Shown here: positions 1-64,000 of the stretch, one piece after another
Layout of the letters: each line of letters starts with the position of its first letter
How positions within the stretch are numbered: position 1 is the stretch's first letter
Virus record (IMG/VR): IMGVR_UViG_3300017917_002593
Coordinates: 22,212 to 86,211 of that record
DNA from: a virus
Strand: one strand, 5' to 3'
DNA: 64,000 bases
The notes under the pieces: generated by a model
Databases searched by the model: none
Told to the model about the DNA's origin: nothing
What the model saw: the letters and a program-made list of their open reading frames with translations, nothing else
Program-made: the position numbers and the translations under genes

Positions 1-325
1 AGATTTAGATTTCGATAACCTAAGTCGAGGCGAAAGAAATAGATTAATTCTGTCCTTATCTTGGGCATTTAGAGATGTGTGGGAAAACTTATACCAACAT
101 ATTAACTTGCTGTTCATTGATGAGCTAATTGATGCAGGTATGGATTCAGCAGGTGTTGAATCTGGGCTTGCTGTCCTAAAAAAGATGGCACGAGAACGCA
201 ACAAGAATATATACTTAATAAGTCATAAAGACGAATTAATAGGCCGTGTGAACAGTGTGTTGAAGGTCATAAAAGAAAACGGATTTACATCATATTCAAA
301 TAATGCCGACTCCGAAGAGACATAA
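1..325 (+). CDS. gp46: Recombination endonuclease ATPase subunit (T4 gp46/SbcC/Rad50-like), 3' partial
   Basis: Frame is open from position 2 (DLDFDNLSRGERNRLIL...), giving ABC signature LSRGE, Walker B/D-loop LLFIDELIDAGMD and H-loop ISHK. Confidence 0.9.
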   Translation, partial: DLDFDNLSRGERNRLILSLSWAFRDVWENLYQHINLLFIDELIDAGMDSAGVESGLAVLKKMARERNKNIYLISHKDELIGRVNSVLKVIKENGFTSYSNNADSEET

Positions 326-603
326 TGCTAAACAAGTACAATGCACTCTATGATAAAATAGTTCAGGATTTAGTTATGTTACACAATGCAAATATGCATT
401 TCCGTAACAAAATAAGTCAGACATCTGCATTAGAAGTTAGAATGGCTATCAAGTCTCTTCAAACTAATACAAATGAACTACGAAGTGAAGTGTTAAGAGT
501 GCAGAAAGAGCACAAGAAGTGGTTAAAAACGCAGAGACTTGAATACAAGGCAAGGCTTAAAGCACAAAAGAAACCGTCATTTAAAAAGAAGGAAATAAAA
601 TGA
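325..603 (+). CDS. Basic helical protein, probable divergent Hc1-like DNA-binding paralogue
   Basis: RMAIKSLQTNTNELRSEV aligns without gaps to RKALAEMSKAVKTRRNEI of the next gene; Lys-rich C-tail; start overlaps the upstream stop. Confidence 0.55.
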   Translation: MLNKYNALYDKIVQDLVMLHNANMHFRNKISQTSALEVRMAIKSLQTNTNELRSEVLRVQKEHKKWLKTQRLEYKARLKAQKKPSFKKKEIK

Positions 604-797
604 GTACACAACAAGAACTACAAGCAGCATTTGATGCATACATGACAGAGAATGCAAAATTTGAAAGTGGTAATTCTGCTGCCGGAACCCGTGCCCGCAA
701 AGCATTAGCAGAAATGAGTAAGGCTGTTAAGACTCGCCGCAATGAAATTACAGCAGAAAAGAACGCCCGTAAGGAAGCCAAAGCTACTGGCAAATAA
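600..797 (+). CDS. Histone H1-like protein (Hc1 family)
   Basis: KFESGNSAAGTRARKAL..M.......R.EI matches the Hc1 family core; SD AAGGA upstream. Confidence 0.8.
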   Translation: MSTQQELQAAFDAYMTENAKFESGNSAAGTRARKALAEMSKAVKTRRNEITAEKNARKEAKATGK

Positions 798-1225
798 TGA
801 CTTGGACCTACCAAGGGCAATTAGTTAATCAGCTACCCGAAGACTGTGTTGGATTTGTTTATCTTATTACCAACACAGTCTCGGGTCGCAAGTATATTGG
901 CAAAAAATTAGCAAAATTTAGTAAAACGACCTACAAGACTGTAAAGTTGAAGAACGGCACAAAGAAAAGAAAAAAAATCAAAGGCAAAATTGATTCAGAT
1001 TGGCAAGAATATTACGGCTCCAGTGTTGAGCTGACAAAAGACATAGACACCTTAGGCAAAGAAAACTTCTCCCGCGAAATATTATACTACTGTAAATCTA
1101 AAGCAGAAACATCTTACGTTGAGGCCCGCGAACAATTCGACCGCAAAGTATTAGAATCCGACGAATACTATAACGGACACATACAAGTCCGTGTACATGG
1201 CTCACATATAAAATCTAAAATTTAA
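797..1225 (+). CDS. Free-standing GIY-YIG endonuclease (Seg-like), catalytic domain only
   Basis: GFVYLITN...KYIGKK, YYGSS, catalytic-helix Glu (YVEAREQ) and YYN motifs. Confidence 0.85.
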   Translation: MTWTYQGQLVNQLPEDCVGFVYLITNTVSGRKYIGKKLAKFSKTTYKTVKLKNGTKKRKKIKGKIDSDWQEYYGSSVELTKDIDTLGKENFSREILYYCKSKAETSYVEAREQFDRKVLESDEYYNGHIQVRVHGSHIKSKI

Positions 1226-1229
1226 GGCA

Positions 1230-1610
1230 CTTTAAGCGATAAAGGCAAGCGCCGGCTAAAATCGGGCGCCCTATACCTGGACCTCGGGTCGCAGGGACGG
1301 AAATCTCTGGTCGCTAAGAGTACTCAACCACTATCCTTAACAGGACGTAGATCGCAAACTCGCCGCGGTTTGGTTGTTTGAAGCAAGAGAAAAGGCAAAA
1401 AGACGCTGTAGTGATACAGCACGTTTTACAAATATGTTAGCGTATATTTGTAAGACCGCCGTTGTAATAAGACGGGGATGGAGGTACCGGACAACCGCCT
1501 CTGATAAACACCCTAACGCTAAGTGACTATCCGAACTCGGATGATGTTCTTTGCCCTGTGCGGGCAAAGTGTGACCATTGAATCTGGATGATATTTAAAT
1601 CGCTTCGCTA
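1230..1610 (+). ncRNA. Candidate large structured non-coding RNA (family unassigned; strand inferred)
   Basis: GC-richer non-coding gap with many stems; ends AAGCGAT (1234-1240) and ATCGCTT (1599-1605) are complementary; GCTGTA-GTGA-TACAGC GNRA hairpin; CTTTGCCC/GGGCAAAG stem. Confidence 0.6.
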
Positions 1611-1660
1611 TTAATATTGCTTCGAGCGTTTAGCGAAGAAGCAAACGAACGCAGTTCGTT

Positions 1661-1668
1661 TATAAATA
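1661..1668 (+). promoter_or_regulatory. T4-type late promoter
   Basis: Exact TATAAATA upstream of ORF 1690. Confidence 0.7.
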
Positions 1669-1689
1669 AAAGATATCACTGGAATACCT

Positions 1690-2487
1690 ATGAAAATCAC
1701 TGAACTCATATTAGAACAAGAACAAATAGATGAATTATCTGCTGCTGGGGTAGGGCAAGGTATTGGTAAAGTTGCCGGAGGTGCAGTAAAAGGAGTAGGT
1801 GATTTCTTCAAAGGAATGAAACAGGGATATAAGGCAGCAAGAAACCCAGGTGTTGCCCAAGAACCGAAAGATAATGCACAAGCACCTGTTGCTGACAAAG
1901 CCCAAATACAGGCTCAGATTGATCAAAAGAAGCAAGAGATTAAAGCACTACAGGCACAAATGACCAAAACTGAACCTGGTATTGGTCAGGCAAATAACAC
2001 TGTTTCGGCTACAGCAACTAATACTCCGGCTGCTCAACAGACTGCACAAGGAGTAGCACCACAAGCTGAAACTCCGCCAGTTGAGCCAGGAATTGGACAG
2101 GCTCAAAACACTGTGGCTGCAACTGCATCAAACACAGCACAACCAGATCCGGCACAAATTCGACAGCAAAAACAAGCTGCCGCAGCCAAAGTAGCACAAG
2201 ATCAAATGGCTGCTAACCCTGCGCCGGCTCCTCAGGCTGCACCAGCGGCTGATCCTAATGCAAACAAGCCAAGTGCAGATGCTATCAAGCAGGCTCAACT
2301 AAAGAAAAATCTAATGAAAAATCAACAAGCTCGCTCAGCAAGTCCTGCCGCTCCGAGCGGATTTGCAGCAAGTGGTGTTGGCCAAGCTCGTCAAAGAACC
2401 TACGCAGGTGCAGGCGGCGCTCCAAAATCCTATACTGTAAGAGAAGGTGTTGAATTTTACAGTAGCTTCTTAGGTAAGAATATTTAA
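1690..2487 (+). CDS. Low-complexity Ala/Gln/Pro-rich protein, probable internal head protein
   Basis: N-terminus MKITELILE resembles T4 capsid-targeting leaders; internal EPGIGQAxNTVxATAxNT duplication; late promoter upstream. Confidence 0.55.
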   Translation: MKITELILEQEQIDELSAAGVGQGIGKVAGGAVKGVGDFFKGMKQGYKAARNPGVAQEPKDNAQAPVADKAQIQAQIDQKKQEIKALQAQMTKTEPGIGQANNTVSATATNTPAAQQTAQGVAPQAETPPVEPGIGQAQNTVAATASNTAQPDPAQIRQQKQAAAAKVAQDQMAANPAPAPQAAPAADPNANKPSADAIKQAQLKKNLMKNQQARSASPAAPSGFAASGVGQARQRTYAGAGGAPKSYTVREGVEFYSSFLGKNI

Positions 2488-2702
2488 AAGAACGGCAACT
2501 TAGTCTTTTTAGTTGTTTCTAAGTTTTCTTTAATTATTTTTCCAATAATTTCAAGATCCTCAGCTTCTAATTCAAACGATTCGGATATGGTTATGCTACC
2601 ACGCATAAACCACATGATCTGATAAATTTGATTTTTTAAGGCTTTTGCCTCACGTTCCATACCATCACTTAACTTTTGAATTCCTTCTAAGTCAAGAGAC
2701 AA
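2484..2702 (-). CDS. gp51-like baseplate/tail assembly chaperone segment, probably the -1 frameshift extension of the upstream gene
   Basis: Weak TTG start; -1 frame relative to 2708..3577 and open back through slippery T TTT TTC. Confidence 0.6.
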   Translation of the reverse strand: MSLDLEGIQKLSDGMEREAKALKNQIYQIMWFMRGSITISESFELEAEDLEIIGKIIKENLETTKKTKLPFF

Positions 2703-2707
2703 AAGCC

Positions 2708-3577
2708 TTACCCGAAAAAACTTGACGGGTCAAAGTTTAATGGAATTTCAAGTTCGTCGCCAGTGATGCCAATGTTACGCATTTCATCGGTAACTGCAAT
2801 TCTCAAAGGTTTGATAGCGTTTTTTTCTCTAAGCGTATCAACGTGACCTTTGATCTTATCAAACACTTCTTTGTCAACATTATCTACAAACTCTTGTATG
2901 TGCTGTCTATCGTTGGTAGCTCCGTTGACAGAATCAACCGAAATAATAGATTCTGTAATAACACTTAAGGTTAGTTTGTTGAGTTTGGCAAAACTTTCTT
3001 TGAAAATTTTAATTTTTTCTTCGTCGGATATGGACTCATTGTTAACCACTTGCATGATTTTTTGAGTTTCAAACGTTTGCAGTGCGCCCTGTGTCATGGT
3101 CTTATAGTTGATGGGACGTACATAGACTGTTAGATCATTATTAATTTCTACAACAGGATCCCAAGAAATAGTATTCATCAATTGATCAATTACATTTCTT
3201 AAATCTAATTCGTACTCGTAATCAACATCTTCGCCTAACTTAACAGGTACACTCATCTTTTCTCCATAGGTTGCAATTCGAATAGCAATAAGAATTACAT
3301 CCATGTCAATGTTGGGAATGTTCCATGCATTTTTAATATTAGGCATACAGTGCTGAATAACATCAACTACTGCCTGTCCGTTCATAAGAGCATCGGGTAT
3401 TTTTAACTTTAGCTCGTCCTGTGCAGTCATAGAGTACACAGGGTATTCACCGTTCTCACTAATCTCTAAGCTGTTTTGCTCCCAAAATTCTCCACCACTT
3501 GGCAAGCGAATGTAGATTTTTGGCTGTCTCATCTGTGCTAACAGGGGATTAAGTTGAGCTGATCTTGGTTGTACCAT
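2708..3577 (-). CDS. gp26: Baseplate hub assembly protein (T4 gp26-like)
   Basis: YIRLPSGG, PVYSMTAQDE, IDMDVILIAIRIATYGE motifs typical of gp26 homologues; SD GGAG. Confidence 0.75.
   Translation of the reverse strand: MVQPRSAQLNPLLAQMRQPKIYIRLPSGGEFWEQNSLEISENGEYPVYSMTAQDELKLKIPDALMNGQAVVDVIQHCMPNIKNAWNIPNIDMDVILIAIRIATYGEKMSVPVKLGEDVDYEYELDLRNVIDQLMNTISWDPVVEINNDLTVYVRPINYKTMTQGALQTFETQKIMQVVNNESISDEEKIKIFKESFAKLNKLTLSVITESIISVDSVNGATNDRQHIQEFVDNVDKEVFDKIKGHVDTLREKNAIKPLRIAVTDEMRNIGITGDELEIPLNFDPSSFFG
2714..2720 (-). promoter_or_regulatory. Putative -1 ribosomal frameshift heptamer T TTT TTC
   Basis: AGT TTT TTC GGG TAA at the end of the gp26-like ORF; -1 frame reads FFRVRLLSLDLE into ORF 2484..2702. 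Confidence 0.65.
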
Positions 3578-3590
3578 GTTTTTGATCTCC

Positions 3591-3598
3591 GATAAATA
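3591..3598 (+). promoter_or_regulatory. T4-type late promoter (GATAAATA) for tape measure/portal operon
   Basis: Motif upstream of ORF 3654. Confidence 0.55.
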
Positions 3599-3619
3599 AA
3601 GTTGAAATACTCTGCGTAT

Positions 3620-3627
3620 TATTTATA
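3620..3627 (-). promoter_or_regulatory. T4-type late promoter (TATAAATA) for gp26-like gene
   Basis: Exact consensus on the minus strand upstream of the 3577 start. Confidence 0.65.
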
Positions 3628-3653
3628 TACGCACAGAACCACGGAATATAACA

Positions 3654-6065
3654 ATGGCTGAAGTAACAGGTAGAATTGGCGATCAAGATGTAGCACTGGA
3701 TAATGCTGCCACGGAAGCCACGTTAAGGGACCTACTGGCTGCAATGAAAGGGCAGACAGCCGTATTGAGTAAACTGACAAATACTGCTGGACAGGCAGGA
3801 ATTAGTCCCCAAGCTATTGCTGCGGCAAACAAAGGGCTGCAACAGATGTCTCCTGCGTTCCAAGCAGGCACCGTAGCAGGCAAAGCATTAGGTGTTGTAT
3901 TTTCTGGCCTATCAAAAGGTGCAATGATATTAGGCGGTGTGCTTGGAGATATTGTTGCAAGCGGTTTACAAACCGGCAAAAACTTAATAGGCTTTGCAGA
4001 TCAACTGCTCGAAGGTACTGCATCGGTTAGTAATTTATTTGCAGCCTTTAAAGACTTACCACTTGGTGTTGGTGTAGTTGCTGGTTTATTTGAAAAATTT
4101 GCAAAGATGCAGGAAGCTAATCTTACTGCATTTAGAGATCTAAGTAAAGTTGGAGTTAACTTAGGAGGCGACCTTAATCAAGTTAGACTACAGGCATTAG
4201 AAGTAGGCCTAACCATGCAAGAATACGGAGCAATAATTTCTGCCAACGCTTCTACTATTGCTCTTATGGGCACAAATGCAGAATCTGGAGCAAAAGCCTT
4301 TAGAAATATCAACAGGATGTTAACAACTGGAGATTTAGGAGGACAGCTCTTATCTCTCGGATACAGCTTTAAAGATATTAATGAACTAACAGCAAACTAT
4401 GTAAAAGTTCAAGGCGGCTTAACTTCTTCTCAAAAGAAAGATTATGCAGGAGTTGCAGCCTCTGTTGCAGCCTACGGCAAAGAATTAGATGTATTAGCAA
4501 GACTAACTGGTAAAAGCAGAGAGCAACTTGAAAAAGAACAAGAGCAAATGACTCAAGATGCTAACTTTCAGTCTTACCTAAACGGTTTAGATGAAAAAGA
4601 AAGAGAAAAAGCAAATGCTGCTCTAAGACTTGCAATGGCCAGTGGCGGCAAAGGCGCAGCAGATGCCTTAAAAGCCAAACTTATGGGCTTACCTCCTTTA
4701 ACTGAAGAAGCTCAAATGTACATGGCCACAATGAAAGACGGTGGTAAGAGCATTGACGAGTTTTCTGATATTGTTAAAAATGGAAAAACTCTACAAGAAA
4801 GTCAGCTTGCATTAGATAAAGCATTCTCATCAGCTGTTGCTGGCAACATCAAAGACATGAAACAGTTTGAAACTGTTATGCGTGCCGGCGGTATGACAGG
4901 AGACAAATTTGCACAAACCATGATGGGTGTGCAAGAAGCAGTTAACAAATACAAAGCTCAAGGACTAACTGAAGAAGCTGCTATTACAAAAGCAATTCAA
5001 GAAGAAAGAAAGAAGCAATCTGATCAAAATAACTCAGCAGCCGCTTCCGCAGCTGAAGTAGAAAAACAAATGAAGAATCTTGGAGCACAATTAATGGGGT
5101 CTTTACTGCCTATTTTTGAAGCTCTTACTCCTATTATAAACAATTTGGCAAAAAGTTTTATGGAGTTCTTAAGCGGAAACATGCCTGTTATCAAAACAGC
5201 AATGACCGAGTTAGCAACTTTTATATCAAACTTTGCAAAAGATCTATTCAGTCAAGCAGGTCGAGATAAGATTATTAATGACTTAAAATACTATTTTGGT
5301 TTGGTAATGATTGAAGTTAAGAAAGCAATTGTACCTTTCTATAACGAAAAAGATGCAGATAAAGATAAAGCTAAGTTAGATTTAGAAAAAGCCGCAGCTG
5401 ATTCTAAAGCCGAACTTGCAAGAACTGAATTAGAAATCACAAGCAGACAGAGCAAATTAAACAACGAAAAAAGCAAACTAACAGACGAACAACGTACACA
5501 ACTGCAAAAAGAAATTTCTGATCTTGAAAAAAAGAAAAGCGGTCAACAAAATCTTTCAACTAAAGCAGGCGAAGCAAATGCAAGAGTAGAAGAAGGAAAT
5601 AAAACAGTTAGCGGTTGGAGTGGAGCAGCCGCAGGTGCAGCTTCTTTGGGATCAGCAGGTGCATTACTTGGAAGTGTTATTCCAGTTGTAGGAACAGCAG
5701 TTGGTGCAGCCATTGGTGCAGCTTTGGGCGGCGCCGCCGGCGGACTTGGACTTATTGATTACGGTCTTAAAGACTATGATCCTCGAAAAGAATTAAATTC
5801 ATTACCAAAAGCTGCCAATGGTGGAGTATTTGACGGCCCTGAATCTGGATATAACGTCGAACTCCACGGTAAAGAAAAAGTTGTTCCAATAAAGGACGAT
5901 CTATCATCGAGTCCTCCGACTAAATTTGAAGAAAACTTGTTAGTGGAGCTACAACAGTTAAATAAGCAAACAGCGCAGATGTTGTCTTATATGCGTGAAA
6001 CAAACGATTTCACAAGAAGAAACTTAGATGCAATCCGCGGACTTAACGGGAACCTATTAATTTAA
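3654..6065 (+). CDS. Tail tape measure / baseplate hub protein
   Basis: 803 aa helical Ala/Gly/Gln/Lys-rich; hydrophobic Gly-rich segments; C-terminal AANGG.FDGP.SGY..LHG.E.VVP motif; next to a chaperone with a frameshift. Confidence 0.7.
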   Translation: MAEVTGRIGDQDVALDNAATEATLRDLLAAMKGQTAVLSKLTNTAGQAGISPQAIAAANKGLQQMSPAFQAGTVAGKALGVVFSGLSKGAMILGGVLGDIVASGLQTGKNLIGFADQLLEGTASVSNLFAAFKDLPLGVGVVAGLFEKFAKMQEANLTAFRDLSKVGVNLGGDLNQVRLQALEVGLTMQEYGAIISANASTIALMGTNAESGAKAFRNINRMLTTGDLGGQLLSLGYSFKDINELTANYVKVQGGLTSSQKKDYAGVAASVAAYGKELDVLARLTGKSREQLEKEQEQMTQDANFQSYLNGLDEKEREKANAALRLAMASGGKGAADALKAKLMGLPPLTEEAQMYMATMKDGGKSIDEFSDIVKNGKTLQESQLALDKAFSSAVAGNIKDMKQFETVMRAGGMTGDKFAQTMMGVQEAVNKYKAQGLTEEAAITKAIQEERKKQSDQNNSAAASAAEVEKQMKNLGAQLMGSLLPIFEALTPIINNLAKSFMEFLSGNMPVIKTAMTELATFISNFAKDLFSQAGRDKIINDLKYYFGLVMIEVKKAIVPFYNEKDADKDKAKLDLEKAAADSKAELARTELEITSRQSKLNNEKSKLTDEQRTQLQKEISDLEKKKSGQQNLSTKAGEANARVEEGNKTVSGWSGAAAGAASLGSAGALLGSVIPVVGTAVGAAIGAALGGAAGGLGLIDYGLKDYDPRKELNSLPKAANGGVFDGPESGYNVELHGKEKVVPIKDDLSSSPPTKFEENLLVELQQLNKQTAQMLSYMRETNDFTRRNLDAIRGLNGNLLI

Positions 6066-6067
6066 TT

Positions 6068-7777
6068 ATGAGCTGGAAAAAGTACTTTACCCCTGTCGAT
6101 ACCTCTGGAACTATGAGCCCAATTAGTGGCTCGGGTGGCGACAGACCTACTGGCTCGCGCCTTAACTATAGTTCCTACTTGCCTGATGTTTATAGCGGTC
6201 ATCCAAATCGTTTAGAGCGTTACGGCCAGTACGACATGATGGACGGAGACAGCGAAGTTAACGCAGCGTTGGATATTCTTGCAGAATTCTGTACGCAACT
6301 CAATGAAGAAAATGCGACTCCATTTCAAATTTTCTTCAAAGATCAAGCAACTCCAACCGAAGTTAAGATTATTAAAAAGTATCTACAGCAATGGACTCGT
6401 TTGAATAAGTTTCAGAAGCGTATCTTTAAAATTGTAAGAAACGCATTTAAGTACGGTGATTGTTTCTTTATTAGAGATCCAGAAACTCAAGTTTGGATGT
6501 ATGTAGATCCTGGTAAAGTAGATAAGATTATTGTTAATGAAAGTGACGGTAAAGTTCCTGAACAGTATGTTATCCGTGATCTGAATCCAAACTTTGTTAA
6601 TCTAAGTACAACGCAAATTGCTCCAAGTGCAACCAATGCAGGACCTCCTACACCATATAGTGGCGGCGGAGGCGGTCAACGTAACATGACCGGAACGTAT
6701 CCTACAAACATTGGAAATCGTTTTGGTGTTAATCAAACACAGTGGGCTATTAATGCTGAATATGTAGTTCATCTAAGTATGAGCGAAGGAATGGATCAAA
6801 ATTATCCGTTCGGTAACAGTCTATTAGAAAGTATCTTTAAGGTTTATAAGCAAAAAGAACTATTAGAAGATGCGATCATTATCTATCGTGTACAACGTGC
6901 TCCCGAGCGTAGGGTATTTTATATTGACGTTGGTAATATGCCAAGTCACTTGGCTATGAGCTTTGTTGAGCGTGTTAAAAATGAAGTAAATCAGCGCCGT
7001 ATTCCAAGCGTTACAGGTGGCGGTCAGACTGTAGTAGATTCAAGCTACAATCCATTAAGTATCAATGAAGACTATTTCTTCCCTCAAACAAGTGAAGGTC
7101 GCGGATCTAAAGTTGAAATTCTTCCAGGTGGTACTAACTTAGGAGAAATCGATGATCTTAGATATTTTACTAATAAGTTGTTTCGTGCTTTACGCATACC
7201 TTCAAGTTATCTACCTACCGGGCCTGACGATGGAGGATCTAGCTTTAATGATGGTCGAGTTGGAACAGCCTACATCCAAGAACTTAGATTTAACAAATAC
7301 TGCGAGCGACTCCAAAGTAATTTAAACGAAGCATTTGATCTTGAGTTTAAAGCCTATCTACAGAATAAAGGCATTAACTTTGATCCTAATGTATTTGAAC
7401 TACAGTTTAATCCTCCACAAAACTTTGCAGCCTATCGTCAAACAGAAATGGATACTGCAAGGATTCAAAGTTACAGCAGTGTTGTTACAGTTCCTTACAT
7501 CAGTAAGCGTTTTGCTCTCAAGCGTTTCTTAGGTCTAACTGCTGAAGAAATGGCAGAAAACGAAGAAATGTGGAAAGAAGAAAATGGTTTAAGTATCAAA
7601 GCACCAAGTGCAAGTGCTGAGTTACGTAGTAGCGGCATAACCAGCGGCGGTATGGAAAACGATGTTTCCGATTTAGGTCAGTCGGGCACAGCACCGGAAG
7701 GCATGCCAGGAGGACCTGATCCAATGGCAGCACCAGCAGGTCCTGGCGCAGCGCCGGCAGGACAAGCACCGGCATAA
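6068..7777 (+). CDS. gp20: Portal vertex protein (T4 gp20-like)
   Basis: LLEDAIIIYRVQRAPERRVFYIDVGNMP, EDYFFP, LPGGTNLGEIDD, LFRALRIPSS. Confidence 0.95.
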   Translation: MSWKKYFTPVDTSGTMSPISGSGGDRPTGSRLNYSSYLPDVYSGHPNRLERYGQYDMMDGDSEVNAALDILAEFCTQLNEENATPFQIFFKDQATPTEVKIIKKYLQQWTRLNKFQKRIFKIVRNAFKYGDCFFIRDPETQVWMYVDPGKVDKIIVNESDGKVPEQYVIRDLNPNFVNLSTTQIAPSATNAGPPTPYSGGGGGQRNMTGTYPTNIGNRFGVNQTQWAINAEYVVHLSMSEGMDQNYPFGNSLLESIFKVYKQKELLEDAIIIYRVQRAPERRVFYIDVGNMPSHLAMSFVERVKNEVNQRRIPSVTGGGQTVVDSSYNPLSINEDYFFPQTSEGRGSKVEILPGGTNLGEIDDLRYFTNKLFRALRIPSSYLPTGPDDGGSSFNDGRVGTAYIQELRFNKYCERLQSNLNEAFDLEFKAYLQNKGINFDPNVFELQFNPPQNFAAYRQTEMDTARIQSYSSVVTVPYISKRFALKRFLGLTAEEMAENEEMWKEENGLSIKAPSASAELRSSGITSGGMENDVSDLGQSGTAPEGMPGGPDPMAAPAGPGAAPAGQAPA

Positions 7778-7780
7778 TTG

Positions 7781-7788
7781 GATAAATA
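7781..7788 (+). promoter_or_regulatory. T4-type late promoter (GATAAATA)
   Basis: Motif ends 5 nt before ATG 7794. Confidence 0.5.
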
Positions 7789-7793
7789 TCATC

Positions 7794-8039
7794 ATGCTAC
7801 TTAACGAATTCATTTATTTTAAGCCAAACGAGGGATTGTCTTCTAATGACCGCTACAACCCATTAGAAGACAACATCAGCATTTTAAAATCGAGCGATCT
7901 TCGTAAGACAAGATTAACACTTGGAATGATCAATAGATTAAGAAAAGCAGGCGATGCAAGGGAAAAAGAGCAAAAAGAACATTTAGAATTTGTTAAGATA
8001 ATGTATGCTCCACCACCTCCTGAAGCAGGTGTTGCGTAA
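7794..8039 (+). CDS. Small head-region protein
   Basis: 81 aa ORF between portal and prohead core genes; RKTRLTL..INRLRK. Confidence 0.7.
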   Translation: MLLNEFIYFKPNEGLSSNDRYNPLEDNISILKSSDLRKTRLTLGMINRLRKAGDAREKEQKEHLEFVKIMYAPPPPEAGVA

Positions 8040-8220
8040 TCTGCAAAGTTAATTTTGCATCGAAGATCATAAATAATTTTAAGAAACAATTCAATCCTGA
8101 GCCTAAAAACTCTGTCTTTTGTCAAAAACTGACCGTTTTTGGCCTATTTCACATAAGTATTCAGTTATGGCTGTAAATATACACGACAGCCTTGCCAATC
8201 TAACATAGGAGAAACCCGCA

Positions 8221-9174
8221 ATGTCTACAAAGTTTGAACAACTATTAGACCTATTAGTCAACGAGGAAATGGATAAGGCGAATGAATTATTCCATGAGAT
8301 CGTTGTTGAAAAGTCTAGAGAAATTTATGAAAATATGATCGCCGAAGAGGCAGATGATGAAATGGAAGAATCTATGGAGTCTGATGACGACATGGAAGAA
8401 GCTATGGATAAAGACGACGAACAAGTCGAAGAAGAAACTACACTTGAAATCGGTGGCGACAGTACCGATGATTTCATGGACAAAGTTTCCGACCCTGACG
8501 CTATGGGCGATGAGGGTGATATGGACAGTATGGACGGCGACATTGGAGCCGAAGGCGAAGGTTCTGAAGAACAAAGAATCTCCGATCTTGAATCTGAACT
8601 CGAACAACTAAAAGCAGAATTCGAAGCTTTAATGGCTGACGAACAAAATGAGCCAGAGCACAGCGACGGCGAAGAAGATCCTGACTTTGGCGGAATGGCC
8701 GACGATGAAGAAGGCGACGACGAAGAAGGTGAAGAAGGCGACGAAGAAGAAAAAGCCGAAGAAGGCGAATACATGCGTGAGTATGTAGAGCATGTAAAAG
8801 ACGGCCACGGCGCTGACAAAAAAGGTAAAGGCGAAGACGGTGGTACTAACACCAAGAGCGTTGGTCTACAAAATCCAAAAGGACGCCCAACAACTACAGC
8901 ATCTGCACATAACATCTTAGGTGGTAAGGGCGGAGAAGCTGGCATCAAGGGCGGAGAAGGCCTTGTTGGCGGACAAAAAGGTGAATTCACAAGCGACCAC
9001 TTGAACAAGCCAGGTGGATACAAAGGTGATGCATTTAGCAAGAACAGTGCTGGACACGGCGCTGAAGGTAAAGCACAACGTGGTGAAGGTCGCCCAGTTG
9101 GTGCAGCTACTGGTGGTAAAGCAGGTCAAACTGGCGCTGTAAACACTAAGAGCCCAGCTGACCGTATGCAATAA
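8221..9174 (+). CDS. Highly acidic prohead core protein
   Basis: Asp/Glu-rich, Gly/Lys-rich C-half; strong SD AGGAG; position equivalent to T4 core genes between gp20 and gp21. Confidence 0.7.
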   Translation: MSTKFEQLLDLLVNEEMDKANELFHEIVVEKSREIYENMIAEEADDEMEESMESDDDMEEAMDKDDEQVEEETTLEIGGDSTDDFMDKVSDPDAMGDEGDMDSMDGDIGAEGEGSEEQRISDLESELEQLKAEFEALMADEQNEPEHSDGEEDPDFGGMADDEEGDDEEGEEGDEEEKAEEGEYMREYVEHVKDGHGADKKGKGEDGGTNTKSVGLQNPKGRPTTTASAHNILGGKGGEAGIKGGEGLVGGQKGEFTSDHLNKPGGYKGDAFSKNSAGHGAEGKAQRGEGRPVGAATGGKAGQTGAVNTKSPADRMQ

Positions 9175-9186
9175 TAGGAACTCGGG

Positions 9187-9813
9187 ATGCTATATCTAAG
9201 AGAACATTTAAGTTTTGATCAGGCAAGAGTTGTTCTTGAATCTGACGGAAATGAAGGTAAGAACCTTTACCTAAAAGGCATTGCCATTCAAGGTGGAATT
9301 AGAAACGCTAACCAGCGTGTCTATCCTGTCTCCGAGATTACCAACGCTGTCAAAACTCTAAATGATCAGATTCAAAACGGTTATAGTGTTCTTGGAGAAG
9401 TTGATCACCCCGATGACTTAAAAGTAAATTTGGATCGTGTATCGCATATGATTGTTGATATGTGGATGGATGGTCCAAACGGTTATAGTAAGATGAAAAT
9501 CTTACCAACCCCTATGGGCAACTTAATTCGCACAATGCTGGAAAGTGGCGTAAAACTTGGCGTAAGTTCTAGAGGTAGCGGCAACGTTAACGATAGCACT
9601 GGCGAAGTAGCTGACTTTGAAATTATTACAGTAGATATCGTTGCTCAGCCGAGTGCGCCAGGAGCTTACCCTACTCCAATTTATGAACACCTGATGAATA
9701 GTCGTGGTGGTAGTAAAGCATTTAGGGTGGCGCAAGAGGTAAAAGAAGATCCCAAGGCCCAAAAGTATCTCCGCGAGGCGATGCTTAACATTATAAATGG
9801 CTTAAAAGCCTAA
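9187..9813 (+). CDS. gp21: Prohead core protease (T4 gp21-like)
   Basis: NANQRVYP, LGEVDHP, LGVSSRGSG, DIVAQPSAPGA. Confidence 0.95.
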   Translation: MLYLREHLSFDQARVVLESDGNEGKNLYLKGIAIQGGIRNANQRVYPVSEITNAVKTLNDQIQNGYSVLGEVDHPDDLKVNLDRVSHMIVDMWMDGPNGYSKMKILPTPMGNLIRTMLESGVKLGVSSRGSGNVNDSTGEVADFEIITVDIVAQPSAPGAYPTPIYEHLMNSRGGSKAFRVAQEVKEDPKAQKYLREAMLNIINGLKA

Positions 9814-9825
9814 GGAGACAAAGCA

Positions 9826-10929
9826 ATGTTGGACGCATTCAAACAGCTGGTCGAGAGTGGTATGATTTCTGAGTCTGTAAAGACTGAGATTGAGTCTGCT
9901 TTCAATCAGAAGATCCAAGAGAATCGCGACCAATTGACTGCTGAACTTCGTGAAGAGTTTGCTCAAAAATATTCCCATGATAAGGGAATTATGGTTGAAG
10001 CACTCGACAAGATGATTAGCGAAAGATTGGCCGTAGAGATGGCTGAACTCGCTGCTGATAAAAAGGCTTTAGCAGAAGCTAAAGTTGCATATCACCAGAA
10101 AATGACAAAGGATACTAAAGTTTTAGAATCTTTTATCATGAGTCAGTTAGGAAAAGAATTGGTAGAATTCCAAAGCGATCGTAAGAAAGTAAGTGAGAAT
10201 TTTACTAAGTTAGAGCAGTTCATTGTAACAGCTCTGGCACGTGAAATCAATGAATTTGCACAAGACAAGCGTGAATTAGCTGAAGCGAGAGTTAAGCTGG
10301 TAAGCGAAGCCAAAGTAAAATTTGACGAAGTCAAGAGCAGATTTATTAAGCGTAGCGCCGCAATCGTTGAAAACACAGTTACTAAGACATTGAAATCCGA
10401 GATGAAACAACTCAAGGAAGATATCGATAGTGCTCGTCAAAACGCATTCGGTCGTCGCTTATTTGAAGCATTTGCACAGGAATTTAGCACAAGCTATCTA
10501 AACGAAAAGTCTGAAACACATAAGTTGTTAAGAATTATCGAAAAGAAAGAGCAAGAGCTTGCCGAAGCAAAAGCTGTTGTTACTGAAAAAGCACAATTAG
10601 TTGAGTCTAAGGAACGCGAAATTCGCATTGCTCATGACATGGCTAAGCGTAAAGAAGTAATGGCAGAACTGTTAGCACCTTTGAGTGCTGACAAACGAGA
10701 GATCATGAAAGAATTACTTGAGTCTGTCCAGACAGTAAAACTTAATGAGTCATTTGAGAAATACCTACCAGCAGTTATGGAAGGTGGCGTAAAGAAAGTA
10801 GCACCTAAGGCGCAAGCTAAAGAAATGCTTTCCGAAAGCACTGAAGTAACTGGAGATCGCGAAACAAAACAGCCACAGGTAGGCTTAGATAACATCTTAG
10901 ATATCCGCAAGTTAGCGGGTCTAAAATAA
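9826..10929 (+). CDS. gp22: Prohead scaffold protein (T4 gp22-like)
   Basis: Long coiled-coil Glu/Lys-rich protein between protease and capsid genes. Confidence 0.85.
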   Translation: MLDAFKQLVESGMISESVKTEIESAFNQKIQENRDQLTAELREEFAQKYSHDKGIMVEALDKMISERLAVEMAELAADKKALAEAKVAYHQKMTKDTKVLESFIMSQLGKELVEFQSDRKKVSENFTKLEQFIVTALAREINEFAQDKRELAEARVKLVSEAKVKFDEVKSRFIKRSAAIVENTVTKTLKSEMKQLKEDIDSARQNAFGRRLFEAFAQEFSTSYLNEKSETHKLLRIIEKKEQELAEAKAVVTEKAQLVESKEREIRIAHDMAKRKEVMAELLAPLSADKREIMKELLESVQTVKLNESFEKYLPAVMEGGVKKVAPKAQAKEMLSESTEVTGDRETKQPQVGLDNILDIRKLAGLK

Positions 10930-10953
10930 AAATATTCAAGGAGAAGACATAAA

Positions 10954-12135
10954 ATGTCACAATTATTAAATGAAAGATGGTCCGAGACCAAAGAAGCTCT
11001 GCTTGAAGGCCTACAAGGTAACCGTCGTTCTTCTATGAGCGTTTGCTTAGAGAATACACGAAAGTACCTAGCTGAAAGTGCTACAGCAGGAGCTACAAGC
11101 ACTGGTAATATCGCAACACTAAACCGCGTTATTCTTCCAGTTATCCGTCGTGTTATGCCGACAGTTATTGCTAACGAAATCGTTGGCGTACAACCAATGA
11201 CTGGCCCAGTTGCTCAGATCCATACTCTACGTGTTCGTTACGCTGATACCAGCGCAGGCGACAGTGTAGTAGCAGGCGATGAGGCACTAAGCCCATTCAA
11301 GTTGGCTGCTGCTTATTCTGGTAACGGTAATAACAGCGCACCAAAAGCACAAACTACCAGCGTTCTTGAAGGACAAGTTGGTAAGCGTATGAGCATTCAA
11401 ATCTTGAAGGCTCCAGTTGAAGCTAAGTCTCGTAAACTAAGCGCACGCTGGACATTCGAGGCTGCTCAAGACGCACAAGCAATGCACGGTATCGATATCG
11501 AAGCAGAAATCATGGCAGCTCTTGCTCAAGAAATCACTGCTGAAATCGACCAAGAAGTTCTTGCTTCTCTACGTGGTCTTGGCACAGTTGAACAAACTTA
11601 TGACCAAGCTGCCGTATCCGGTACTGCTACATTCGTTGGTGACGAACACGCTGCTTTAGCTGTTCAGATCAACCGTGTTGCAAACTTGATCGCTCAGCGT
11701 ACACGTCGTGGTGCTGCTAACTGGGCAGTTGTTTCTAACCAGGCTCTAACGATCCTTCAGTCTGCAACAACATCCGCTTTTGCACGTACTACAGAAGGTA
11801 CATTCGAAGCACCTACAAACACTAAGTTTGTTGGTACTCTAAACAACAGCATGAAGATCTATGTTGACGCTTACCTAAGCGACACAGACGACAACAACCA
11901 AATTCTTGTTGGTTATAAGGGACCAAGCGAAGCTGACGCTGCCGCTTTCTACTGCCCATATATTCCTCTAATGAGTTCTGGTGTTGTTCTTGATCCAGCA
12001 ACATTCGAGCCAGTAGTTGGCTTCTTAACACGTTACGGCTATGTTGAGTTAACAAACACAGCATCCAGCTTAGGTAACGCTGCTGACTACCTAGGTAAAG
12101 TTGCTATCACAGCCGCTAACGTATCTTTCCGTTAA
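10954..12135 (+). CDS. gp23: Major capsid protein (T4 gp23-like)
   Basis: VGVQPMTGP, AKSRKLSARWTFEAAQD, EITAEIDQE, FYCPYIPL, TRYG. Confidence 0.97.
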   Translation: MSQLLNERWSETKEALLEGLQGNRRSSMSVCLENTRKYLAESATAGATSTGNIATLNRVILPVIRRVMPTVIANEIVGVQPMTGPVAQIHTLRVRYADTSAGDSVVAGDEALSPFKLAAAYSGNGNNSAPKAQTTSVLEGQVGKRMSIQILKAPVEAKSRKLSARWTFEAAQDAQAMHGIDIEAEIMAALAQEITAEIDQEVLASLRGLGTVEQTYDQAAVSGTATFVGDEHAALAVQINRVANLIAQRTRRGAANWAVVSNQALTILQSATTSAFARTTEGTFEAPTNTKFVGTLNNSMKIYVDAYLSDTDDNNQILVGYKGPSEADAAAFYCPYIPLMSSGVVLDPATFEPVVGFLTRYGYVELTNTASSLGNAADYLGKVAITAANVSFR

Positions 12136-12160
12136 TTCGAAAAGTTACTTTACCAAGTAC

Positions 12161-12185
12161 AAAAGCCCGCATATGCGGGCTTTTT
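12161..12185 (+). terminator. Rho-independent terminator after the capsid gene
   Basis: AAAAGCCCGC-ATAT-GCGGGCTTTTT. Confidence 0.9.
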
Positions 12186-12247
12186 GTTAAATACAATATC
12201 TACAATTATGCGGTCCCCACCGCGTATGGGCCTAGAACGCCCTGTAG
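12186..12247 (+). promoter_or_regulatory. Late promoter (GTTAAATA) followed by a structured 5' leader (three-way junction)
   Basis: CTACA/TGTAG closing stem enclosing TATGCGGT-CCCC-ACCGCGTA and GGGC-CTAGAAC-GCCC. Confidence 0.5.
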
Positions 12248-12265
12248 TCAATAAGGAGAAAACAA

Positions 12266-12982
12266 ATGGGACGTCCAATTCAAAAAAAATATTTCGCTAA
12301 CACAAACGTTGCTTTAGACGGTGAAGGCGTAGGCGGAGAAAAATTTAGTGCTGTAACAGTACTAACAACTGGTACTCTGTATTCTACAGTTACAAACTAT
12401 ACATGGACAGGTTCTGCACCTCAGCTTGCAGGCGGCCAAGCTGCTACTGGTACATTAACTGTTGGTACTGATGGTCGTGTAAGTGCTTTCAACATTAGTG
12501 ATGCTGGTAGCGGTTATACCTCCACTTCCAGTGTTACTGTTACAGTAAGCCCATCAACAACTGGTACTACAGCAACCTACCATATTGCATTAACATCATC
12601 AGCTCGTGCAAACGGTGTAGCAATTTACGCATATATTCCTGCAAGCGGAACAGCAGGTTTAGTTAGCGGATCTGGCGGAACACAACGTCTATTAGGAGAC
12701 ATTGTACGTCAAGTTGGCAGTACAAAGTATATGGTAAGAACTTCTGAAGGTTTAGGAAAAGTTAAATTAGTATCCGACGGTGCTGCTGACGCAGCTGGAG
12801 AAGCTGATCTAACAGCAACAGACAGTTCTGGCAAGACATACTATGTTATGAAGCTAAACGGTCGTAAGGCAAAACTAAAACAATACGGTTCAGCTGGTCA
12901 CGAATTTGCTGACGAGTCTTGGGTTAAGTGGACAATTACTGCCGCTGAAGAAAATGTAAGTGTTCTTATAGCTAACGCTTAA
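12266..12982 (+). CDS. Virion structural protein (possible head decoration)
   Basis: Thr/Gly/Ser-rich beta-type protein right after the capsid gene; strong SD; own terminator. Confidence 0.6.
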   Translation: MGRPIQKKYFANTNVALDGEGVGGEKFSAVTVLTTGTLYSTVTNYTWTGSAPQLAGGQAATGTLTVGTDGRVSAFNISDAGSGYTSTSSVTVTVSPSTTGTTATYHIALTSSARANGVAIYAYIPASGTAGLVSGSGGTQRLLGDIVRQVGSTKYMVRTSEGLGKVKLVSDGAADAAGEADLTATDSSGKTYYVMKLNGRKAKLKQYGSAGHEFADESWVKWTITAAEENVSVLIANA

Positions 12983-12999
12983 TTAAGTTAAGCACACAG

Positions 13000-13021
13000 G
13001 AAAAGGGCTTAGGCCCTTTTC
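13000..13021 (+). terminator. Rho-independent terminator
   Basis: GAAAAGGGC-TTAG-GCCCTTTTC. Confidence 0.8.
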
Positions 13022-13055
13022 TTATTTGCTGCTAAATACGATAAAGGAAATTTAC

Positions 13056-14090
13056 ATGACCGTAGATGTAATTCGATATTCTGGCGATCTTAAAATAGCA
13101 ACTAAACCTGGCGGCATCATTACATTAGACACGGGTGTAAATTCTGGAACAGTTGTTATTACCGGAAACTTAAATGTATTAGGAACTGCAACCAACATTG
13201 CAACAACTAATACTATTGTAAAAGACAATATCATTACATTGAATGCAGGGGAATCTGGTTCAAGTGTAAGTTTAGGAGAATCAAATACTCCATTCTTTGG
13301 TCAATCTGGTTTTGTAGTTGATAGAGGAAATAATGCCAGTACTGCAACAAGGGCATCTATCTTATTTGAAGAAAGAACTTGGAGCTCTACATCGACTACT
13401 GCAACTCAGTATCAAGGAATTTGGTCAATCAAAACAGCCAACCGTGGAGCTGCAATCGAAGTTGGAGCAATTAGATTGGCAGGTGGCGGTCCAAATAACG
13501 ATAATAGATTGAACTTGCTGGGTGCAGGTATCAACGGAGTTTTAAGTGTTGCAGGACAGTTAAATTATCATACTCGTGTTATCGACGATAATGATATTCC
13601 TAACAAATACTATGTTGACAACACTCCATTAAGAGGAACAGCTACAAGTGCAGTAACAGCTTTGGAACTGAGACAAAATGACACTCGTATATCAATTACA
13701 GACAACAATATTCAACCAGGATTTATTACAACAGTAATTGACGGCGTTACCACAATGATTGTTCAGCGTTTTGCTGGCGTTCCAACGATTACATTGGGTA
13801 CTCTTATTGTTGCAGGTAACAGTATTCGACCAGCAGCTACTAATGCAGATTTAATTTTACAAACTATCGGAACAGGTACAACCGTTGTAAATAATGGAAT
13901 AACAATTGGAGTATCAAATGTTGAGCCTCAACCTGTTCAAGGCGCAGTTAAAATTTATACAACTTCGACTGTAGGAGCAGGTAGCACAGGTATTCGATAT
14001 TCTGGATACGAAAACTTATCTACTCTTGTTCCAACATCAGGTGAATTAATTTCTGCAAGAAAGGCTCTTGTTCTTTCAATTATATTCTAA
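13056..14090 (+). CDS. Virion structural protein
   Basis: Start moved to ATG 13056 (SD AAGGA, promoter GCTAAATA at 13031); VITGNLNVLGT..VKDNIITLNAGE fibre-type motif. Confidence 0.7.
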   Translation: MTVDVIRYSGDLKIATKPGGIITLDTGVNSGTVVITGNLNVLGTATNIATTNTIVKDNIITLNAGESGSSVSLGESNTPFFGQSGFVVDRGNNASTATRASILFEERTWSSTSTTATQYQGIWSIKTANRGAAIEVGAIRLAGGGPNNDNRLNLLGAGINGVLSVAGQLNYHTRVIDDNDIPNKYYVDNTPLRGTATSAVTALELRQNDTRISITDNNIQPGFITTVIDGVTTMIVQRFAGVPTITLGTLIVAGNSIRPAATNADLILQTIGTGTTVVNNGITIGVSNVEPQPVQGAVKIYTTSTVGAGSTGIRYSGYENLSTLVPTSGELISARKALVLSIIF

Positions 14091-14099
14091 GGATTCAAA

Positions 14100-14417
14100 A
14101 TGGCAATTACAAATTCTCAACTAAGTTCGACTTCAAAGACTGAAGTTTTTGTAGGATCGGGCGAGAATGCAATCACATGTATTATTTTGTGCAATACAAG
14201 TCTTACTGTTAATGCAACAGTGAGTGTATGGATAGTTCCAGCTGCTGTGGCAGCAGGAGATGCAAATCTGATTTTAAATGAAATATCTTTACCTGCAGGC
14301 GAGACGTTTAGTATGGACACTGAACGATTTATTTTAGCGGACGGCGATAGTATTCAAGCACAAGCAAGTCAAAACTTAATTGTAACTGCAACAGTCAGTT
14401 ATGTTCAAACGGCATAA
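14100..14417 (+). CDS. Small virion-associated beta-sandwich protein
   Basis: Similar pattern to 21868..22254 (ILxxGDSIxA); structural operon. Confidence 0.65.
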   Translation: MAITNSQLSSTSKTEVFVGSGENAITCIILCNTSLTVNATVSVWIVPAAVAAGDANLILNEISLPAGETFSMDTERFILADGDSIQAQASQNLIVTATVSYVQTA

Positions 14418-14420
14418 ATT

Positions 14421-15155
14421 ATGAAATTTTACAAAAGACAGTCTATTGATTCTCATAATCCGCAAGATGATAAATTTGCGGTAGAAGCTGACGGCCGATT
14501 AATTTCTGATTCTACAAAAAGTTTTAGACTACCCGGCGGCATGACTTCAGAACGTCCAACTAATCCTGATGCAGGACAAATTAGAGTCAACACAGACCTT
14601 GACGATCTCGAAACAAGAGTAAGAACTTTATGGGAAAGAGTTAGAACAGTTCGCCCGGCATCCATTACTGTTCAAAATTTAGGAAGTGGAAATTATTTCA
14701 GTACAATCTTTGGTCCTTTAAATTCTTCATATGACCGTTCATATGATCCTACTTATAATGGCGGCGCAGCAAATATAATGGTCTATGTTGACAACGTTTA
14801 TCAGATTCCTGGAATAAACTACGATCTAATAACTGACCCTTCTCCAGTTACGGCAGCTACTACCGCAACTACTTCTGCATCTTCTACTGTGCTGTATCTT
14901 GACTCTGTACAAAACGTTCAGCCGGGGCAACGTATTAGTGGTAGCGCATCAATTACAACAACTACAGTTGTCGTAGGAACTGTTCCTGGAACTTTTAATA
15001 TTGAAATTAGCGAACCAACATCGGCACCAGTTAACGTAGGTACCAATTTAACTTTTACATTTAGCACTGGAACTTTCATTCAATTTTCTGGAACAGTACC
15101 TGCAAAACCAGTAGTGACTTTACTTGGATACGACGGATATTTCCCTCCAGGATAA
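14421..15155 (+). CDS. Virion structural protein
   Basis: RLPGG.TSERP..P.AGQIR.N and VYVDNVYQ motifs seen in phage baseplate/fibre proteins. Confidence 0.6.
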   Translation: MKFYKRQSIDSHNPQDDKFAVEADGRLISDSTKSFRLPGGMTSERPTNPDAGQIRVNTDLDDLETRVRTLWERVRTVRPASITVQNLGSGNYFSTIFGPLNSSYDRSYDPTYNGGAANIMVYVDNVYQIPGINYDLITDPSPVTAATTATTSASSTVLYLDSVQNVQPGQRISGSASITTTTVVVGTVPGTFNIEISEPTSAPVNVGTNLTFTFSTGTFIQFSGTVPAKPVVTLLGYDGYFPPG

Positions 15156-15185
15156 TATCCTATCAACTACAAATAATTAATTCCC

Positions 15186-15286
15186 GATAAATACTCTGAT
15201 GCCAAAAGGTTTGGCAGTCGGTTATACTGTGGTAAACCCGCAATGTAAGGTGGTTAACCGTGAAACACGGGGTATAGGGAGCAAGC
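15186..15286 (+). promoter_or_regulatory. Late promoter (GATAAATA) plus structured 5' leader with three hairpins
   Basis: TGCCAAA/TTTGGCA, TTATACTGTGG/CCGCAATGTAA, CCGTG/CACGG before the SD of the 2189-aa gene. Confidence 0.5.
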
Positions 15287-18200
15287 ATGGCCGTAGGTCG
15301 TATTACGGGCCCGCTCTTAGCGCAAAATTTGCTAAGAGACGGTGTCGACATAGCAGTTGAAACAGATCTGCTGTATATTGATGTTAAAAATGGCCGTATT
15401 GGTGTAAGAACCGATATTCCCCGTACCGAACTTGATGTCAATGGCACACTTACTACAAAAGTTCTAATTGCCGATACTGCAACTATTGGTTTAGTAACCA
15501 TTGAAAGCAGCACATCGAGCAGCACAATTTCTACACTGTTTGGACCGTTAAACGTTAACCCCGGTGGTAACGACTGGTTATATATCAACAGTACTGCAAG
15601 CGTCCGAGGCGATGTTTATGCAACTGGCAACTTCTATGCCAACGGAAATATCAAGTTAGGTGATACTACATCATCTGATACAATCGAATTATTAGGTGAG
15701 GTCCAAAGTGACATCTTGCCTTTTATCAGTAGCGGCACATTTTCTACCTATGTCAGTACCTTAACTGGTTTAACAGTAACTGACTTCTATACCAATACTG
15801 AAATTGTTTCTGAATATAGTTTAGGTAATACAAGTAGCTATTGGCAAAACGCATATCTACAAAATGTCTTTACAAGAAAAATTGATACAGTTGGCACAGA
15901 AACCGATGTTCAATTTTTCCCAGATATTCCCAGATTAGAAAGAACTCTAAACAAGAGTGTTACAATCAACGGAGATATTCGTGTATATGGCGGAAATCCG
16001 TTAGGTACATTTCCAGTTGTAAACAACATTCTATATGTAAACGAAAACGGTAGCGATGACAATGATGGTAGGGCTATGGACGCAAGTCGTGCTTGCCGTA
16101 CAATTACTGGTGCTACTCGAAGCCCTTATTTTAAACAAGGCACTATTATTAAAGTAGCTCCTGGCTACTATGCAGAAGATAACCCTATTAAGTTATTGCC
16201 ATACACTTCAGTAGTGGGCGATAGTCTTCGTGCAGTTTTTGTTGAACCGTTAAACAAAACAGTAGATTTATTCCATGTAAATTCTGGTGTATATATCACT
16301 GGGATGACCATGCTAAACTTGCGCCGAGGCGAAGTTGTACGCTACGAACCGGGCGGAGCAGGCACATACACCACAGGTGCTTACTGTGTTGCGTTTCCTC
16401 CTCTATTAGAAAATCCGATCGATTTATTCCACAGTCCCTATATTCAAAACTGTACTAATCAATCTGGTCCGTGGCTGTATGACGGCACAATGTTTGTTCC
16501 GAACCAAACAGTTCAGTTACCACTGGTAGTTGCTACTGCTACCTATGCATCCAGCACAACTACAATTACTGTAACTATTCAACCAGAACTATCTGCCAAG
16601 CAGTTAGAAATTGGAATGGCAGTGAACGGATCTGGCATTTTGATAGAGGACGATCTTCCAATTGCATCTATTGAAAAGATCGAAAACATTGATCCTAACT
16701 TTAGAAATGCAAAACAACTTTTAACTTCAAACAAAGATTTTATCAAAGACGAAATCATTGCTTATGTTAATACAAACTATCCTGGATTAAATTATAATCA
16801 AGATAAATGCCGCAGAGATGCTGGCTATGTTTTAGATGCTTTGATCTATGATGCAATTCTCGGCGGTAATAGAAAAATTGTTGAAGCAGGTCGTGCCTAC
16901 TTTCAAGGTAACGCCAATATTTTAGGCGATGAATTAATTCCTACCATTGCAGCATTTGAAAGAATGAAAACTTTTGCATTTGCAATTGTTGCAAATACTG
17001 ATCTATCTTCTATCAAGACACCGGCAAACAGCGGAATACAAATTATAGATACAAATCTAACCGGCGGAGAAATTGCACAGCCTAACATTGTTAAATTGAT
17101 GGACTTGTTGATTGACATCTTAAGAAACAATGGAGGTTATGAAAATGCTGCTGCTCTATTAAATGCAAATAGAGGTTTTATTCAAGCAGAAACAGTTGCG
17201 TTTGTTAACAAAACATATGTTGGCCAACCTATTCCAAGTTTTACCTACGATAGAGCAAAATGTTTCAGAGATGTTGGATATGTTATAGATGCAATCGCTA
17301 ACGATCTTTTATATGGCGGAAACCAACAAACGGTTGCTGCCGGTGAAGCATATATTGGCGGCGCAGCGATTCCCGGAGAAGCTGACGAAACTATTGCAGC
17401 ATTCAATTACTTAGGAATGATCATTCGTGATGTAGTTTTACAAAACGAAATAAACGACGGTTACCAAACTACTGTAACTCAAGTCACTAATTTGATAACA
17501 GGTACTAATGCGGCAATTGAGTTGATGACACGAAATATTCAAATTATCAATTCGTACATTGACGATGGCGCATTTTCTGTTCCAGTTGTTTCAAATAGCG
17601 CACAAAGTTCTATTCCAGGAATCGTTAACAGTTACAATTTAATTGTAGCTAACAAAGCATTCTTGCAACATGAAGTTGTTAACTATATTGATGTAACATT
17701 TACTAATCTTGATTTTGTCTACAACGAAGATAAGTGTGCTCGTGACACTGCTTTAATATTTGACGGATTAGTATTAGACCTTGTACATGGAGGTTCAAGT
17801 CAATCAACTTTTGCAGGCCTACAATATTGGAATCAAACTAATACTGTTATACCTGGAGAAGAAACAACCACTACTAATGCTTTTGCCTATGCAAAAGATA
17901 TTTCTAAAACTATTATCCAAGGTATTCCTTTAACAACAATTTTAGGAACATTGACTCAGTATATTAGCACAGGGTCGGACCTAACTGTTGCAAACTTACT
18001 CGGTGAAAAATTTGATACAGTTATTTCTGTAATAACAAATGGCACAGCTGGAATAACTGATTTAATTGAACCAAACGGTGATATTAACACAACTACTCTT
18101 TATACCAGTGCTATAGATTTGTTAATAGGAAATAAAGATTTTATTGCCGACGAAGTTATTGCTTGGATTGAACAAACTAAAACTCCTGGCTTTACATACG

Positions 18201-21200
18201 ACCAAACAAAGTGCAGAAGAGATGTTGGTTATGTAATTGACAGTGTAGCAATGGATCTGTTAAGAGGCGGTAACAGACAAAGTATTCAAGCTGGTGTTTA
18301 CTATTACGGATATAATAGTACCAGTACTGTTCTTGTAAACGAAGTTCCGCAAACAATGGCTGCATACAAGTATATGAAGTCGTTGATTGAAAAAGTTGTT
18401 CAAAGAATTCCTGCTACAAAAACATACCAAACAGAATTTGCTCAGAATTTAGATTACGGTGCAGCAACTCTTGATGAAGCAAGAATCATTGGAGATAACA
18501 TTGATCTGATAAGGACCATTATTAGAAAAGGTCCAGCCGCAGCACCTGCTCAAGTACCGATTGGTATTGCAGTTAGCACTTCTACTAATGTAAGTAAAGC
18601 AGCTACTCTATTAGCGGCTAACAAAGATTTTATTGTTGCAGAAGTTGTTGAATTCGTTAATAAAACATTCATCCAACCTTTCCAATTTAATTACAACGAA
18701 GAAAAATGTTTTAGAGATGTTGGATTAATTGTCGATGCGATTGCTGGAGACATTATTAAACGCTCCAATGTTAAATCAATTGAAGCAGGTTTAGCTTATT
18801 GGGAAGGCGCAGTTAGTGTTATTGAAGGTCAGCTAAAAGAAACTGCTGGAGCTATTCAATACGCTAAGAGCATTGCATTGGATGTAATTGCTAATAATCC
18901 TGTTACAAGTTTCTATCAAGATTCTGTTCAAACAATTATTCCAGGAACAAGTTCTACTACAATGACTGTAGTAGTAAGTCAACTTATTAACGGACAACTT
19001 GGCGGCGGAGAAGTTGCAAGAGATTTAGTAGATAGTAACTTTAACGCCATCACAACAATTTTACAAAATGGTCCTGCTTACTCACCTTTTAGTACAGACA
19101 GTACTCTGACACAATTTGTTGTTACCTTAACTACTTCGACTGTCAAGGCTGCATCTAATGATATTCTGTACTTTGGTGAAACTACAGTTTATCCAATTGA
19201 AGATAAAAACTTGCCAGGCATGTGGACTGAAAACGGAGAAGCTGATCGCAGAATTGATCCAAATGGTTCAGGTGGTGGTGCATTGGTAGATGGAAATGCT
19301 CCTTCGAGAAGAAGTCCAATTCAGTCGTTCGTTTTTGATGCGTTTACTCAAATTACTCAAGGCGGACGAGGCATACACATTATCAATGAAGGGTATGCAC
19401 AGTTAGTTTCTGTGTTTACAATTTTCTGTAATGTTGCTGTTGAAACAGATAGCGGTGGTATTGCATCTATTACAAACTCTAACAATAACTTTGGAGACAT
19501 TTGTTTACAATCTAAAGGTTATGGTAAGAGGAAGTTTGGCGGAACAGTTTATAATCCGGAAAATATTGCCTATAACGAACTAACAAACGAATTCGAAGCT
19601 AACGAATATTATCCTCAAGGGTATTTCCCAACTCGACAGCAAGTTTGTGTGTTTGTTCCAGATCCTTTAAATAGGCCGCACATCAGTTTAGTTATGGAAG
19701 TTGTTCCTCCTGATCAATATGTTAACTACGACGGTGTGGTTGTTCCTTACATCAATGAACAAGGTTATCCAGGATTCTTAACTGCGGTCATTAATACAGC
19801 AACATTAACAACAGGATCTTTTGTTGTTAGCGGTATTGATGTAACAGGCGCAAGCATTGGTCAAACTGTTTACATTAAAGATCAGTTTGGTTACGAAGCA
19901 GCCGATAACGGAGAAGGTGCAAGATATATTTCGACAGGAACTACTATTGTCGACATTAGCTACCAGTCAATTACATTAAGTAATCCAATTAACTTTGGTG
20001 GAGGCGAATACGGCAATCCGTTCTACTTTGATATCTACTGCTGTGGAAATGCTTACTACAATGTCTTAACAAGTAAGCCAGCAGTAAGTCCATACCCGAT
20101 TGGGCAAAGTAAAATCATTGGTCAAGAAACTGAAACTATTGATGCAATTGATCACTTAAAAGAAATAACTAACTTTGTAGTAGCTAACATTGCTTATACA
20201 GGAACGTATACTACTGCTGTTCCGCAATCTATTAACACAGAATTTATTGGAGGAGCAAGTGCAATACCTTTCATCAACGAAAGATTAGATATTATTTCTA
20301 ATGTAATTCTTTCTGGTCCTCAAGCAGCACCCGAAGTTAGAACAACAGGTACAAGAGCAGAGAACTATGCAAGTGCTATTGAATTACTAAATCAAAATAA
20401 GATCTTTATTCAGAATGAAGTAGTTGCATATGTAGACGATACATTTGGTGGGTTTGTTTATGATGAAGCCAAGTGCCAGCGTGATGTTGGATTAATTATT
20501 GACAGTATTGCAATGGATATGTTGTACGATGATACAACACAAAGTACCTTTGCTGGCCTTCAATACTGGAATCAAACTTCATATGTAGATGGCATTGGAG
20601 GTCAAATTACTACAACTACGGCAGCTATTGCTTATGCAAAATCTCTTGCACTATCTGTTACAAGTAACAATGTAGTAATCGGGCAAAGATTCGATACTAT
20701 CTTAGAAATACTACAACTTGGCACAGCAAATGTAAGTAACATTGTTGTTGCTAACGGATATAGAACCACTGATCCAGGTGCGCTCGCTGACTATGCTGCA
20801 CTACAATCAAATAAGGCTTCAATTCAAAGTCAGGTAATTTCTTGGATCAGTAGTAACTATCCAAGTTTTACATATGATCAAGCTAAGTGCTCGAGAGATA
20901 TTGGTTACATCATTGACAGCGTTTCTATTGATTTAATCCACGGTGGTAATAGACAAAGTATTCAAGCTGGTGTTTACTATTACGGTTTCGATCAAGGTAG
21001 TAGTGCTATTGCTGGAGAGATTCCGCAAACTGCGGCAGCTTATAATTTTATTAAGAGTATTGTAGGTGATATTGTTACAGGTACTCCAATTAGTCCTAAG
21101 TATCAAAATACAGTAACTCAAGTAACTAATCTTCTACCTGGAACTTCTGTTGAAGCAGCAGCTCTACAATCTAAGATTAGTGTTATTACAAATATTTTAG

Positions 21201-21856
21201 ATAACGGACCGACTGCTGCCGAAGAAAGAAGAGCAATAAAGCAAACAATGAACACCAGCGTTGATGTTCAACGAGCATTTAACTTATTAAATGCAAACAA
21301 AGACTTTATCAAAGCTGAAGTAATTGCCTACATTGCAAATGAATTTGGCGGATTCCAGTACAACAAACAAAAATGTAGAAGAGACGTTGGTCTAATGATC
21401 GATGCGTTAGTTGCTGACTTAGCTACTGGAGGAAACTTCCGTGCAGTTGAAGCGGCTAAAACTTACTACACAAGAGAAGGTACTTATCATATTGTTACTG
21501 TTGAAGACAACGTAAGAAATCCTTTATTGTTTGTTGACGGTAGCACTGTAAACTTCTATCAGAGAAGCTATCAATCTGCATCTGGATACCTATTCGAATA
21601 CTGCGGAGCAGGTACACAGTACGGTGCATTGCCTCAGGTAGGTAGAGTTGATCCTGTCCAAAGCAAGGAAGTAGTTCAGTTAAATAATGGTAAGGTGTTC
21701 TTTACTTCCACTGACCAGAACGGCGATTTCCGTATTGGACCAACGTTAGTAATTAGTCAGGCAACTGGTGTGTTGTCAGGCAGAACATTTGAAAAGAGTT
21801 TATTTGCTCAGATGACACCATTCATCTTAGCAGTTGAAGCAGGTGGCGGCGAATAA
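15287..21856 (+). CDS. Giant virion protein: beta-helix scaffold with 8 KCxRD (phycobiliprotein-like) repeats
   Basis: LYVNENGSDDNDG...IKVAPGYY.E pectin-lyase-like start; 8 Y(D/N)xxKCxRD repeats; paralogue of 22268..30568. Confidence 0.75.
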   Translation: MAVGRITGPLLAQNLLRDGVDIAVETDLLYIDVKNGRIGVRTDIPRTELDVNGTLTTKVLIADTATIGLVTIESSTSSSTISTLFGPLNVNPGGNDWLYINSTASVRGDVYATGNFYANGNIKLGDTTSSDTIELLGEVQSDILPFISSGTFSTYVSTLTGLTVTDFYTNTEIVSEYSLGNTSSYWQNAYLQNVFTRKIDTVGTETDVQFFPDIPRLERTLNKSVTINGDIRVYGGNPLGTFPVVNNILYVNENGSDDNDGRAMDASRACRTITGATRSPYFKQGTIIKVAPGYYAEDNPIKLLPYTSVVGDSLRAVFVEPLNKTVDLFHVNSGVYITGMTMLNLRRGEVVRYEPGGAGTYTTGAYCVAFPPLLENPIDLFHSPYIQNCTNQSGPWLYDGTMFVPNQTVQLPLVVATATYASSTTTITVTIQPELSAKQLEIGMAVNGSGILIEDDLPIASIEKIENIDPNFRNAKQLLTSNKDFIKDEIIAYVNTNYPGLNYNQDKCRRDAGYVLDALIYDAILGGNRKIVEAGRAYFQGNANILGDELIPTIAAFERMKTFAFAIVANTDLSSIKTPANSGIQIIDTNLTGGEIAQPNIVKLMDLLIDILRNNGGYENAAALLNANRGFIQAETVAFVNKTYVGQPIPSFTYDRAKCFRDVGYVIDAIANDLLYGGNQQTVAAGEAYIGGAAIPGEADETIAAFNYLGMIIRDVVLQNEINDGYQTTVTQVTNLITGTNAAIELMTRNIQIINSYIDDGAFSVPVVSNSAQSSIPGIVNSYNLIVANKAFLQHEVVNYIDVTFTNLDFVYNEDKCARDTALIFDGLVLDLVHGGSSQSTFAGLQYWNQTNTVIPGEETTTTNAFAYAKDISKTIIQGIPLTTILGTLTQYISTGSDLTVANLLGEKFDTVISVITNGTAGITDLIEPNGDINTTTLYTSAIDLLIGNKDFIADEVIAWIEQTKTPGFTYDQTKCRRDVGYVIDSVAMDLLRGGNRQSIQAGVYYYGYNSTSTVLVNEVPQTMAAYKYMKSLIEKVVQRIPATKTYQTEFAQNLDYGAATLDEARIIGDNIDLIRTIIRKGPAAAPAQVPIGIAVSTSTNVSKAATLLAANKDFIVAEVVEFVNKTFIQPFQFNYNEEKCFRDVGLIVDAIAGDIIKRSNVKSIEAGLAYWEGAVSVIEGQLKETAGAIQYAKSIALDVIANNPVTSFYQDSVQTIIPGTSSTTMTVVVSQLINGQLGGGEVARDLVDSNFNAITTILQNGPAYSPFSTDSTLTQFVVTLTTSTVKAASNDILYFGETTVYPIEDKNLPGMWTENGEADRRIDPNGSGGGALVDGNAPSRRSPIQSFVFDAFTQITQGGRGIHIINEGYAQLVSVFTIFCNVAVETDSGGIASITNSNNNFGDICLQSKGYGKRKFGGTVYNPENIAYNELTNEFEANEYYPQGYFPTRQQVCVFVPDPLNRPHISLVMEVVPPDQYVNYDGVVVPYINEQGYPGFLTAVINTATLTTGSFVVSGIDVTGASIGQTVYIKDQFGYEAADNGEGARYISTGTTIVDISYQSITLSNPINFGGGEYGNPFYFDIYCCGNAYYNVLTSKPAVSPYPIGQSKIIGQETETIDAIDHLKEITNFVVANIAYTGTYTTAVPQSINTEFIGGASAIPFINERLDIISNVILSGPQAAPEVRTTGTRAENYASAIELLNQNKIFIQNEVVAYVDDTFGGFVYDEAKCQRDVGLIIDSIAMDMLYDDTTQSTFAGLQYWNQTSYVDGIGGQITTTTAAIAYAKSLALSVTSNNVVIGQRFDTILEILQLGTANVSNIVVANGYRTTDPGALADYAALQSNKASIQSQVISWISSNYPSFTYDQAKCSRDIGYIIDSVSIDLIHGGNRQSIQAGVYYYGFDQGSSAIAGEIPQTAAAYNFIKSIVGDIVTGTPISPKYQNTVTQVTNLLPGTSVEAAALQSKISVITNILDNGPTAAEERRAIKQTMNTSVDVQRAFNLLNANKDFIKAEVIAYIANEFGGFQYNKQKCRRDVGLMIDALVADLATGGNFRAVEAAKTYYTREGTYHIVTVEDNVRNPLLFVDGSTVNFYQRSYQSASGYLFEYCGAGTQYGALPQVGRVDPVQSKEVVQLNNGKVFFTSTDQNGDFRIGPTLVISQATGVLSGRTFEKSLFAQMTPFILAVEAGGGE

Positions 21857-21867
21857 AGGAGAAATAA

Positions 21868-22254
21868 ATGGCATTAATTCCATTAAACACGTTTAAAACA
21901 AAAACAAAAGTATTAGATACTAATTCAACATCAACAGTATACGTTGCACCAATTGGCGTAACTTCTATTGTACTAATGGCTCAAGTTGCCAATGTTGATC
22001 CGGCAGCGGCACATACTATTACCTTTAGTCATCATAGGAGATTTAGAGTGCTCCCTGATGCCCAAGGAAATAACGCTCAAGATCCAAACATTACAACTGA
22101 GTTGGTGCAAAACTTTGAAGTCCCACCTAATGATAGTGCAGCATTAATTACAGGCAAGATGATTCTCGAAAGTCAAGATAGTATTAGAGCCAGTGCTGAC
22201 GCGAACGGTGTCATGAAATTAGTTCTAAGTATTCTTGAAACAGCCAACAATTAA
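21868..22254 (+). CDS. Small virion-associated protein
   Basis: VYVAPIGVTSIVLMAQVAN...ILESQDSIRA; similar to 14100..14417. Confidence 0.65.
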   Translation: MALIPLNTFKTKTKVLDTNSTSTVYVAPIGVTSIVLMAQVANVDPAAAHTITFSHHRRFRVLPDAQGNNAQDPNITTELVQNFEVPPNDSAALITGKMILESQDSIRASADANGVMKLVLSILETANN

Positions 22255-22267
22255 TTAAGAGAAAGCA

Positions 22268-25200
22268 ATGCCACGTTTATTAAGTAATAGAAAACCAGTA
22301 GCAAGACCATCTGAGTTAAAAGAAAACAGATGGGAATATTTAAATCTACAGCAGGCTCAGCCTGCATTGGGTCCTGCACCTGAAGCAAATACCGGTTTTA
22401 CTCTGGAAACAGATGAAAACGGCAAAGTTACCTATACTAATACACTTGGCAAACTTGCATTTGACGAGCAAGTCATTTCCGGTACATTACCGGGAGTGGA
22501 TATTGAAATTGATTCTTCTATCAATAACGGAGAAATTGTCTTAACTCCATTACAGACTGCAAGAATTGCAGGTAATTTATCTGTTCAAGGCGACGAGATT
22601 GTTGATGGAAACTTTACTGTAAGAGGTATTCCTGAAGGTACTGCACCTTTAGTAAGTAATACACTTTATGTAACTCCAGACGGTAATGATGAAAATGACG
22701 GAACAGCAATGGATAGAACTCGTGCTTGCCGTACAATCAGCGGTGCTGTTCGTAGTCCGTTTTATCAACCAGGTACTGCTATTAAAGTTATGGCAGGTAC
22801 ATATTTTGAAGACAACCCAATTCCTTTAAAGCCTTATACATCTGTTGTTGGCAACGACTTGCGTACAACGTTTGTTGAACCTCTAAACAAAGATTTAGAT
22901 TTGTTCCACGTTAACTCTGGTGTTTATATTGCACAGATGCAGATGCGTAATTTACGCAGAGGAAGCGTTGAACGATATGCACCAGGAGGAGCAGGAACAT
23001 ACACTACAGGTGCTTACTGTGTTGCGTTTCCTCCTAACTTAGAAAACCCTATCGACGTTTACTACTCACCGTACATTCAAAACTGTACCAACCAATCTGG
23101 ACCTTGGTTAAAAGATGGAACCATGATGGTTCCTAACCAAACCGTTCAAATTCCGTTGGCAGCAGGTACCAGTACATGGACTGCCGGAGTTGATCAAATC
23201 ACAGTAACGTTATACACTGGTACTGTAGTAGTCGGTATGGCAGTTAATGATGCAGCGAATGAAGGTTATCGCAATGCTCAATTGTTGTTAAAGAAAAATA
23301 GAGAATTCTTACAAAAGCAAACTGTTGCATACGTTGAAGATGCTTATCCTGATCTTGTTTATGATCAAGCCAAATGCTACAGAGATGTTGGCTACATTGT
23401 CGATGCGGTTGCAGGCGATGCAAGATTTGGTGGAAACAAACGTAGTATCGAAGCAGGCCTTTCCTACTGGAGAGGAAACACTTCATTAATTGCAGGAGAA
23501 CAAGGCGAAACTGCTGCGGCAATTAACTATCTACGAGATATTTCTTTACAAGTTATCACCAACACCACAGTTACTAATATTTTTAACACTTTGTCAAATC
23601 AGGTATTTGATTTGGCATTAGATGGAGGGTCAGTAGTATCGACTCGTGCAACAGACAGTTACAATTTAATTACTGAAATTCTGTTAAACGGAGAAACATC
23701 AGCTCCTGATCAGCCTACACCTGATTTATTGGGATTAATCTACCCAACTGGATTGAGTCCTAATGATGTTAATGTTGCATCAACTGTAACAGCAGTTACA
23801 CAATTAACAACAAACACATATCTTGTTACATTAAGTACCTCGACTGTAAGTCCAAGTGACAATGCAACAATTTATTTTGGTTATACTACAACATATCCAT
23901 ATCTCGATGCAGATGTGCCGCCGGAATGGTCAACTAATTTAGCAGAAGGCTATGTTGACCGCAGATTAGATCCTATCGGATCTGGTGGCGGAGCACTGGT
24001 TGACGGTAACGCACCGAGCTTAAGAAGCCCTATTCAATCGTTCGTATTTGATGCGTTTACACAGTTGAACCAGGGCGGTATTGGTATTCACATTATTAAC
24101 AACGGCTACGCACAGCTTGTATCTGTGTTTACGATTATGTGTAGTCAAGCTGTTATTGTTGAGAATGGTGGTATTGCATCTATTACTAACTCTAACGCAA
24201 ACTTTGGTGATACATGTTTAACTGCAAAAGGTTTAGGTAAACTTGCTTTCCAAGGTTTCGTAGTTAACCCTGCTTTTCCAACTAATGTACCTAACGGCGA
24301 ATATTATCCATTAGGTTACTGGCCTCAGAAACAGGTCATGGAAGTCTTTATTCCAAGTGATAGAGATCGTCCTCACATTGGCCAAGTTATGGAAGTGGTT
24401 CCTCCTGATACATATCTCAATTTTGAAGGAGAACGTGTACCATTTATCAACGAAGCAGGCTATCCAGGATACTTAATTGCAACAGTCAACACCAATACTA
24501 TTAGTACTGGTAGTTTTATTATCAATGATGTTGATGTTACTGGAGTATCTGTAGGTCATACTTTATATGTTCGAGATGTATTAGGAAATGAAGTACATCC
24601 TGAAACAGGTATTCCTTATGTTACTACTGGAACACAAGTTGTTGACGTTAACTATAGACAAATTGTATTAGATCGACCAATCTTGGCCGGCTATACAGAT
24701 GCATTAAATCCAAGTTATTTTAATTTATATTTCTGCGGTAACGCCTATTACACAGTATTATCGAGTAACATTGATCCTACTCTTGCATCAACAGTTACTA
24801 CTGAAGTAACTTTAGTTGCAGGGCAAGAAACAACAACATCTTTAGCAGTTAGCTATGCTAAAAATTTAGCTCTTCGTGTAATTCAAAACACTCCTATTAA
24901 TGGATTTGTCTACAATCAAGCAAAATGCAAAAGAGATACTGGATTAATTGTTGATGCACTGGCAGTAGACCTCTTGCACCCAACTTCAGAACTTAGCCAA
25001 AGTAATTTTGCCGGCTTGCAATATTGGAATCAAGAAAATTATGTCGGCACAATTGCAAATGAAATTACAACAACTACAAATGCTGTTCAATTTGTAAAAG
25101 AATTGGCAATGGAAATTGTTCAAGGTATTACTACCGGAACAAGATATCAGAGTACAGTTACACAGAATATTGGTCTTCCGTTAGCATCTTCAGTTGAAGC

Positions 25201-28200
25201 AGCAATTATTTCCAATGATTTTGATGTTATCATTGATATCCTTGTTGATGGTGTTGCAGGAGTAACCGATAAGATCATTCCAAACGGCGAACAAACTTCC
25301 GATGAAAATACAGCAAGAGCCTATTCGTTGCTCACTGCTAACAAAGCCTATATTCAAGCAGAAGCTGTAGCATTTGTTGAGTATACAAAAACTCCGGGCT
25401 TTACTTATGATTCTGCAAAATGCTATAGAGATGTTGGCTATATGGTTGACAGTGTTGCGTTTGACTTGCTACATCCTAACGGAAGTGTTCCAAGTAACAG
25501 ACAGGCAATTCAAAGTGGAGTTTACTACTATGGATACATCAGCACAAGCACATCTATTGTTGGTGAAATCGTTCAGACAACTGCGGCCTACAACTATATT
25601 AAAGATTTAGTTCCATACATTGTTAAAGGAATTACAACTTCGACATATCAGACTTATATTGATCAAGTGACTGATTTAACTCCTGGCACAGATGCCGAAG
25701 TTAACGAAATCCAATCTTATATTGATCATATTACTAATGTTATTAATGTTGGTCCTGCCGCTGCCAGGGTTAAAGTACCTGTTAGCTTGACACAGTCAAC
25801 TGATCCTAATGTTTATAACGCATACAGAATGTTAAATGCAAATAGAGCATTTATTCAAGAATCTGTTATTGCTTACATTAACAAAACTTACGACTCTGGA
25901 ACATATCAGTCTGTTTACCCGCAAGTATTTGATCAAACATTAACTGGAGGTGTTGATGCTGTTCAAAGCCTTGGAGAAAAATTTGACATCATTTCTGGCA
26001 TCATTATCAATGGCGCAGATAGTAGTCCTGAAATTATTCGTCCAAGACAATATGTTGACTCAAATCAAAATATTCTAAATGCTAAAAAGTTACTTGAAAA
26101 GAATAGATTGTTCATCCAAGCAGAAACTGTAGCGTTCGTTGACAGTATCTGGCCAAGCAAGTTTAGCTATGATCCTGCTAAGTGCAGTCGCGACACTGGA
26201 TTAATTGTTGATGCCCTTGCACAAGATTTGTTATTCAATGGTACAAGCCAAAGTACATTTGCAGGTATTCAATATTGGAATCAAGGGTTAACCGTTATAC
26301 CTGGCGAACAAACAACAACTACCAATGCTGTCAAGTACTTGAAGTCTGTTGCACAGGATGTTATTTTAAACAAACAACAAAGATACAAGTATCAAAGTAC
26401 AGTTACTCAAGTTGTTAGCACAATAACCAGTTCAACTACTGCTACAAGTCTATCTCTTGGAACAAAATTTGACACAATTATTAATATTTTAGAAACTGGC
26501 ACAGACGGAATTACTGATAAAATTGTTCCTAACAGTTTAGATCAGTCTACTTCTTCTGCTGTTCTTGCTGCCTATAACTTACTACAGGCAAATAAAGAAT
26601 ATCTACAACATGAAACGGTTGCTTGGGTAGAAGCCAATGCTAACTTTAACTACGATCAAGTAAAGTGTGCTCGAGATACTGGTCTAATAGTTGACAGCAT
26701 CGCTTTTGATATTTTATATCCAACAGCAACAGACAGTCAAAGTAATTTTGCCGGTCTGCAATATTGGAATCAAAGCAACTATGTTGGTACTATTGCTAAC
26801 GAAATTACCACTACAACTAATGCAATTACACATATCAGTTCTATTGCACAGAAGATTGTAGTCGGAGATACCAGCGGAACACGCTATCAAAATACTGTAA
26901 CTCAAACAACTTCTACTGCGACTGGTATTGTAGGAGATGCAGTTGTAGTTGGTACAAACTTTGGAGTGATTCTAAATATTCTTTCCACAGGTACAGCAGG
27001 TGTTACAGATATTATTGTACCAAACGGCAGAAGAAGTATTACAACTTCCACAGTTAACGCTTATAATTTATTGGTTGCAAATAGATCGTACCTTGTAGCA
27101 GAAGCTATTGCTTTTGTTGAAGATACAAAAACAGCCGGATTTAATTACGATCAAACTAAGTGTGCAAGAGATGTTGGCTACATGGTCGACAGCGTAGCCT
27201 TTGACTTGTTACATGGCGGCAACAAACAGAGTGTACAAAGCGGAGTTCTCTACTACGGATATGACAGTACTTCAACTTCTATTCCAAATGAGATTCCTCA
27301 GACCACTGCGGCTTATAATAGAATTAGAGAAATACTACCAAGAATCTTGTCTGGTGTAGAAATTTCTCCAAGTCAAGGGAACACAACCAAACAGATTACC
27401 TACATGTTGCCAGTCAACAATGCTACAATACTATCTGCACAGGCAAAGGTTGACAAGATTACAAGAATTATTAACAACGGACCAAGTGCCGCAAGTGAAC
27501 TAACTCCAATTAGTTTAACTCCAAGCTCTGATGCAAATGCAGATCGTGCCTATGATCTATTAGTAGCAAATCGAGATTTTATCAAAGACGAAATTATTGC
27601 CTATATCAATAGTACCTTTACTGGATTTGTCTACGATAAAGCTAAGTGCTTTAGAGATGTTGGCTATATGGTTGACAGTGTAAGTTTTGATATACTTTAC
27701 GGCGGTAATAGACAAAGCATTCAAAGCGGTGTCTACTATTACGGATATCAAGAAGATAGCAGTGCTATTGCTGGAGAAATTCCTCAAACAACAGAAGCCT
27801 ACAACTTTATTGAAAAGATTGTAGGAGACATTGTCACAGGAACATTGATAACTAATCCTCAACAGGCTTCTGTTCCGCAAGTTACTAACTTGAGCTTTAC
27901 TTATAACCAAAACAAGTGCTCAAGAGACACAGGAATTCTTGTTGATAGTTTTATTACTGATTTACTATTCAACGAAAACGGTTACACACAAAGTAATTTC
28001 TCTGGTTTACAATATTGGAATCAGAATGGTTACACAGGATCTATTGCAAGTGAAATTACTACAACAACTAACGCAGTTAGATATCTAAGAAGCCTTGCTG
28101 AGCAAATTGTTATTAACGGCACATCTACTGCAACTGTAGTAAGATATTCTACAACTGCAAGCCAAGTTACTAACTTAACTACTGCAACTTACGATCAATT

Positions 28201-30568
28201 GTACAGAGTTAGAAAAGATTTTAATGTAATTGTTGATATCTTAACAACAGGCACAAGCGGAGTAACTGACAAGGTTGTAGCAAACAGCATTGAACCTGTA
28301 TCTAATGATGCAGTAAATGCCTACGAATTGCTAATTGCTAACAAACAATATCTACAAGAGCAAGTAATTGCCTATGTTGAAAGTACTAAGACTGCTGAGT
28401 TTGAATATGACATGTCTAAGTGCTATCGCGATGTTGGATATATTGTAGACAGTGTAGCATTTGACATCAAGTACGGTGGAAATAGGCAAGCTATTCAAAG
28501 CGGTGTTTACTATTACGGATTCTCTACATCTACTTCTGCTATTGCAGGAGAAATTGATCAAACAATTGCAGCATACACAAGATTAAAAGAAATTCTTCCA
28601 GCTATTGTAACCAATACTGCGATTGCTAAGAGTCCAAATAATACACTAACTCAGGTAACAAACTTAACAACTGCTACATCAGCAGAAGGTATTGAGTTAG
28701 AAAACATGGTTGATTTAATTACAGGTATTATCACAACGGGTCCGTCTGTTGCAGAAGTTCAACAACCTGTAAGTTTAACAGTATCTTCTTCAACATCTGT
28801 AACTGCTGCTGCCGAAATTTTAGTTGCAAACAGAAACTTTATTGTTGAAGAAGTTGTTAACTATATTAACTATGTACACTTAGTTGGTACAGAGACAGAA
28901 GCACAGGCTATTAAAAATAATGTTAATTTAATTAATAACATTATTGAATATGGACCTGATGAAGTTTCTGTTAAGGAACCAATTGCATTAGCAAGAAGTA
29001 CCGGTACTGCTGTAGTTAATGCTGCTAAACTATTGGCTGCAAACAGAGATTTTATTCGTGCAGAAACAATTGCCTTTATCAACAACACTTATAACACTGG
29101 CTTCTTATATGACAAGAGCAAGTGCCGTAGAGATACCGGCCTAATTGTTGATAGTCTTGCGTTTGATTTACTCTACAACGGACTAACAGAAAGTACATTT
29201 GCTGGTTTACAATATTGGAACCAAGATACTTATACAGGCACAATTAAAGGAGAAATTACAACTACAACTAATGCTATTAGATACCTAAAAGAATTAGTAC
29301 AAGATGTAGTTTTAAATGTGCCAGTTGCTGCAACTACTGGAAATGTAACTTCTCAAGTTATTAACTTAACAACCAGTACAGCAGGTATTGCAGGTGTTCT
29401 TGCTGGTAATGTTGACCTAATGTTAGATATTTTAACAAATGGAACAGCAGGAGTAACAGATCGAATTATACCAAACGGTGTTCGTACAACTGCAACTGAT
29501 AGAGTTAGCGCATACGATCTATTGCAAGCAAACAAGACATTCTTACAAAACGAAGTTGTTGCAAGAATTGATCTTGACAATACTCAGTTTGAATATGATA
29601 GAGCAACTTGCAGACGAGACCTCGGTTATATCATTGACAGTTTAAGTTTTGATATAGTACACGGCGGTAACAAACAGAGTATCACTTCCGGAGTTTACTA
29701 CTACGGATTTAATGCTAACGATACTGCTATTGATGACCAAATTCCTCAAACAACTGCGGCCTACAACTATATTAGAGAATTAGTTGATAGAATTATTAGA
29801 GGACAAGCTGTTCCGGTAACATATCAAAAGAAAGTTCCGCAAGTTATTACAACAAACGTCGGAACAACTTTAGAAGTTACCAGTGTAAGAACTTCAATTG
29901 ATAATATTACAAATATTATTAATAATGGCCCGTCAGTAGCTCCTACAAAACAACCAATTAGTTTAACTGCAAGTACCAGCACAGATGTTGTTAATGCATT
30001 TAATTTATTGTTAGCAAATAGAGCATTTATACAAGCCGAAGTTATATCTTACATCGATACAGTCTTTACTGATGCTACTAACTACAACAAAGACAAGTGC
30101 TTCCGAGACATGGGCGCAATTGTTGATGCTGTAGGTTATGATTTAATTTACGGTGGAAACTATAACTCTGTCAATACTGGTAATGGTTATTTCCTACGCA
30201 AAGGACAATACCACTTAGTAAGACTTGAACAAAACGTAACAGATCCTACACTGTTCATTGATGGAGCAACTGTAAGATTCTATCAACAGAGTTATATTTC
30301 TGCTTCTGGTTATCTGTTTGAATATGTAGGTGCTGGTACACAGTACGGTGCTCTACCTCAGGTTGGTACTGCTGACCCGCAACAGACCAAAGAAGTAGTT
30401 CAGTTAAATAATGGTAAAGTATTCTTTACAAGTACTGACCAGAATGGTGACTTCCGCATTGGTCCGACACTTGTTATCAGTCAAAGTACTGGTATCTTAA
30501 GTGGACGAACATTCCAAAAGTCGCTGTATGCGGAAATGACTCCGTTTATCTTGGTAGTAGGAGCATAA
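22268..30568 (+). CDS. Giant virion protein: beta-helix scaffold with 12 (K/T)CxRD repeats
   Basis: Shares scaffold blocks (SPYIQNCTNQSGP, SFVFDAFTQ, VFFTSTDQNGDFRIG) with 15287..21856. Confidence 0.75.
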   Translation: MPRLLSNRKPVARPSELKENRWEYLNLQQAQPALGPAPEANTGFTLETDENGKVTYTNTLGKLAFDEQVISGTLPGVDIEIDSSINNGEIVLTPLQTARIAGNLSVQGDEIVDGNFTVRGIPEGTAPLVSNTLYVTPDGNDENDGTAMDRTRACRTISGAVRSPFYQPGTAIKVMAGTYFEDNPIPLKPYTSVVGNDLRTTFVEPLNKDLDLFHVNSGVYIAQMQMRNLRRGSVERYAPGGAGTYTTGAYCVAFPPNLENPIDVYYSPYIQNCTNQSGPWLKDGTMMVPNQTVQIPLAAGTSTWTAGVDQITVTLYTGTVVVGMAVNDAANEGYRNAQLLLKKNREFLQKQTVAYVEDAYPDLVYDQAKCYRDVGYIVDAVAGDARFGGNKRSIEAGLSYWRGNTSLIAGEQGETAAAINYLRDISLQVITNTTVTNIFNTLSNQVFDLALDGGSVVSTRATDSYNLITEILLNGETSAPDQPTPDLLGLIYPTGLSPNDVNVASTVTAVTQLTTNTYLVTLSTSTVSPSDNATIYFGYTTTYPYLDADVPPEWSTNLAEGYVDRRLDPIGSGGGALVDGNAPSLRSPIQSFVFDAFTQLNQGGIGIHIINNGYAQLVSVFTIMCSQAVIVENGGIASITNSNANFGDTCLTAKGLGKLAFQGFVVNPAFPTNVPNGEYYPLGYWPQKQVMEVFIPSDRDRPHIGQVMEVVPPDTYLNFEGERVPFINEAGYPGYLIATVNTNTISTGSFIINDVDVTGVSVGHTLYVRDVLGNEVHPETGIPYVTTGTQVVDVNYRQIVLDRPILAGYTDALNPSYFNLYFCGNAYYTVLSSNIDPTLASTVTTEVTLVAGQETTTSLAVSYAKNLALRVIQNTPINGFVYNQAKCKRDTGLIVDALAVDLLHPTSELSQSNFAGLQYWNQENYVGTIANEITTTTNAVQFVKELAMEIVQGITTGTRYQSTVTQNIGLPLASSVEAAIISNDFDVIIDILVDGVAGVTDKIIPNGEQTSDENTARAYSLLTANKAYIQAEAVAFVEYTKTPGFTYDSAKCYRDVGYMVDSVAFDLLHPNGSVPSNRQAIQSGVYYYGYISTSTSIVGEIVQTTAAYNYIKDLVPYIVKGITTSTYQTYIDQVTDLTPGTDAEVNEIQSYIDHITNVINVGPAAARVKVPVSLTQSTDPNVYNAYRMLNANRAFIQESVIAYINKTYDSGTYQSVYPQVFDQTLTGGVDAVQSLGEKFDIISGIIINGADSSPEIIRPRQYVDSNQNILNAKKLLEKNRLFIQAETVAFVDSIWPSKFSYDPAKCSRDTGLIVDALAQDLLFNGTSQSTFAGIQYWNQGLTVIPGEQTTTTNAVKYLKSVAQDVILNKQQRYKYQSTVTQVVSTITSSTTATSLSLGTKFDTIINILETGTDGITDKIVPNSLDQSTSSAVLAAYNLLQANKEYLQHETVAWVEANANFNYDQVKCARDTGLIVDSIAFDILYPTATDSQSNFAGLQYWNQSNYVGTIANEITTTTNAITHISSIAQKIVVGDTSGTRYQNTVTQTTSTATGIVGDAVVVGTNFGVILNILSTGTAGVTDIIVPNGRRSITTSTVNAYNLLVANRSYLVAEAIAFVEDTKTAGFNYDQTKCARDVGYMVDSVAFDLLHGGNKQSVQSGVLYYGYDSTSTSIPNEIPQTTAAYNRIREILPRILSGVEISPSQGNTTKQITYMLPVNNATILSAQAKVDKITRIINNGPSAASELTPISLTPSSDANADRAYDLLVANRDFIKDEIIAYINSTFTGFVYDKAKCFRDVGYMVDSVSFDILYGGNRQSIQSGVYYYGYQEDSSAIAGEIPQTTEAYNFIEKIVGDIVTGTLITNPQQASVPQVTNLSFTYNQNKCSRDTGILVDSFITDLLFNENGYTQSNFSGLQYWNQNGYTGSIASEITTTTNAVRYLRSLAEQIVINGTSTATVVRYSTTASQVTNLTTATYDQLYRVRKDFNVIVDILTTGTSGVTDKVVANSIEPVSNDAVNAYELLIANKQYLQEQVIAYVESTKTAEFEYDMSKCYRDVGYIVDSVAFDIKYGGNRQAIQSGVYYYGFSTSTSAIAGEIDQTIAAYTRLKEILPAIVTNTAIAKSPNNTLTQVTNLTTATSAEGIELENMVDLITGIITTGPSVAEVQQPVSLTVSSSTSVTAAAEILVANRNFIVEEVVNYINYVHLVGTETEAQAIKNNVNLINNIIEYGPDEVSVKEPIALARSTGTAVVNAAKLLAANRDFIRAETIAFINNTYNTGFLYDKSKCRRDTGLIVDSLAFDLLYNGLTESTFAGLQYWNQDTYTGTIKGEITTTTNAIRYLKELVQDVVLNVPVAATTGNVTSQVINLTTSTAGIAGVLAGNVDLMLDILTNGTAGVTDRIIPNGVRTTATDRVSAYDLLQANKTFLQNEVVARIDLDNTQFEYDRATCRRDLGYIIDSLSFDIVHGGNKQSITSGVYYYGFNANDTAIDDQIPQTTAAYNYIRELVDRIIRGQAVPVTYQKKVPQVITTNVGTTLEVTSVRTSIDNITNIINNGPSVAPTKQPISLTASTSTDVVNAFNLLLANRAFIQAEVISYIDTVFTDATNYNKDKCFRDMGAIVDAVGYDLIYGGNYNSVNTGNGYFLRKGQYHLVRLEQNVTDPTLFIDGATVRFYQQSYISASGYLFEYVGAGTQYGALPQVGTADPQQTKEVVQLNNGKVFFTSTDQNGDFRIGPTLVISQSTGILSGRTFQKSLYAEMTPFILVVGA

Positions 30569-30569
30569 C

Positions 30570-32318
30570 GTGGCAATATTATTAAGCGGAAAAACAAGAA
30601 ACCCAACAGCACCGAGCGGTTATATTAGTTTAGGTCAGACTCAGGCAGCTCTGGGTAATACTCCGTCTACTGCAACTGGTTATACTCTTATAACAGCAAA
30701 CTCGCAAACTACATATGCTTCAACATTAGGAAAAGTTGAGTTTACATTTACCAACACTGCTAACTTTATAACAAGTACTATTCCGAATGGCAATGTCATT
30801 TATCAACCTAACGGAACAGGAACACTGTATCTATATGGCAATGTTGTAATCCCCAGCTTAGATGCACAAACGGCATTTAAAGGACCAGTTAAAGCTGCTA
30901 CAACTGCTAACATTGATTTAATCGGTGGTGCTCCTATAGAAGTTGACGGATATAGTCTCGTATTAAACGATCGAGTATTAGTTCGAGCACAGACAAATAC
31001 AGCAACTAACGGTATCTATGTTGTTAGTTTCTTAGGAAACGGTACTAACGGAACATGGGCAAGATCTGCGGATACCAATACTGCTGAAGAAATGGCTGCT
31101 GCTATTGTTAGTGTTGTTAACGGGGATACACTATCTGGAAGATATTTCTATAACGACTTTAAAAACACCGATACATTAGAAACCGATCCTGTCAATTGGT
31201 ACCAACTAATTGCAGATACTAAACCAAATCAAGATCTTTTTAATAAGTTAATAGATGCAACTGATATCGGTACACGTATTCCAGGCCGTGGTTTCTTTAC
31301 AGAAATTCAAAGTACAGGAAGTTTTGTTGCCGATAAGCTGCGTCTAACCAGTACTGAAACTTCTACAAGTACACAGAGCGGTGCATTGGTAGTTGCAGGC
31401 GGTGTTGGTATTGGTGGAAATATGAATATCGAAGGTCCTGTAAGGATCTATGATTTAACTTCTGCAACCAGTACATTCTCCGGAGCATTAATTGTACAAG
31501 GCGGAGCCGGATTTAACGGCGATATCTACGCACAAAGATATTTTGCAGAAGGCGAACCACTTGATAATTTATTTTGGAACGGCGGAGAAATATCGGCACC
31601 GTTAAGAATTAGAAACCCTGCACAAGCTACAAACACTTATTCAGGCGCACTTCAAGTATGGGGCGGAGCTGGAATTGGCGGCGATTTGTATGTAGGTAAG
31701 AGCATAACACTCGAAACTCCTATCGAAACAGAAAGTGTTTACTTCAGAATGCGTAACACTGCTACTAACGGACAGAGTTATACATGGAGAGTAGGCGGAA
31801 ACAACTATGCAGGACAGAACGGCACCAACTTAAACGAAGGTGGCTTATCGTTATATAACGATACTCAAAACGTTTATCGCCTTGCAATTACAAAAACAAC
31901 TGGTAATTTGCTTGTTGGCCCACAAACAGACAACGGCGTCGACAAGCTACAAGTATCCGGAAGTGTTCGTTTTGGGGATGGTCAACTGTTTACACGCAGT
32001 ACCAGCATAAATAACACAAGTACTACGGTAATTGACAGTTTTCCTGCTGCAAATTATAGGACTGCGAAGCTTTTAATTCAAATAGCTGACGGGGTAGGAG
32101 CAAGTGCAAAATTCCATGTAGTAGAAATAGTTGTATTAGTAGACAACAGCGGTAACGTTTATAAGTCTGAATACGGTATTATTACTACAGGAGGTGCCAT
32201 AGGGGAGTTTGATGTGGATTATAACATAGGAGGCAATGGTCTAGTAAGATTATTATTCACGGCAGACGCTGCGTCAGCAAAACAAGTTAAGGTCGTAAGA
32301 ACCAGCATCAGTAGGTAA
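30570..32318 (+). CDS. Tail fibre-like structural protein
   Basis: VKAATTANI...DRVLVRAQT..TNGIYVV domain; GALxVxGGxGI repeats; C-terminal IDSF...YRTAK domain. Confidence 0.7.
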   Translation: MAILLSGKTRNPTAPSGYISLGQTQAALGNTPSTATGYTLITANSQTTYASTLGKVEFTFTNTANFITSTIPNGNVIYQPNGTGTLYLYGNVVIPSLDAQTAFKGPVKAATTANIDLIGGAPIEVDGYSLVLNDRVLVRAQTNTATNGIYVVSFLGNGTNGTWARSADTNTAEEMAAAIVSVVNGDTLSGRYFYNDFKNTDTLETDPVNWYQLIADTKPNQDLFNKLIDATDIGTRIPGRGFFTEIQSTGSFVADKLRLTSTETSTSTQSGALVVAGGVGIGGNMNIEGPVRIYDLTSATSTFSGALIVQGGAGFNGDIYAQRYFAEGEPLDNLFWNGGEISAPLRIRNPAQATNTYSGALQVWGGAGIGGDLYVGKSITLETPIETESVYFRMRNTATNGQSYTWRVGGNNYAGQNGTNLNEGGLSLYNDTQNVYRLAITKTTGNLLVGPQTDNGVDKLQVSGSVRFGDGQLFTRSTSINNTSTTVIDSFPAANYRTAKLLIQIADGVGASAKFHVVEIVVLVDNSGNVYKSEYGIITTGGAIGEFDVDYNIGGNGLVRLLFTADAASAKQVKVVRTSISR

Positions 32319-32332
32319 AAAAGGAACAACAG

Positions 32333-35300
32333 ATGGCACAAATAAAAGATTTCGTCGTCAAACAAGGCTTAGTTGCAGAAGGTAATGCACAATCTCTATC
32401 AACCACAACTGGTGCTTTGATTGTAGGCGGCGGCGCTGGTTTAGGCGGAAACCTAAGTGTTGGCGGATCTATCAAACGATATGGAAATGTAGATCAAGGT
32501 AGAGAGCACGCACTTGGTGCTCAATTATCTTTACGTGATGCAACATTTACAGACGAATTAGTTAGCGGACGCACAGGATGGGGCGTTGTAAACTATTTTG
32601 GTCAAGCAACATTAGACACAATTAGTGAATCAGCAACTTATACAAACGCTGCAAGTTTGTTTATTAAAGGTGCCCCACAAGCTGGTACAAACTTAACAAT
32701 TGAAAAAGCCTGGTCAATCTACATTACTTCAGGTACTGTATTCATTGGCGAGACTCAGGGTAATACATCAACTACATCGAGCCAATCCTTACAAGTTGCA
32801 GGCGGAATTAGTTTCAATAACGGATTAGTTGGTTACGGTGGCGGTAACTTATATGGTCCTTTCGATCTTAACGGAAGTCCGATTGTTACTAAAGCTACAC
32901 AAAACGTAGGTTTGGCAGAATTCCCAGACGGAATTCGAATTACAACTTCAACTCAATCTGTTAGCACAAACACCGGAGCGTTAATTGTTGATCGTAACGG
33001 CGGCGCAGGTATCGGTGGCAATTTATATGTCGGCGGCAGATTTGTTGGAGAAACAACTGGTACATTTTTAAGCACGGTAAACGCTGTTTCTACATCAACC
33101 GGTGCTTTAACAATTAAAGGCGGTCTGGGTGTAGGCGCAGACTTATATGCCGAGAACGGATTCTTTGTATCCGGACAAGCCAGCACAACTACTGTAGGCG
33201 GAAACAGCTTACAGGTAACAAATAATGGCGGTCTTGGAGTAACTGGCTCTGCAAGATTTGAAAGTCAAGTTTGGATTACAAGTCTATCCGACAGCACAGG
33301 CCCCGGAACAGGTGCATTAATTGTTCAAGGTGGTGCAGTAGTCGAAAGAAATTTAGCCGCCGACACTGCTAAAATTCTAAGTGAAACTGCTGCAAGTTCA
33401 ACAGATACTGCGGCATTTACTGTAGTAGGCGGTGTTGGAATTGGCAAGAATTTAATTATTGGAGACGCTGGTAGTTCAACTGGCACTACATTAACTAACG
33501 CTTTAGTTGTTGCAGGTGGCGGATATTTCGGCGGCTCTTTAACTGTCGACGGTTCTACTGTAATTAAAGGTGATCTGTATCTGTTAGGTACTGGTACACA
33601 AGTTACAATCAATAGTACAAACACTTATGTAGTTGACCCAGTTATTGAAATTGGTGGCGGCGTAGACGGTGCAATGTTAACATTGCCTGATGTCTATGAC
33701 AAAGGTTTATTAATTCACTATCAAAATGCTGTAAGTACTGCTACTGATTTCCGTGCATTCGTTGGTTTAGAAAATACCACTGAAAGATTTATCTTCAAGC
33801 AGAATATTTTACCAGGCGTGGGCGGCAACGATCCGTTCGGTGACTATTATAATAGCGGAACTTGGAGCACATTAGAAGCTGGTAGTTTAATTCTACGCAA
33901 TACTACACCTGCAACTGATGAAAATACTGGAGCATTGATTGTTGCAGGCGGTTTAGGTGTAAGTGGAAACAGTGTATTTGCAAGTAATACAGTTACATTT
34001 ATCAGTGAAGCATTCTCCATAACTAATATTGTAAACAATGCTATTCAAGTTCCTAACGGCGGCATTGGTTCAAAATACCTATATATTGAAGAAACTGGTT
34101 ACATTGGTAACGCAAGAATTCTTACTACCGGTACTGTTAACGAAAACATTGGCGGTATTTTTACACTAACATTTAGTTTTGTTAACTTAACAGAGTCTAA
34201 CAGTACAGATACAGGCGCAGTTACTGTTGCAGGTGGTGTTGGTATTGGCGGCAATTTAAATGTTGGCGGCAATCAAACGCTGGGCGGAACACTACGAATC
34301 TTAAATGATACGCAGTCTAACAGCACTGACACTGGCGCATTAACTGTTGTTGGCGGAGTTGGCATTGGTAAAAATGTTAATATCGGTGGTCAGACAAGGA
34401 TATACGATACATCTGCAAGCACATCAACTACTACTGGTGCATTAATTGTCGGTGGTGGTGCTGGAATTGCTGGTGATTTAGTAGTCGGAGGATTAGTAAC
34501 TGTTGTTAATACTCTAACAGTAGAAACATTAAAAGTTACAAGCGATCTTGATAGTACTGCAACTAACAATGGTGCTGTAGTTATTACTGGCGGCTTAGGC
34601 GTTGGTAAGACTATAAATGCCAATGCAATTAATATTCAAGTTGCAACTATTAATAGTGGATCAAATGCTATTTCCACAACATCAGGCGACTTAGTTGTAG
34701 CCGGTGGTGTTGGCATTGGTAAAGATGTATTCATTGGCGATCATTTAAGCGTTCAAAGTACTGAAACTTCTACAACAACTAATACTGGTGCTGTAACTGT
34801 TGCTGGCGGCGTTGGCGTAACCAAAGATGTAGTTATCGGTGGAACAATTACAAGAACTGGTCAGGTAACTAAAGACATAATTAATTCTTTAGGTGCTGGT
34901 TTAGTTTTAAGTTCGTCTACTTACGTTGATAACTTAACTACTGGCAGTCCGACTGATTTAGCTATCCACAGTATTGGTCGTCCTACTATTCAAGGCGTGT
35001 TAAATCCAACTTGGACTAACGCTGCTACTTTATATATCGACGACGAACCGCTATTTACAGGCGGCGCAGATGCTACTAACAAGTGGGCAATTAATGTCAA
35101 GAACGGCAAAGTACGTATCGGATCTGCTGCTACAAACTTAGGAACAACCAGTTCTGGTGCATTGCAGGTAGCTGGCGGTGTCGGAGTAGGCGGTAACTTA
35201 ACTGCTGGTGGCCAGATTAAAGGAACTACATTCAAAGTTGCTGACAACATGATCAGCAGTGCTGTAGTTACTGGCAAAAATGACACGAACCCAGTAACAA

Positions 35301-35587
35301 TTGACACGTATGTTGGTAATGAATTTACTACTGCAAAATATTTGGTTCAAGCAGTTGACTTAGGTACACCTAATAAGTTCCATGTTGTTGAACTAATGGT
35401 AACTTACGACGGTGCAGGTTCCACAAACGGCGTTTACATTAGTCAATACGGAATTATAACCAATACAGGTGAGTTGGGAACTTTTGATGTTAGCTACAAT
35501 GCAGGTAATATCAATGTTATCTTTACTCCAAATTATACACCAATTAGTATGAACATTAGAGCTTTACGTATAGCTATAATGACATAA
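32333..35587 (+). CDS. Tail fibre-like structural protein with many GALxVxGGxG repeats
   Basis: About 17 repeats; C-terminal domain (TAKYLVQ..KFHVVE..SQYG) similar to that of 30570..32318. Confidence 0.75.
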   Translation: MAQIKDFVVKQGLVAEGNAQSLSTTTGALIVGGGAGLGGNLSVGGSIKRYGNVDQGREHALGAQLSLRDATFTDELVSGRTGWGVVNYFGQATLDTISESATYTNAASLFIKGAPQAGTNLTIEKAWSIYITSGTVFIGETQGNTSTTSSQSLQVAGGISFNNGLVGYGGGNLYGPFDLNGSPIVTKATQNVGLAEFPDGIRITTSTQSVSTNTGALIVDRNGGAGIGGNLYVGGRFVGETTGTFLSTVNAVSTSTGALTIKGGLGVGADLYAENGFFVSGQASTTTVGGNSLQVTNNGGLGVTGSARFESQVWITSLSDSTGPGTGALIVQGGAVVERNLAADTAKILSETAASSTDTAAFTVVGGVGIGKNLIIGDAGSSTGTTLTNALVVAGGGYFGGSLTVDGSTVIKGDLYLLGTGTQVTINSTNTYVVDPVIEIGGGVDGAMLTLPDVYDKGLLIHYQNAVSTATDFRAFVGLENTTERFIFKQNILPGVGGNDPFGDYYNSGTWSTLEAGSLILRNTTPATDENTGALIVAGGLGVSGNSVFASNTVTFISEAFSITNIVNNAIQVPNGGIGSKYLYIEETGYIGNARILTTGTVNENIGGIFTLTFSFVNLTESNSTDTGAVTVAGGVGIGGNLNVGGNQTLGGTLRILNDTQSNSTDTGALTVVGGVGIGKNVNIGGQTRIYDTSASTSTTTGALIVGGGAGIAGDLVVGGLVTVVNTLTVETLKVTSDLDSTATNNGAVVITGGLGVGKTINANAINIQVATINSGSNAISTTSGDLVVAGGVGIGKDVFIGDHLSVQSTETSTTTNTGAVTVAGGVGVTKDVVIGGTITRTGQVTKDIINSLGAGLVLSSSTYVDNLTTGSPTDLAIHSIGRPTIQGVLNPTWTNAATLYIDDEPLFTGGADATNKWAINVKNGKVRIGSAATNLGTTSSGALQVAGGVGVGGNLTAGGQIKGTTFKVADNMISSAVVTGKNDTNPVTIDTYVGNEFTTAKYLVQAVDLGTPNKFHVVELMVTYDGAGSTNGVYISQYGIITNTGELGTFDVSYNAGNINVIFTPNYTPISMNIRALRIAIMT

Positions 35588-35593
35588 TAAATA
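35586..35593 (+). promoter_or_regulatory. T4-type late promoter (AATAAATA)
   Basis: Motif upstream of ORF 35633. Confidence 0.5.
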
Positions 35594-35632
35594 TACAAAA
35601 TTTACAAGCCGTCAAGTGGAAAGGGAAACTGA

Positions 35633-38600
35633 ATGGCACAAGCTGATTTCATCGTTAAAAACGGTGCGGTAATTCTTAATGGTCTTACTGCAACCTCAAC
35701 AAGCACAACAACAGGTGCCTTAATAGTTCAAGGTGGCATTGCCACATCGGGTCGATCTACATTTGGCGGCGATTTAAACATCGTTAGCAATACAAGCTCA
35801 ACTAACTCAACAACGGGTGCCTTAACAATCTTAGGCGGCCTTGGAGTATTTGGTGACGTAAACATTGGAACAAACCTAAAAGTCAGAGGCGTTGACCTCA
35901 TGACTTTCGACGATCATATTCACTACGTGTCTGACAGCACCGGTAATGATAACAATGACGGTCATAGACTTCAAAGTGCTTTCAGAACAGTCAAACGTGC
36001 AATTGAACAAGCACAAGCAGGCGATACTGTTTACATCGAAGCAGGTACGTATCAAGAAGAATTTCCAATTACAGTACCTGCTGGTGTAAGCATCCGTGGT
36101 GCCGGACTTCGCGAAGTTTATGTTTACCCAACAACTGCAACTAACACACAAACTGCATTCTTATTAAACGGCGAAACAACAATTAGCGATTTCACAGTTG
36201 GCGGATTCTACAAGCCAGGATATGCGTTTAAGTTTGCACCAGGTGCAAAAATTACTACACGTAGCCCATACGTTGAAAGATTCTCGGTTATTACAAGAGG
36301 ATCAAACCCACAACCTGGAGATCCCTACGGTTATGACAGTAATGACGCAGGTGGCGGCGCATACTTAGACGGTGCAAACGTTGACTCTACCAGTTTAGAA
36401 GCTGCATTTTTATTCAACGAAGCAACATTTATTACTCCAAGCTCTACCGCAGTTCATATTAAGAACGGTACACGAGTAGAATTACTAAACGGCTTTAGTT
36501 ATTTTGCAGATAAAGCTATTGTAGGCGAAAGCGGAACAACTGGTTGGGGCGATCAAGGACGTACAAGACTTCGTCTTGCAAACTCGACAGGAACATTTAC
36601 AGTAGGCCATTCACTACACTATGTAGGATCTACTGGCACGTTATTAGCCACCGGTGTTATTGACGAAGTTACACCTGAATACATTTACCTTCAAGGTAAA
36701 GCATCTGGCTTTGTAGAAGCACAAGACCGTACAGGAAAAACAATTAACGTTTACGGAAATACTGTTATCAGTAGCTTTGAACGTAAGTTTGGTACAGGTG
36801 CGGCATACTTTAGTACCGATGGCGATTTATTAGACATTGTTAGTGATGCTGACATGCAGTATGGATTTAGTTCCTATACTCTCGAATCGTGGGTACACTT
36901 AACACAGAACGGTAGAAAGCAGTACATCCTCAATAAAGGTAGTATACCTTCTACAACTTTTGGTTTGTACATCGGCGCTGATAACAAGCTAACTGGACAA
37001 CACGGTACAACACTCTTTACTTCTACTAATGTTTTAAACACTGGTACTTGGTATCATATCATGATGAGCCGTGATATAAACAATGTAAACAGATTGTTTA
37101 TTAACGGAAACTTGGAAGCTACTGTAACTGCAACTTCAAGTATTAGTAATGCTGATAGTTTAACTATTGGTGGTTATGCAGGAACACCAAATTTAAGTTT
37201 GAGAGGTTATCTGGACGAAGTTAGAGTTAGTACAACTCCGAGATATACTGGCTCCTTTACACCTCCTACAAGCGCATATGCAAGTGATATAAGCACTACA
37301 GTTCTTCTTCACTGTGACGGTGCTAACCTAAGTACTGGATTCACTGACGACGGACTTGGTAGTCAAAATGTATTTTCTACTACTGGCACATATACTGCCG
37401 CAGTAGTAGCAAGTGCTCAGCAGATTAGTCTTGCAGATTATAGACAATTTGGTGGAGAACTACGTTGTATTGGTAGTGCTGCCTGTTACGGTAACTATGG
37501 TATATATGCCGACGGTGAAGGTATTGACTTCAAAGCAATCGCTTTCAATATGAGCTATGTTGGTAGCGGAAAAGATTTTACCAACGATCCTGCTCTTGCT
37601 GTTCAAGCTAACGAAATTGTTAGACTAAATGGCGCAAAAGTATATTTCCAAACTGTTGACCACATAGGCGATTTCCGAGTTGGTCCTGAGTTCCGTATCA
37701 ACCAACGTACTGGTAACGTTGACTTTGGCACAGCAAACTTCCGCTTGGGACCTTTGTCCAGCTTGACAATTAGTGATGGAGTTAACACCAGCGTTCTACA
37801 ACCTACAAGTATTCAAGTTGGACAATTGCTTTTCTCTGGAAATAGAGTACAGACAATTAGTGGTAACTTAACAATTGATCCTGCAGGTACATTAACAACT
37901 ATTGAAAGTGATTTGCAGGTCAACGGCGCTCTCAACTTCACTGGACAAATTCGTGCAACCAGTGTAGAAAATTCTACAAGTACTACAACAGGCGCATTAG
38001 TTGTTAGCGGCGGCATTGGATTAGCTAAAGATTTATGGGTTGGAGGAAATGCTACCGTTGTCGGTGATTTAGTTGTTAAGGGTAAGACAACAGTTGTTAA
38101 CAGTACACAGACAAGCATTGCAGATCCAATATTAGATTTAGGTATTGCACCGGACGGTGCTGACTTAACAGTTGACGACAATTTTGATAGAGGTCTATTA
38201 CTTCACTATAATACAGGAACTGGAACAACATCTTACACAAGAACATTCTTGGGTATGGATAACAACACCGAAACTCTTATCTATAAGACTCGTGTTATTA
38301 CCGGACCTGCAGGAGAGTATGTACCACAATTCATTAACTCTGGTTTTTGGGGTGCTGCAAAATTTGGTAGCCTTTCATTAGCAGATACTACACCCGGCGG
38401 AACTCTTAATTCTGGAGCACTTCAGGTTGCAGGCGGAGCCAGTTTTGCCGGCGCAGTTTATGCCAACACATACTACGATTCTACTGGTCTAATTCTTTCT
38501 ACAGCTACTATTGGACAATATGTTGTAACACAGGCGTTATCTGGTGAAGATATATCGGTATCGAGCATCCCAGTAACTCCGGGACGAGGTGTCGTTACTA

Positions 38601-41600
38601 TTAATAACACTTCTACTTTACAATCAGTTACTCGTCGAGGTTCAACTACCACTTATGCATTAACTTTTGCTAATCAAACAGAATCTACCGGAACTGCAAG
38701 CGGTGCTCTTGTTGTTTCGGGCGGTGTTGGTGTAGGTGGTAACTTATGGGCAACTAATCTATATTCTAATGGTAGTCTTGTTGTTACACAGGCAACTATT
38801 GGCAGCTTAGGTGTAACCGCAATAAATGCCGGAACAGATACCGCAGTCAGTTCAAGTACTGGTGTTGTAGTTATTTGGAATACTTCAACTTTAGACACTG
38901 TTGCAAATAGAGGAAGTACAACAACCGCTGCAATTAATATTGTTAATACTACATCGAGTACATCTACTAATTCAGGTGCATTAACTGTTAGCGGTGGTGT
39001 TGGAGTAGGCGGCAATATTTACGCCGCAAACATTTATTCTAACGGTATTCAAGTATTAACAACTGAAACAGATACATTAGAAAGCGTGACAATGCGAGGA
39101 GCAACTACTCCTTATGCAGTTACATTCTCTAATACATCTCAAGCAACTATTTCCGGTAGCTCAAAAGCTGTTGGAATTACCGGCGGATTATATGTTGGTA
39201 AAAAGTTGTACGTTAACGAATACGCAACATTTATGTCAAGTCCAATTGTTGGAGCAATTGACAGTAGAAGTGCGTTAACAGTTAACGGAACTAATCAGTT
39301 ACAGTCCTGGTTTGACCCAGAAGGTGGAATTTTAGATTTACTTTGGACAGGTACTGGCGGTGTTGGTTACTTCCAACTCCTACCATCGAGCGGACAGACT
39401 ATAGCAGTTGGCGCAAACGATGTTGTAAAAATTTACGGTGGTGCGCCTGGTAATAATTTTGTAGGAATTAACACTGCAACACCTACAGCACAATTAGAAG
39501 TCGGCGGCGATATTAAAGCTGCTAACATTTATTCTAATGGTAGTCTTGTAATTACTAATGCTACTTTAGGTTCCTATGGTGTAACCAGCATTCAAGGCGG
39601 TAGTGGTATATCTGTCAACACCTCAACAGGTGCAGTAACAGTAACTTCAACTGACACACTACAGACAGTAACTGACAGAGGAAACTCTACTACAAATTCA
39701 ATATTAATTTCTAATACCAATGTTTCTACTTCGACTACTACTGGTGCGTTAGTAGTTACAGGCGGCGTTGGAATCAGTGGTCAAGCAACTATTCAAACTG
39801 CTCTCATTGCAGGTGTTTTAAGAGGTGGTACTACAGCACTGGCAGTCTTTGAAAATCCGACTGACAGTAGTTCTACAACTGACGGATCTGTAACAATTGC
39901 CGGTGGTTTGGGTGTTAACAAGCGACTATATGCGGGCGAGTTGTACGACAGCGGAAACCGTGTTGTAACTAATGTTAATCCAAATGCTGGACCTGGAATT
40001 ACAATTACAGATGAAGTTAGTGTTGGTACATCAACCAGCTTTACAATCAATAACGCAGGTGTTATTGCCGCAGTGGGAACACAATTCTTAGGTGTAAGTT
40101 CTGCAACTGGTATTGTAACATTTACTAACCTTGGCGTTCAAACATTAACCGCAGGTACTGATACATCTGTTAGCAGAAGTACAGGAACTGTTGTAGTTTG
40201 GAATACTTCGACTCTACAATCAATTACTAATCGAGGTTCAACAACTACTAACGCAATTAACATTACAAATGCAACCGATTCTAATACTTGGACCGGCGGA
40301 GCATTAACTGTCGGTGGTGGTGTAGGCATTGCTAAGAATTTAATTGTTGGCGGTAACGCTGCAATATACGGCAACTTACAAGTTCTTGGAACACAGACCT
40401 ATGTAAATTCTACACAAACAGTGGTGGTAGATCCTGTTTTAAGTATCGGGGCAGGAGTCGATAATACTAACTTAGGTGTAAACGACGGTTTTGATCGAGG
40501 TGTATTACTACATTACAGTACTACAGCAACAATCAACAACAGTTTTGATAACCATTCTTTCTTAGGAATGGATAACGCTACTAAGAAGTTAGTATATAAA
40601 ACAAACATTTACCCAGGCGGCGTACAAGAATTTCCTCCTCTGTTTGCTAACACAGGAACCTGGGGCTCTGCACAATTTGGAAGTTTAAATCTTGTTGATA
40701 CAACCAGTGCAACTAACACAGTTAGCGGCGCATTAACTGTATCAGGTGGCGTTGGTATCGGCGGCGATCTGTATGTTGGCAATAAAATTTATTCTTCTGG
40801 ATTAGAAGTATTAACAACCTCCAGCTTGGGTAGCGGCGGCGTTGGTGTAAGTCAGATTTTTGCAGGAACTGACACAGCAGTAAGTTCTAACTTTGGTGCA
40901 ATTACAATTTGGAGTACTGCTACCTTACAGAGCTTAACCCAACGCGGATCGAGCACTAATCAGATAATCTATTTTACCAACACAACGACTGCGATTTCTA
41001 CTACCACTGGTGCTGTACAAATTTCAGGCGGCCTATCTGTTGGTCGAGATCTGTGGGTAGAAGGTGCAATTTATGGAGCACCGTCATTTATAGAAAACAG
41101 TGCAGCGGCAGGTGTAAGCCCAGGAACTAACCAGTGGATTAGATGTCTAACATGGGCCTTACCAAATGTAGGAGATAGTATTACATTCAAAATGAAGAGT
41201 GTAGTAAAAGCCAGCGCAAGTCCTACATTTAGTGATAACATGGACAATGATGTCCTATGGATAAGTTACGTAAAAGACAGTCCTACAACAGTGCTGGGAT
41301 CGATCTATTGGGTTTCCGAAAGCAGTGAAGCAGGAATTAGCAATCTGCTGGCAAATCATACATTAACTTTTAATGCAACAACTGGTCAATTTGAGTACTG
41401 GAGACGTTCGACTATTGCAGGCGGCAGAATATGGACTCTAATTCAGGAAGAAATTCCAGCCAATCCTGCATATCAATTTGTTGCTCCGACTATAGTTAGA
41501 GACGGCACTTGGGCAGCAAGCGTTACATCTTTAGGTTCTGTTGCAACGGTAGACGATATTGATGTTATACAATATGAAGATCTAACCATAACAGGTACAC

Positions 41601-42358
41601 TGGCCCATAGCGGAACACTTGCTAACTTAAACAACACAACTTCTGCAAATACTTTAGGTCTTTCTGCAGGTGCTATTACTTCTGGCGTAACTAAAACAGT
41701 TAATATTGCAACTGGTGGATTAACTGGTTCTACTTCTGATGTTAACATTGGTTCTGCTAATACAGGAACATTAGGTCGATTAACTGTAGCAAGTACACTT
41801 ACTACATTTGCGTCTACTGTTGCTGCAACTAATACACAGACTGCTGCGGTAGTGATTGCAGGCGGATTAGCAGTTGGTGAAAACTTAGTTGTAGGTACTG
41901 GAGCAACAACCAGAGGTATTATCGATGCCAATGTTGTTGCAAGTGGATCGTTCGCAGCCTCTGGTGATGCACAAGCAGGCGTATATGTATTACGAGCATT
42001 GAGTACATCTACTGCCGCAACAGTTTTAACTACAAATAATTCTGCTGCAAGCACAAACAATCAGGTAATTTTACCAGACAACTCAAGTTATATGTTTAAG
42101 ATTTTTGTAACTGCAAAATCTACTACAACTAACGACGAGGGTGCTTGGGAATTTAATGGCTCAATTTCAAGATACGCAGGCGCAGGAACTACTGTTCTTA
42201 GAATGAGCAATAAAACAAAAATTTGGGCAAGCCAAGCATACGATGTTGATCTTGCCGCAGATACAGTGAACGGCGGATTAAGTGTCCGTGCAATAGGTAT
42301 AAACAGTAGCTCTACTCGATTTGTTGCAAAAGTTGAAACAGTTGAAGTGAGCACATAA
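35633..42358 (+). CDS. Large tail fibre/spike protein with beta-helix and LamG/concanavalin A-like domains
   Basis: YVSDSTGNDNNDG..GDTVYIEAGTYQE beta-helix; YTLESWV..WYHIMMSR..LFING..GYLDEVRVS LamG; GALxVxGG and TLQSVTxRG repeats. Confidence 0.75.
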   Translation: MAQADFIVKNGAVILNGLTATSTSTTTGALIVQGGIATSGRSTFGGDLNIVSNTSSTNSTTGALTILGGLGVFGDVNIGTNLKVRGVDLMTFDDHIHYVSDSTGNDNNDGHRLQSAFRTVKRAIEQAQAGDTVYIEAGTYQEEFPITVPAGVSIRGAGLREVYVYPTTATNTQTAFLLNGETTISDFTVGGFYKPGYAFKFAPGAKITTRSPYVERFSVITRGSNPQPGDPYGYDSNDAGGGAYLDGANVDSTSLEAAFLFNEATFITPSSTAVHIKNGTRVELLNGFSYFADKAIVGESGTTGWGDQGRTRLRLANSTGTFTVGHSLHYVGSTGTLLATGVIDEVTPEYIYLQGKASGFVEAQDRTGKTINVYGNTVISSFERKFGTGAAYFSTDGDLLDIVSDADMQYGFSSYTLESWVHLTQNGRKQYILNKGSIPSTTFGLYIGADNKLTGQHGTTLFTSTNVLNTGTWYHIMMSRDINNVNRLFINGNLEATVTATSSISNADSLTIGGYAGTPNLSLRGYLDEVRVSTTPRYTGSFTPPTSAYASDISTTVLLHCDGANLSTGFTDDGLGSQNVFSTTGTYTAAVVASAQQISLADYRQFGGELRCIGSAACYGNYGIYADGEGIDFKAIAFNMSYVGSGKDFTNDPALAVQANEIVRLNGAKVYFQTVDHIGDFRVGPEFRINQRTGNVDFGTANFRLGPLSSLTISDGVNTSVLQPTSIQVGQLLFSGNRVQTISGNLTIDPAGTLTTIESDLQVNGALNFTGQIRATSVENSTSTTTGALVVSGGIGLAKDLWVGGNATVVGDLVVKGKTTVVNSTQTSIADPILDLGIAPDGADLTVDDNFDRGLLLHYNTGTGTTSYTRTFLGMDNNTETLIYKTRVITGPAGEYVPQFINSGFWGAAKFGSLSLADTTPGGTLNSGALQVAGGASFAGAVYANTYYDSTGLILSTATIGQYVVTQALSGEDISVSSIPVTPGRGVVTINNTSTLQSVTRRGSTTTYALTFANQTESTGTASGALVVSGGVGVGGNLWATNLYSNGSLVVTQATIGSLGVTAINAGTDTAVSSSTGVVVIWNTSTLDTVANRGSTTTAAINIVNTTSSTSTNSGALTVSGGVGVGGNIYAANIYSNGIQVLTTETDTLESVTMRGATTPYAVTFSNTSQATISGSSKAVGITGGLYVGKKLYVNEYATFMSSPIVGAIDSRSALTVNGTNQLQSWFDPEGGILDLLWTGTGGVGYFQLLPSSGQTIAVGANDVVKIYGGAPGNNFVGINTATPTAQLEVGGDIKAANIYSNGSLVITNATLGSYGVTSIQGGSGISVNTSTGAVTVTSTDTLQTVTDRGNSTTNSILISNTNVSTSTTTGALVVTGGVGISGQATIQTALIAGVLRGGTTALAVFENPTDSSSTTDGSVTIAGGLGVNKRLYAGELYDSGNRVVTNVNPNAGPGITITDEVSVGTSTSFTINNAGVIAAVGTQFLGVSSATGIVTFTNLGVQTLTAGTDTSVSRSTGTVVVWNTSTLQSITNRGSTTTNAINITNATDSNTWTGGALTVGGGVGIAKNLIVGGNAAIYGNLQVLGTQTYVNSTQTVVVDPVLSIGAGVDNTNLGVNDGFDRGVLLHYSTTATINNSFDNHSFLGMDNATKKLVYKTNIYPGGVQEFPPLFANTGTWGSAQFGSLNLVDTTSATNTVSGALTVSGGVGIGGDLYVGNKIYSSGLEVLTTSSLGSGGVGVSQIFAGTDTAVSSNFGAITIWSTATLQSLTQRGSSTNQIIYFTNTTTAISTTTGAVQISGGLSVGRDLWVEGAIYGAPSFIENSAAAGVSPGTNQWIRCLTWALPNVGDSITFKMKSVVKASASPTFSDNMDNDVLWISYVKDSPTTVLGSIYWVSESSEAGISNLLANHTLTFNATTGQFEYWRRSTIAGGRIWTLIQEEIPANPAYQFVAPTIVRDGTWAASVTSLGSVATVDDIDVIQYEDLTITGTLAHSGTLANLNNTTSANTLGLSAGAITSGVTKTVNIATGGLTGSTSDVNIGSANTGTLGRLTVASTLTTFASTVAATNTQTAAVVIAGGLAVGENLVVGTGATTRGIIDANVVASGSFAASGDAQAGVYVLRALSTSTAATVLTTNNSAASTNNQVILPDNSSYMFKIFVTAKSTTTNDEGAWEFNGSISRYAGAGTTVLRMSNKTKIWASQAYDVDLAADTVNGGLSVRAIGINSSSTRFVAKVETVEVST

Positions 42359-42366
42359 TTTAAACG

Positions 42367-42374
42367 AATAAATA
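42367..42374 (+). promoter_or_regulatory. T4-type late promoter (AATAAATA) for the collagen fibre gene and probably the modification operon
   Basis: Motif upstream of ORF 42397. Confidence 0.5.
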
Positions 42375-42396
42375 TTGGAATAACAGTTGAATAACT

Positions 42397-45300
42397 ATGG
42401 CAATTAATTTAGATACCAGTCAGCAAGGTAATATAACCTTAAAATCACCTACAACAGGAACAGTTACTCTAACCTTACCGCAGAGTGCAACAACCAGCGG
42501 TTGGTTATTAGGTTTAGCTGATACCCAAGGTAGCTTGGCATTTATTCCGCCTGGAACAGGTGCAAGCGGCGCAGCAGGAGCCACAGGTGCCACAGGCCCA
42601 ATTGGTTCAACTGGCGCAACCGGTGCTACAGGTGCTACTGGTTTACAAGGTTCGACTGGTGCTACAGGCCCTATTGGTGCAACTGGATCTACAGGTGCTA
42701 CAGGTTTAAGAGGCGGCACTGGTGCAACTGGTCCTGATGGTGCTACTGGTGCAACAGGACCTCAGGGTGCTACTGGAGCAGCAGGTGCCGGCGGTCAGGG
42801 CGGTGCTACTGGATCTACTGGTCCAATTGGATCGACAGGTGCAACTGGTGCTACTGGACAACAAGGTACTACTGGTGCTACAGGTTTAAGAGGCGCAACT
42901 GGTGCAACTGGACCTCAAGGTGCTACAGGTTTCCCTGGTGCTACAGGCGCAACTGGTCCTCAAGGTGCTACAGGTGGTGCAGGCGGTCAAGGAAATCCTG
43001 GTGCTACAGGCGCAACTGGACAACAAGGTGCTACAGGTGCAACCGGTCTTGTAGGTGCAACAGGTGGTATTGGTGCAACAGGCGCTCAAGGTTCAACTGG
43101 CGCTCAAGGCGCTACCGGTGCAACTGGCCCTGCAGGTAATGCGGGTAACGCAGGTGCTACGGGTGCTACGGGTGCAACTGGCTTACAAGGTACTACTGGT
43201 GCTACAGGACCTCAGGGATCTACTGGTGCAACAGGACCAACAGGTGCTACTGGTGCAGCCGGAGGTAACGGTGCTGTTGGTGGAACAGGTGCAACTGGTT
43301 TAGGATACGATGTAACAAGTTCAACATCAAATACAAACGGTACAGGTAGCAAAACTTGGACCGTTAATAGAACAAATGCATTCAGTGTAGGAATGCGTGT
43401 ACGAGTCATTTACCCTGCTGTTCCTACAAACTTCATGGAAGGATCAATTACTTCCATTGTTGGTTTAGCAATTACTGTAAACGTTGATTATGTAGCCGGT
43501 ACAGTAGGCGGCGGCCCATGGGCAAACTGGACAATTGACGTTGCTGGTATCCACGGAAGTACAGGTGCAACTGGCCCTGTTGGTGCAACAGGTCCTATAG
43601 GAGCAACTGGATTACCTGGATCAGGTGGTGGCACAGGTGCTACAGGTGCTACAGGACAAACAGGTGCTCAAGGTAACCAGGGCTCAACAGGTGCAACTGG
43701 CCCTGCAGGTGCCAACGGAGGCACAGGTGCAATAGGTGCCACAGGTGCCACTGGTAACATAGGTTCCACTGGCGCAACAGGCGCTACTGGTTTCCAAGGT
43801 GCTACTGGTGCTACTGGACCAACAGGAACTGGAGGTAGTACAGGTGCTACTGGTGCTACTGGTGCTACTGGTGCTACAGGTATTAGAGGCACAGGTGCTT
43901 GGACCGCAGTTTATACTTCTGGAATTTCGACAACAAATCTTACAATCTTTACAAAGACTGGAGGAACTAACGGCGTTTGGGATCAACAGGTTTACTCAGC
44001 TGAAGGCTTTATAAGAGGTGCAATGGCCAGCGCCAGTGTTAATGACACTACTGGCCGCGCAATGTTCGGTTTAAACTCCGATCCAACAGGCAGCGCAAGT
44101 TTTGATACTCTTGATTATGCAATTTATTTTAATGCAGGTACGGTTGTAATCTACGAAAGTGGTTCTTCTGTACAAACAGCAGGCGCATATACTACCGCAG
44201 ACAAGTTTGTTATCACTTATGACGGCGGTAATGTTAGATATTGGCAAAACAATACATTATTAAGAACAACTGCAAGAGCAATTAGCAGTTCTGCACTGTA
44301 TTTTGATTCTTCTATTCAAACTACAAACACCGCTCTAACTAATGTTGCGTTCTCTGCTATGGGCGAGATTGGTGCAACAGGTCAAGCCGGTGCTGGTATT
44401 GGCGCAGGATCTGCTAACCAAGTTATCTTTAAAGACAGTAGTAACGTCTTTGCAGGTTCTGCAAACTTAACATTTGACGGAACAAATTTAAATATTGGTG
44501 GTGCTTTAAGATTTGATGGCAAAACAAATTGGGAACATAATGATAGTGCAACCGGTACAGGTGCACCTACAATGTCTTTCCATGCGTTGGGCGCTCCTGG
44601 TAAGAAACATCCAAACTATCTTGATGAAAACTTCTTTGCAGGAACCAATAACATAAACGTTTACGATAATAACGGATCCGGACAGACCGTTATTACAAGA
44701 ATAACAGCACCGAGCGATACTCCAACAACCAGCGGATTTGTTTTACAAATTCAACATACAGGCTCTGGCCAAACTCCGGGATTTGGCGGATTTTACTTTG
44801 CCGTTCCGTCAAGAGCTAATGCAATTTTAGTTGCCAGATTTAAGGCTAAACTTCCTGTAGGGTATACACTCAACTGGGCAAGTAACGCAATCGGAACTGG
44901 CAGCGTAACCTACTGGGCAACAAATAATGTCGGAACAGGCAAATGGGAAGACTATGCTTATGTAGTAGTTTGTGGTGGATCTGGAACATTCAGCTCTACA
45001 CACTTCTTCTTTGTAACAGGCAGTCCTGCCCCTACAAGTGGTACTCCGTTAACATGGTTTGTTGCGTCTGCTGCGGTATATGATGCAACAGATCATAGAA
45101 CAGATATATTATATTTGGATAGAGCAGGCGGAGTTGCTAACATCAAAGGCTACGGAGAAGGACAGATCATCATTGACGGTTCTACTACCGGCAAAGCTGT
45201 TTATCTAAATCATTATATAAATGCCGATGTATATGCAGCCAGTGGCGGCGGCAAACTGAGAGTAGGTAGCACTGCTGTTCCAACATACGAATTAGATGTT

Positions 45301-48300
45301 GCAGGCGAAGGTGCTTTCCAAGGCTATTTAAGAATTACCAATACTGCTGGCGAACAACGTCTATTAATGGGTAACCAGGATAGCGGTGGAACGAACAATC
45401 CAAGTATAATTCGTGCAGCCAACGGAACACTGTATTTTGGCAATGGTAACTCTTGGACAACTAACGGTGGTACTGTAACTGACTTTGCAACATGGGCAAC
45501 TGGCGGAAGTTCTTTAATATCTGGTACAGGCTCTAACCCTGCTTTAACAATTACTCCTGGCGGAAACAACTGGAGTGAGGGTATTAGAATTAACCCGTCA
45601 ACTACAGGCGGCTGGGCTGCGGTATTGTATCCTATTACAGCCAACACTGGCGGTGATTCTTGGTTGCTCGGTAAGGCAGGAAGCACAAATCAGTTTACTT
45701 TATTAAAGAACGGATTTACTGGCTCTGCTGCTTTTAGATCAGATGCAGCCTTTGATGTTAGTGCAACTACAGGTAGATTTACCTTTGGTTATAATCCATA
45801 TGTAGGTCCAAACCAAGTTTGGCACGCAGGTAACCTCACAAACGTTAACCAACTAAGTAACGGTCCTGGATTTGTCAGTTCAGGTAGCACACCTACATTC
45901 CAGTATGTATTAACAACTAACGGTGGTCTAACTGATAACAACGGCGGCCTAAAAGTATATGCTCCAGGAGGTGGTGCATATACTACTGGTGCAAGCAGTG
46001 TAGCTGGCGCAATTAAGATTAGATTGCCACAATTCCGTACAAGTACAATGATGCGTATGACCGTAAAAATTTACGAATACGCAGGTGGTAGTGCAGGCAC
46101 AAGTAGGACTATCGAATTAGGTGGTTATAACTACGGACCGGGTGGCTGGTATAACATTTTTGCATATCAGCAGACTCATGGTGGCGGCGATTTAAATGTC
46201 CGATTTGGTCACGACGGTACAAGAAACTGTATCTGGATCGGTGAAACAGGCGGAAGTTGGTCATACCCTCAAGTCTTTATCACAGAATTCCAAGCTGGTT
46301 ATAACGCATTTGCTAACACAGATTGGAACGACGATTGGTCAGTTACATTTGCCACAGCATTTGATACTGTTGAAAACGGTCCTATTACTGCTGCAAGAGC
46401 ACATACAACCTACAGTTTAACTAACCTAAGTCAGTTGACTAACGGTCCTGGATATCTTACACCGTATTATACAAGTCCACTCGACTTCCGAGGCGGAAAG
46501 CATATGTTCCACTCAAGTGGAACTGGCTCATCTTCTATTAATGCCGACACTTATGCAATGCAAGTTGGACCTGCTACAACCAGAGTAACTACAGCAAATA
46601 GCTACTATGGCGGTATTGCATTTAACCACTTGCTGAACTACAGTGGCGGCACATTAAACGCAGACAATACCGGTTATAACGTTAGCCCACATGCATGGAT
46701 TGGTTTAAGACTACACGATACTCCGGGAAGCGAGCGCAGTTTCTTAGCACTGGCTGTTAAACCAGGAACAGGTACAACTGGAGCCGGAACTGATGTTCCA
46801 GTTGAGCGTGTAACTATTGATCCAGTAGACGGATTTGTTGGTATTAACGTTCTTGACCCATTAGCAAGATTGCACGTTAGTGGTGATAGTAGATTCCAAG
46901 GCGATAGTAGAATATACTTAGGACCAAACAGTACATGGAGTGCTGATCTTATCCTTGGTGGTAACGGCAGAACAGATTCGAGTCGTGCAACAGTTGCCGC
47001 AACTAACGGCAATTTACATATTGATGCGGCTAACGGTTACGATCTATATCTAAACTATTACAGTGGTCGTCCTATCTACACAAGAGGCAGTGCGTTCACT
47101 AACTGGGATAGCGGTAATTTGACTAACCTAAGTCAGTTGACCAACGGTCCAGGTTTTATTACCAGCTCCGGCAGTATTGATAACTTAGGTGGAATTAACT
47201 ACTTGAGATTTGTCTACGGTGATAACACTACCAAGACTACATATACTGGCTTTACACAACAGCTAAATTCCGGATTCTATAATCATGATAGCAGCGGTGG
47301 ACCAACTGCTGCTTGGTATCACATGATTGCAAACCGCCACACAAATACTGGTAACAACTACCAAATGCAGATTGCACATCAGTTCTTTAATGATGCTGAC
47401 TTCTGGGGTAGAACTGTCGACAACGGAACTTATAAAACATGGCGCCGTTTCTGGATGGACGGTGGTACTAACGGATTAACCAACCTAAGCCAATTGACTA
47501 ACGGTCCGGGATTCTTAGGTAAATTCGGTAACAGCTATTATCAATTAGATACATGGTTGCAAATTACTGGATATCATGGTCTTTACAGCCCATTAAACGG
47601 TGCTCACTTCTATCCAAACGATGCGTCATACGGTTCCTGGAGAATGTTAGGCACACGTAACGGTTGGGCAGGTATTGAAGGCCCGGGTAACGGCGCCGGA
47701 AACGTTGTTGTTATGATGAACAGCGATACCAGCGGTTTCCATAACAACAGCTATGGTTGGCATTGGAGATGGTCAAGCGGTACTGCCTACATTAACCGTA
47801 GCACTTACGGTGGCGGTACACAGTATACTATGTGGGACAGCGGTAACCTGACCAACCTAAGTCAGTTGACCAACGGTCCGGGATTCATTACAGCTTCCAG
47901 CGGTGCTCTGTATATTGTCAGCCAGGATACACGTAACAGCAACTTTAACCCTCAAGATAGAGTCGCTGGTCTATGGGCTGACTTTAAAACCAACAGTGTT
48001 ATTGGCTTATCCGACGGTGGCAGCTATAACGGATTATTAACTTTCCGTAGTTATGGTAGCGGTGGAGATTTAAGTGGCGGACAACCAAGTCAGTTATCTT
48101 ATACTCCTAACGGAAACTGGTGGCATAGATTAGGCACTGGTACAACTTCTTGGGGCGGATGGAAGCGTTTCTGGGATAACAGTAACCTAACTAACCTAAG
48201 TCAATTGACCAACGGACCTGGTTTTGTTGTTAACGGACAAGGTAGCGTAACATTTAGTGATATCTATAACAACGGCTGGTTTAGAAATAACAACAGCGGT

Positions 48301-49500
48301 CAAGGTCTATACAACCAAGCAACTGCTAACCACTGGTATAGCCCTGCAGGCAACTATTGGGATGCAGGCCAGCAAGGGTCCGGCGGTATTAGATTAAGAA
48401 ACGGCTATGCAGGTACTATTTTAGGATATTACTATGCTGATACTTCTCTAAACAGCGGATTGTTAAACCAAAACGGTAGTTGGAAAGTTCGTGTAGTCAG
48501 CGGCGAAACTGAAATTTACGATATATTATACTGGAACGACGCCAGAGGATATATTTTCTATGATCGTAACGATACTGCCTACTATGCAGACCCTGCAAGT
48601 ACCAGCAGGTTTAACGTTCTTGGAGTAGGTCTTCAGGCTAACAACGGCGGTAAATTAAGTGTTACCGGCGGACACGGCGATTCTACAATTAGATTAACTG
48701 CACAAGGTAACCAGTTAGGTTCTGGTGTTACATCCTCAATGCACTGGTGGGTAAGTGAACCAGGTATTACATGGAACGAAGGCGGCTTCGGTTACAACGT
48801 AACTAACGACGGTGGTGCACCAGGCGGCTTTAGTAGACCAAACACCAGTTATGGTCAGGCCTACATGCGTTTCAGTACTGCGGGACATTTGTATTTCTAT
48901 AATACAAACACCAGCGGAACTCGATTTAATGCTATGGACATGTATTCCAGCAATTACATATATGTCTATAACTATCTCGAAGCTGGCGGATCTCTAAGAG
49001 CACCGATCTTCTACGATAGTAACAACACCGGTTACTACATGGATGCGGCGGGCACTACAAACTTAAACGTTCTGCAAGCAGTATCTGCAAACATTACTGC
49101 CCAGTTTGCTCGTTGGGCGGACGTGGCAGAAAAGTACGAAGCCGATGCCGATTACGAACCCGGTACTGTATTAGTATTTGGAGGTGACAAGGAAGTTACT
49201 ATTTCAACAGAAACTCATTGCCCAGAAGTTGCAGGTGTTGTATCAACCAAACCAGCATTACTAATGAATAATGATTTGAAATCTACTTTTGTTGCCAATC
49301 TTGCGCTAACAGGTAGGGTTCCTTGTAAAGTATTAGGACCGGTAAAGAAGGGACAAATGATTGTTTCTTCTCATATACCTGGTGTAGGCAGAGCAATGGA
49401 TAAAACATTGTACGAACCTGGTTGCATTATTGGTAAATCTGTAGAAGCAATTGAGTCTGCCGAAATCAAAGTCATTGAAGTTGTTGTAGGAAGACTGTAA
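42397..49500 (+). CDS. Collagen-like long tail fibre with modular C-terminal part and putative intramolecular chaperone domain
   Basis: Gly-X-Y (mostly GAT) runs; six [12 protein letters not shown]-type linkers; C-terminal ADVAEKY...GTVLVFGG...VAGVVST...GRVPCKV domain. Confidence 0.8.
42553..43885 (+). repeat. Collagen-like Gly-X-Thr coding repeats (two blocks)
   Basis: 9-nt periodic ggtgcNacN repeats, interrupted by a globular insert at ~43305-43550. Confidence 0.9.
45838..48221 (+). repeat. Six dispersed ~30-nt direct repeats encoding [11 protein letters not shown]
   Basis: Copies start at ~45838 (degenerate), 46420, 47122, 47479, 47851, 48190. Confidence 0.85.
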
Positions 49501-49509
49501 AATAGTTGC

Positions 49510-49992
49510 ATGACTATTTTTAGTACACAAGATTTGGATGAAATAATCTTTCATCCAATCTCCTACGAACAACGCATGGTGTCTATAATCGACAACATTG
49601 GCCGACAAATATTCTTACATTCAGTTGGTGAATTATTTCAGTACCCCAGTCATACCATAAAAGTAGAAGGTCTGGAAAAATACAGTAAAGAAATTGAAAA
49701 GTTTATCTGTTTGTTGAAAGAAGACTATCAGCATAATGGACCAGTAACGTGTCACGCCTTTAAGTCTTTTAAAAATTCTGGAAGTTTCGGAGTTCATACT
49801 GACCCGGACAATGTATTTTTATTAGTAGTCGATGGAACAAAGCATATGACATACAATAATGTTACCTACGAACTAACGAAAGATCAAAGTCTGTTTATTC
49901 CTGCAAACAGTCCTCATTGTGCAATTAATAATGAAGATTCTCTTATGTTAAGTTTTGGGTTAGAATCGTATTTTTGTGAAAAATTAAAATGA
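49510..49992 (+). CDS. JmjC/cupin Fe(II)/2OG oxygenase (ROXA/YcfD-like)
   Basis: FGVHTD...GTK...LFIPANSPH: HxD...H triad with 2OG-binding Lys. Confidence 0.75.
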   Translation: MTIFSTQDLDEIIFHPISYEQRMVSIIDNIGRQIFLHSVGELFQYPSHTIKVEGLEKYSKEIEKFICLLKEDYQHNGPVTCHAFKSFKNSGSFGVHTDPDNVFLLVVDGTKHMTYNNVTYELTKDQSLFIPANSPHCAINNEDSLMLSFGLESYFCEKLK

Positions 49993-51062
49993 CTGCTAAC
50001 CTTATCTATCTTAAAACTACAGAGACCTGCAACTTAAACTGTCTACACTGTTTTACCAGCGGCAGTAAAGGTGCTAAAATCTATTGGGATCATCTAAAGG
50101 TCGTGAACTGGTTAGAAAGATTAAGCAAACATCTGCCTAAAGAAAATCATGTACACTTAGAATTTCATGGAGGAGAACCCTTCTTAGCTGAATTAGATTC
50201 TTTACAATATGTCTATGATAATTGCAAAGATCTCTGGGATAATCAAAGCTGGGGAGTTACTACAAATTTAACGTTTAAGCTCACCCAAGATATTATAGAT
50301 TTTATCATGGGGCCATTAAATGGTCGCGTTGGGACCAGTTGGGATCCAGATATTAGATTTTCAAGTCCTAAGCAATACGACCTATGGCGTAAAAATGTAG
50401 AAACCTTAACTAAGTTAGGTGTTGAAATTAAACTTTTTGTATCAGTTACTAAAGGTACTGTTGCAATGGAACCTATTGATCTATTAGAGTGGGTACGAGA
50501 TTTGGGTGTAAAAGAGTTAGCATTAGAACGATTAACTGTTAACGGCAGCGCCAGACAAAATTTACATATATTCCCATCAAACTTAGAACAAGACGCTTGG
50601 TTCTTAAAAATGCATCAACAGAGTAATGCTGCTGGTGCAAGAAATTGGTTCGAAAACGAATTTTTAGAAACAGTATATGCCAAGTTTGAGATGGGTATAA
50701 GTTCACAAGGAACATTTTGCAGAGATTGCGAAGAAAAATTATTCACGGTTAACGCCGATGGTTCAATTTCTGGATGTCCTAATAGTGCGCCAGAACAGGC
50801 TTTTGGGCATATCAACGACGATATAGAACAGTTACTTTACAGTCCAAAACGTATTGAAAATATTGTCTGTGAACGTAGTAGAGATCCCAGATGTTATCAA
50901 TGCCCGGTTTTTCAATATTGCGGCGGAGACTGTCATCAACTCGAGTGGCAAGACGATAAATGTGGAGCTCCAAAGAGTTTGATGCTTAATTTGGCAGGAA
51001 TAAATACCGATAGGACTAATAAGATTATTTTAATAAAGGAGTTAAAATGCCAAGTGGATTAA
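49989..51062 (+). CDS. Radical SAM/SPASM enzyme
   Basis: CNLNCLHC, FHGGEP, SPASM cysteines CRDC...GCPN...CYQCPVFQYCGGDC...C. Confidence 0.92.
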   Translation: MTANLIYLKTTETCNLNCLHCFTSGSKGAKIYWDHLKVVNWLERLSKHLPKENHVHLEFHGGEPFLAELDSLQYVYDNCKDLWDNQSWGVTTNLTFKLTQDIIDFIMGPLNGRVGTSWDPDIRFSSPKQYDLWRKNVETLTKLGVEIKLFVSVTKGTVAMEPIDLLEWVRDLGVKELALERLTVNGSARQNLHIFPSNLEQDAWFLKMHQQSNAAGARNWFENEFLETVYAKFEMGISSQGTFCRDCEEKLFTVNADGSISGCPNSAPEQAFGHINDDIEQLLYSPKRIENIVCERSRDPRCYQCPVFQYCGGDCHQLEWQDDKCGAPKSLMLNLAGINTDRTNKIILIKELKCQVD

Positions 51063-51625
51063 CGGACCCGATAGCCCGACAGAACATTGTAAATAGATTC
51101 GCAGACTATGTTAGAGGCGCGGCAAATTCTGGCATTTCTTGGGGAACTAACGCCTATCCATTTGGAGAATTTAGTGTACTTGCCTATGTATTCGGCGGAA
51201 CTACAGCTGGTAAAGCTATTGAAATTGACGGCAACAGTTTAGGTGCTGCCGGAACAGTTGCCAACGCTAACACAGTCTATAACGTTTTAATTGCCGAAAC
51301 TACCAGGTATACACGAATTAGACTAATGAGGGCTTTATTGTTTGTTGATGGCGGCGGCGGAAACACTGGCTCTCGTCCAACTCCGGGATATGTATATGAC
51401 GGAACCGCTGTTGCACATCTTAACAGCGGATATCAAGTAAACGTAAGTGCAGGAAGAGATAACGTTTTTTCCGGAAACACTATGACTCGAGTGGGTACAG
51501 CCAATATGTTTAACAACATGAGAGCTGCTTATAACAGTATAAGAGGCTCTGCCGTTACGTTCCAAGTAAACGTATGCCACGCATCTTGCCACAGTAGCTG
51601 TCATAGCTCTCGAGGCAGGAGATAA
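51047..51625 (+). CDS. Candidate substrate protein with C-terminal (CHxS)3-RGRR motif
   Basis: Ends VCHASCHSSCHSSRGRR; Gly/Asn/Ala-rich body like the virion proteins; embedded among maturase genes. Confidence 0.7.
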   Translation: MPSGLTDPIARQNIVNRFADYVRGAANSGISWGTNAYPFGEFSVLAYVFGGTTAGKAIEIDGNSLGAAGTVANANTVYNVLIAETTRYTRIRLMRALLFVDGGGGNTGSRPTPGYVYDGTAVAHLNSGYQVNVSAGRDNVFSGNTMTRVGTANMFNNMRAAYNSIRGSAVTFQVNVCHASCHSSCHSSRGRR

Positions 51626-51634
51626 GGATTTAAG

Positions 51635-52366
51635 ATGAGTACTATCATTGACACAGTTGCTCCTATTGCATTAGAAGATTTGAAAAAATACTTTATTAAC
51701 AAAGATATTGTATTTGTAATCGACTATGAAAAGAGTAGCCTAACTGGCGCCAAATTGTTGACCTATTTAGGAAATTTAGATATCCCTTGCGATATAAAAT
51801 TAAGTTTTACAGAACCTTCACATTTTGACTTACTTAAAGAATATTTTGAAACTGGCAACCTATTAAAAATACCCAGTTTAGAACAGGCAGCAATTCTTTG
51901 TCTGTTAGAAAAAAAAGAATTAGTTATCAATACCCCTTTTGAAAATTTTATTAAAGAGAATGAGACAACATTAAACGAATGGGAATCGAGATTAGACAGT
52001 TTAACGCTGTTCAATATGCAAACTGTAGATGTTGACGAGTTTAAAAACTTTGTAGATCAGTTCCCGGAAGATTTATCAGACTCGTCGAAGTATGTAAATT
52101 TTGTTAACTTAGCACGCCATGAAGATTTTTTCTTATATTATTCAAAGATCGATAATGCTAAATTAAAAAATTATAAAACCCTGTTTAACGATTACTGCTA
52201 TCGGGGAAAAAACTTATACAGTTTCTGGGCAGTTGACACCAACCCATTATTCTTATTAACATGGTCGATCGCTTCTGGAAATTTAGATACTGAAGAGTAC
52301 GTAAATTCAGTTAAAGAAGACTACAATGTAGTAACTAAGGACTCAGCAAATGTTTCACCTGTTTAA
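51635..52366 (+). CDS. Hypothetical protein in the radical SAM operon
   Basis: 243 aa ORF, SD AAGGA, overlaps the next gene. Confidence 0.7.
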   Translation: MSTIIDTVAPIALEDLKKYFINKDIVFVIDYEKSSLTGAKLLTYLGNLDIPCDIKLSFTEPSHFDLLKEYFETGNLLKIPSLEQAAILCLLEKKELVINTPFENFIKENETTLNEWESRLDSLTLFNMQTVDVDEFKNFVDQFPEDLSDSSKYVNFVNLARHEDFFLYYSKIDNAKLKNYKTLFNDYCYRGKNLYSFWAVDTNPLFLLTWSIASGNLDTEEYVNSVKEDYNVVTKDSANVSPV

Positions 52367-53567
52367 AAAAGTATATTTAGATTTTGACGATAAAATTAAT
52401 ATGAGCTATGACAGGATAGTTTGTTCAAATGCCTATGGCGGAATTATAGATTCTATCGACTTATCTAAAGTATTTTATGGGGAACTAATTGCATCAAGTA
52501 AGAACATTGGTGACTTAATCGGCCCCGAAAAGAAATTTAATACCTTCTTAGAAATGTTGGAGCTATTAAACAGCAGAGTTGATCAATATAACAGCCCTGT
52601 TTACGTCTACTGTGATAAAGAATCGTATTATAAATTTGCAGTCAAGTGGATGAAAATTATTCTTCCAAGATGTACAGCACCCGCAGCTTGGAAATTTTTC
52701 AAGTCTCATATTTTTAAAGAAAAGAATTTTGTTAATTCCAGAATGTCGGCCTCTGAAAGATTTATCAATGATGTAGACTCGTGGTATTTGCTCGAAGAAC
52801 AATTTAACACATACTGGACAAATGAAGTTGTTACTCAAGCTGATAGAAACACATATTCTCAATTTATAAACACAGTAAAGAATAATCTCAAAGTTGAATT
52901 TTTGCTTGCATCTTACCTTTACAATAAAAGTCTCGGTGATGTTTTAGCTAAGGCAATTACTCCGTTAGTTAAAAAAGATTTAGAAAAATTTATATACGAG
53001 CATAAAGAAGTTATCCTTGTACATTTTCAACGTCCGTTTTTTCAAACCCTATTAGGAGTTCAAAACGGCCCATACACCTTTGACAATTTTTATTCAATGG
53101 TAGATGATCCTGCTCCATTAGTACAGTTGATGTTTAAGCCAGAAATATGGGGTGAAACTCGAAGCTCTATGTTTGCTCCGACTTCCTCTGGCTCAATTAA
53201 TTTGTCAGCATTTACTGATGAAGATATTACTAACCTAAAAAGTTATAGCGCAATTACAGGGCAAATTTGGAAAGACGAAGTTTGGTATACCAGTTTAAGA
53301 ACAACTCCGTCGGCGCAATCATACTTAGGATCTGAAGTTGATAAATTTGATTTTATTAAATTTTTTAGAAACAAAGATTACCTAACAGTTGAAGAATTAG
53401 ATTCTATTTTAGACTATGAGATCTACCATCAGTATCATTCTGCAGGATCGTTTTATGCGTTTGACTTAAGATCAGTTAACACATATTTTGTAGACTTCTT
53501 ATTAATGAACTACAATAATGCAGAACTACTTGAACCTTTTATTATTGAAATCAACGAAAGCCAATAA
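52350..53567 (+). CDS. Hypothetical protein in the radical SAM operon
   Basis: 405 aa ORF coupled to its neighbours; PVYVYCD weakly recalls a phosphatase-type strand-Cys loop. Confidence 0.7.
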   Translation: MFHLFKKVYLDFDDKINMSYDRIVCSNAYGGIIDSIDLSKVFYGELIASSKNIGDLIGPEKKFNTFLEMLELLNSRVDQYNSPVYVYCDKESYYKFAVKWMKIILPRCTAPAAWKFFKSHIFKEKNFVNSRMSASERFINDVDSWYLLEEQFNTYWTNEVVTQADRNTYSQFINTVKNNLKVEFLLASYLYNKSLGDVLAKAITPLVKKDLEKFIYEHKEVILVHFQRPFFQTLLGVQNGPYTFDNFYSMVDDPAPLVQLMFKPEIWGETRSSMFAPTSSGSINLSAFTDEDITNLKSYSAITGQIWKDEVWYTSLRTTPSAQSYLGSEVDKFDFIKFFRNKDYLTVEELDSILDYEIYHQYHSAGSFYAFDLRSVNTYFVDFLLMNYNNAELLEPFIIEINESQ

Positions 53568-53569
53568 CA

Positions 53570-54595
53570 ATGTCAATATACGAAGTCATTGATTCTAAAG
53601 TTGTTGATCATGGAGAAGTTATTGTTTGCTTATTTGAACACTGTAATTTACAATGTTCATTTTGTCCACAAGATCATAATTCTTTAATCGGTGTCTCTCG
53701 AGAAAAGATTTTAGGAAAGATTCCCTCAATAGTTAAATGGATCAACGAAAACACCAGATCAAAGTGTTTCAAGATTCATATAATGGGAGGCGAGCTGTTT
53801 CAAGATTGTTGGATAAATGATGGCTTCATTGAAATTTATCAAGAGCTATTGTATTCTATTCGTGCTCAAGTATCAGAAGATAAAGATTTAATTTTCAACT
53901 TTGTCACAAATTTAGTGTTTGAAAACACAGATAAAGTATTAGATTTTCTAAAAAAGAATAATCTAAAAATCTCAGTGTCTTATGATTCCAAAGGACGTTT
54001 TAATAAAAGTCAACTTGAAACATTTAAACGCAATATAGAAATATTTAGAGACAACATTGAAATGATCTCTCTTGTAATGACTCTTCAAAATATGGAAGCA
54101 GTTATAGCAGGCGACAAGTACTTTGATTATTTGTATAATAATTTTCCATGTGATTGGGATTCTTTTCTTCCCGCAGTACAGGCATCTGAGATCATGATGC
54201 CTAAAGAATCAGATCTACTTAAATTTTATAAGCATTTAGTTGATCGATATCCCGACTGTACAAATATTTCATATTTTACAACAACTGAACATTCTAAAAA
54301 AATGACATGCACTCGCGGTAGTAATTTTACAATAATGCATGATGACACAATTCCTCAAGGCTGTTCGGGCAGTATTCTTATGAAAGGGAATACTACAAAA
54401 AATACAGCGTCGGATCAAATTGTGATAAATTTTTTTAAAACATACAATTGCTTTGAATGTGAGTATTTTAAAAAATGCCCATTCACATGTTTCATAAAAA
54501 ACGACTATAATAAACTCAAAAAAGATGTTGGTGAGTGTGTTTTTAAATTAACTTTTGATCATGTAAATGCAAGAAAACAAGATACACTTTTATAA
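53570..54595 (+). CDS. Radical SAM enzyme with SPASM/Twitch-like C-terminus
   Basis: CNLQCSFC, IMGGELF, CTRG...GCSG, CFECEYFKKCPFTC. Confidence 0.88.
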   Translation: MSIYEVIDSKVVDHGEVIVCLFEHCNLQCSFCPQDHNSLIGVSREKILGKIPSIVKWINENTRSKCFKIHIMGGELFQDCWINDGFIEIYQELLYSIRAQVSEDKDLIFNFVTNLVFENTDKVLDFLKKNNLKISVSYDSKGRFNKSQLETFKRNIEIFRDNIEMISLVMTLQNMEAVIAGDKYFDYLYNNFPCDWDSFLPAVQASEIMMPKESDLLKFYKHLVDRYPDCTNISYFTTTEHSKKMTCTRGSNFTIMHDDTIPQGCSGSILMKGNTTKNTASDQIVINFFKTYNCFECEYFKKCPFTCFIKNDYNKLKKDVGECVFKLTFDHVNARKQDTLL

Positions 54596-56297
54596 ACCAG
54601 TAAGAGTCGTAAAAGAACCCTTAACAATTGCATTTGTAAATCCTCCACATGCAGATTGGTCTCTTATAAACACGCTGACTTACCATTTATGCCATAGTCA
54701 TTATAGTCGATATGGCAAGTATAAAGACATGGTTAAATGGCTACCATCTCCTTACAGATGGAATAAGTATTCTTCTTGTCAAGAAGTCTATGAAGAAATC
54801 AAAGAAGCAGACATAATCATGTTTAGTTCATATGTCTGGAATTATCCTATATGCGATGAAATTGCTAAGATAGCCAAAGCAAATAATAAGATAACACTAT
54901 TAGGCGGCCCGCATATTGGAACTAACGACAACGACTTTTTAAAATCAAGAAATTTTTACGACTTTATTTGTAAGCCTACTAAACCGGGAGAAGTATTTCT
55001 TGAAGACTGCATTGATTCTTGGTTTGAAAATGACAAACATATACAAGCTGAAAACATAAGCTGGGAATTAAATTCATCAAAGACTCGAGATTATTCTATA
55101 TCAGATTTAACGTATTCTGTATACGAAGATCATGCTGAGTATTTGAAAGAAATAGTTACCTATGCAAAAATTAATAAAATGGAGCCTTTTGTTGTTCTTG
55201 AAACTACAAGAGGATGTCCTTATAGTTGTGTATTCTGCGAATGGGGCGGCGGCATTGGCACCAAAATACAAAAGAAACCTTTAGACATAGTAAAACGAGA
55301 TATCCTTGCACTTTTAAATATAGGATATCGAGATGCAATGTCTGCAGATGCAAATTTTGGTATTTTTTTAGAGAGAGATTTAGAGATTTTAAGATTTGCA
55401 TGGGAAAATGGATTTAGCATAAGTGACATGTCGTCAATGAAATCGAAAGATCTAACTAAAAGGAAAAAATTAGTCGACGAATGGTTTAATATTGTAAGTA
55501 GGCCTGTTACTAAAACTAATAGTAGCGCAGACAACATGTGGGAAAATACCAAATATATTTCCATCCTACCAACTGTCTCGATACAAAGTATTTCGAACGA
55601 AGCAATGAAGATTGCAAAAAGAGTTGACTTGTCGTATGAGGACAAGTTAGAGTTAAGTAGATATATAGGAGAAAAAATTCGAAGCGCAGGCTATCCTGTT
55701 CCTGCACTTGAATTAATATTAGCAATGCCCGGCTCGACTTTAGATGATTTTTATAAAGAAATGGAAATTATTTGGAACTTTAGGATATGGGGATTGCGTC
55801 GACACGATTATATGTTCTTGCCCGACTCCGAACTAAATTCAGAAGAATATAAAAATCAATACAAGATAGAAACAGTAGAAGTTTATTCAGATTCTGCTGA
55901 TGAAGATGGGTCTGACAATTTTTATAGTTTGTATAAAAACAAAAAATCTTATTTTAAGACTATAAGGTCTTGTTATTCTTTTACCAAAGAAGAGATGCTT
56001 GAAATGTTTTTTATGAACTGTGCCGCAACATATCTGCTTAGGAATGTTTATCAGGAATACGAACCTTATCTACTACCTGGAGATTTTTGTAAACTGTGTT
56101 ACAAAATTATAAAAACATTTGACTCCTACAAAAAAATTTATGATGCAATTGAAGATATATTCGATCCAACAACTGCTCCTAAATCAATAAAGAAGATAGA
56201 AAACAGGGATAGGGTTGAAGTAGTTGAGGAACTTATCAACAATAATATTTTGTTACTTAAAAATGGGATAGCTAATCATGTACTCGTCGATCAATAA
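54567..56297 (+). CDS. Cobalamin-binding (class B type) radical SAM enzyme
   Basis: B12-binding-like DIIMFSSYVWN...LLGGPH; ETTRGCPYSCVFCEWG; DANFG. Confidence 0.85.
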   Translation: MQENKIHFYKPVRVVKEPLTIAFVNPPHADWSLINTLTYHLCHSHYSRYGKYKDMVKWLPSPYRWNKYSSCQEVYEEIKEADIIMFSSYVWNYPICDEIAKIAKANNKITLLGGPHIGTNDNDFLKSRNFYDFICKPTKPGEVFLEDCIDSWFENDKHIQAENISWELNSSKTRDYSISDLTYSVYEDHAEYLKEIVTYAKINKMEPFVVLETTRGCPYSCVFCEWGGGIGTKIQKKPLDIVKRDILALLNIGYRDAMSADANFGIFLERDLEILRFAWENGFSISDMSSMKSKDLTKRKKLVDEWFNIVSRPVTKTNSSADNMWENTKYISILPTVSIQSISNEAMKIAKRVDLSYEDKLELSRYIGEKIRSAGYPVPALELILAMPGSTLDDFYKEMEIIWNFRIWGLRRHDYMFLPDSELNSEEYKNQYKIETVEVYSDSADEDGSDNFYSLYKNKKSYFKTIRSCYSFTKEEMLEMFFMNCAATYLLRNVYQEYEPYLLPGDFCKLCYKIIKTFDSYKKIYDAIEDIFDPTTAPKSIKKIENRDRVEVVEELINNNILLLKNGIANHVLVDQ

Positions 56298-56805
56298 TAT
56301 ATATGAAAAAGGATTTGTAAAACTTTATGAACCTGAAGGCGTAGGTATGATACAAATCGATAACTTTGTTTTATTAAACACCGAAGAGCGCCTGCGTGAT
56401 AACATTAAGCATGATGTATCAAAAGATCTCTCTGAACGATTATCTTTATTTGGCCAGTATTTAAAAACTAAGTATATTGACCCAGAATGGCCGGACGCAG
56501 TATATAATAAATTTGTTGTTTGGGAAGGTGTTGACAAAGACAATCAGGGATGGCATACTGATATGTTTGAAGGCTACGACATTTTCTTTTTATATTATCT
56601 GGATACAATGTCTCCAGAAACAGGCGGCTCAATAAGTTTTAAATGGCAAGGCGATGGAGATAATTCAGTTGAATTTTACCCTAAAGCTGGAGATCTGTTT
56701 ATGGTTAATAATATGCGAGGTTTTTGGCACAAGGCACAAAGCTGTAGTATTAAGAGACGAGTTGTAAGTTTTGATTTTAATGTAGGATTAACAGATCATG
56801 AATGA
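56278..56805 (+). CDS. Fe(II)/2OG oxygenase
   Basis: WHTD...FLYYL...GG.I...P.AGDL...WHKA...RRV. Confidence 0.8.
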   Translation: MYSSINNIYEKGFVKLYEPEGVGMIQIDNFVLLNTEERLRDNIKHDVSKDLSERLSLFGQYLKTKYIDPEWPDAVYNKFVVWEGVDKDNQGWHTDMFEGYDIFFLYYLDTMSPETGGSISFKWQGDGDNSVEFYPKAGDLFMVNNMRGFWHKAQSCSIKRRVVSFDFNVGLTDHE

Positions 56806-57103
56806 TGTTAAAAAAATGTTTGAATTAAAAAACGAATTGTGCAAAGAAAGAGACTTATGTGCAGAATTGTGCAATATATGGCTTACACGTATGTATCAGA
56901 ATCAAGGTAACAAAGAAGAATACAACAAATACTTAAAGTTGATACAAGATACAGAACCCTATACTCGTCAACTAAAAGCTAAAATATCTGAATTGAACAA
57001 AAAAATCTGTGAAGTAGAAGGGGTCGACAGTATCACTGATACAGAGTACACACATGAATGCGTGAGCAAATACGGTTTTGATTTTCCTAATACTGACAAA
57101 TAA
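56798..57103 (+). CDS. Small helical Cys-containing hypothetical protein
   Basis: 101 aa, coupled at both ends; CKERDLCAELC. Confidence 0.65.
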   Translation: MNDVKKMFELKNELCKERDLCAELCNIWLTRMYQNQGNKEEYNKYLKLIQDTEPYTRQLKAKISELNKKICEVEGVDSITDTEYTHECVSKYGFDFPNTDK

Positions 57104-58170
57104 TGGACTTAATTATTAAACCTACAGAAAGGTGCAATTTTAAATGTACTTTCTGTTCAAGTACACATATTACAGAGGACAAGTCTGCTGAGCTCGATCA
57201 CCAATACATTTTCGATTTCTTAAAAAGGTTTCCCGAGACCAATACAATAATTGTTAACGGTGGTGATCCTTTAATGATGACTCCCGAATACTATTGGAAG
57301 ATAATAGATTACTTAGATAAAATAGGATCTTCTGCTTCAATATCTTTTACAACTAACCTATGGCCGTTTTATAAAAATCCAGAAAAATGGAAAGATTTGT
57401 TTAACCATCCAAGGATGGGAATTACAACAAGTTTTCAATATGGCGGTGGCAGACTAAAGGGAGACTTATCTGAATTTAGTGAAGAAGATTTTTGGAAAAC
57501 ATCTGATGCAATGTTAGAACATTGTGGATATCGACCTGATTTTATTTCTGTAATTACAGAAGAGAATGCTCACTTGGCAATTAAGAATGTTGAGCTCGCT
57601 AAACAGATGAATGTTGAATGTAAATTAAACTATGCGTTCTCGAGCGGACCCCCGATAAAGTTTAAAAATATTGTAATGGGGCAACAAGGAAAGCCGTACA
57701 TGCTTGCCGATATCTACGAAATTTATGTAGAAATATGGAAAAGAGGATTAACTCCTTGGGAATATAATACCAAGCAAATGGTCAAAAGACTAAAAGGCTC
57801 GGGCACAACTTGCCCTCAAAATAGAGATTGCGATTCGGGAATTAGAAATTTACAGCCGTCAGGGGATTATTATTCTTGCGGAGCTTTTGGAGATGATAGA
57901 GAATATGCAATAGACTTTAAAAAAGAAATGGAAGGGGAGAAGATATACCCACTAAAATTTCAACCAGAATTGCAGAGTTTGAAACAGAGTTGTTATACAT
58001 GTCCAATGTTTCAGATTTGCAATGGCTGTAAAAAGACTATTAAAGATTTAAAAAGCTACGGATTAGTTGAATCACATTGTATGAAAATGAAGAAGCTGGC
58101 ACCTGATATTATTGCGGCAAATGGTATGACTTTGGAAGTAACAGAGTACGTATCAGAGGTTCAAGATTGA
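57103..58170 (+). CDS. Radical SAM/SPASM enzyme
   Basis: IIKPTERCNFKCTFC, NGGDP, CPQNRDC...YSCG...CYTCPMFQICNGC...C. Confidence 0.92.
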   Translation: MDLIIKPTERCNFKCTFCSSTHITEDKSAELDHQYIFDFLKRFPETNTIIVNGGDPLMMTPEYYWKIIDYLDKIGSSASISFTTNLWPFYKNPEKWKDLFNHPRMGITTSFQYGGGRLKGDLSEFSEEDFWKTSDAMLEHCGYRPDFISVITEENAHLAIKNVELAKQMNVECKLNYAFSSGPPIKFKNIVMGQQGKPYMLADIYEIYVEIWKRGLTPWEYNTKQMVKRLKGSGTTCPQNRDCDSGIRNLQPSGDYYSCGAFGDDREYAIDFKKEMEGEKIYPLKFQPELQSLKQSCYTCPMFQICNGCKKTIKDLKSYGLVESHCMKMKKLAPDIIAANGMTLEVTEYVSEVQD

Positions 58171-58204
58171 CCAGCCAATCTAAATATTGTATAGTTAAGT
58201 AATA

Positions 58205-59119
58205 ATGGTACTGTCGATTAATCCCTGGTATTACTGTAATTTTAGATGCAGTTTTTGTTATCTAACCGAAGAACAGTTGTCTGATAAAAAATTATTGCCC
58301 CTTGATAAGTTGGAGCAACGATTAATCGAAATTACTGCTGTTTCAAAAATAGATATGGTAGATCTTTACGGAGGAGAGGTAGGGTTACTTCCAGTATCTT
58401 ATGTAAAGTCTCTAAAAGAATTACTTCACGCATACGGGATTTACGATATTAATGTGATCACTAATTTGTCCATGATAAATGAGATTACTACTGACCCAGA
58501 TTTCTTTATTTCTGTAAGTTATGATTTTAGTGCAAGAGAAAAGCATGAGTTGGTCTTTAGGAATATGGCGCAACTAACTACTCCGTTTTCAGTGTTAATG
58601 TTAGCTTCTCCTAAACTGTTAGAATATGATGTTAACGAAATAGTAGAAACTTTAAATCTATTACCTAATCTACAATCAGTTGAGATAAAACCCTATAGTC
58701 AAAATCAAGCTAATCAACATAATTTGCAGTACACTCAGTTTGAAGAGTTTGTAAAATCTTTTTTAGAGAATAAAAATAAAAACTTTACTTTTGTAAACGA
58801 AAAATTAATACAGCGTGTATTAGACAAGACGAGAAATAGTTTCAGCGATGATCATGTTTACATCACACCGTCTGGAAATTATGGCGTTTTAGAATTTGAT
58901 TTAAACGATCGAGAATATTTTCAAGAGTATGAAACTTTAGACGAATATTTTGAATGGTGTGAACTTGAAAAAGTAAGAGTACAAAAAAATAAATTTTGTT
59001 CAAGCTGTGAATATTTTGGAAATTGTCTATCGGAACATTTACGAGAAGTTAAATCTTTAGATAATAGTTGTAACGGATTTAAAAAGTTAATCAATTGGTA
59101 TGCAAGACTGGAAAATTAG
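58205..59119 (+). CDS. Radical SAM enzyme with reduced C-terminal Cys cluster
   Basis: CNFRCSFC, LYGGE, CSSCEYFGNC...CNG. Confidence 0.88.
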   Translation: MVLSINPWYYCNFRCSFCYLTEEQLSDKKLLPLDKLEQRLIEITAVSKIDMVDLYGGEVGLLPVSYVKSLKELLHAYGIYDINVITNLSMINEITTDPDFFISVSYDFSAREKHELVFRNMAQLTTPFSVLMLASPKLLEYDVNEIVETLNLLPNLQSVEIKPYSQNQANQHNLQYTQFEEFVKSFLENKNKNFTFVNEKLIQRVLDKTRNSFSDDHVYITPSGNYGVLEFDLNDREYFQEYETLDEYFEWCELEKVRVQKNKFCSSCEYFGNCLSEHLREVKSLDNSCNGFKKLINWYARLEN

Positions 59120-59504
59120 ACAAGAAATATATCATCGAATGACAAGGGCTCACGAAGATGACCTCAGTCAGTTTGATATTGAGCTAACAGATAATGTTGT
59201 AGATGATGCTGTTCGATATTTTAAAGATCGAAATATAGGTTGGGTGTATCCTTCTAAATCGTACATGGTAGGTATTTGTTATTCAAAGTGGTTATCTAAA
59301 GAATTTGGTGAATTACCTGAATACTATCTTGACGATGCCGATTTACTCTACGGCAATGATCCCTATTTTGTAGAATATAGTAAAGACCCAGAAACATATC
59401 ATAAGATTCTTAATCAAATTGGCGGTTGGGACTTTGATCAAACAGCTGGAATGGTACCGGATGTCTATGAATATTTTAAAAAAGAGTTTTTATTAAATGA
59501 ATAA
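59100..59504 (+). CDS. Hypothetical protein in the radical SAM operon
   Basis: 134 aa aromatic/acidic ORF overlapping both neighbours. Confidence 0.7.
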   Translation: MQDWKIRQEIYHRMTRAHEDDLSQFDIELTDNVVDDAVRYFKDRNIGWVYPSKSYMVGICYSKWLSKEFGELPEYYLDDADLLYGNDPYFVEYSKDPETYHKILNQIGGWDFDQTAGMVPDVYEYFKKEFLLNE

Positions 59505-60066
59505 AGGTTTTAATAATTTATGGCCCACACCTGTCTACATAGACAAGATATCTAACGAAGAATTAGTGAATCAAGTATGCGAAGAAATATTGATGAACGT
59601 TGATTTGTCAAAGCCTTTTACTGAATTCCAGGCATATGATATTTTAAGAGACGGTGCAGAAGTGTTTCAAACATTTAGAGATCAGGTAGTGATGCCCTCA
59701 TTTGAAACGTATTTAAAAAACTGGAATTTAAGTTTTAAAGATTTTACAAATTATCGTATTCGGTCTTGGTTAACTGGCGCACATGCAGGGTATAATATTC
59801 CTGTTCATAATCATAGCGGTGCAACTCTAAGTGCAATTTTTTATCTGTTGATAGATGATAATTTACAAGGAGGCGATTTAATATTCCTTGACCCGCGGTC
59901 AAATGCTAATCGAGGATACGAGGATCAATTTAAACCGCTTTTTGAAAACAAGCAGTATTCTCCTAAGTCAGGAGAAGTTGTAGTGTTTCCGGGATTTTTG
60001 TACCATCAAACAATTCCATTTTCTGGATCAATTCGATTAGCTATGCCAGTTGATCTTTTTTTCTAA
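59497..60066 (+). CDS. Putative Fe(II)/2OG oxygenase (phage HxH-type)
   Basis: LWPTP, SW...HNHSG..LSAIFY, GDLIFLDPR, VVFPGFLYH..R. Confidence 0.8.
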   Translation: MNKGFNNLWPTPVYIDKISNEELVNQVCEEILMNVDLSKPFTEFQAYDILRDGAEVFQTFRDQVVMPSFETYLKNWNLSFKDFTNYRIRSWLTGAHAGYNIPVHNHSGATLSAIFYLLIDDNLQGGDLIFLDPRSNANRGYEDQFKPLFENKQYSPKSGEVVVFPGFLYHQTIPFSGSIRLAMPVDLFF

Positions 60067-60079
60067 CTTGGTTTTTGCA

Positions 60080-60087
60080 TATAAATA
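60080..60087 (+). promoter_or_regulatory. T4-type late promoter
   Basis: Exact TATAAATA; similar motifs at 60512, 60728 and 61696. Confidence 0.7.
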
Positions 60088-60112
60088 GTGCTAACTAAAC
60101 AGAGGATTTCAA

Positions 60113-60505
60113 ATGCCAATTACCTACACCTGGGAAGTAACATCGATTAAAACAACAACTGAAGGCAGCAATGATAATGCAGTCATTCAAACCTATTGGA
60201 AAAAAACAGGAACTGACGAAAACGGCAAAACTGGTACTTTTGACGGAGCAACTCCTTTAACTTCTCTAAATGTACCCGAGGGCGAATTTATTCCCTTTGA
60301 GCAATTAACTGAAGAAATTGTTTTAAGTTGGATCCAGGGACAAATTGATGAATTTTACGAAGAGCATATTAATCGACAGATTAAGAAAAAAATAGATGCA
60401 TTCTATGTAACTCAGCCCGGTCTTCCTTGGGATCCTACAAAAGGATTGCCTCCTAATCCTAATCCGGGTCCTACTCAAGTATCAGATTACAAACCACCCG
60501 TATAA
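60113..60505 (+). CDS. Tail fibre-associated small protein, paralogue 1
   Basis: TYTW...V...W..TGTD..G...FIPFEQLT...V..W pattern shared with 60760 and 61709. Confidence 0.65.
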   Translation: MPITYTWEVTSIKTTTEGSNDNAVIQTYWKKTGTDENGKTGTFDGATPLTSLNVPEGEFIPFEQLTEEIVLSWIQGQIDEFYEEHINRQIKKKIDAFYVTQPGLPWDPTKGLPPNPNPGPTQVSDYKPPV

Positions 60506-60540
60506 CTCTATTATAAATATCTCATCTTAACGGAGTTTCT

Positions 60541-60732
60541 ATGAACACACAACCAAAAATTACACTAACTTTAGACATGAACGAACTAAACACTATTATG
60601 GCAGGACTTGGTAAACTGCCATACGAACAGTGTTTTGCAGTAGTTGACACTATTCGTACTCAGGCATCCACTCAGTTGCAAGAACAACAAGCCGCCGGCG
60701 GCCAGGGTGCAATGGGTCCTGGTAGAGAATAA
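60541..60732 (+). CDS. Small phage protein
   Basis: 63 aa, late promoter at 60512, SD GGAG; L.MNELNTIM.GLGKLPY. Confidence 0.7.
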   Translation: MNTQPKITLTLDMNELNTIMAGLGKLPYEQCFAVVDTIRTQASTQLQEQQAAGGQGAMGPGRE

Positions 60733-60759
60733 ATAATAGTTTAGTAAGCGGAGATTACA

Positions 60760-61140
60760 ATGGCAACTACATATACCTGGGACATCGAAAATGTTGATTT
60801 GATCGACAACCACGAAGGCAACGAAAACGTTGTTTTTAGGGTCGTTTGGAAATGCACAGCAACTTCCGATTCTGGCAAAACTAAAGATCAAGTAGGTGTG
60901 GTAGAGCTAAATCCAAATGTAGCAGCTGAAGATTTTATCCCTGTTGATCAAGTTACAAAGCAGGACATTATTAATTGGGTTAAAAACACCGTTGCAGTTA
61001 GTGTTATCGAACGTGATTTAAATCCGTCCGTGACTTCAATTACATTTATGAACACTACCGGTACTAATATTACTGTAGCTGAACAACTTGCAGCCGCTAA
61101 CAATAAACAAGATACAACACCAGACCCTAATAATCCATGA
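60760..61140 (+). CDS. Tail fibre-associated small protein, paralogue 2
   Basis: TYTWDIE...NVVFRVVW...FIPVDQVT...WV. Confidence 0.65.
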   Translation: MATTYTWDIENVDLIDNHEGNENVVFRVVWKCTATSDSGKTKDQVGVVELNPNVAAEDFIPVDQVTKQDIINWVKNTVAVSVIERDLNPSVTSITFMNTTGTNITVAEQLAAANNKQDTTPDPNNP

Positions 61141-61700
61141 TAGGCGAGTGGGCGTATATTAAAAGTTATTTTACGCCAGAACAATGTGATTTAATTATAC
61201 AAGAGGCCTTAAAGTTGCCAGATTACGAAGCAACTTTAGGGCCTTCCAGTGAAAGAGTCGACAATCAGTGGCGTAAAAGTACCATCCGTGCAATCACACG
61301 AAATTCTACTTGGAATTATCTGTTCAGTGAGTTAGATAAAGTAGTTGCACAAATCAATAACGAATGGTTTCAGGTTGATTACAACTATCTTCCTGCAATA
61401 CAGTTTGCAACCTACGACGAAGAAACACAAGGTTTTTACAAAAGACATCAAGATGTCTTTTTAGCACCGTTAAAAACTCATAGAAAATTAAGTGTTACAG
61501 TTCAGCTAAGTGATCCTGATACTTACGAAGGCGGTAATCTTCAATTCTTAGATGTAGGACATTACCCTAAACAAGAAAACATAAGAGCCAGAGGCACAGT
61601 CTGCGTATTTCCAAGCATTATTTTTCACGAAGTTACTCCTGTAACTAAAGGAGTTAGGCATAGTTTAGCAGGCTGGTATGAAGGCCCTCACTGGAGATAA
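61137..61700 (+). CDS. PKHD/prolyl-4-hydroxylase-like Fe(II)/2OG oxygenase
   Basis: Y..HQD...RKLS.TVQLSDP..YEGG...FPS..FHEV.PVTKG.R.SL..W. Confidence 0.88.
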   Translation: MIGEWAYIKSYFTPEQCDLIIQEALKLPDYEATLGPSSERVDNQWRKSTIRAITRNSTWNYLFSELDKVVAQINNEWFQVDYNYLPAIQFATYDEETQGFYKRHQDVFLAPLKTHRKLSVTVQLSDPDTYEGGNLQFLDVGHYPKQENIRARGTVCVFPSIIFHEVTPVTKGVRHSLAGWYEGPHWR

Positions 61701-61708
61701 ATAATAAT

Positions 61709-62053
61709 ATGAGCACAAACACTTTTCCTGGAATTACATTTACTTGGGAATTCCCTCGATTCGCTGCACATTCTACTCTAAACGAAATGCAGAATGTAGT
61801 TTATAATGTTGAATACATTTTATCTGCGACTGACGGAGAAGGACACGGTAGTCAATATTTTAGTTCAGTTGGCATCGGCGAGCCTAACCCAGAAACTTTT
61901 AAGAAGTTTAATCTTATTACACAAAATGTCGTGGAAGAATGGGTAGAATCTGCACTGGGCGAAGAGCAGCTACACGATATTAAGACAATCTTAGTTAATC
62001 AAATTGAGCAACAAAAACAGCCCGAAGTGTTGCAACTTAGCAAGCCTTGGTAA
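61709..62053 (+). CDS. Tail fibre-associated small protein, paralogue 3
   Basis: TFTW...NVVYNVEY..SATDG...F..IT...VEEWV. Confidence 0.65.
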   Translation: MSTNTFPGITFTWEFPRFAAHSTLNEMQNVVYNVEYILSATDGEGHGSQYFSSVGIGEPNPETFKKFNLITQNVVEEWVESALGEEQLHDIKTILVNQIEQQKQPEVLQLSKPW

Positions 62054-62503
62054 TTAAAAAATAATATCGAGCAACAGCTCTATTTTAGTTTTGTTTGTCT
62101 TATTAGATAAACTTCTTTTTACACCTTGATGTAATGGCTTAGGCCATTGATTTAATGCACACCAAGCGTATCCAACATGTTCATCGTTTAACACAGGAAT
62201 AAATTCTTTGTCTACAATTAAAATGTAGGTATTAAAGAAAAATCTCTGATCTTCGCTGGTAAACAATTCAAGCGGAATAGTTTTCTTGATCTTGGGACTT
62301 ATACCTATTTCTTCTTTAATTTCTCTTTCTAAAGCAGCATAAGCAGTAATGTCAGTAGGTTCTTTTTTACCCCCAACGATCCCCCAAGTGCCCGCAGTTT
62401 TGCCGTGATTTCTTAACAAGAACAAAAATCTCTTGGTATCTTTAGCAAAGAATAATCCGCCACTGCAAACAATATTTTCTTGGTTCATAAAACTAAACGC
62501 CAT
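62054..62503 (-). CDS. Nudix hydrolase
   Basis: Nudix box GGKKE......AALEREIKEEIG; LNDEH..YAW; start may be ATG at 62488. Confidence 0.9.
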   Translation of the reverse strand: MAFSFMNQENIVCSGGLFFAKDTKRFLFLLRNHGKTAGTWGIVGGKKEPTDITAYAALEREIKEEIGISPKIKKTIPLELFTSEDQRFFFNTYILIVDKEFIPVLNDEHVGYAWCALNQWPKPLHQGVKRSLSNKTNKTKIELLLDIIF

Positions 62504-63915
62504 TCTCCTGGATAGTACATTCCATCAATGCTCTTGGACCATTGCGTTCCGTCCCACTTGTACTGTACTCCAGTGTATGAGTTAGTTATATAGGTAACAT
62601 CTGTAGTATTTGCAGAACTGAAAATCACGTTCCATTGTGTTCCGTCCCACTGAATTATATCATTTGCTGATGCAGTAAATCCGCTACTGTCGCTGTTTAA
62701 CCATGCACTTGGGCCGTCATCCTCGGTAGAAGTAATATCTTCAATTAACAAATACCTTGTATCATTGGCAGGAGTACCTGGATTAAATGTTTGAGGATTA
62801 ATGATAGCATTAATTGTACCTCTACTGATAGTATCAGTAAGGTCTGAGATAGCAGTATTCAGCAGTGTTTCGCCGTCAAACTGTATGTTCAGTACTTCAA
62901 TTTCTGAATTATCAAACGGACTTAGGCTTAGGTAGCCTACAATTTTCCCACCATCTGGCTTTGTAAGCTCGATATGGCTTAGACCGTTTCTAAATTTACC
63001 TGGATATACGTCTAAAAGAGTAGACCAATTTATCTTTGTTCCAGCTTTTACAGGAATTTGATCAAACTCAGGGGAAAGTAAATTTTCTCCAGCGGCCATT
63101 AGTTTAGCAGTGTTGTTAGTTAACAATACTGAAAAATTACCCGGTGTTACATAGACATTGGCCACAGGATTAGTAAAGCTAAACTCAGGTCCTGCAAGAC
63201 TGGAGCCTTGTTCTTCTGAGAAAATGTTAGCAATAATCTTGGTAATAATTCCTAATTTCTTAACTTTAGCTGGCGGACTTAACCATATCGGAGTTAAAAA
63301 ATTCATAGTTGCAATGTCAATGTCTGATTCAGTTCCCTGAGGAATACTGCGACTGGTCCAGTTCATTCCAGTTAGTTCAACATAACTTAAACTTGTCCAG
63401 TCGATATAATTGCTGGTAGTCTGTATCTCCATTGCAGGACGGAACAATACTAAAATTTGTTCAAGTATTTGTAACTTTTGATCAGTGTTAGTACTCCATA
63501 CATCTGCAACCAATTGTAGATTAAAGGGAGTAGGCATTAATCTTTCAACAGTGTAGTTTTCTCCCTGTACGTTAGCATAGTCTTGAATAGTTTGACCGTA
63601 GGTAGGACTATTGGGATTTTCGTCTACGTAGCCAAACTGTCTTTCTCTAATATGCATTTTTCCTACAAAAGTTGGATCTTGCAGTCTGTCTCGAGCAATG
63701 TCTAAACTTTTAATATAACAGGCAATGAACGGCGCAGAATTTAGAACATTCTCACTGTTCTTTTTCATAATGCCTGCAACCTGTCTACTCATGTCTCCGT
63801 ATCTTACAGGGATTTGCACTACATTACCGCGGGCATCTTTGTAACTAAAGTTACTCATTAACCGCATAAACTGTGTTAGGTAACGGCGTATCTGGCCGTC
63901 ATAAAAATGTTCCAT
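62485..63915 (-). CDS. gp15: Tail sheath stabiliser/completion protein (T4 gp15-like) with C-terminal extension
   Basis: HFYDGQIRRY, IPVRYG, PTPFNL...QKLQILEQILVLFRP motifs. Confidence 0.75.
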   Translation of the reverse strand: MEHFYDGQIRRYLTQFMRLMSNFSYKDARGNVVQIPVRYGDMSRQVAGIMKKNSENVLNSAPFIACYIKSLDIARDRLQDPTFVGKMHIRERQFGYVDENPNSPTYGQTIQDYANVQGENYTVERLMPTPFNLQLVADVWSTNTDQKLQILEQILVLFRPAMEIQTTSNYIDWTSLSYVELTGMNWTSRSIPQGTESDIDIATMNFLTPIWLSPPAKVKKLGIITKIIANIFSEEQGSSLAGPEFSFTNPVANVYVTPGNFSVLLTNNTAKLMAAGENLLSPEFDQIPVKAGTKINWSTLLDVYPGKFRNGLSHIELTKPDGGKIVGYLSLSPFDNSEIEVLNIQFDGETLLNTAISDLTDTISRGTINAIINPQTFNPGTPANDTRYLLIEDITSTEDDGPSAWLNSDSSGFTASANDIIQWDGTQWNVIFSSANTTDVTYITNSYTGVQYKWDGTQWSKSIDGMYYPGEWRLVL

Positions 63916-64000
63916 TAATTTTGTCCTCGACCTTGGTCTAATCTTTTACATTCTTCGCATTCGCAATCTGGGCAATACTCGCATTTTTGGCAACTATGAT
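63915..64000 (-). CDS. Small Cys-rich protein, 3' partial
   Basis: Minus frame reads HSCQKCEYCPDCECEECKRLDQGRGQN*; TAA overlaps the gp15 ATG (TAATG). Confidence 0.55.
   Translation of the reverse strand, partial: HSCQKCEYCPDCECEECKRLDQGRGQN

Follow-up and report, generated by a model that had tools for sequence, protein, structure and literature searches.

Among the closest described systems, the HXS antiphage system (HxsA/B/C/D) matures the HxsA protein through HxsB and HxsC at an S-H-x-S-S unit, with a mass shift of +8 Da (PMC13128918; Nat Commun 2026), and the triceptide maturases HaaB, HtkB, YhhB, FxsB, GrrM and AmcB link an aromatic residue—including His, through C2—to the C-beta two positions further on (PMC11499958). 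The megaplasmid literature mentions another radical SAM cluster only as being of unclear function. Here, we analyzed a window of 64,000 nucleotides from a jumbo phage (IMG/VR record IMGVR_UViG_3300017917_002593), which carries a radical SAM cassette directly behind its tail-fibre gene; our literature search found no publication on this cassette. The features of the locus, in positions of the window, are as follows:

42397–49500, + strand: fibre gene, giant collagen-like fibre protein (2367 aa)
49510–49992, + strand: g1, cupin/JmjC-like Fe(II) oxygenase (160 aa)
49989–51062, + strand: g2, radical SAM/SPASM protein (357 aa) with a CNLNCLHC motif
51047–51625, + strand: g3, folded protein (192 aa) with a (C-H-x-S)3-RGRR C-terminus, candidate substrate and virion protein
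51575–51622, + strand: g3 tail, CHASCHSSCHSSRGRR, the last 16 codons of g3
51635–52366, + strand: g4, protein of no known family (243 aa)
52350–53567, + strand: g5, protein with no family above cut-off (405 aa)
53570–54595, + strand: g6, radical SAM/SPASM protein (341 aa) with a CNLQCSFC motif
54567–56297, + strand: g7, radical SAM protein with a B12-binding domain (576 aa), accessory
56278–56805, + strand: g8, Fe(II)/2OG oxygenase (175 aa), accessory
56798–57103, + strand: g9, protein of no significant family (101 aa), accessory
57103–58170, + strand: g10, radical SAM/SPASM protein (355 aa), the most conserved cassette gene
58205–59119, + strand: g11, radical SAM protein (304 aa) with one C-terminal auxiliary cluster and a CNFRCSFC motif
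59100–59504, + strand: g12, protein of no family (134 aa)
59497–60066, + strand: g13, Fe(II)/2OG oxygenase (189 aa)

The anatomy of the cassette could be read directly from the ORF coordinates, which bear out a preliminary description of 13 packed, mostly overlapping genes between 49510 and 60066. All lie on the + strand; the fibre ORF stops at 49500, leaving a 9-nt gap before g1, and nine of the 12 gene junctions are overlaps of 1–29 nt (16 nt between the g2 stop and the g3 start), the remaining three being gaps of 2, 9 and 34 nt. The inventory given in that description also stood, with five radical SAM enzymes (by our analysis, three of SPASM type, one with a single auxiliary cluster and one of B12 type), three Fe(II) oxygenases, four proteins without known family or fold, and g3 with its Cys/His/Ser repeat tail. 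In line with the same description, searches with the 13 proteins gave no match to a peptidase, transporter or immunity family, and both proteases and exporters were absent from all loci examined.

The CxxxCxxC motif was located in g2, g6, g7, g10 and g11 (genes starting at 49989, 53570, 54567, 57103 and 58205, respectively), all of which gave Radical_SAM/Fer4_12 matches. Family alignments revealed invariant auxiliary cysteines in the four proteins for which SPASM/Twitch-like clusters had been proposed: eight in g2, seven in g6 with classic SPASM spacing (residues 247, 265, 294, 297, 303, 307 and 323), nine in g10 and four C-terminal ones in g11 (residues 265, 268, 274 and 289). A SPASM domain was found in g2 (TIGR04085, E 4e-9), whose top NCBIfam match, to PapB, is full-length (E 3e-16) but at 59.5 bits far short of the cut-off of 340; both g2 and g6 matched phrog_1802 (E 8e-68 and 4e-31, respectively). 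The g10 profile likewise produced a full-length alignment with the anaerobic sulfatase-maturating enzyme 4k37 (E 1.9e-5), and the Radical_SAM match of g11 (30.7 bits) was over the cut-off. The predicted cobalamin-binding enzyme is g7, which carries a B12-binding N-domain and no further invariant cysteine. B12-binding matches it with E 1e-5 and Radical_SAM with E 3e-5, both sub-cut-off, and the match to the KedN5 subfamily (E 2e-20) scores 72.6 bits where the cut-off is 700; g7 is probably a class B methyltransferase. The best weak family matches of the cassette enzymes are to PapB, DynA, anSME, QhpD and HxsB/HxsC, with all matches to characterised families falling far under those families' cut-offs. 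Judged by sequence features, the radical SAM enzymes of the cassette are members of the peptide- or protein-modifying SPASM class.

In phages, radical SAM and 2OG enzymes frequently act on nucleotides, and the cassette could accordingly be a set of auxiliary metabolic or nucleic-acid-modifying genes (for DNA hypermodification, cofactor or lipid chemistry) lying merely beside structural genes—a reading also favored by a DHFR gene inside the RSL2 cluster and by the GC content of g4–g13 (0.32–0.34), unlike that of the fibre genes. However, family-level matches to QueE, viperin, MoaA or similar enzymes were missing (all 16–34 bits), the SPASM architecture is typical for peptide substrates, and in phages, bacteria and plasmids alike the enzymes are strictly linked to the tail protein. 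We regard this explanation as highly improbable.

The metal triads of the three oxygenases are intact. In g1 (Cupin_2, E 4.3e-10; JmjC_2, E 1.4e-6; phrog_8014, E 7e-26), H96-x-D98...H136 is conserved across 44 homologues; g8, with a sub-cut-off 2OG-FeII_Oxy_3 match (E 5e-5), conserves H93-x-D95...H151 and R160; and g13, with a 2OG-FeII_Oxy_5 match (E 3e-12) of 47 bits against the Pfam cut-off of 27, conserves H104, H106, H170 and R180. The four proteins described as unknown (g4, g5, g9 and g12) remained below every curated Pfam/NCBIfam cut-off, with no matches at all for g4 and g12 and weak sub-threshold ones for g5 and g9. The g4 protein matches phrog_20767 (E 5e-55) and was modeled with a pLDDT of 86.5 (AF2), and the model found no fold match in the PDB (Foldseek E > 0.5, VIA Z ≤ 4.7). 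Neither an RRE nor a leader-binding domain turned up in the cassette.

The g3 protein, for which 648 homologues were found, ends in three C-H-x-S units followed by RGRR, and all of its cysteines lie within these units. Its AF2 model has an overall pLDDT of 84, dropping to <50 in the tail, which is predicted to be disordered; no fold match for the model was found in the PDB, nor does g3 have a peptidoglycan-binding domain or an evident signal peptide. Among 187 distinct tail proteins, the 16-residue tail forms the exact C-terminus in 186, whatever the body, and R-[GS]-R-R follows the units in 186; 168 have no other cysteine, and the serine at unit position 4 is conserved at 76–98%. The invariance of Cys and His within this set is circular because the motif itself was partly used to select it—a circularity that does not apply to the 120 homologues retrieved by whole-protein similarity, in which the tail Cys and His are also invariant. 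In relatives, the g3 body is exchanged for other folded bodies or joined to a Gly_rich_2 domain, and the fused proteins (461–541 aa) retain the tail. Moreover, RSL2 ORF068 (186 aa) and Atu_ph07 gp170 (296 aa) have the identical tail ending and lie between g2 and g4 homologues, with no match to g3 by tblastn.

Co-occurrence of the CHxS-tail gene with the enzyme set, the test put forward in the preliminary description, was near-perfect in 40 viral contigs with sufficient flank around g3. All 40 contained g2, g4 and g10, followed by g5 (39 loci, 21–64% identity), g11 and g13 (38 each), g1 (37), g6 (36), g12 (33, and also in bacterial cassettes), g8 (28), g7 (22) and g9 (detected by BLAST in 7); methylation would thus be optional, since the B12 methylase occurs in only 22 of these loci. 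The g4 gene adjoins g3 or sits within 1–2 genes of it in nearly all loci, bacteria included, and g10 reaches 80–87% identity in loci where g3 shows 55–77%. The cassette was also found in the cultured jumbo phages RSL2/RSF1, FLC6/8, SURPRISE13, Atu_ph07, Phosso and DT01 (g10 identity in cultured jumbo phages, 58–63%), as well as on Bdellovibrionota and Flavobacteriaceae chromosomes. Scanning 185,579 prokaryote genomes for the tail pattern gave 27 matches; cassette genes accompany 21 of these, with an enrichment in Bdellovibrionota and for a chromosomal setting. With the same genes found around the tail in 57 viral contigs and again in cellular genomes, the arrangement is far beyond chance, and the link to the tail outlasts changes of lineage and of g3 body. 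Hence the RiPP-like modification unit initially proposed holds up as one conserved cluster, and the enzyme set is widespread yet uncharacterised.

The placement of the cassette in a fibre/baseplate module was likewise upheld, and the cassette sits behind a fibre gene in 36 of the 40 loci. The fibre of the window has N-terminal collagen repeats (Pfam Collagen, E 4.5e-34) and a C-terminal domain of ~130 aa (aa 2234–2367), conserved in the upstream gene of these 36 loci, which resembles an intramolecular chaperone; its homologues in two loci (L004 and L044) give weak matches to the Peptidase_G2 IMC domain (23–25 bits vs a cut-off of 25). These collagen repeats, together with the assignment of g8 to a prolyl-hydroxylase-type 2OG family (PF13640), suit the idea that the enzymes act on another virion protein, e.g., by hydroxylating the collagen-like repeats of the upstream fibre, while the Cys/His tail stays unmodified and simply serves a trimeric, fibre-associated protein as a metal (Zn or Fe) clamp; its three Cys and three His, set at fixed intervals, are typical metal ligands. 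Yet the C-terminal domain is the only fibre part common to related loci, conservation does not extend to the fibre body, and most upstream genes lack collagen repeats; bacterial and RSL2 cassettes pair the tail protein and enzymes without that fibre type. Nor would a simple metal site account for why four SPASM-type enzymes are strictly linked to the tail in every lineage, why the Ser positions are invariant or why the tail ends in R-G-R-R; we consider this combined alternative unlikely. Because g3 is constant across phages, predatory bacteria and plasmids whereas the upstream fibre varies, the fibre is unsupported as the substrate.

The earlier proposal of a structural-protein substrate finds support in a different sense, in that the tail-bearing Atu_ph07 homologue of the candidate substrate is a virion protein, with nothing indicating the fibre itself. 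Published ESI-MS/MS of Atu_ph07 virions detected gp170 (8 peptides, 35% coverage), and its listed mass of 31.89 kDa equals the mass that we computed for the tail protein. The enzymes gp164, gp165, gp168 and gp171, as well as gp169 and gp172, are absent from the virion protein list. On one gel, and for a distant homologue of g3, gp170 peaks in the top band (band 1)—as the only protein of <40 kDa with >2 peptides to do so—whereas proteins of similar size peak in bands 7–8; a smear, or a common fibre-type trimer that resists heat, could also produce this migration. The recovery of gp170 from purified virions also bears on whether the locus encodes a true RiPP or peptide-derived cofactor, in which the tail, once modified, would be cleaved from g3 to release a small bioactive peptide or redox cofactor (cf. 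PQQ and mycofactocin), the body acting only as a large leader. Such pathways are typified by a C-terminal core and several SPASM enzymes, with an optional B12 methylase and oxygenases, but no locus encodes a protease or exporter, and the g3 body is a conserved domain with a confidently predicted fold that gives way to other folded bodies or a Gly_rich_2 fusion in relatives. A released product thus seems quite improbable to us.

We therefore favor, with moderate confidence, the interpretation of the cassette as a putative protein-maturation unit for the g3 tail, with g3 then residing in the particle. The flexible 16-residue tail, (Cys-His-x-Ser)3-Arg-Gly-Arg-Arg, would resemble a RiPP core peptide that is never cleaved off. 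During infection, the four core radical SAM enzymes (g2, g6, g10 and g11) would abstract hydrogen atoms from tail residues, introducing covalent changes on Cys, His and Ser, the candidate chemistries being thioether links, His-to-C-beta cyclophane links or a sulfatase-maturase-like oxidation of Cys/Ser. Both the late-infection timing and the chemistry named in the preliminary description (cross-linking, methylation and hydroxylation) are inferred. Hydroxyl and methyl groups could be added by g1, g8 and g13, plus g7 where present, and g4, g5 and g12 may serve as substrate-presenting or scaffold partners that replace the missing RRE domain. Finished g3 would be incorporated near the fibre/baseplate, where the rebuilt tail might provide an SDS- and heat-stable oligomer, a covalent joint or a rigid basic tip. 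If true, g3 would be the first virion protein known to be modified by radical SAM enzymes.

Comparison with known systems places the cassette near several of them. The repeated H-x-S of the phage tail fits the three-residue cyclophane motif of triceptides, although matches to YhhB, AmcB, FxsB and GrrM reach only 15–29 bits against cut-offs of 310–445, triceptide substrates are short leader-core peptides without invariant Cys, and none is known from a virus particle. Like anSME (PDB 4K37) and QhpD/QhpC, in which SPASM enzymes modify Cys/Ser in a folded protein client, the cassette may act on a folded protein, and we take the last tail unit, C-H-S-S-R, to resemble the sulfatase C-x-P-S-R site. 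However, TIGR03942 scores 40–43 bits against a cut-off of 349, unit position 3 is neither Pro nor Ala, and the phage cassette contains no sulfatase or amine dehydrogenase client. Ranthipeptide/SCIFF substrates (PapB) share Cys spaced four to five residues apart, but PapB joins Cys to Asp or Glu, both missing from the phage tail, and acts on short peptides that are secreted. Beside type IV pilus genes on Pseudomonas IncP-2/pQBR megaplasmids lies a distant counterpart of the cassette: in p12969-DIM, a 124-aa protein with CH-x-A repeats and an SRGWR end is found among six rSAM/SPASM genes. The one that directly follows the pilus genes shares 25% identity with g10 across 86% of the query. This version differs in the signal peptide of its substrate, its pilus-operon location and its other accessory genes. 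Finally, HXS uses two radical SAM enzymes and a small partner to mature a whole protein, rather than a short peptide, at His-x-Ser repeats, which are basic, and the site mapped there, S-H-R-S-S, has its counterpart in the C-H-x-S-C unit of the phage tail (PMC13128918). The two nevertheless differ in sequence (g2, 34 bits vs the HxsB cut-off of 370; g10, 30 bits vs the HxsC cut-off of 268), in the lack of an HxsD match in the phage cassette and of an HxsA-type peptidoglycan-binding domain and evident signal peptide in g3, and in the Cys, invariant in the phage tail and absent in HXS. The phage cassette has four to five rSAM enzymes plus oxygenases, and whereas HXS is a host defence, the cassette is phage-borne and structural.

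The thirteen genes g1–g13 that directly follow the fibre gene probably form a hitherto undescribed protein-maturation cassette, which rebuilds the C-terminal Cys-His-x-Ser tail of g3, the candidate substrate; g3 would then take its place in the virion.

Features of the window
42397-49500: fibre protein of 2367 aa, last of five giants, with collagen triple-helix repeats
49510-60066, + strand: cassette genes g1–g13
51047-51625, + strand: g3, 192 aa, ending in the 16-residue tail
62485-63915, - strand: gp15-type tail-sheath stabiliser, ~31-33% identical to the PA5oct, Atu_ph07 and Phosso versions

The cassette is filled by 13 ORFs, all on the + strand, with a gap of 9 nt between the fibre stop and the first ORF and overlaps at nine of the 12 gene junctions. 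ORF, motif and family checks showed every element of the preliminary description of this block to be correct. Five proteins (g2, g6, g7, g10 and g11) combine a CxxxCxxC motif with Radical_SAM/Fer4_12 matches, and the CX3CX2C signature near the N-terminus is invariant in the respective family alignments. A SPASM domain was taken to require 7-8 C-terminal Cys (two auxiliary 4Fe-4S clusters) and a Twitch domain ~3-4 Cys (one cluster). In alignments of 28-54 homologues per protein, we counted eight invariant extra Cys in g2, nine in g10, seven at textbook SPASM spacing in g6 and four in g11—sufficient for one auxiliary cluster—while g7 has none and carries a putative B12-binding N-terminal domain instead. 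Both marks of a radical SAM protein with a SPASM/Twitch auxiliary domain, i.e., CX3CX2C and the auxiliary Cys, were found. The SPASM model TIGR04085 matched g2 above cut-off (E 4e-9) and g10 below it (E 6e-5). In g7, a candidate class B (cobalamin-dependent) radical SAM methyltransferase, the putative B12-binding domain precedes the radical SAM domain, both scoring under the Pfam cut-offs (25.9 versus 32.1 bits and 24.8 versus 29.5 bits); its match to the KedN5 subfamily had an E-value of 2e-20, yet reached 72.6 bits against a cut-off of 700.

The metal ligands HxD/H...H are kept in all three Fe(II) oxygenases (44-46 homologues). The cupin/JmjC-like g1 conserves H96/D98/H136, with a Pfam match above cut-off; g8 (2OG-FeII_Oxy_3) conserves H93/D95/H151 and the 2OG-binding R160; and g13 (2OG-FeII_Oxy_5), also above the Pfam cut-off, conserves H104/H106/H170 and the 2OG-binding R180. 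No curated family matched g4, g5, g9 or g12 above cut-off, and ESM Atlas returned only sub-threshold matches, on poor models, for g4 and g5. A confident model was obtained for g4 (pLDDT 86.5), resembling no known fold (Foldseek E > 0.5; VIA-align Z at most 4.7). Its gene adjoins or lies near g3 in nearly every locus, and we infer that g4 might be a substrate-presenting partner.

A collection of 5.8 billion proteins contained 648 relatives of g3, of ~190 aa; the best 120 of these were 58-83% identical to it, and the C-terminus was the same in all. Scanning IMG/VR with the g3 family alignment led to 57 loci, in which ORFs were called and compared with the proteins of the window; counts refer to the 40 loci with at least 2.5 kb upstream and at least 9.5 kb downstream of g3.

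Cassette genes present in the 40 counted loci
g2, g4, g10: 40/40
g5: 39/40
g11, g13: 38/40
g1: 37/40
g6: 36/40
g12: 33/40
g8: 28/40
g7 (putative B12 enzyme): 22/40
g9: 7/40

The proposed co-occurrence of the enzyme set with the CHxS-tail gene was therefore borne out, with g2, g4 and g10 in every counted locus. It follows from the counts that the core comprises cupin, radical SAM, tail protein, g4, g5, three further radical SAM enzymes, g12 and 2OG oxygenase; g7, g8 and g9 are optional. The most conserved cassette gene is g10, with 80-87% identity where g3 shows 55-77%. Against 50,697 phage records, neither megablast with the complete cluster nor tblastn with g3 or g7 was informative, and single-sequence g7 patterns scanned over viral contigs recovered no relatives. 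In 36/40 loci, the similarity of the gene just upstream to the window's fibre is confined to the final ~130 residues (aa 2234-2367), and this C-terminal domain weakly matches a Peptidase_G2 intramolecular-chaperone model in two homologues. The suggestion that the fibre itself is the substrate found no support, the link to the fibre being positional.

Two deviating arrangements were also observed. In one sub-lineage (L052-L054 and L057, ~9043-10411; 8318-9686 in L053), the g3 position is occupied by two genes, for a 308-aa g3-like protein without the tail and then a 140-aa protein with it, which would reflect either a duplication or a split. In a distant variant (L058 9836-10665; L068, L073 and L086), one or two tandem tail proteins of 125-140 aa lie directly 3' of a fibre protein of 1700-2850 aa, and the next gene encodes a CxxxCxxC protein that BLAST did not connect with the enzymes of the window; L058, for which a longer flank is available, then has four more CxxxCxxC genes.

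The C-terminus of g3 reads CHASCHSSCHSSRGRR, and all of its Cys lie within this end. Among 187 distinct tail-bearing proteins (71-296 aa), the motif was the exact C-terminus in 186, was followed by R-[GS]-R-R only, and in 168 accounted for every Cys of the protein; the invariance of Cys and His is partly circular in this set, and not circular for homologues found by whole-protein similarity. The tail is also kept in longer forms (461-541 aa), one group of which has a Gly_rich_2 domain fused to the g3 body. AlphaFold2, run on a 70-sequence alignment, modelled the body confidently as alpha/beta (pLDDT 84) and left the tail disordered. No solved structure was similar to this model (Foldseek PDB E of at least 0.96; VIA-align Z at most 3.8), and its matches in BFVD were uncharacterised phage proteins only, gp170 of Atu_ph07 among them. 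Less probably, such a run of Cys and His may serve, unmodified, as a metal clamp, with the enzymes acting elsewhere.

Evidence on the fate of the tail protein comes from Atu_ph07: Supplementary Table S5 of the paper on this phage lists gp170 (31.89 kDa) among the virion proteins identified by ESI-MS/MS. It is represented by eight unique peptides (35% coverage) and occurs in gel bands 1-9, with its maximum in band 1 (PMC6102473). For the tail protein, translation of the RefSeq record gives a computed mass of 31.89 kDa and, since this equals the listed value, the identity of gp170 as the tail protein is secure. On the same gel, the maximum for 30-35 kDa proteins is in bands 7-8, whereas the other proteins of band 1 have masses of 75-139 kDa; of the proteins below 40 kDa identified by more than two peptides, gp170 alone has its maximum in band 1, and the samples had been treated with SDS and heated at 95 °C (PMC6102473). 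Coming from one gel and a distant homologue, this peak is a hint, consistent with an oligomer or adduct that is covalent or extremely stable. Also on the virion list is gp176, the upstream protein that shares the C-terminal domain of the fibre, whereas the other cassette products gp164, 165, 168, 169, 171 and 172 are absent from it (Table S5). Detection in purified particles pertains to the homologue gp170 only, the phage of the window being uncultured. A less probable explanation is that the tail is released as a peptide or cofactor. The absence of peptidase, exporter and immunity genes, already noted in the preliminary description, was confirmed for the families of all 13 proteins, and the BLAST maps of the viral loci contained no recurring extra gene fit for a peptidase or exporter role.

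With g10 and g4 as tblastn queries, the 50,697 phage records yielded 15 from cultured jumbo phages that carry the cassette.

Cultured phages with the cassette
Ralstonia phages: RSL2, RSF1, the FLC4-series FLC4-4C, -5C and -11C, RsoM3USA
Burkholderia phages: FLC6, FLC8, SURPRISE13
Other phages: Agrobacterium Atu_ph07, Sinorhizobium Phosso, Pseudomonas pPa_SNUABM_DT01

In RSL2 and Atu_ph07, the protein encoded between the g2 and g4 homologues has no BLAST similarity to the g3 body, yet still carries the tail; the respective C-termini are VCHSSCHTSCHGSRGRR and FCHSSCHASCHNSRSRR. The RSL2 cassette also includes, between two radical SAM genes, an annotated dihydrofolate reductase gene (L060 12941-13477). 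Published accounts of the cultured phages treat the cassette genes as accessory proteins of unknown function only, and full-text literature searches yielded no description of the phage cassette.

The source record of the window is an 86-kb IMG/VR viral contig with an estimated completeness of 24%, and is therefore a fragment of a jumbo myophage genome. The five giant proteins are encoded in the 35 kb ahead of the cassette. GC content is 0.41-0.49 in the fibre gene (42000-50000) and falls to 0.32-0.34 over g4-g13 (52000-60000), with the bins containing g1-g3 remaining at ~0.38-0.41; judging from GC, the enzyme block may have a history other than that of the structural genes. Directly 3' of the cassette lie genes for three paralogous DUF7936 proteins (60113-62053; starts at 60113, 60760 and 61709) and a fourth, PKHD/YbiX-like Fe(II)/2OG oxygenase (61137-61700; PF13640, E 2e-15). 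Related loci have proteins of 110-113 aa in the same position, with weak LtfC-like beta-sandwich or BppU_N matches, which suggests fibre or baseplate accessory proteins. A NUDIX hydrolase gene (62054-62503, - strand) adjoins the gp15-like stabiliser gene, a pairing also annotated at the matches in PA5oct-like jumbo phages.

Beyond phages, the back-translated tail pattern was scanned over 185,579 prokaryote species (one genome each), giving 27 matches, of which 21 had cassette genes. The other six were rejected, since they lack cassette genes and look like chance.

Chance matches to the tail pattern
Pseudoclavibacter, Streptomyces, Thauera, an Actinomycetota MAG, an Acidobacteriaceae MAG and one unclassified MAG

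The real matches are concentrated in Bdellovibrionota MAGs (Halobacteriovoraceae, Bacteriovoracaceae and Pseudobdellovibrionaceae), and a single Flavobacteriaceae MAG is also among them. Several of the matching contigs from marine MAGs are probably mis-binned phage. The Halobacteriovoraceae cassette (L088) lies on a 1.29-Mb contig amid housekeeping genes (serine dehydratase, YchF and penicillin-binding protein). About 2 kb away, with one gene between, is a gene for a 413-aa protein (13765-15006, - strand) with a Peptidase_S74 intramolecular-chaperone domain, a hallmark of fibres. The Pseudobdellovibrio cassette is located within a few kb of pilMNOPQ and a prepilin peptidase gene (L090 5284-11664, - strand). 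These settings hint at a link with the prey-attachment appendages of predatory bacteria. Moreover, a distant version of the cassette, traced through g10-like genes, is present on 136 plasmids, of which 130 come from Pseudomonas. In p12969-DIM, six radical SAM/SPASM genes flank a gene for a 124-aa protein with a signal peptide (L094 12477-12851), ending in YCHNACHGACHGACHGSRGWR, i.e., CH-x-A repeats and SRGWR, and type IV pilus genes stand directly ahead. Plasmid papers name this megaplasmid radical SAM cluster and leave its role unclear.

Fibre- or pilus-type neighbours recur in phages, predatory bacteria and plasmids. Read jointly, and more tentatively, these settings might reflect a common appendage-finishing system, in which radical SAM enzymes would remodel an invariant (Cys-His-x-Ser)n-basic tail to give a knot that is polycyclic or bears an aldehyde. 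Through this knot, a small adaptor protein would be covalently stapled into assemblies that resist SDS and sit on extracellular filaments, namely the fibres of jumbo phages, the fibre-like adhesins of Bdellovibrionota predators and the type IV pili encoded on plasmids. Secreted peptides and a few enzyme clients are the known targets of radical SAM/SPASM chemistry, and we know of no description of it on a virus structural protein. If the appendage-finishing proposal were true, the cassette would provide the first case of a virus particle bearing a radical-SAM-made post-translational modification, and RiPP chemistry would gain a new class that acts on a protein rather than a peptide. The cassette spans unrelated jumbo-phage lineages, predatory bacteria and Pseudomonas megaplasmids that spread drug resistance. 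Some members belong to phages already in culture whose hosts are tractable (Agrobacterium C58 for Atu_ph07; Ralstonia and Burkholderia for RSL2/RSF1 and FLC6/SURPRISE13), which opens the hypothesis to a direct test by mass spectrometry. A positive outcome would yield a new protein cross-link or cofactor, assign functions to four or more orphan families of proteins (g3, g4, g5 and g12) and show how phages can harden or functionalise the apparatus used for adsorption.

All matches of the cassette enzymes to characterised families fall far under the family cut-offs. The best match of g2 is PapB (59.5 bits versus a cut-off of 340), with DynA, anSME, QhpD and HxsB also matched, and g10 matches anSME, DynA and HxsC. 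Profile searches of g10 and g2 against the PDB gave weak anSME, MoaA and ChlB matches, single-sequence searches being empty or trivial; a g10 profile of 30 homologues aligns full-length, albeit weakly (E 1.9e-5), to the anaerobic sulfatase-maturating enzyme 4K37. The radical SAM enzyme class is clear from these sequences, namely SPASM-type, predicted to act on peptide or protein side chains; g11 has weak viperin and MoaA matches. A much less probable alternative is that the enzymes carry out nucleotide or metabolite chemistry. The short leader precursor of a canonical RiPP cluster is missing, the candidate substrate g3 being a folded protein of 192 aa. None of the 13 proteins gave a PqqD/RRE match, and the radical SAM proteins start at the cluster motif. 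Membership of the anaerobic sulfatase maturases was rejected (TIGR03942, 40-43 bits versus a cut-off of 349). The last tail unit, C-H-S-S-R, has what we take to be a loose resemblance to the sulfatase C-x-P-S-R site; compared with the client motif C/S-x-P/A-x-R, it lacks the Pro or Ala. The triceptide synthases (YhhB/AmcB/FxsB/GrrM) were likewise rejected, with 15-29 bits against cut-offs of 310-445. H-x-S, a candidate aromatic-X-X cyclophane motif, occurs three times in the tail, and three-residue cyclophanes containing His provide a precedent (PMC11499958). Finally, the HXS defence system offers a further precedent: its protein HxsA is matured by HxsB/HxsC together with HxsD, and an S-H-R-S-S unit is the site of the +8 Da change (PMC13128918). 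Membership of HxsABCD was rejected: g2 scored 33.7 bits against the HxsB cut-off of 370 (TIGR03978) and g10 30.2 bits against the HxsC cut-off of 267.9 (TIGR03977), and no HxsD or HxsA model matched g3, g4, g5, g9 or g12. The feature common to the HXS system and the cassette is the H-x-S spacing only.

Follow-up and report, generated by a model that had tools for sequence, protein, structure and literature searches.

Conserved Cys-His-x-Ser protein tails linked to radical SAM enzyme genes in jumbo phages and Bdellovibrionota

What is known of radical SAM (rSAM) chemistry of the RiPP type comes almost wholly from short peptides that are secreted. The SPASM domain is typically found in enzymes that mature peptides and proteins, and QhpC is a protein subunit that is cross-linked by its rSAM enzyme, QhpD. 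At the tip of T4 gp37 and at the apex of the P2 and phi92 spikes, HxH motifs are embedded in trimeric beta-structures and are not known to be served by enzymes of their own. The HXS system of bacteria contains a 214-aa protein that is matured by two rSAM enzymes (PMC13128918). The triceptide synthases HaaB, YhhB and HtkB form crosslinks from His-C2 to the C-beta of X3 on HAA, HNR and HTK motifs (PMC11499958), and a further paper reports thioether crosslinks that a SPASM enzyme introduces into protein (PMC13692751). In this study, we describe a gene cassette from which it appears that rSAM chemistry acts on a folded structural phage protein in hundreds of uncultured phages. No published description of the tail motif of this protein, or of the function of the cassette, was found in the literature searched; papers on RSL2/RSF1-like, FLC and S13 phages mention cupin, rSAM and 2OG genes only in lists of accessory genes.

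The stretch of DNA that was analysed (the window, 64 kb) is part of an 86-kb virus record. It encodes a portal, a major head protein, a tail sheath and several giant fibre-like ORFs, and its major capsid protein shares 68-70% identity with that of jumbo phages in the T4 superfamily, for example Sinorhizobium phage Phosso and members of the GAP32 group. A gene for a collagen-like fibre of 2367 aa (42397 to 49500, + strand) ends 9 nt 5' of the cassette and is taken here as context and a possible partner. Behind it lie thirteen tightly packed + strand genes, from 49510 to 60066. The gene for the CHS-tail protein (51047 to 51625, from the ORF list) encodes 192 aa, comprising an alpha/beta N-domain of about 175 aa and a 16-aa C-terminal tail. 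The C-terminus reads VCHASCHSSCHSSRGRR, and the protein runs to ...VNVCHASCHSSCHSSRGRR and then stops. The CHAS, CHSS and CHSS units occupy 51575 to 51610 and the R-G-R-R end 51611 to 51622, with the stop codon immediately 3'. Translation of the ORF thus confirmed the three C-H-x-S units and basic end of the original prediction, as well as its statement that the tail holds the only cysteines of the protein (C177, C181 and C185). The C-terminal tryptic peptide is ...CHASCHSSCHSSR. Across the six frames of the window, CHxxCH occurs only once. Three Cys and three His fall within 10 residues of the tail, a composition that is also metal-site-like and in that respect counts against a maturation reading.

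The cassette opens with a cupin/JmjC-like protein (49510 to 49992; Pfam Cupin_2, E 4.3e-10), whose place is kept in IMG/VR loci, in phages RSF1 and Atu_ph07 and in one Bdellovibrionota genome (G001). The next gene, rSAM_A (49989 to 51062), has a full SPASM domain and overlaps the tail gene by 16 nt. The predicted overlap with a SPASM gene therefore holds, as the neighbouring ORF has CxxxCxxC and reaches 36.7 bits against TIGR04085 (cut-off 27). Downstream of the tail gene lie two genes for uncharacterised proteins, unk243 (51635 to 52366; phrog_20767, E 4.6e-55), the most constant neighbour of the tail gene, and unk405 (52350 to 53567), which has no family match and is present in most loci. 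They are followed by rSAM_B (53570 to 54595), with a partial SPASM/Twitch-like Cys set and matches to Pfam Radical_SAM and phrog_1802, and by a cobalamin-binding rSAM gene, B12rSAM (54567 to 56297), with B12-binding and Radical_SAM matches, which is optional and found in some loci only; its product scores 72.6 bits against a KedN5-like model with a cut-off of 700. The 2OG-Fe(II) oxygenase 2OG_a (56278 to 56805; PF13640, E 5.2e-5, below cut-off) varies in presence among loci, and a 101-aa protein (56798 to 57103) occurs in IMG/VR loci only where B12rSAM and 2OG_a occur. The best conserved cassette enzyme is rSAM_C (57103 to 58170), which has a full SPASM-like Cys set and a Radical_SAM score of 38.6 bits, above cut-off. 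The cassette ends with rSAM_D (58205 to 59119; one auxiliary-cluster-like Cys set; phrog_1802, E 7.1e-46), an uncharacterised protein of 134 aa, o134 (59100 to 59504), which follows rSAM_D in both phage and Bdellovibrionota loci, and a second 2OG-Fe(II) oxygenase, 2OG_b (59497 to 60066; phrog_81, E 1.6e-22).

The AF2 model of unk243 (pLDDT 85.5) gave no informative match by Foldseek, by VIA-align (best Z 4.3 over 52 residues) or by PDB profile search, and nothing informative in the ESM Atlas (scores <=0.85). No PDB sequence relative of o134 was found. Scans with Pfam, NCBIfam and PHROGs identified no peptidase in the conserved cassette core. The T4 late-promoter motif TATAAATA showed no enrichment and has no copy close to the cassette.

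The enzymes rSAM_A to rSAM_D are distant paralogues, with pairwise identities of 21-25% and hhalign probabilities of 94-98% for most pairs. The rSAM/SPASM features, CxxxCxxC and C-terminal auxiliary-cluster Cys (7-8), are present. The Cys sets of SPASM type are full in rSAM_A (conserved C14/C18/C21 and nine C-terminal Cys) and rSAM_C (C11/C15/C18 and eight C-terminal Cys), and partial in rSAM_B (C25/C29/C32 and six conserved C-terminal Cys) and rSAM_D (C11/C15/C18 and C265/C268/C274/C289). Since each paralogue has a distinct conserved auxiliary Cys set, four non-redundant steps are implied. Against TIGR04085, rSAM_C reaches 23.3 bits, below the cut-off of 27. In NCBIfam, rSAM_A scores best against PapB, DynA, a methanogen peptide maturase and anSME, in each case far below the cut-off; indeed, no cassette enzyme reaches the NCBIfam cut-off of any characterised maturase family, a result that counts against a maturation reading. 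By sequence, no close solved relative of any of the four enzymes was found.

The described system to which the tail had been likened is HXS. Both have a folded protein of about 200 aa with tandem repeats of His-x-Ser type, and HxsA is matured by more than one rSAM enzyme before acting outside the cytoplasm (PMC13128918); HXS thereby shows that a folded protein bearing repeats of this sort can be an rSAM substrate. The HxS repeats differ in having a period of 3 and no Cys, in lying away from the extreme C-terminus, and in being served by two enzymes and HxsD. HXS is moreover a bacterial defence system, whereas the CHS-tail protein is phage-made and has a homologue in virions. Filing the tail under HXS could not be upheld: the models for HxsA, HxsB, HxsC and also HxsD were missed widely, and here the repeat has a period of 4 with invariant Cys and replaceable Ser. 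The 192-aa protein had no NCBIfam match at E<=0.01, so that HxsA (TIGR03979) is unmatched; rSAM_A scored 33.7 bits against HxsB (TIGR03978, cut-off 370) and rSAM_C 30.2 bits against HxsC (TIGR03977, cut-off 267.9). HxsD was absent among the NCBIfam matches listed for ten cassette proteins (the best 25 families for the two SPASM enzymes).

The tail also contains the aromatic-X2-X3 motif of triceptides, as H-A-S, H-S-S and H-S-S, and shares with these systems a His-x-(Ser/Asn/Ala) in each unit, enzymes of SPASM type and a repeated motif. It differs from them in the invariant Cys that precedes each His, in having a folded 175-aa domain in place of a leader, and in the presence of four distinct rSAM enzymes plus oxygenases. 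Against the triceptide synthase models, rSAM_A scored 28.7 bits for YhhB (NF041707, cut-off 445), 25.4 bits for FxsB (TIGR04269, cut-off 370) and 26.7 bits for AmcB (NF041718, cut-off 425). Regularly spaced Cys adjoining a SPASM rSAM gene recall PapB, the sactipeptides and QhpD, systems in which an invariant His is not known to have a role. The best named family for rSAM_A, PapB (NF047865), was matched at 59.5 bits with a cut-off of 340, and CefB at 22.4 bits with a cut-off of 600. The Cys-acceptor thioether pattern C-x3-D is absent from the tail, since position i+4 holds Cys in units 1 and 2 and Arg in unit 3, and neither Asp nor Glu is conserved. As all curated cut-offs were missed, the cassette does not belong to HXS, the triceptide synthases or the PapB family. 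The substrate motif of anaerobic sulfatase maturases, (C/S)-x-(P/A)-x-R for formylglycine, is likewise not found: unit 3 has Cys and an Arg at i+4, but Ser, Gly or Asn at i+2, and the TIGR03942 scores were 43.5 and 40.4 bits against a cut-off of 349. The metal-binding repeats of phage fibres and spikes resemble the tail as short repeated ligand motifs near the end of a structural protein; in contrast to those of T4 gp37, P2 and phi92, the Cys-His units here stand at the very end of the chain and are accompanied by rSAM genes.

A word-indexed search (E<=1e-3) returned 646 homologues of the tail protein, and the terminus V-C-H-A-S-C-H-x-x-C-H-x-[SA]-R-x-R-R was found in all 120 of the close homologues that were retrieved. 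A profile search of 1.84 billion representatives gave 478 relatives; among the best 150 of these, CHxxCHxxCH is present in 142, and the CH repeat lies exactly 6 residues from the C-terminus in 137. When all sources were pooled, 333 distinct proteins of 67-541 aa had the ending xCHxxCHxxCHxxRxRR, and the tail repeat is well beyond chance expectation. The Cys and His of the units are invariant and the Ser is replaceable. Position 4 of a unit (X3) is Ser, Asn, Ala or Asp across the 333 tails, with Ser in 95% of first, 77% of second and 92% of third units and Asn in 20% of second units; the x of RxRR is Gly in 254. No Cys occurs outside the tail in 78% of these family members. At the DNA level, 70 distinct tail sequences use TGT and TGC about equally and CAT and CAC about equally, and both Ser codon families are present. 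Because synonymous codons vary freely in this way, selection acts on the peptide and not on the DNA.

The N-domain has no invariant His or Cys. The family-profile alignment is limited to the last 72 residues of Atu_ph07 gp170 (296 aa) and to the last 29 residues of ORF071 of Ralstonia phage RSF1. Longer natural forms have the tail too, preceded by a Gly_rich_2 domain or by insertions about 350 aa long. The tail is the most conserved region of a large family whose N-domains have diverged beyond recognition.

Linkage of the tail gene to the enzyme genes is near-absolute. At least one rSAM homologue is present in 58/58 IMG/VR loci, and gene order is near-fixed among them: cupin, rSAM_A, tail, unk243, unk405, rSAM_B, (B12 rSAM, 2OG), rSAM_C, rSAM_D, o134 and 2OG. 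Of the 55 loci whose upstream DNA is long enough, 51 have rSAM_A directly next to the tail gene. The gene for unk243 adjoins the tail gene downstream in 55/58, and all four enzymes (A-D) are found in 41/58, most of the others running off contig ends. Fibre homologues lie 5' of the cassette in many of these loci. Searches of cultured phages by tblastn and megablast with the tail protein and the cassette gave no match; homologues of the tail protein in such phages were reached through rSAM_A only. Among 50,697 phage records, rSAM_A and rSAM_C were found in an identical set of 15 records (eleven phages), and the tail gene directly follows rSAM_A in RSF1, Atu_ph07, Pseudomonas phage pPa_SNUABM_DT01 and Sinorhizobium phage Phosso, the four lineages examined. 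RSF1 is phiKZ-related (PMC5468394), and rSAM_C is 58-63% identical to copies in otherwise unrelated phiKZ-like and T4-like cultured phages. The original prediction was to be abandoned if homologues lost the motif or usually lacked rSAM neighbours. The tail is kept in the 120 close homologues and in 142/150 of the best profile-search representatives, and rSAM homologues accompany it in all 58 IMG/VR loci and in all four cultured lineages examined; as the tail is conserved and its linkage near-exceptionless, neither outcome was found. With its near-exceptionless rSAM/SPASM linkage, the tail that had been called core-peptide-like does behave as a conserved core motif.

We therefore regard it as probable, with real room for doubt, that the four paralogous rSAM enzymes rebuild the tail and that it is a core motif carried by a protein. 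Conservation of the motif, linkage of the genes, the cofactor motifs of the enzymes and a homologue in virions are observed; we infer the tail as substrate, the first-acting enzyme and the chemistry alike. After translation, in the reducing cytoplasm, co-transcribed rSAM enzymes would rebuild the flexible 16-residue (Cys-His-x-Ser)x3-Arg-x-Arg-Arg tail. The remodelling may be assigned to the four old, non-redundant paralogues A-D with their auxiliary Fe-S clusters, of which rSAM_A would be translationally coupled to the substrate gene, with the cupin, the 2OG oxygenases and, in some phages, the B12-dependent rSAM enzyme as putative helpers. The folded N-domain and the RxRR end could together serve as the recognition handle. 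The likeliest products would be intra-tail crosslinks, either a three-residue cyclophane from His-C2 to the C-beta of residue +2 or a Cys thioether, which the regular Cys spacing would fit; because Cys and His are both invariant, a link using both residues of each unit is possible. The outcome may be a rigid, protease-resistant tip, possibly metal-binding or covalently anchoring, that is incorporated into the virion.

The AF2 model of the tail protein has a pLDDT of 82.7, falling below 50 in the tail, so that the terminal tail is predicted to be unstructured; AF2 renders it as a low-confidence helix with Cys and His at i, i+4. No solved fold was found by Foldseek against the PDB (best E 1.2) or by VIA-align against 48,161 chains (best Z 4.0, rmsd 5.6, 130 aligned), and matches in BFVD were to uncharacterised phage proteins only, a protein of Atu_ph07 among them. 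Pfam gave no match for the 192-aa protein, and its sole PHROG match was phrog_35144 (no function given; E 2.7e-5). No RRE-like element was found, and the putative substrate is a folded 175-aa protein and not a leader peptide, which counts against the maturation reading.

Phage fibres and spikes of the T4 gp37 and P2 gpV type bind Fe or Zn through His-rich repeats, and a reading of the tail as a Cys/His site that stays unmodified and binds metal (Zn, Fe, Cu or Fe-S), perhaps formed between the chains of an oligomer, agrees with this. The rSAM enzymes would then act elsewhere, on fibres or a small molecule, or would merely share a need for Fe-S supply; genes for Fe-S assembly are likewise found in phages rich in rSAM genes (PMC5332604). 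The i, i+4 spacing of three Cys and three His in the low-confidence AF2 helix, and the lack of any other Cys in 78% of the family, speak for such a site. We nevertheless consider it unlikely, as it leaves unexplained why, in unrelated phage lineages and in bacteria, the tail gene is almost always linked, and translationally coupled, to four specific rSAM enzymes, and equally the small polar residue at position 4 and the invariant RxRR end, while the N-domain offers no invariant His or Cys as a completing ligand.

The tail also occurs outside phages. A degenerate DNA pattern of the tail was scanned over one genome per prokaryotic species, and 21 real tails in 17 loci were recognised among the 123 matches listed, most of the other listed matches being low-complexity CH/CR repeats in GC-rich genomes. 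At least 12 of the 17 tail loci among the matches listed are from Bdellovibrionota MAGs, and a tail match was present in 9 of 301 sampled Bdellovibrionota genomes. All Bdellovibrionota loci with enough flanking DNA have rSAM or unk243 homologues, several with o134 or cupin in addition. On a 1.29-Mb contig, the genes surrounding the cassette encode a serine dehydratase, an ATPase of the Mrp/NUBPL type, a lytic transglycosylase and YchF, and the cassette is adjoined by a gene for a 412-aa protein with a Peptidase_S74 fibre-chaperone domain. In a second Bdellovibrionota genome it lies between nusB, glyA and fabF-type genes, and in a third it adjoins two ABC exporter genes and a DsbA-like gene. 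These cassettes are chromosomal and not prophage-borne. The cassette moves as a unit among T4-like phages, phiKZ-like phages and Bdellovibrionota chromosomes.

The protein had further been called virion-like, a description that Pfam, PHROGs and the fold searches did not support. Indirect support comes from Atu_ph07, as its homologue gp170 (31.89 kDa) is present in the virion proteome with 8 unique peptides and 35% coverage (PMC6102473, Table S5), and its rSAM neighbours gp171, gp168 and gp165 are absent from the virion protein list (PMC6102473). The preparation was purified by PEG only, and evident non-structural proteins are on the list (PMC6102473). We consider the 192-aa protein to be probably structural and fibre-associated. 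In the same study, gp170 was detected in gel slices 1-9 with its maximum in slice 1, at the top, where the other proteins that peak with several peptides are of 76-139 kDa; ordinary Atu_ph07 proteins of about 30 kDa have their maximum in slice 8 (PMC6102473).

The peak of a 32-kDa protein in the top slice would suit a covalent docking peptide, in which the Cys, free or oxidised by rSAM enzymes to a reactive group, anchor the protein to a fibre or other virion protein, making the linkage intermolecular and not a ring system. So would the position of the tail gene behind giant fibre genes here and in many loci, the paired short tail proteins (134-140 aa) encoded directly 3' of a fibre gene at loci L058 and L162, the natural fusions to Gly_rich_2 domains, and the fibre-type Peptidase_S74 protein beside the cassette in one Bdellovibrionota genome. 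Yet the gel evidence is from one sample, and the migration of gp170 at high mass could be due to plain disulfides, because the description of the loading buffer names no reducing agent. A conserved partner motif was looked for in the fibres but not found, and no fibre gene adjoins the cassette in the bacterial loci G002 and G004; anchoring of this kind therefore seems to us rather improbable. A scaffold role, in which a small cofactor or metallophore derived from Cys/His would arise from the tail by modification and excision on the general pattern of PqqA/PqqE and MftA/MftC, is very improbable, for although the residues in question are C-terminal, several redox enzymes are co-encoded and the cassette of one Bacteriovorax genome is flanked by genes for ABC exporters, the conserved core is without an identified peptidase, the fold of 175 aa that carries the tail is conserved and occurs in virions, and the basic RxRR end and fusions to structural domains better suit a protein end-product.

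Rebuilding of the tail by the four rSAM enzymes thus remains our preferred reading, and the evidence suggests that proteins of virions or of cell-surface appendages undergo a chemical finishing step not described before. More tentatively, and as a possibility that we would stop short of calling probable, the cassette may represent a new class of protein-level rSAM maturation, in which four paralogues crosslink a (Cys-His-x-Ser)n-RxRR terminus, possibly through a novel Cys-His link, to build or arm extracellular appendages, the module being common to jumbo-phage virions, predatory Bdellovibrionota and a related megaplasmid pilus locus. The invariant Cys-His pair hints at chemistry beyond the present triceptide, sactipeptide and ranthipeptide rules, and the presence of the module in predatory bacteria and at the plasmid pilus locus suggests a general, unstudied route of appendage finishing. 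The same chemistry appears to be at work in eleven jumbo phages in culture, whose hosts are plant-associated and clinical bacteria; Atu_ph07, RSL2/RSF1 and Burkholderia S13, which are genetically tractable, are among them.

The plasmid locus is on Pseudomonas aeruginosa plasmid CP018048.1, where a 124-aa protein with a signal-peptide-like N-terminus ends in YCHTACHGACHGACHGSRGWR. Its gene lies among five rSAM genes and adjoins type IV pilus/T2SS-like genes. This variant of the tail has four units with Ala at position 4, and the invariant element is therefore Cys-His and not His-x-Ser.

Within the cassette, the radical SAM gene rSAM_C (window 57103-58170) encodes a protein whose copies in the uncultured window phage, in Ralstonia and Burkholderia phages of the phiKZ-like type, and in the T4-like phages Atu_ph07 and Phosso are 58-63% identical. 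The identity of rSAM_A, encoded directly upstream of the tail gene, was well below this in the phage comparison (42-50%), and the substrate N-domain was no longer alignable among the same phages. Judged from sequence conservation, rSAM_C appears to be the pathway step under the strongest constraint. Phages of the RSF1/RSL2 type carry insertions within the cassette: a gene for an HNH endonuclease and two for dihydrofolate reductase (locus L059:15488-16777 in RSF1).

The 2367-aa fibre encoded at window 42397-49500 contains long collagen-like Gly-X-Y runs, and its dissimilar modules are set apart by repeated 11-residue linkers. Three 2OG oxygenase genes lie just downstream, and the fibre could equally be their client. 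Farther upstream, window 15287-30568 holds a pair of giant ORFs of 2189 and 2766 aa. In two other loci, L058 and L162, a fibre gene of 6-8.5 kb is followed, with translational coupling at its end, by two short tail proteins of 134-140 aa in tandem (L058:9836-10665 and L162:6062-6879), and the rSAM genes are located elsewhere on the contig.

The entire cassette was also found on the chromosome of a Halobacteriovoraceae MAG, G001 (C1, about 302.9-313.8 kb; loci L181/L182). Adjoining it is the gene for a protein of 412 aa that bears a Peptidase_S74 fibre-chaperone domain (L181:11764-13005, minus strand), reminiscent of the phage-like fibre proteins used on prey by Bdellovibrio (PMC10769870). In a Bacteriovorax MAG (G004), the genes flanking the cassette (L185:6392-9782) encode two ABC exporters and a DsbA-like thioredoxin, a hint at export of the bacterial product.

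A megaplasmid variant was identified on P. aeruginosa plasmid CP018048.1, where a 124-aa tail protein (L187:11289-11663, plus strand) has a signal-peptide-like N-terminus, four CH-x-A/S units and a C-terminal RGWR. Its gene is surrounded by five rSAM genes, with type IV pilus/T2SS-like genes adjoining.
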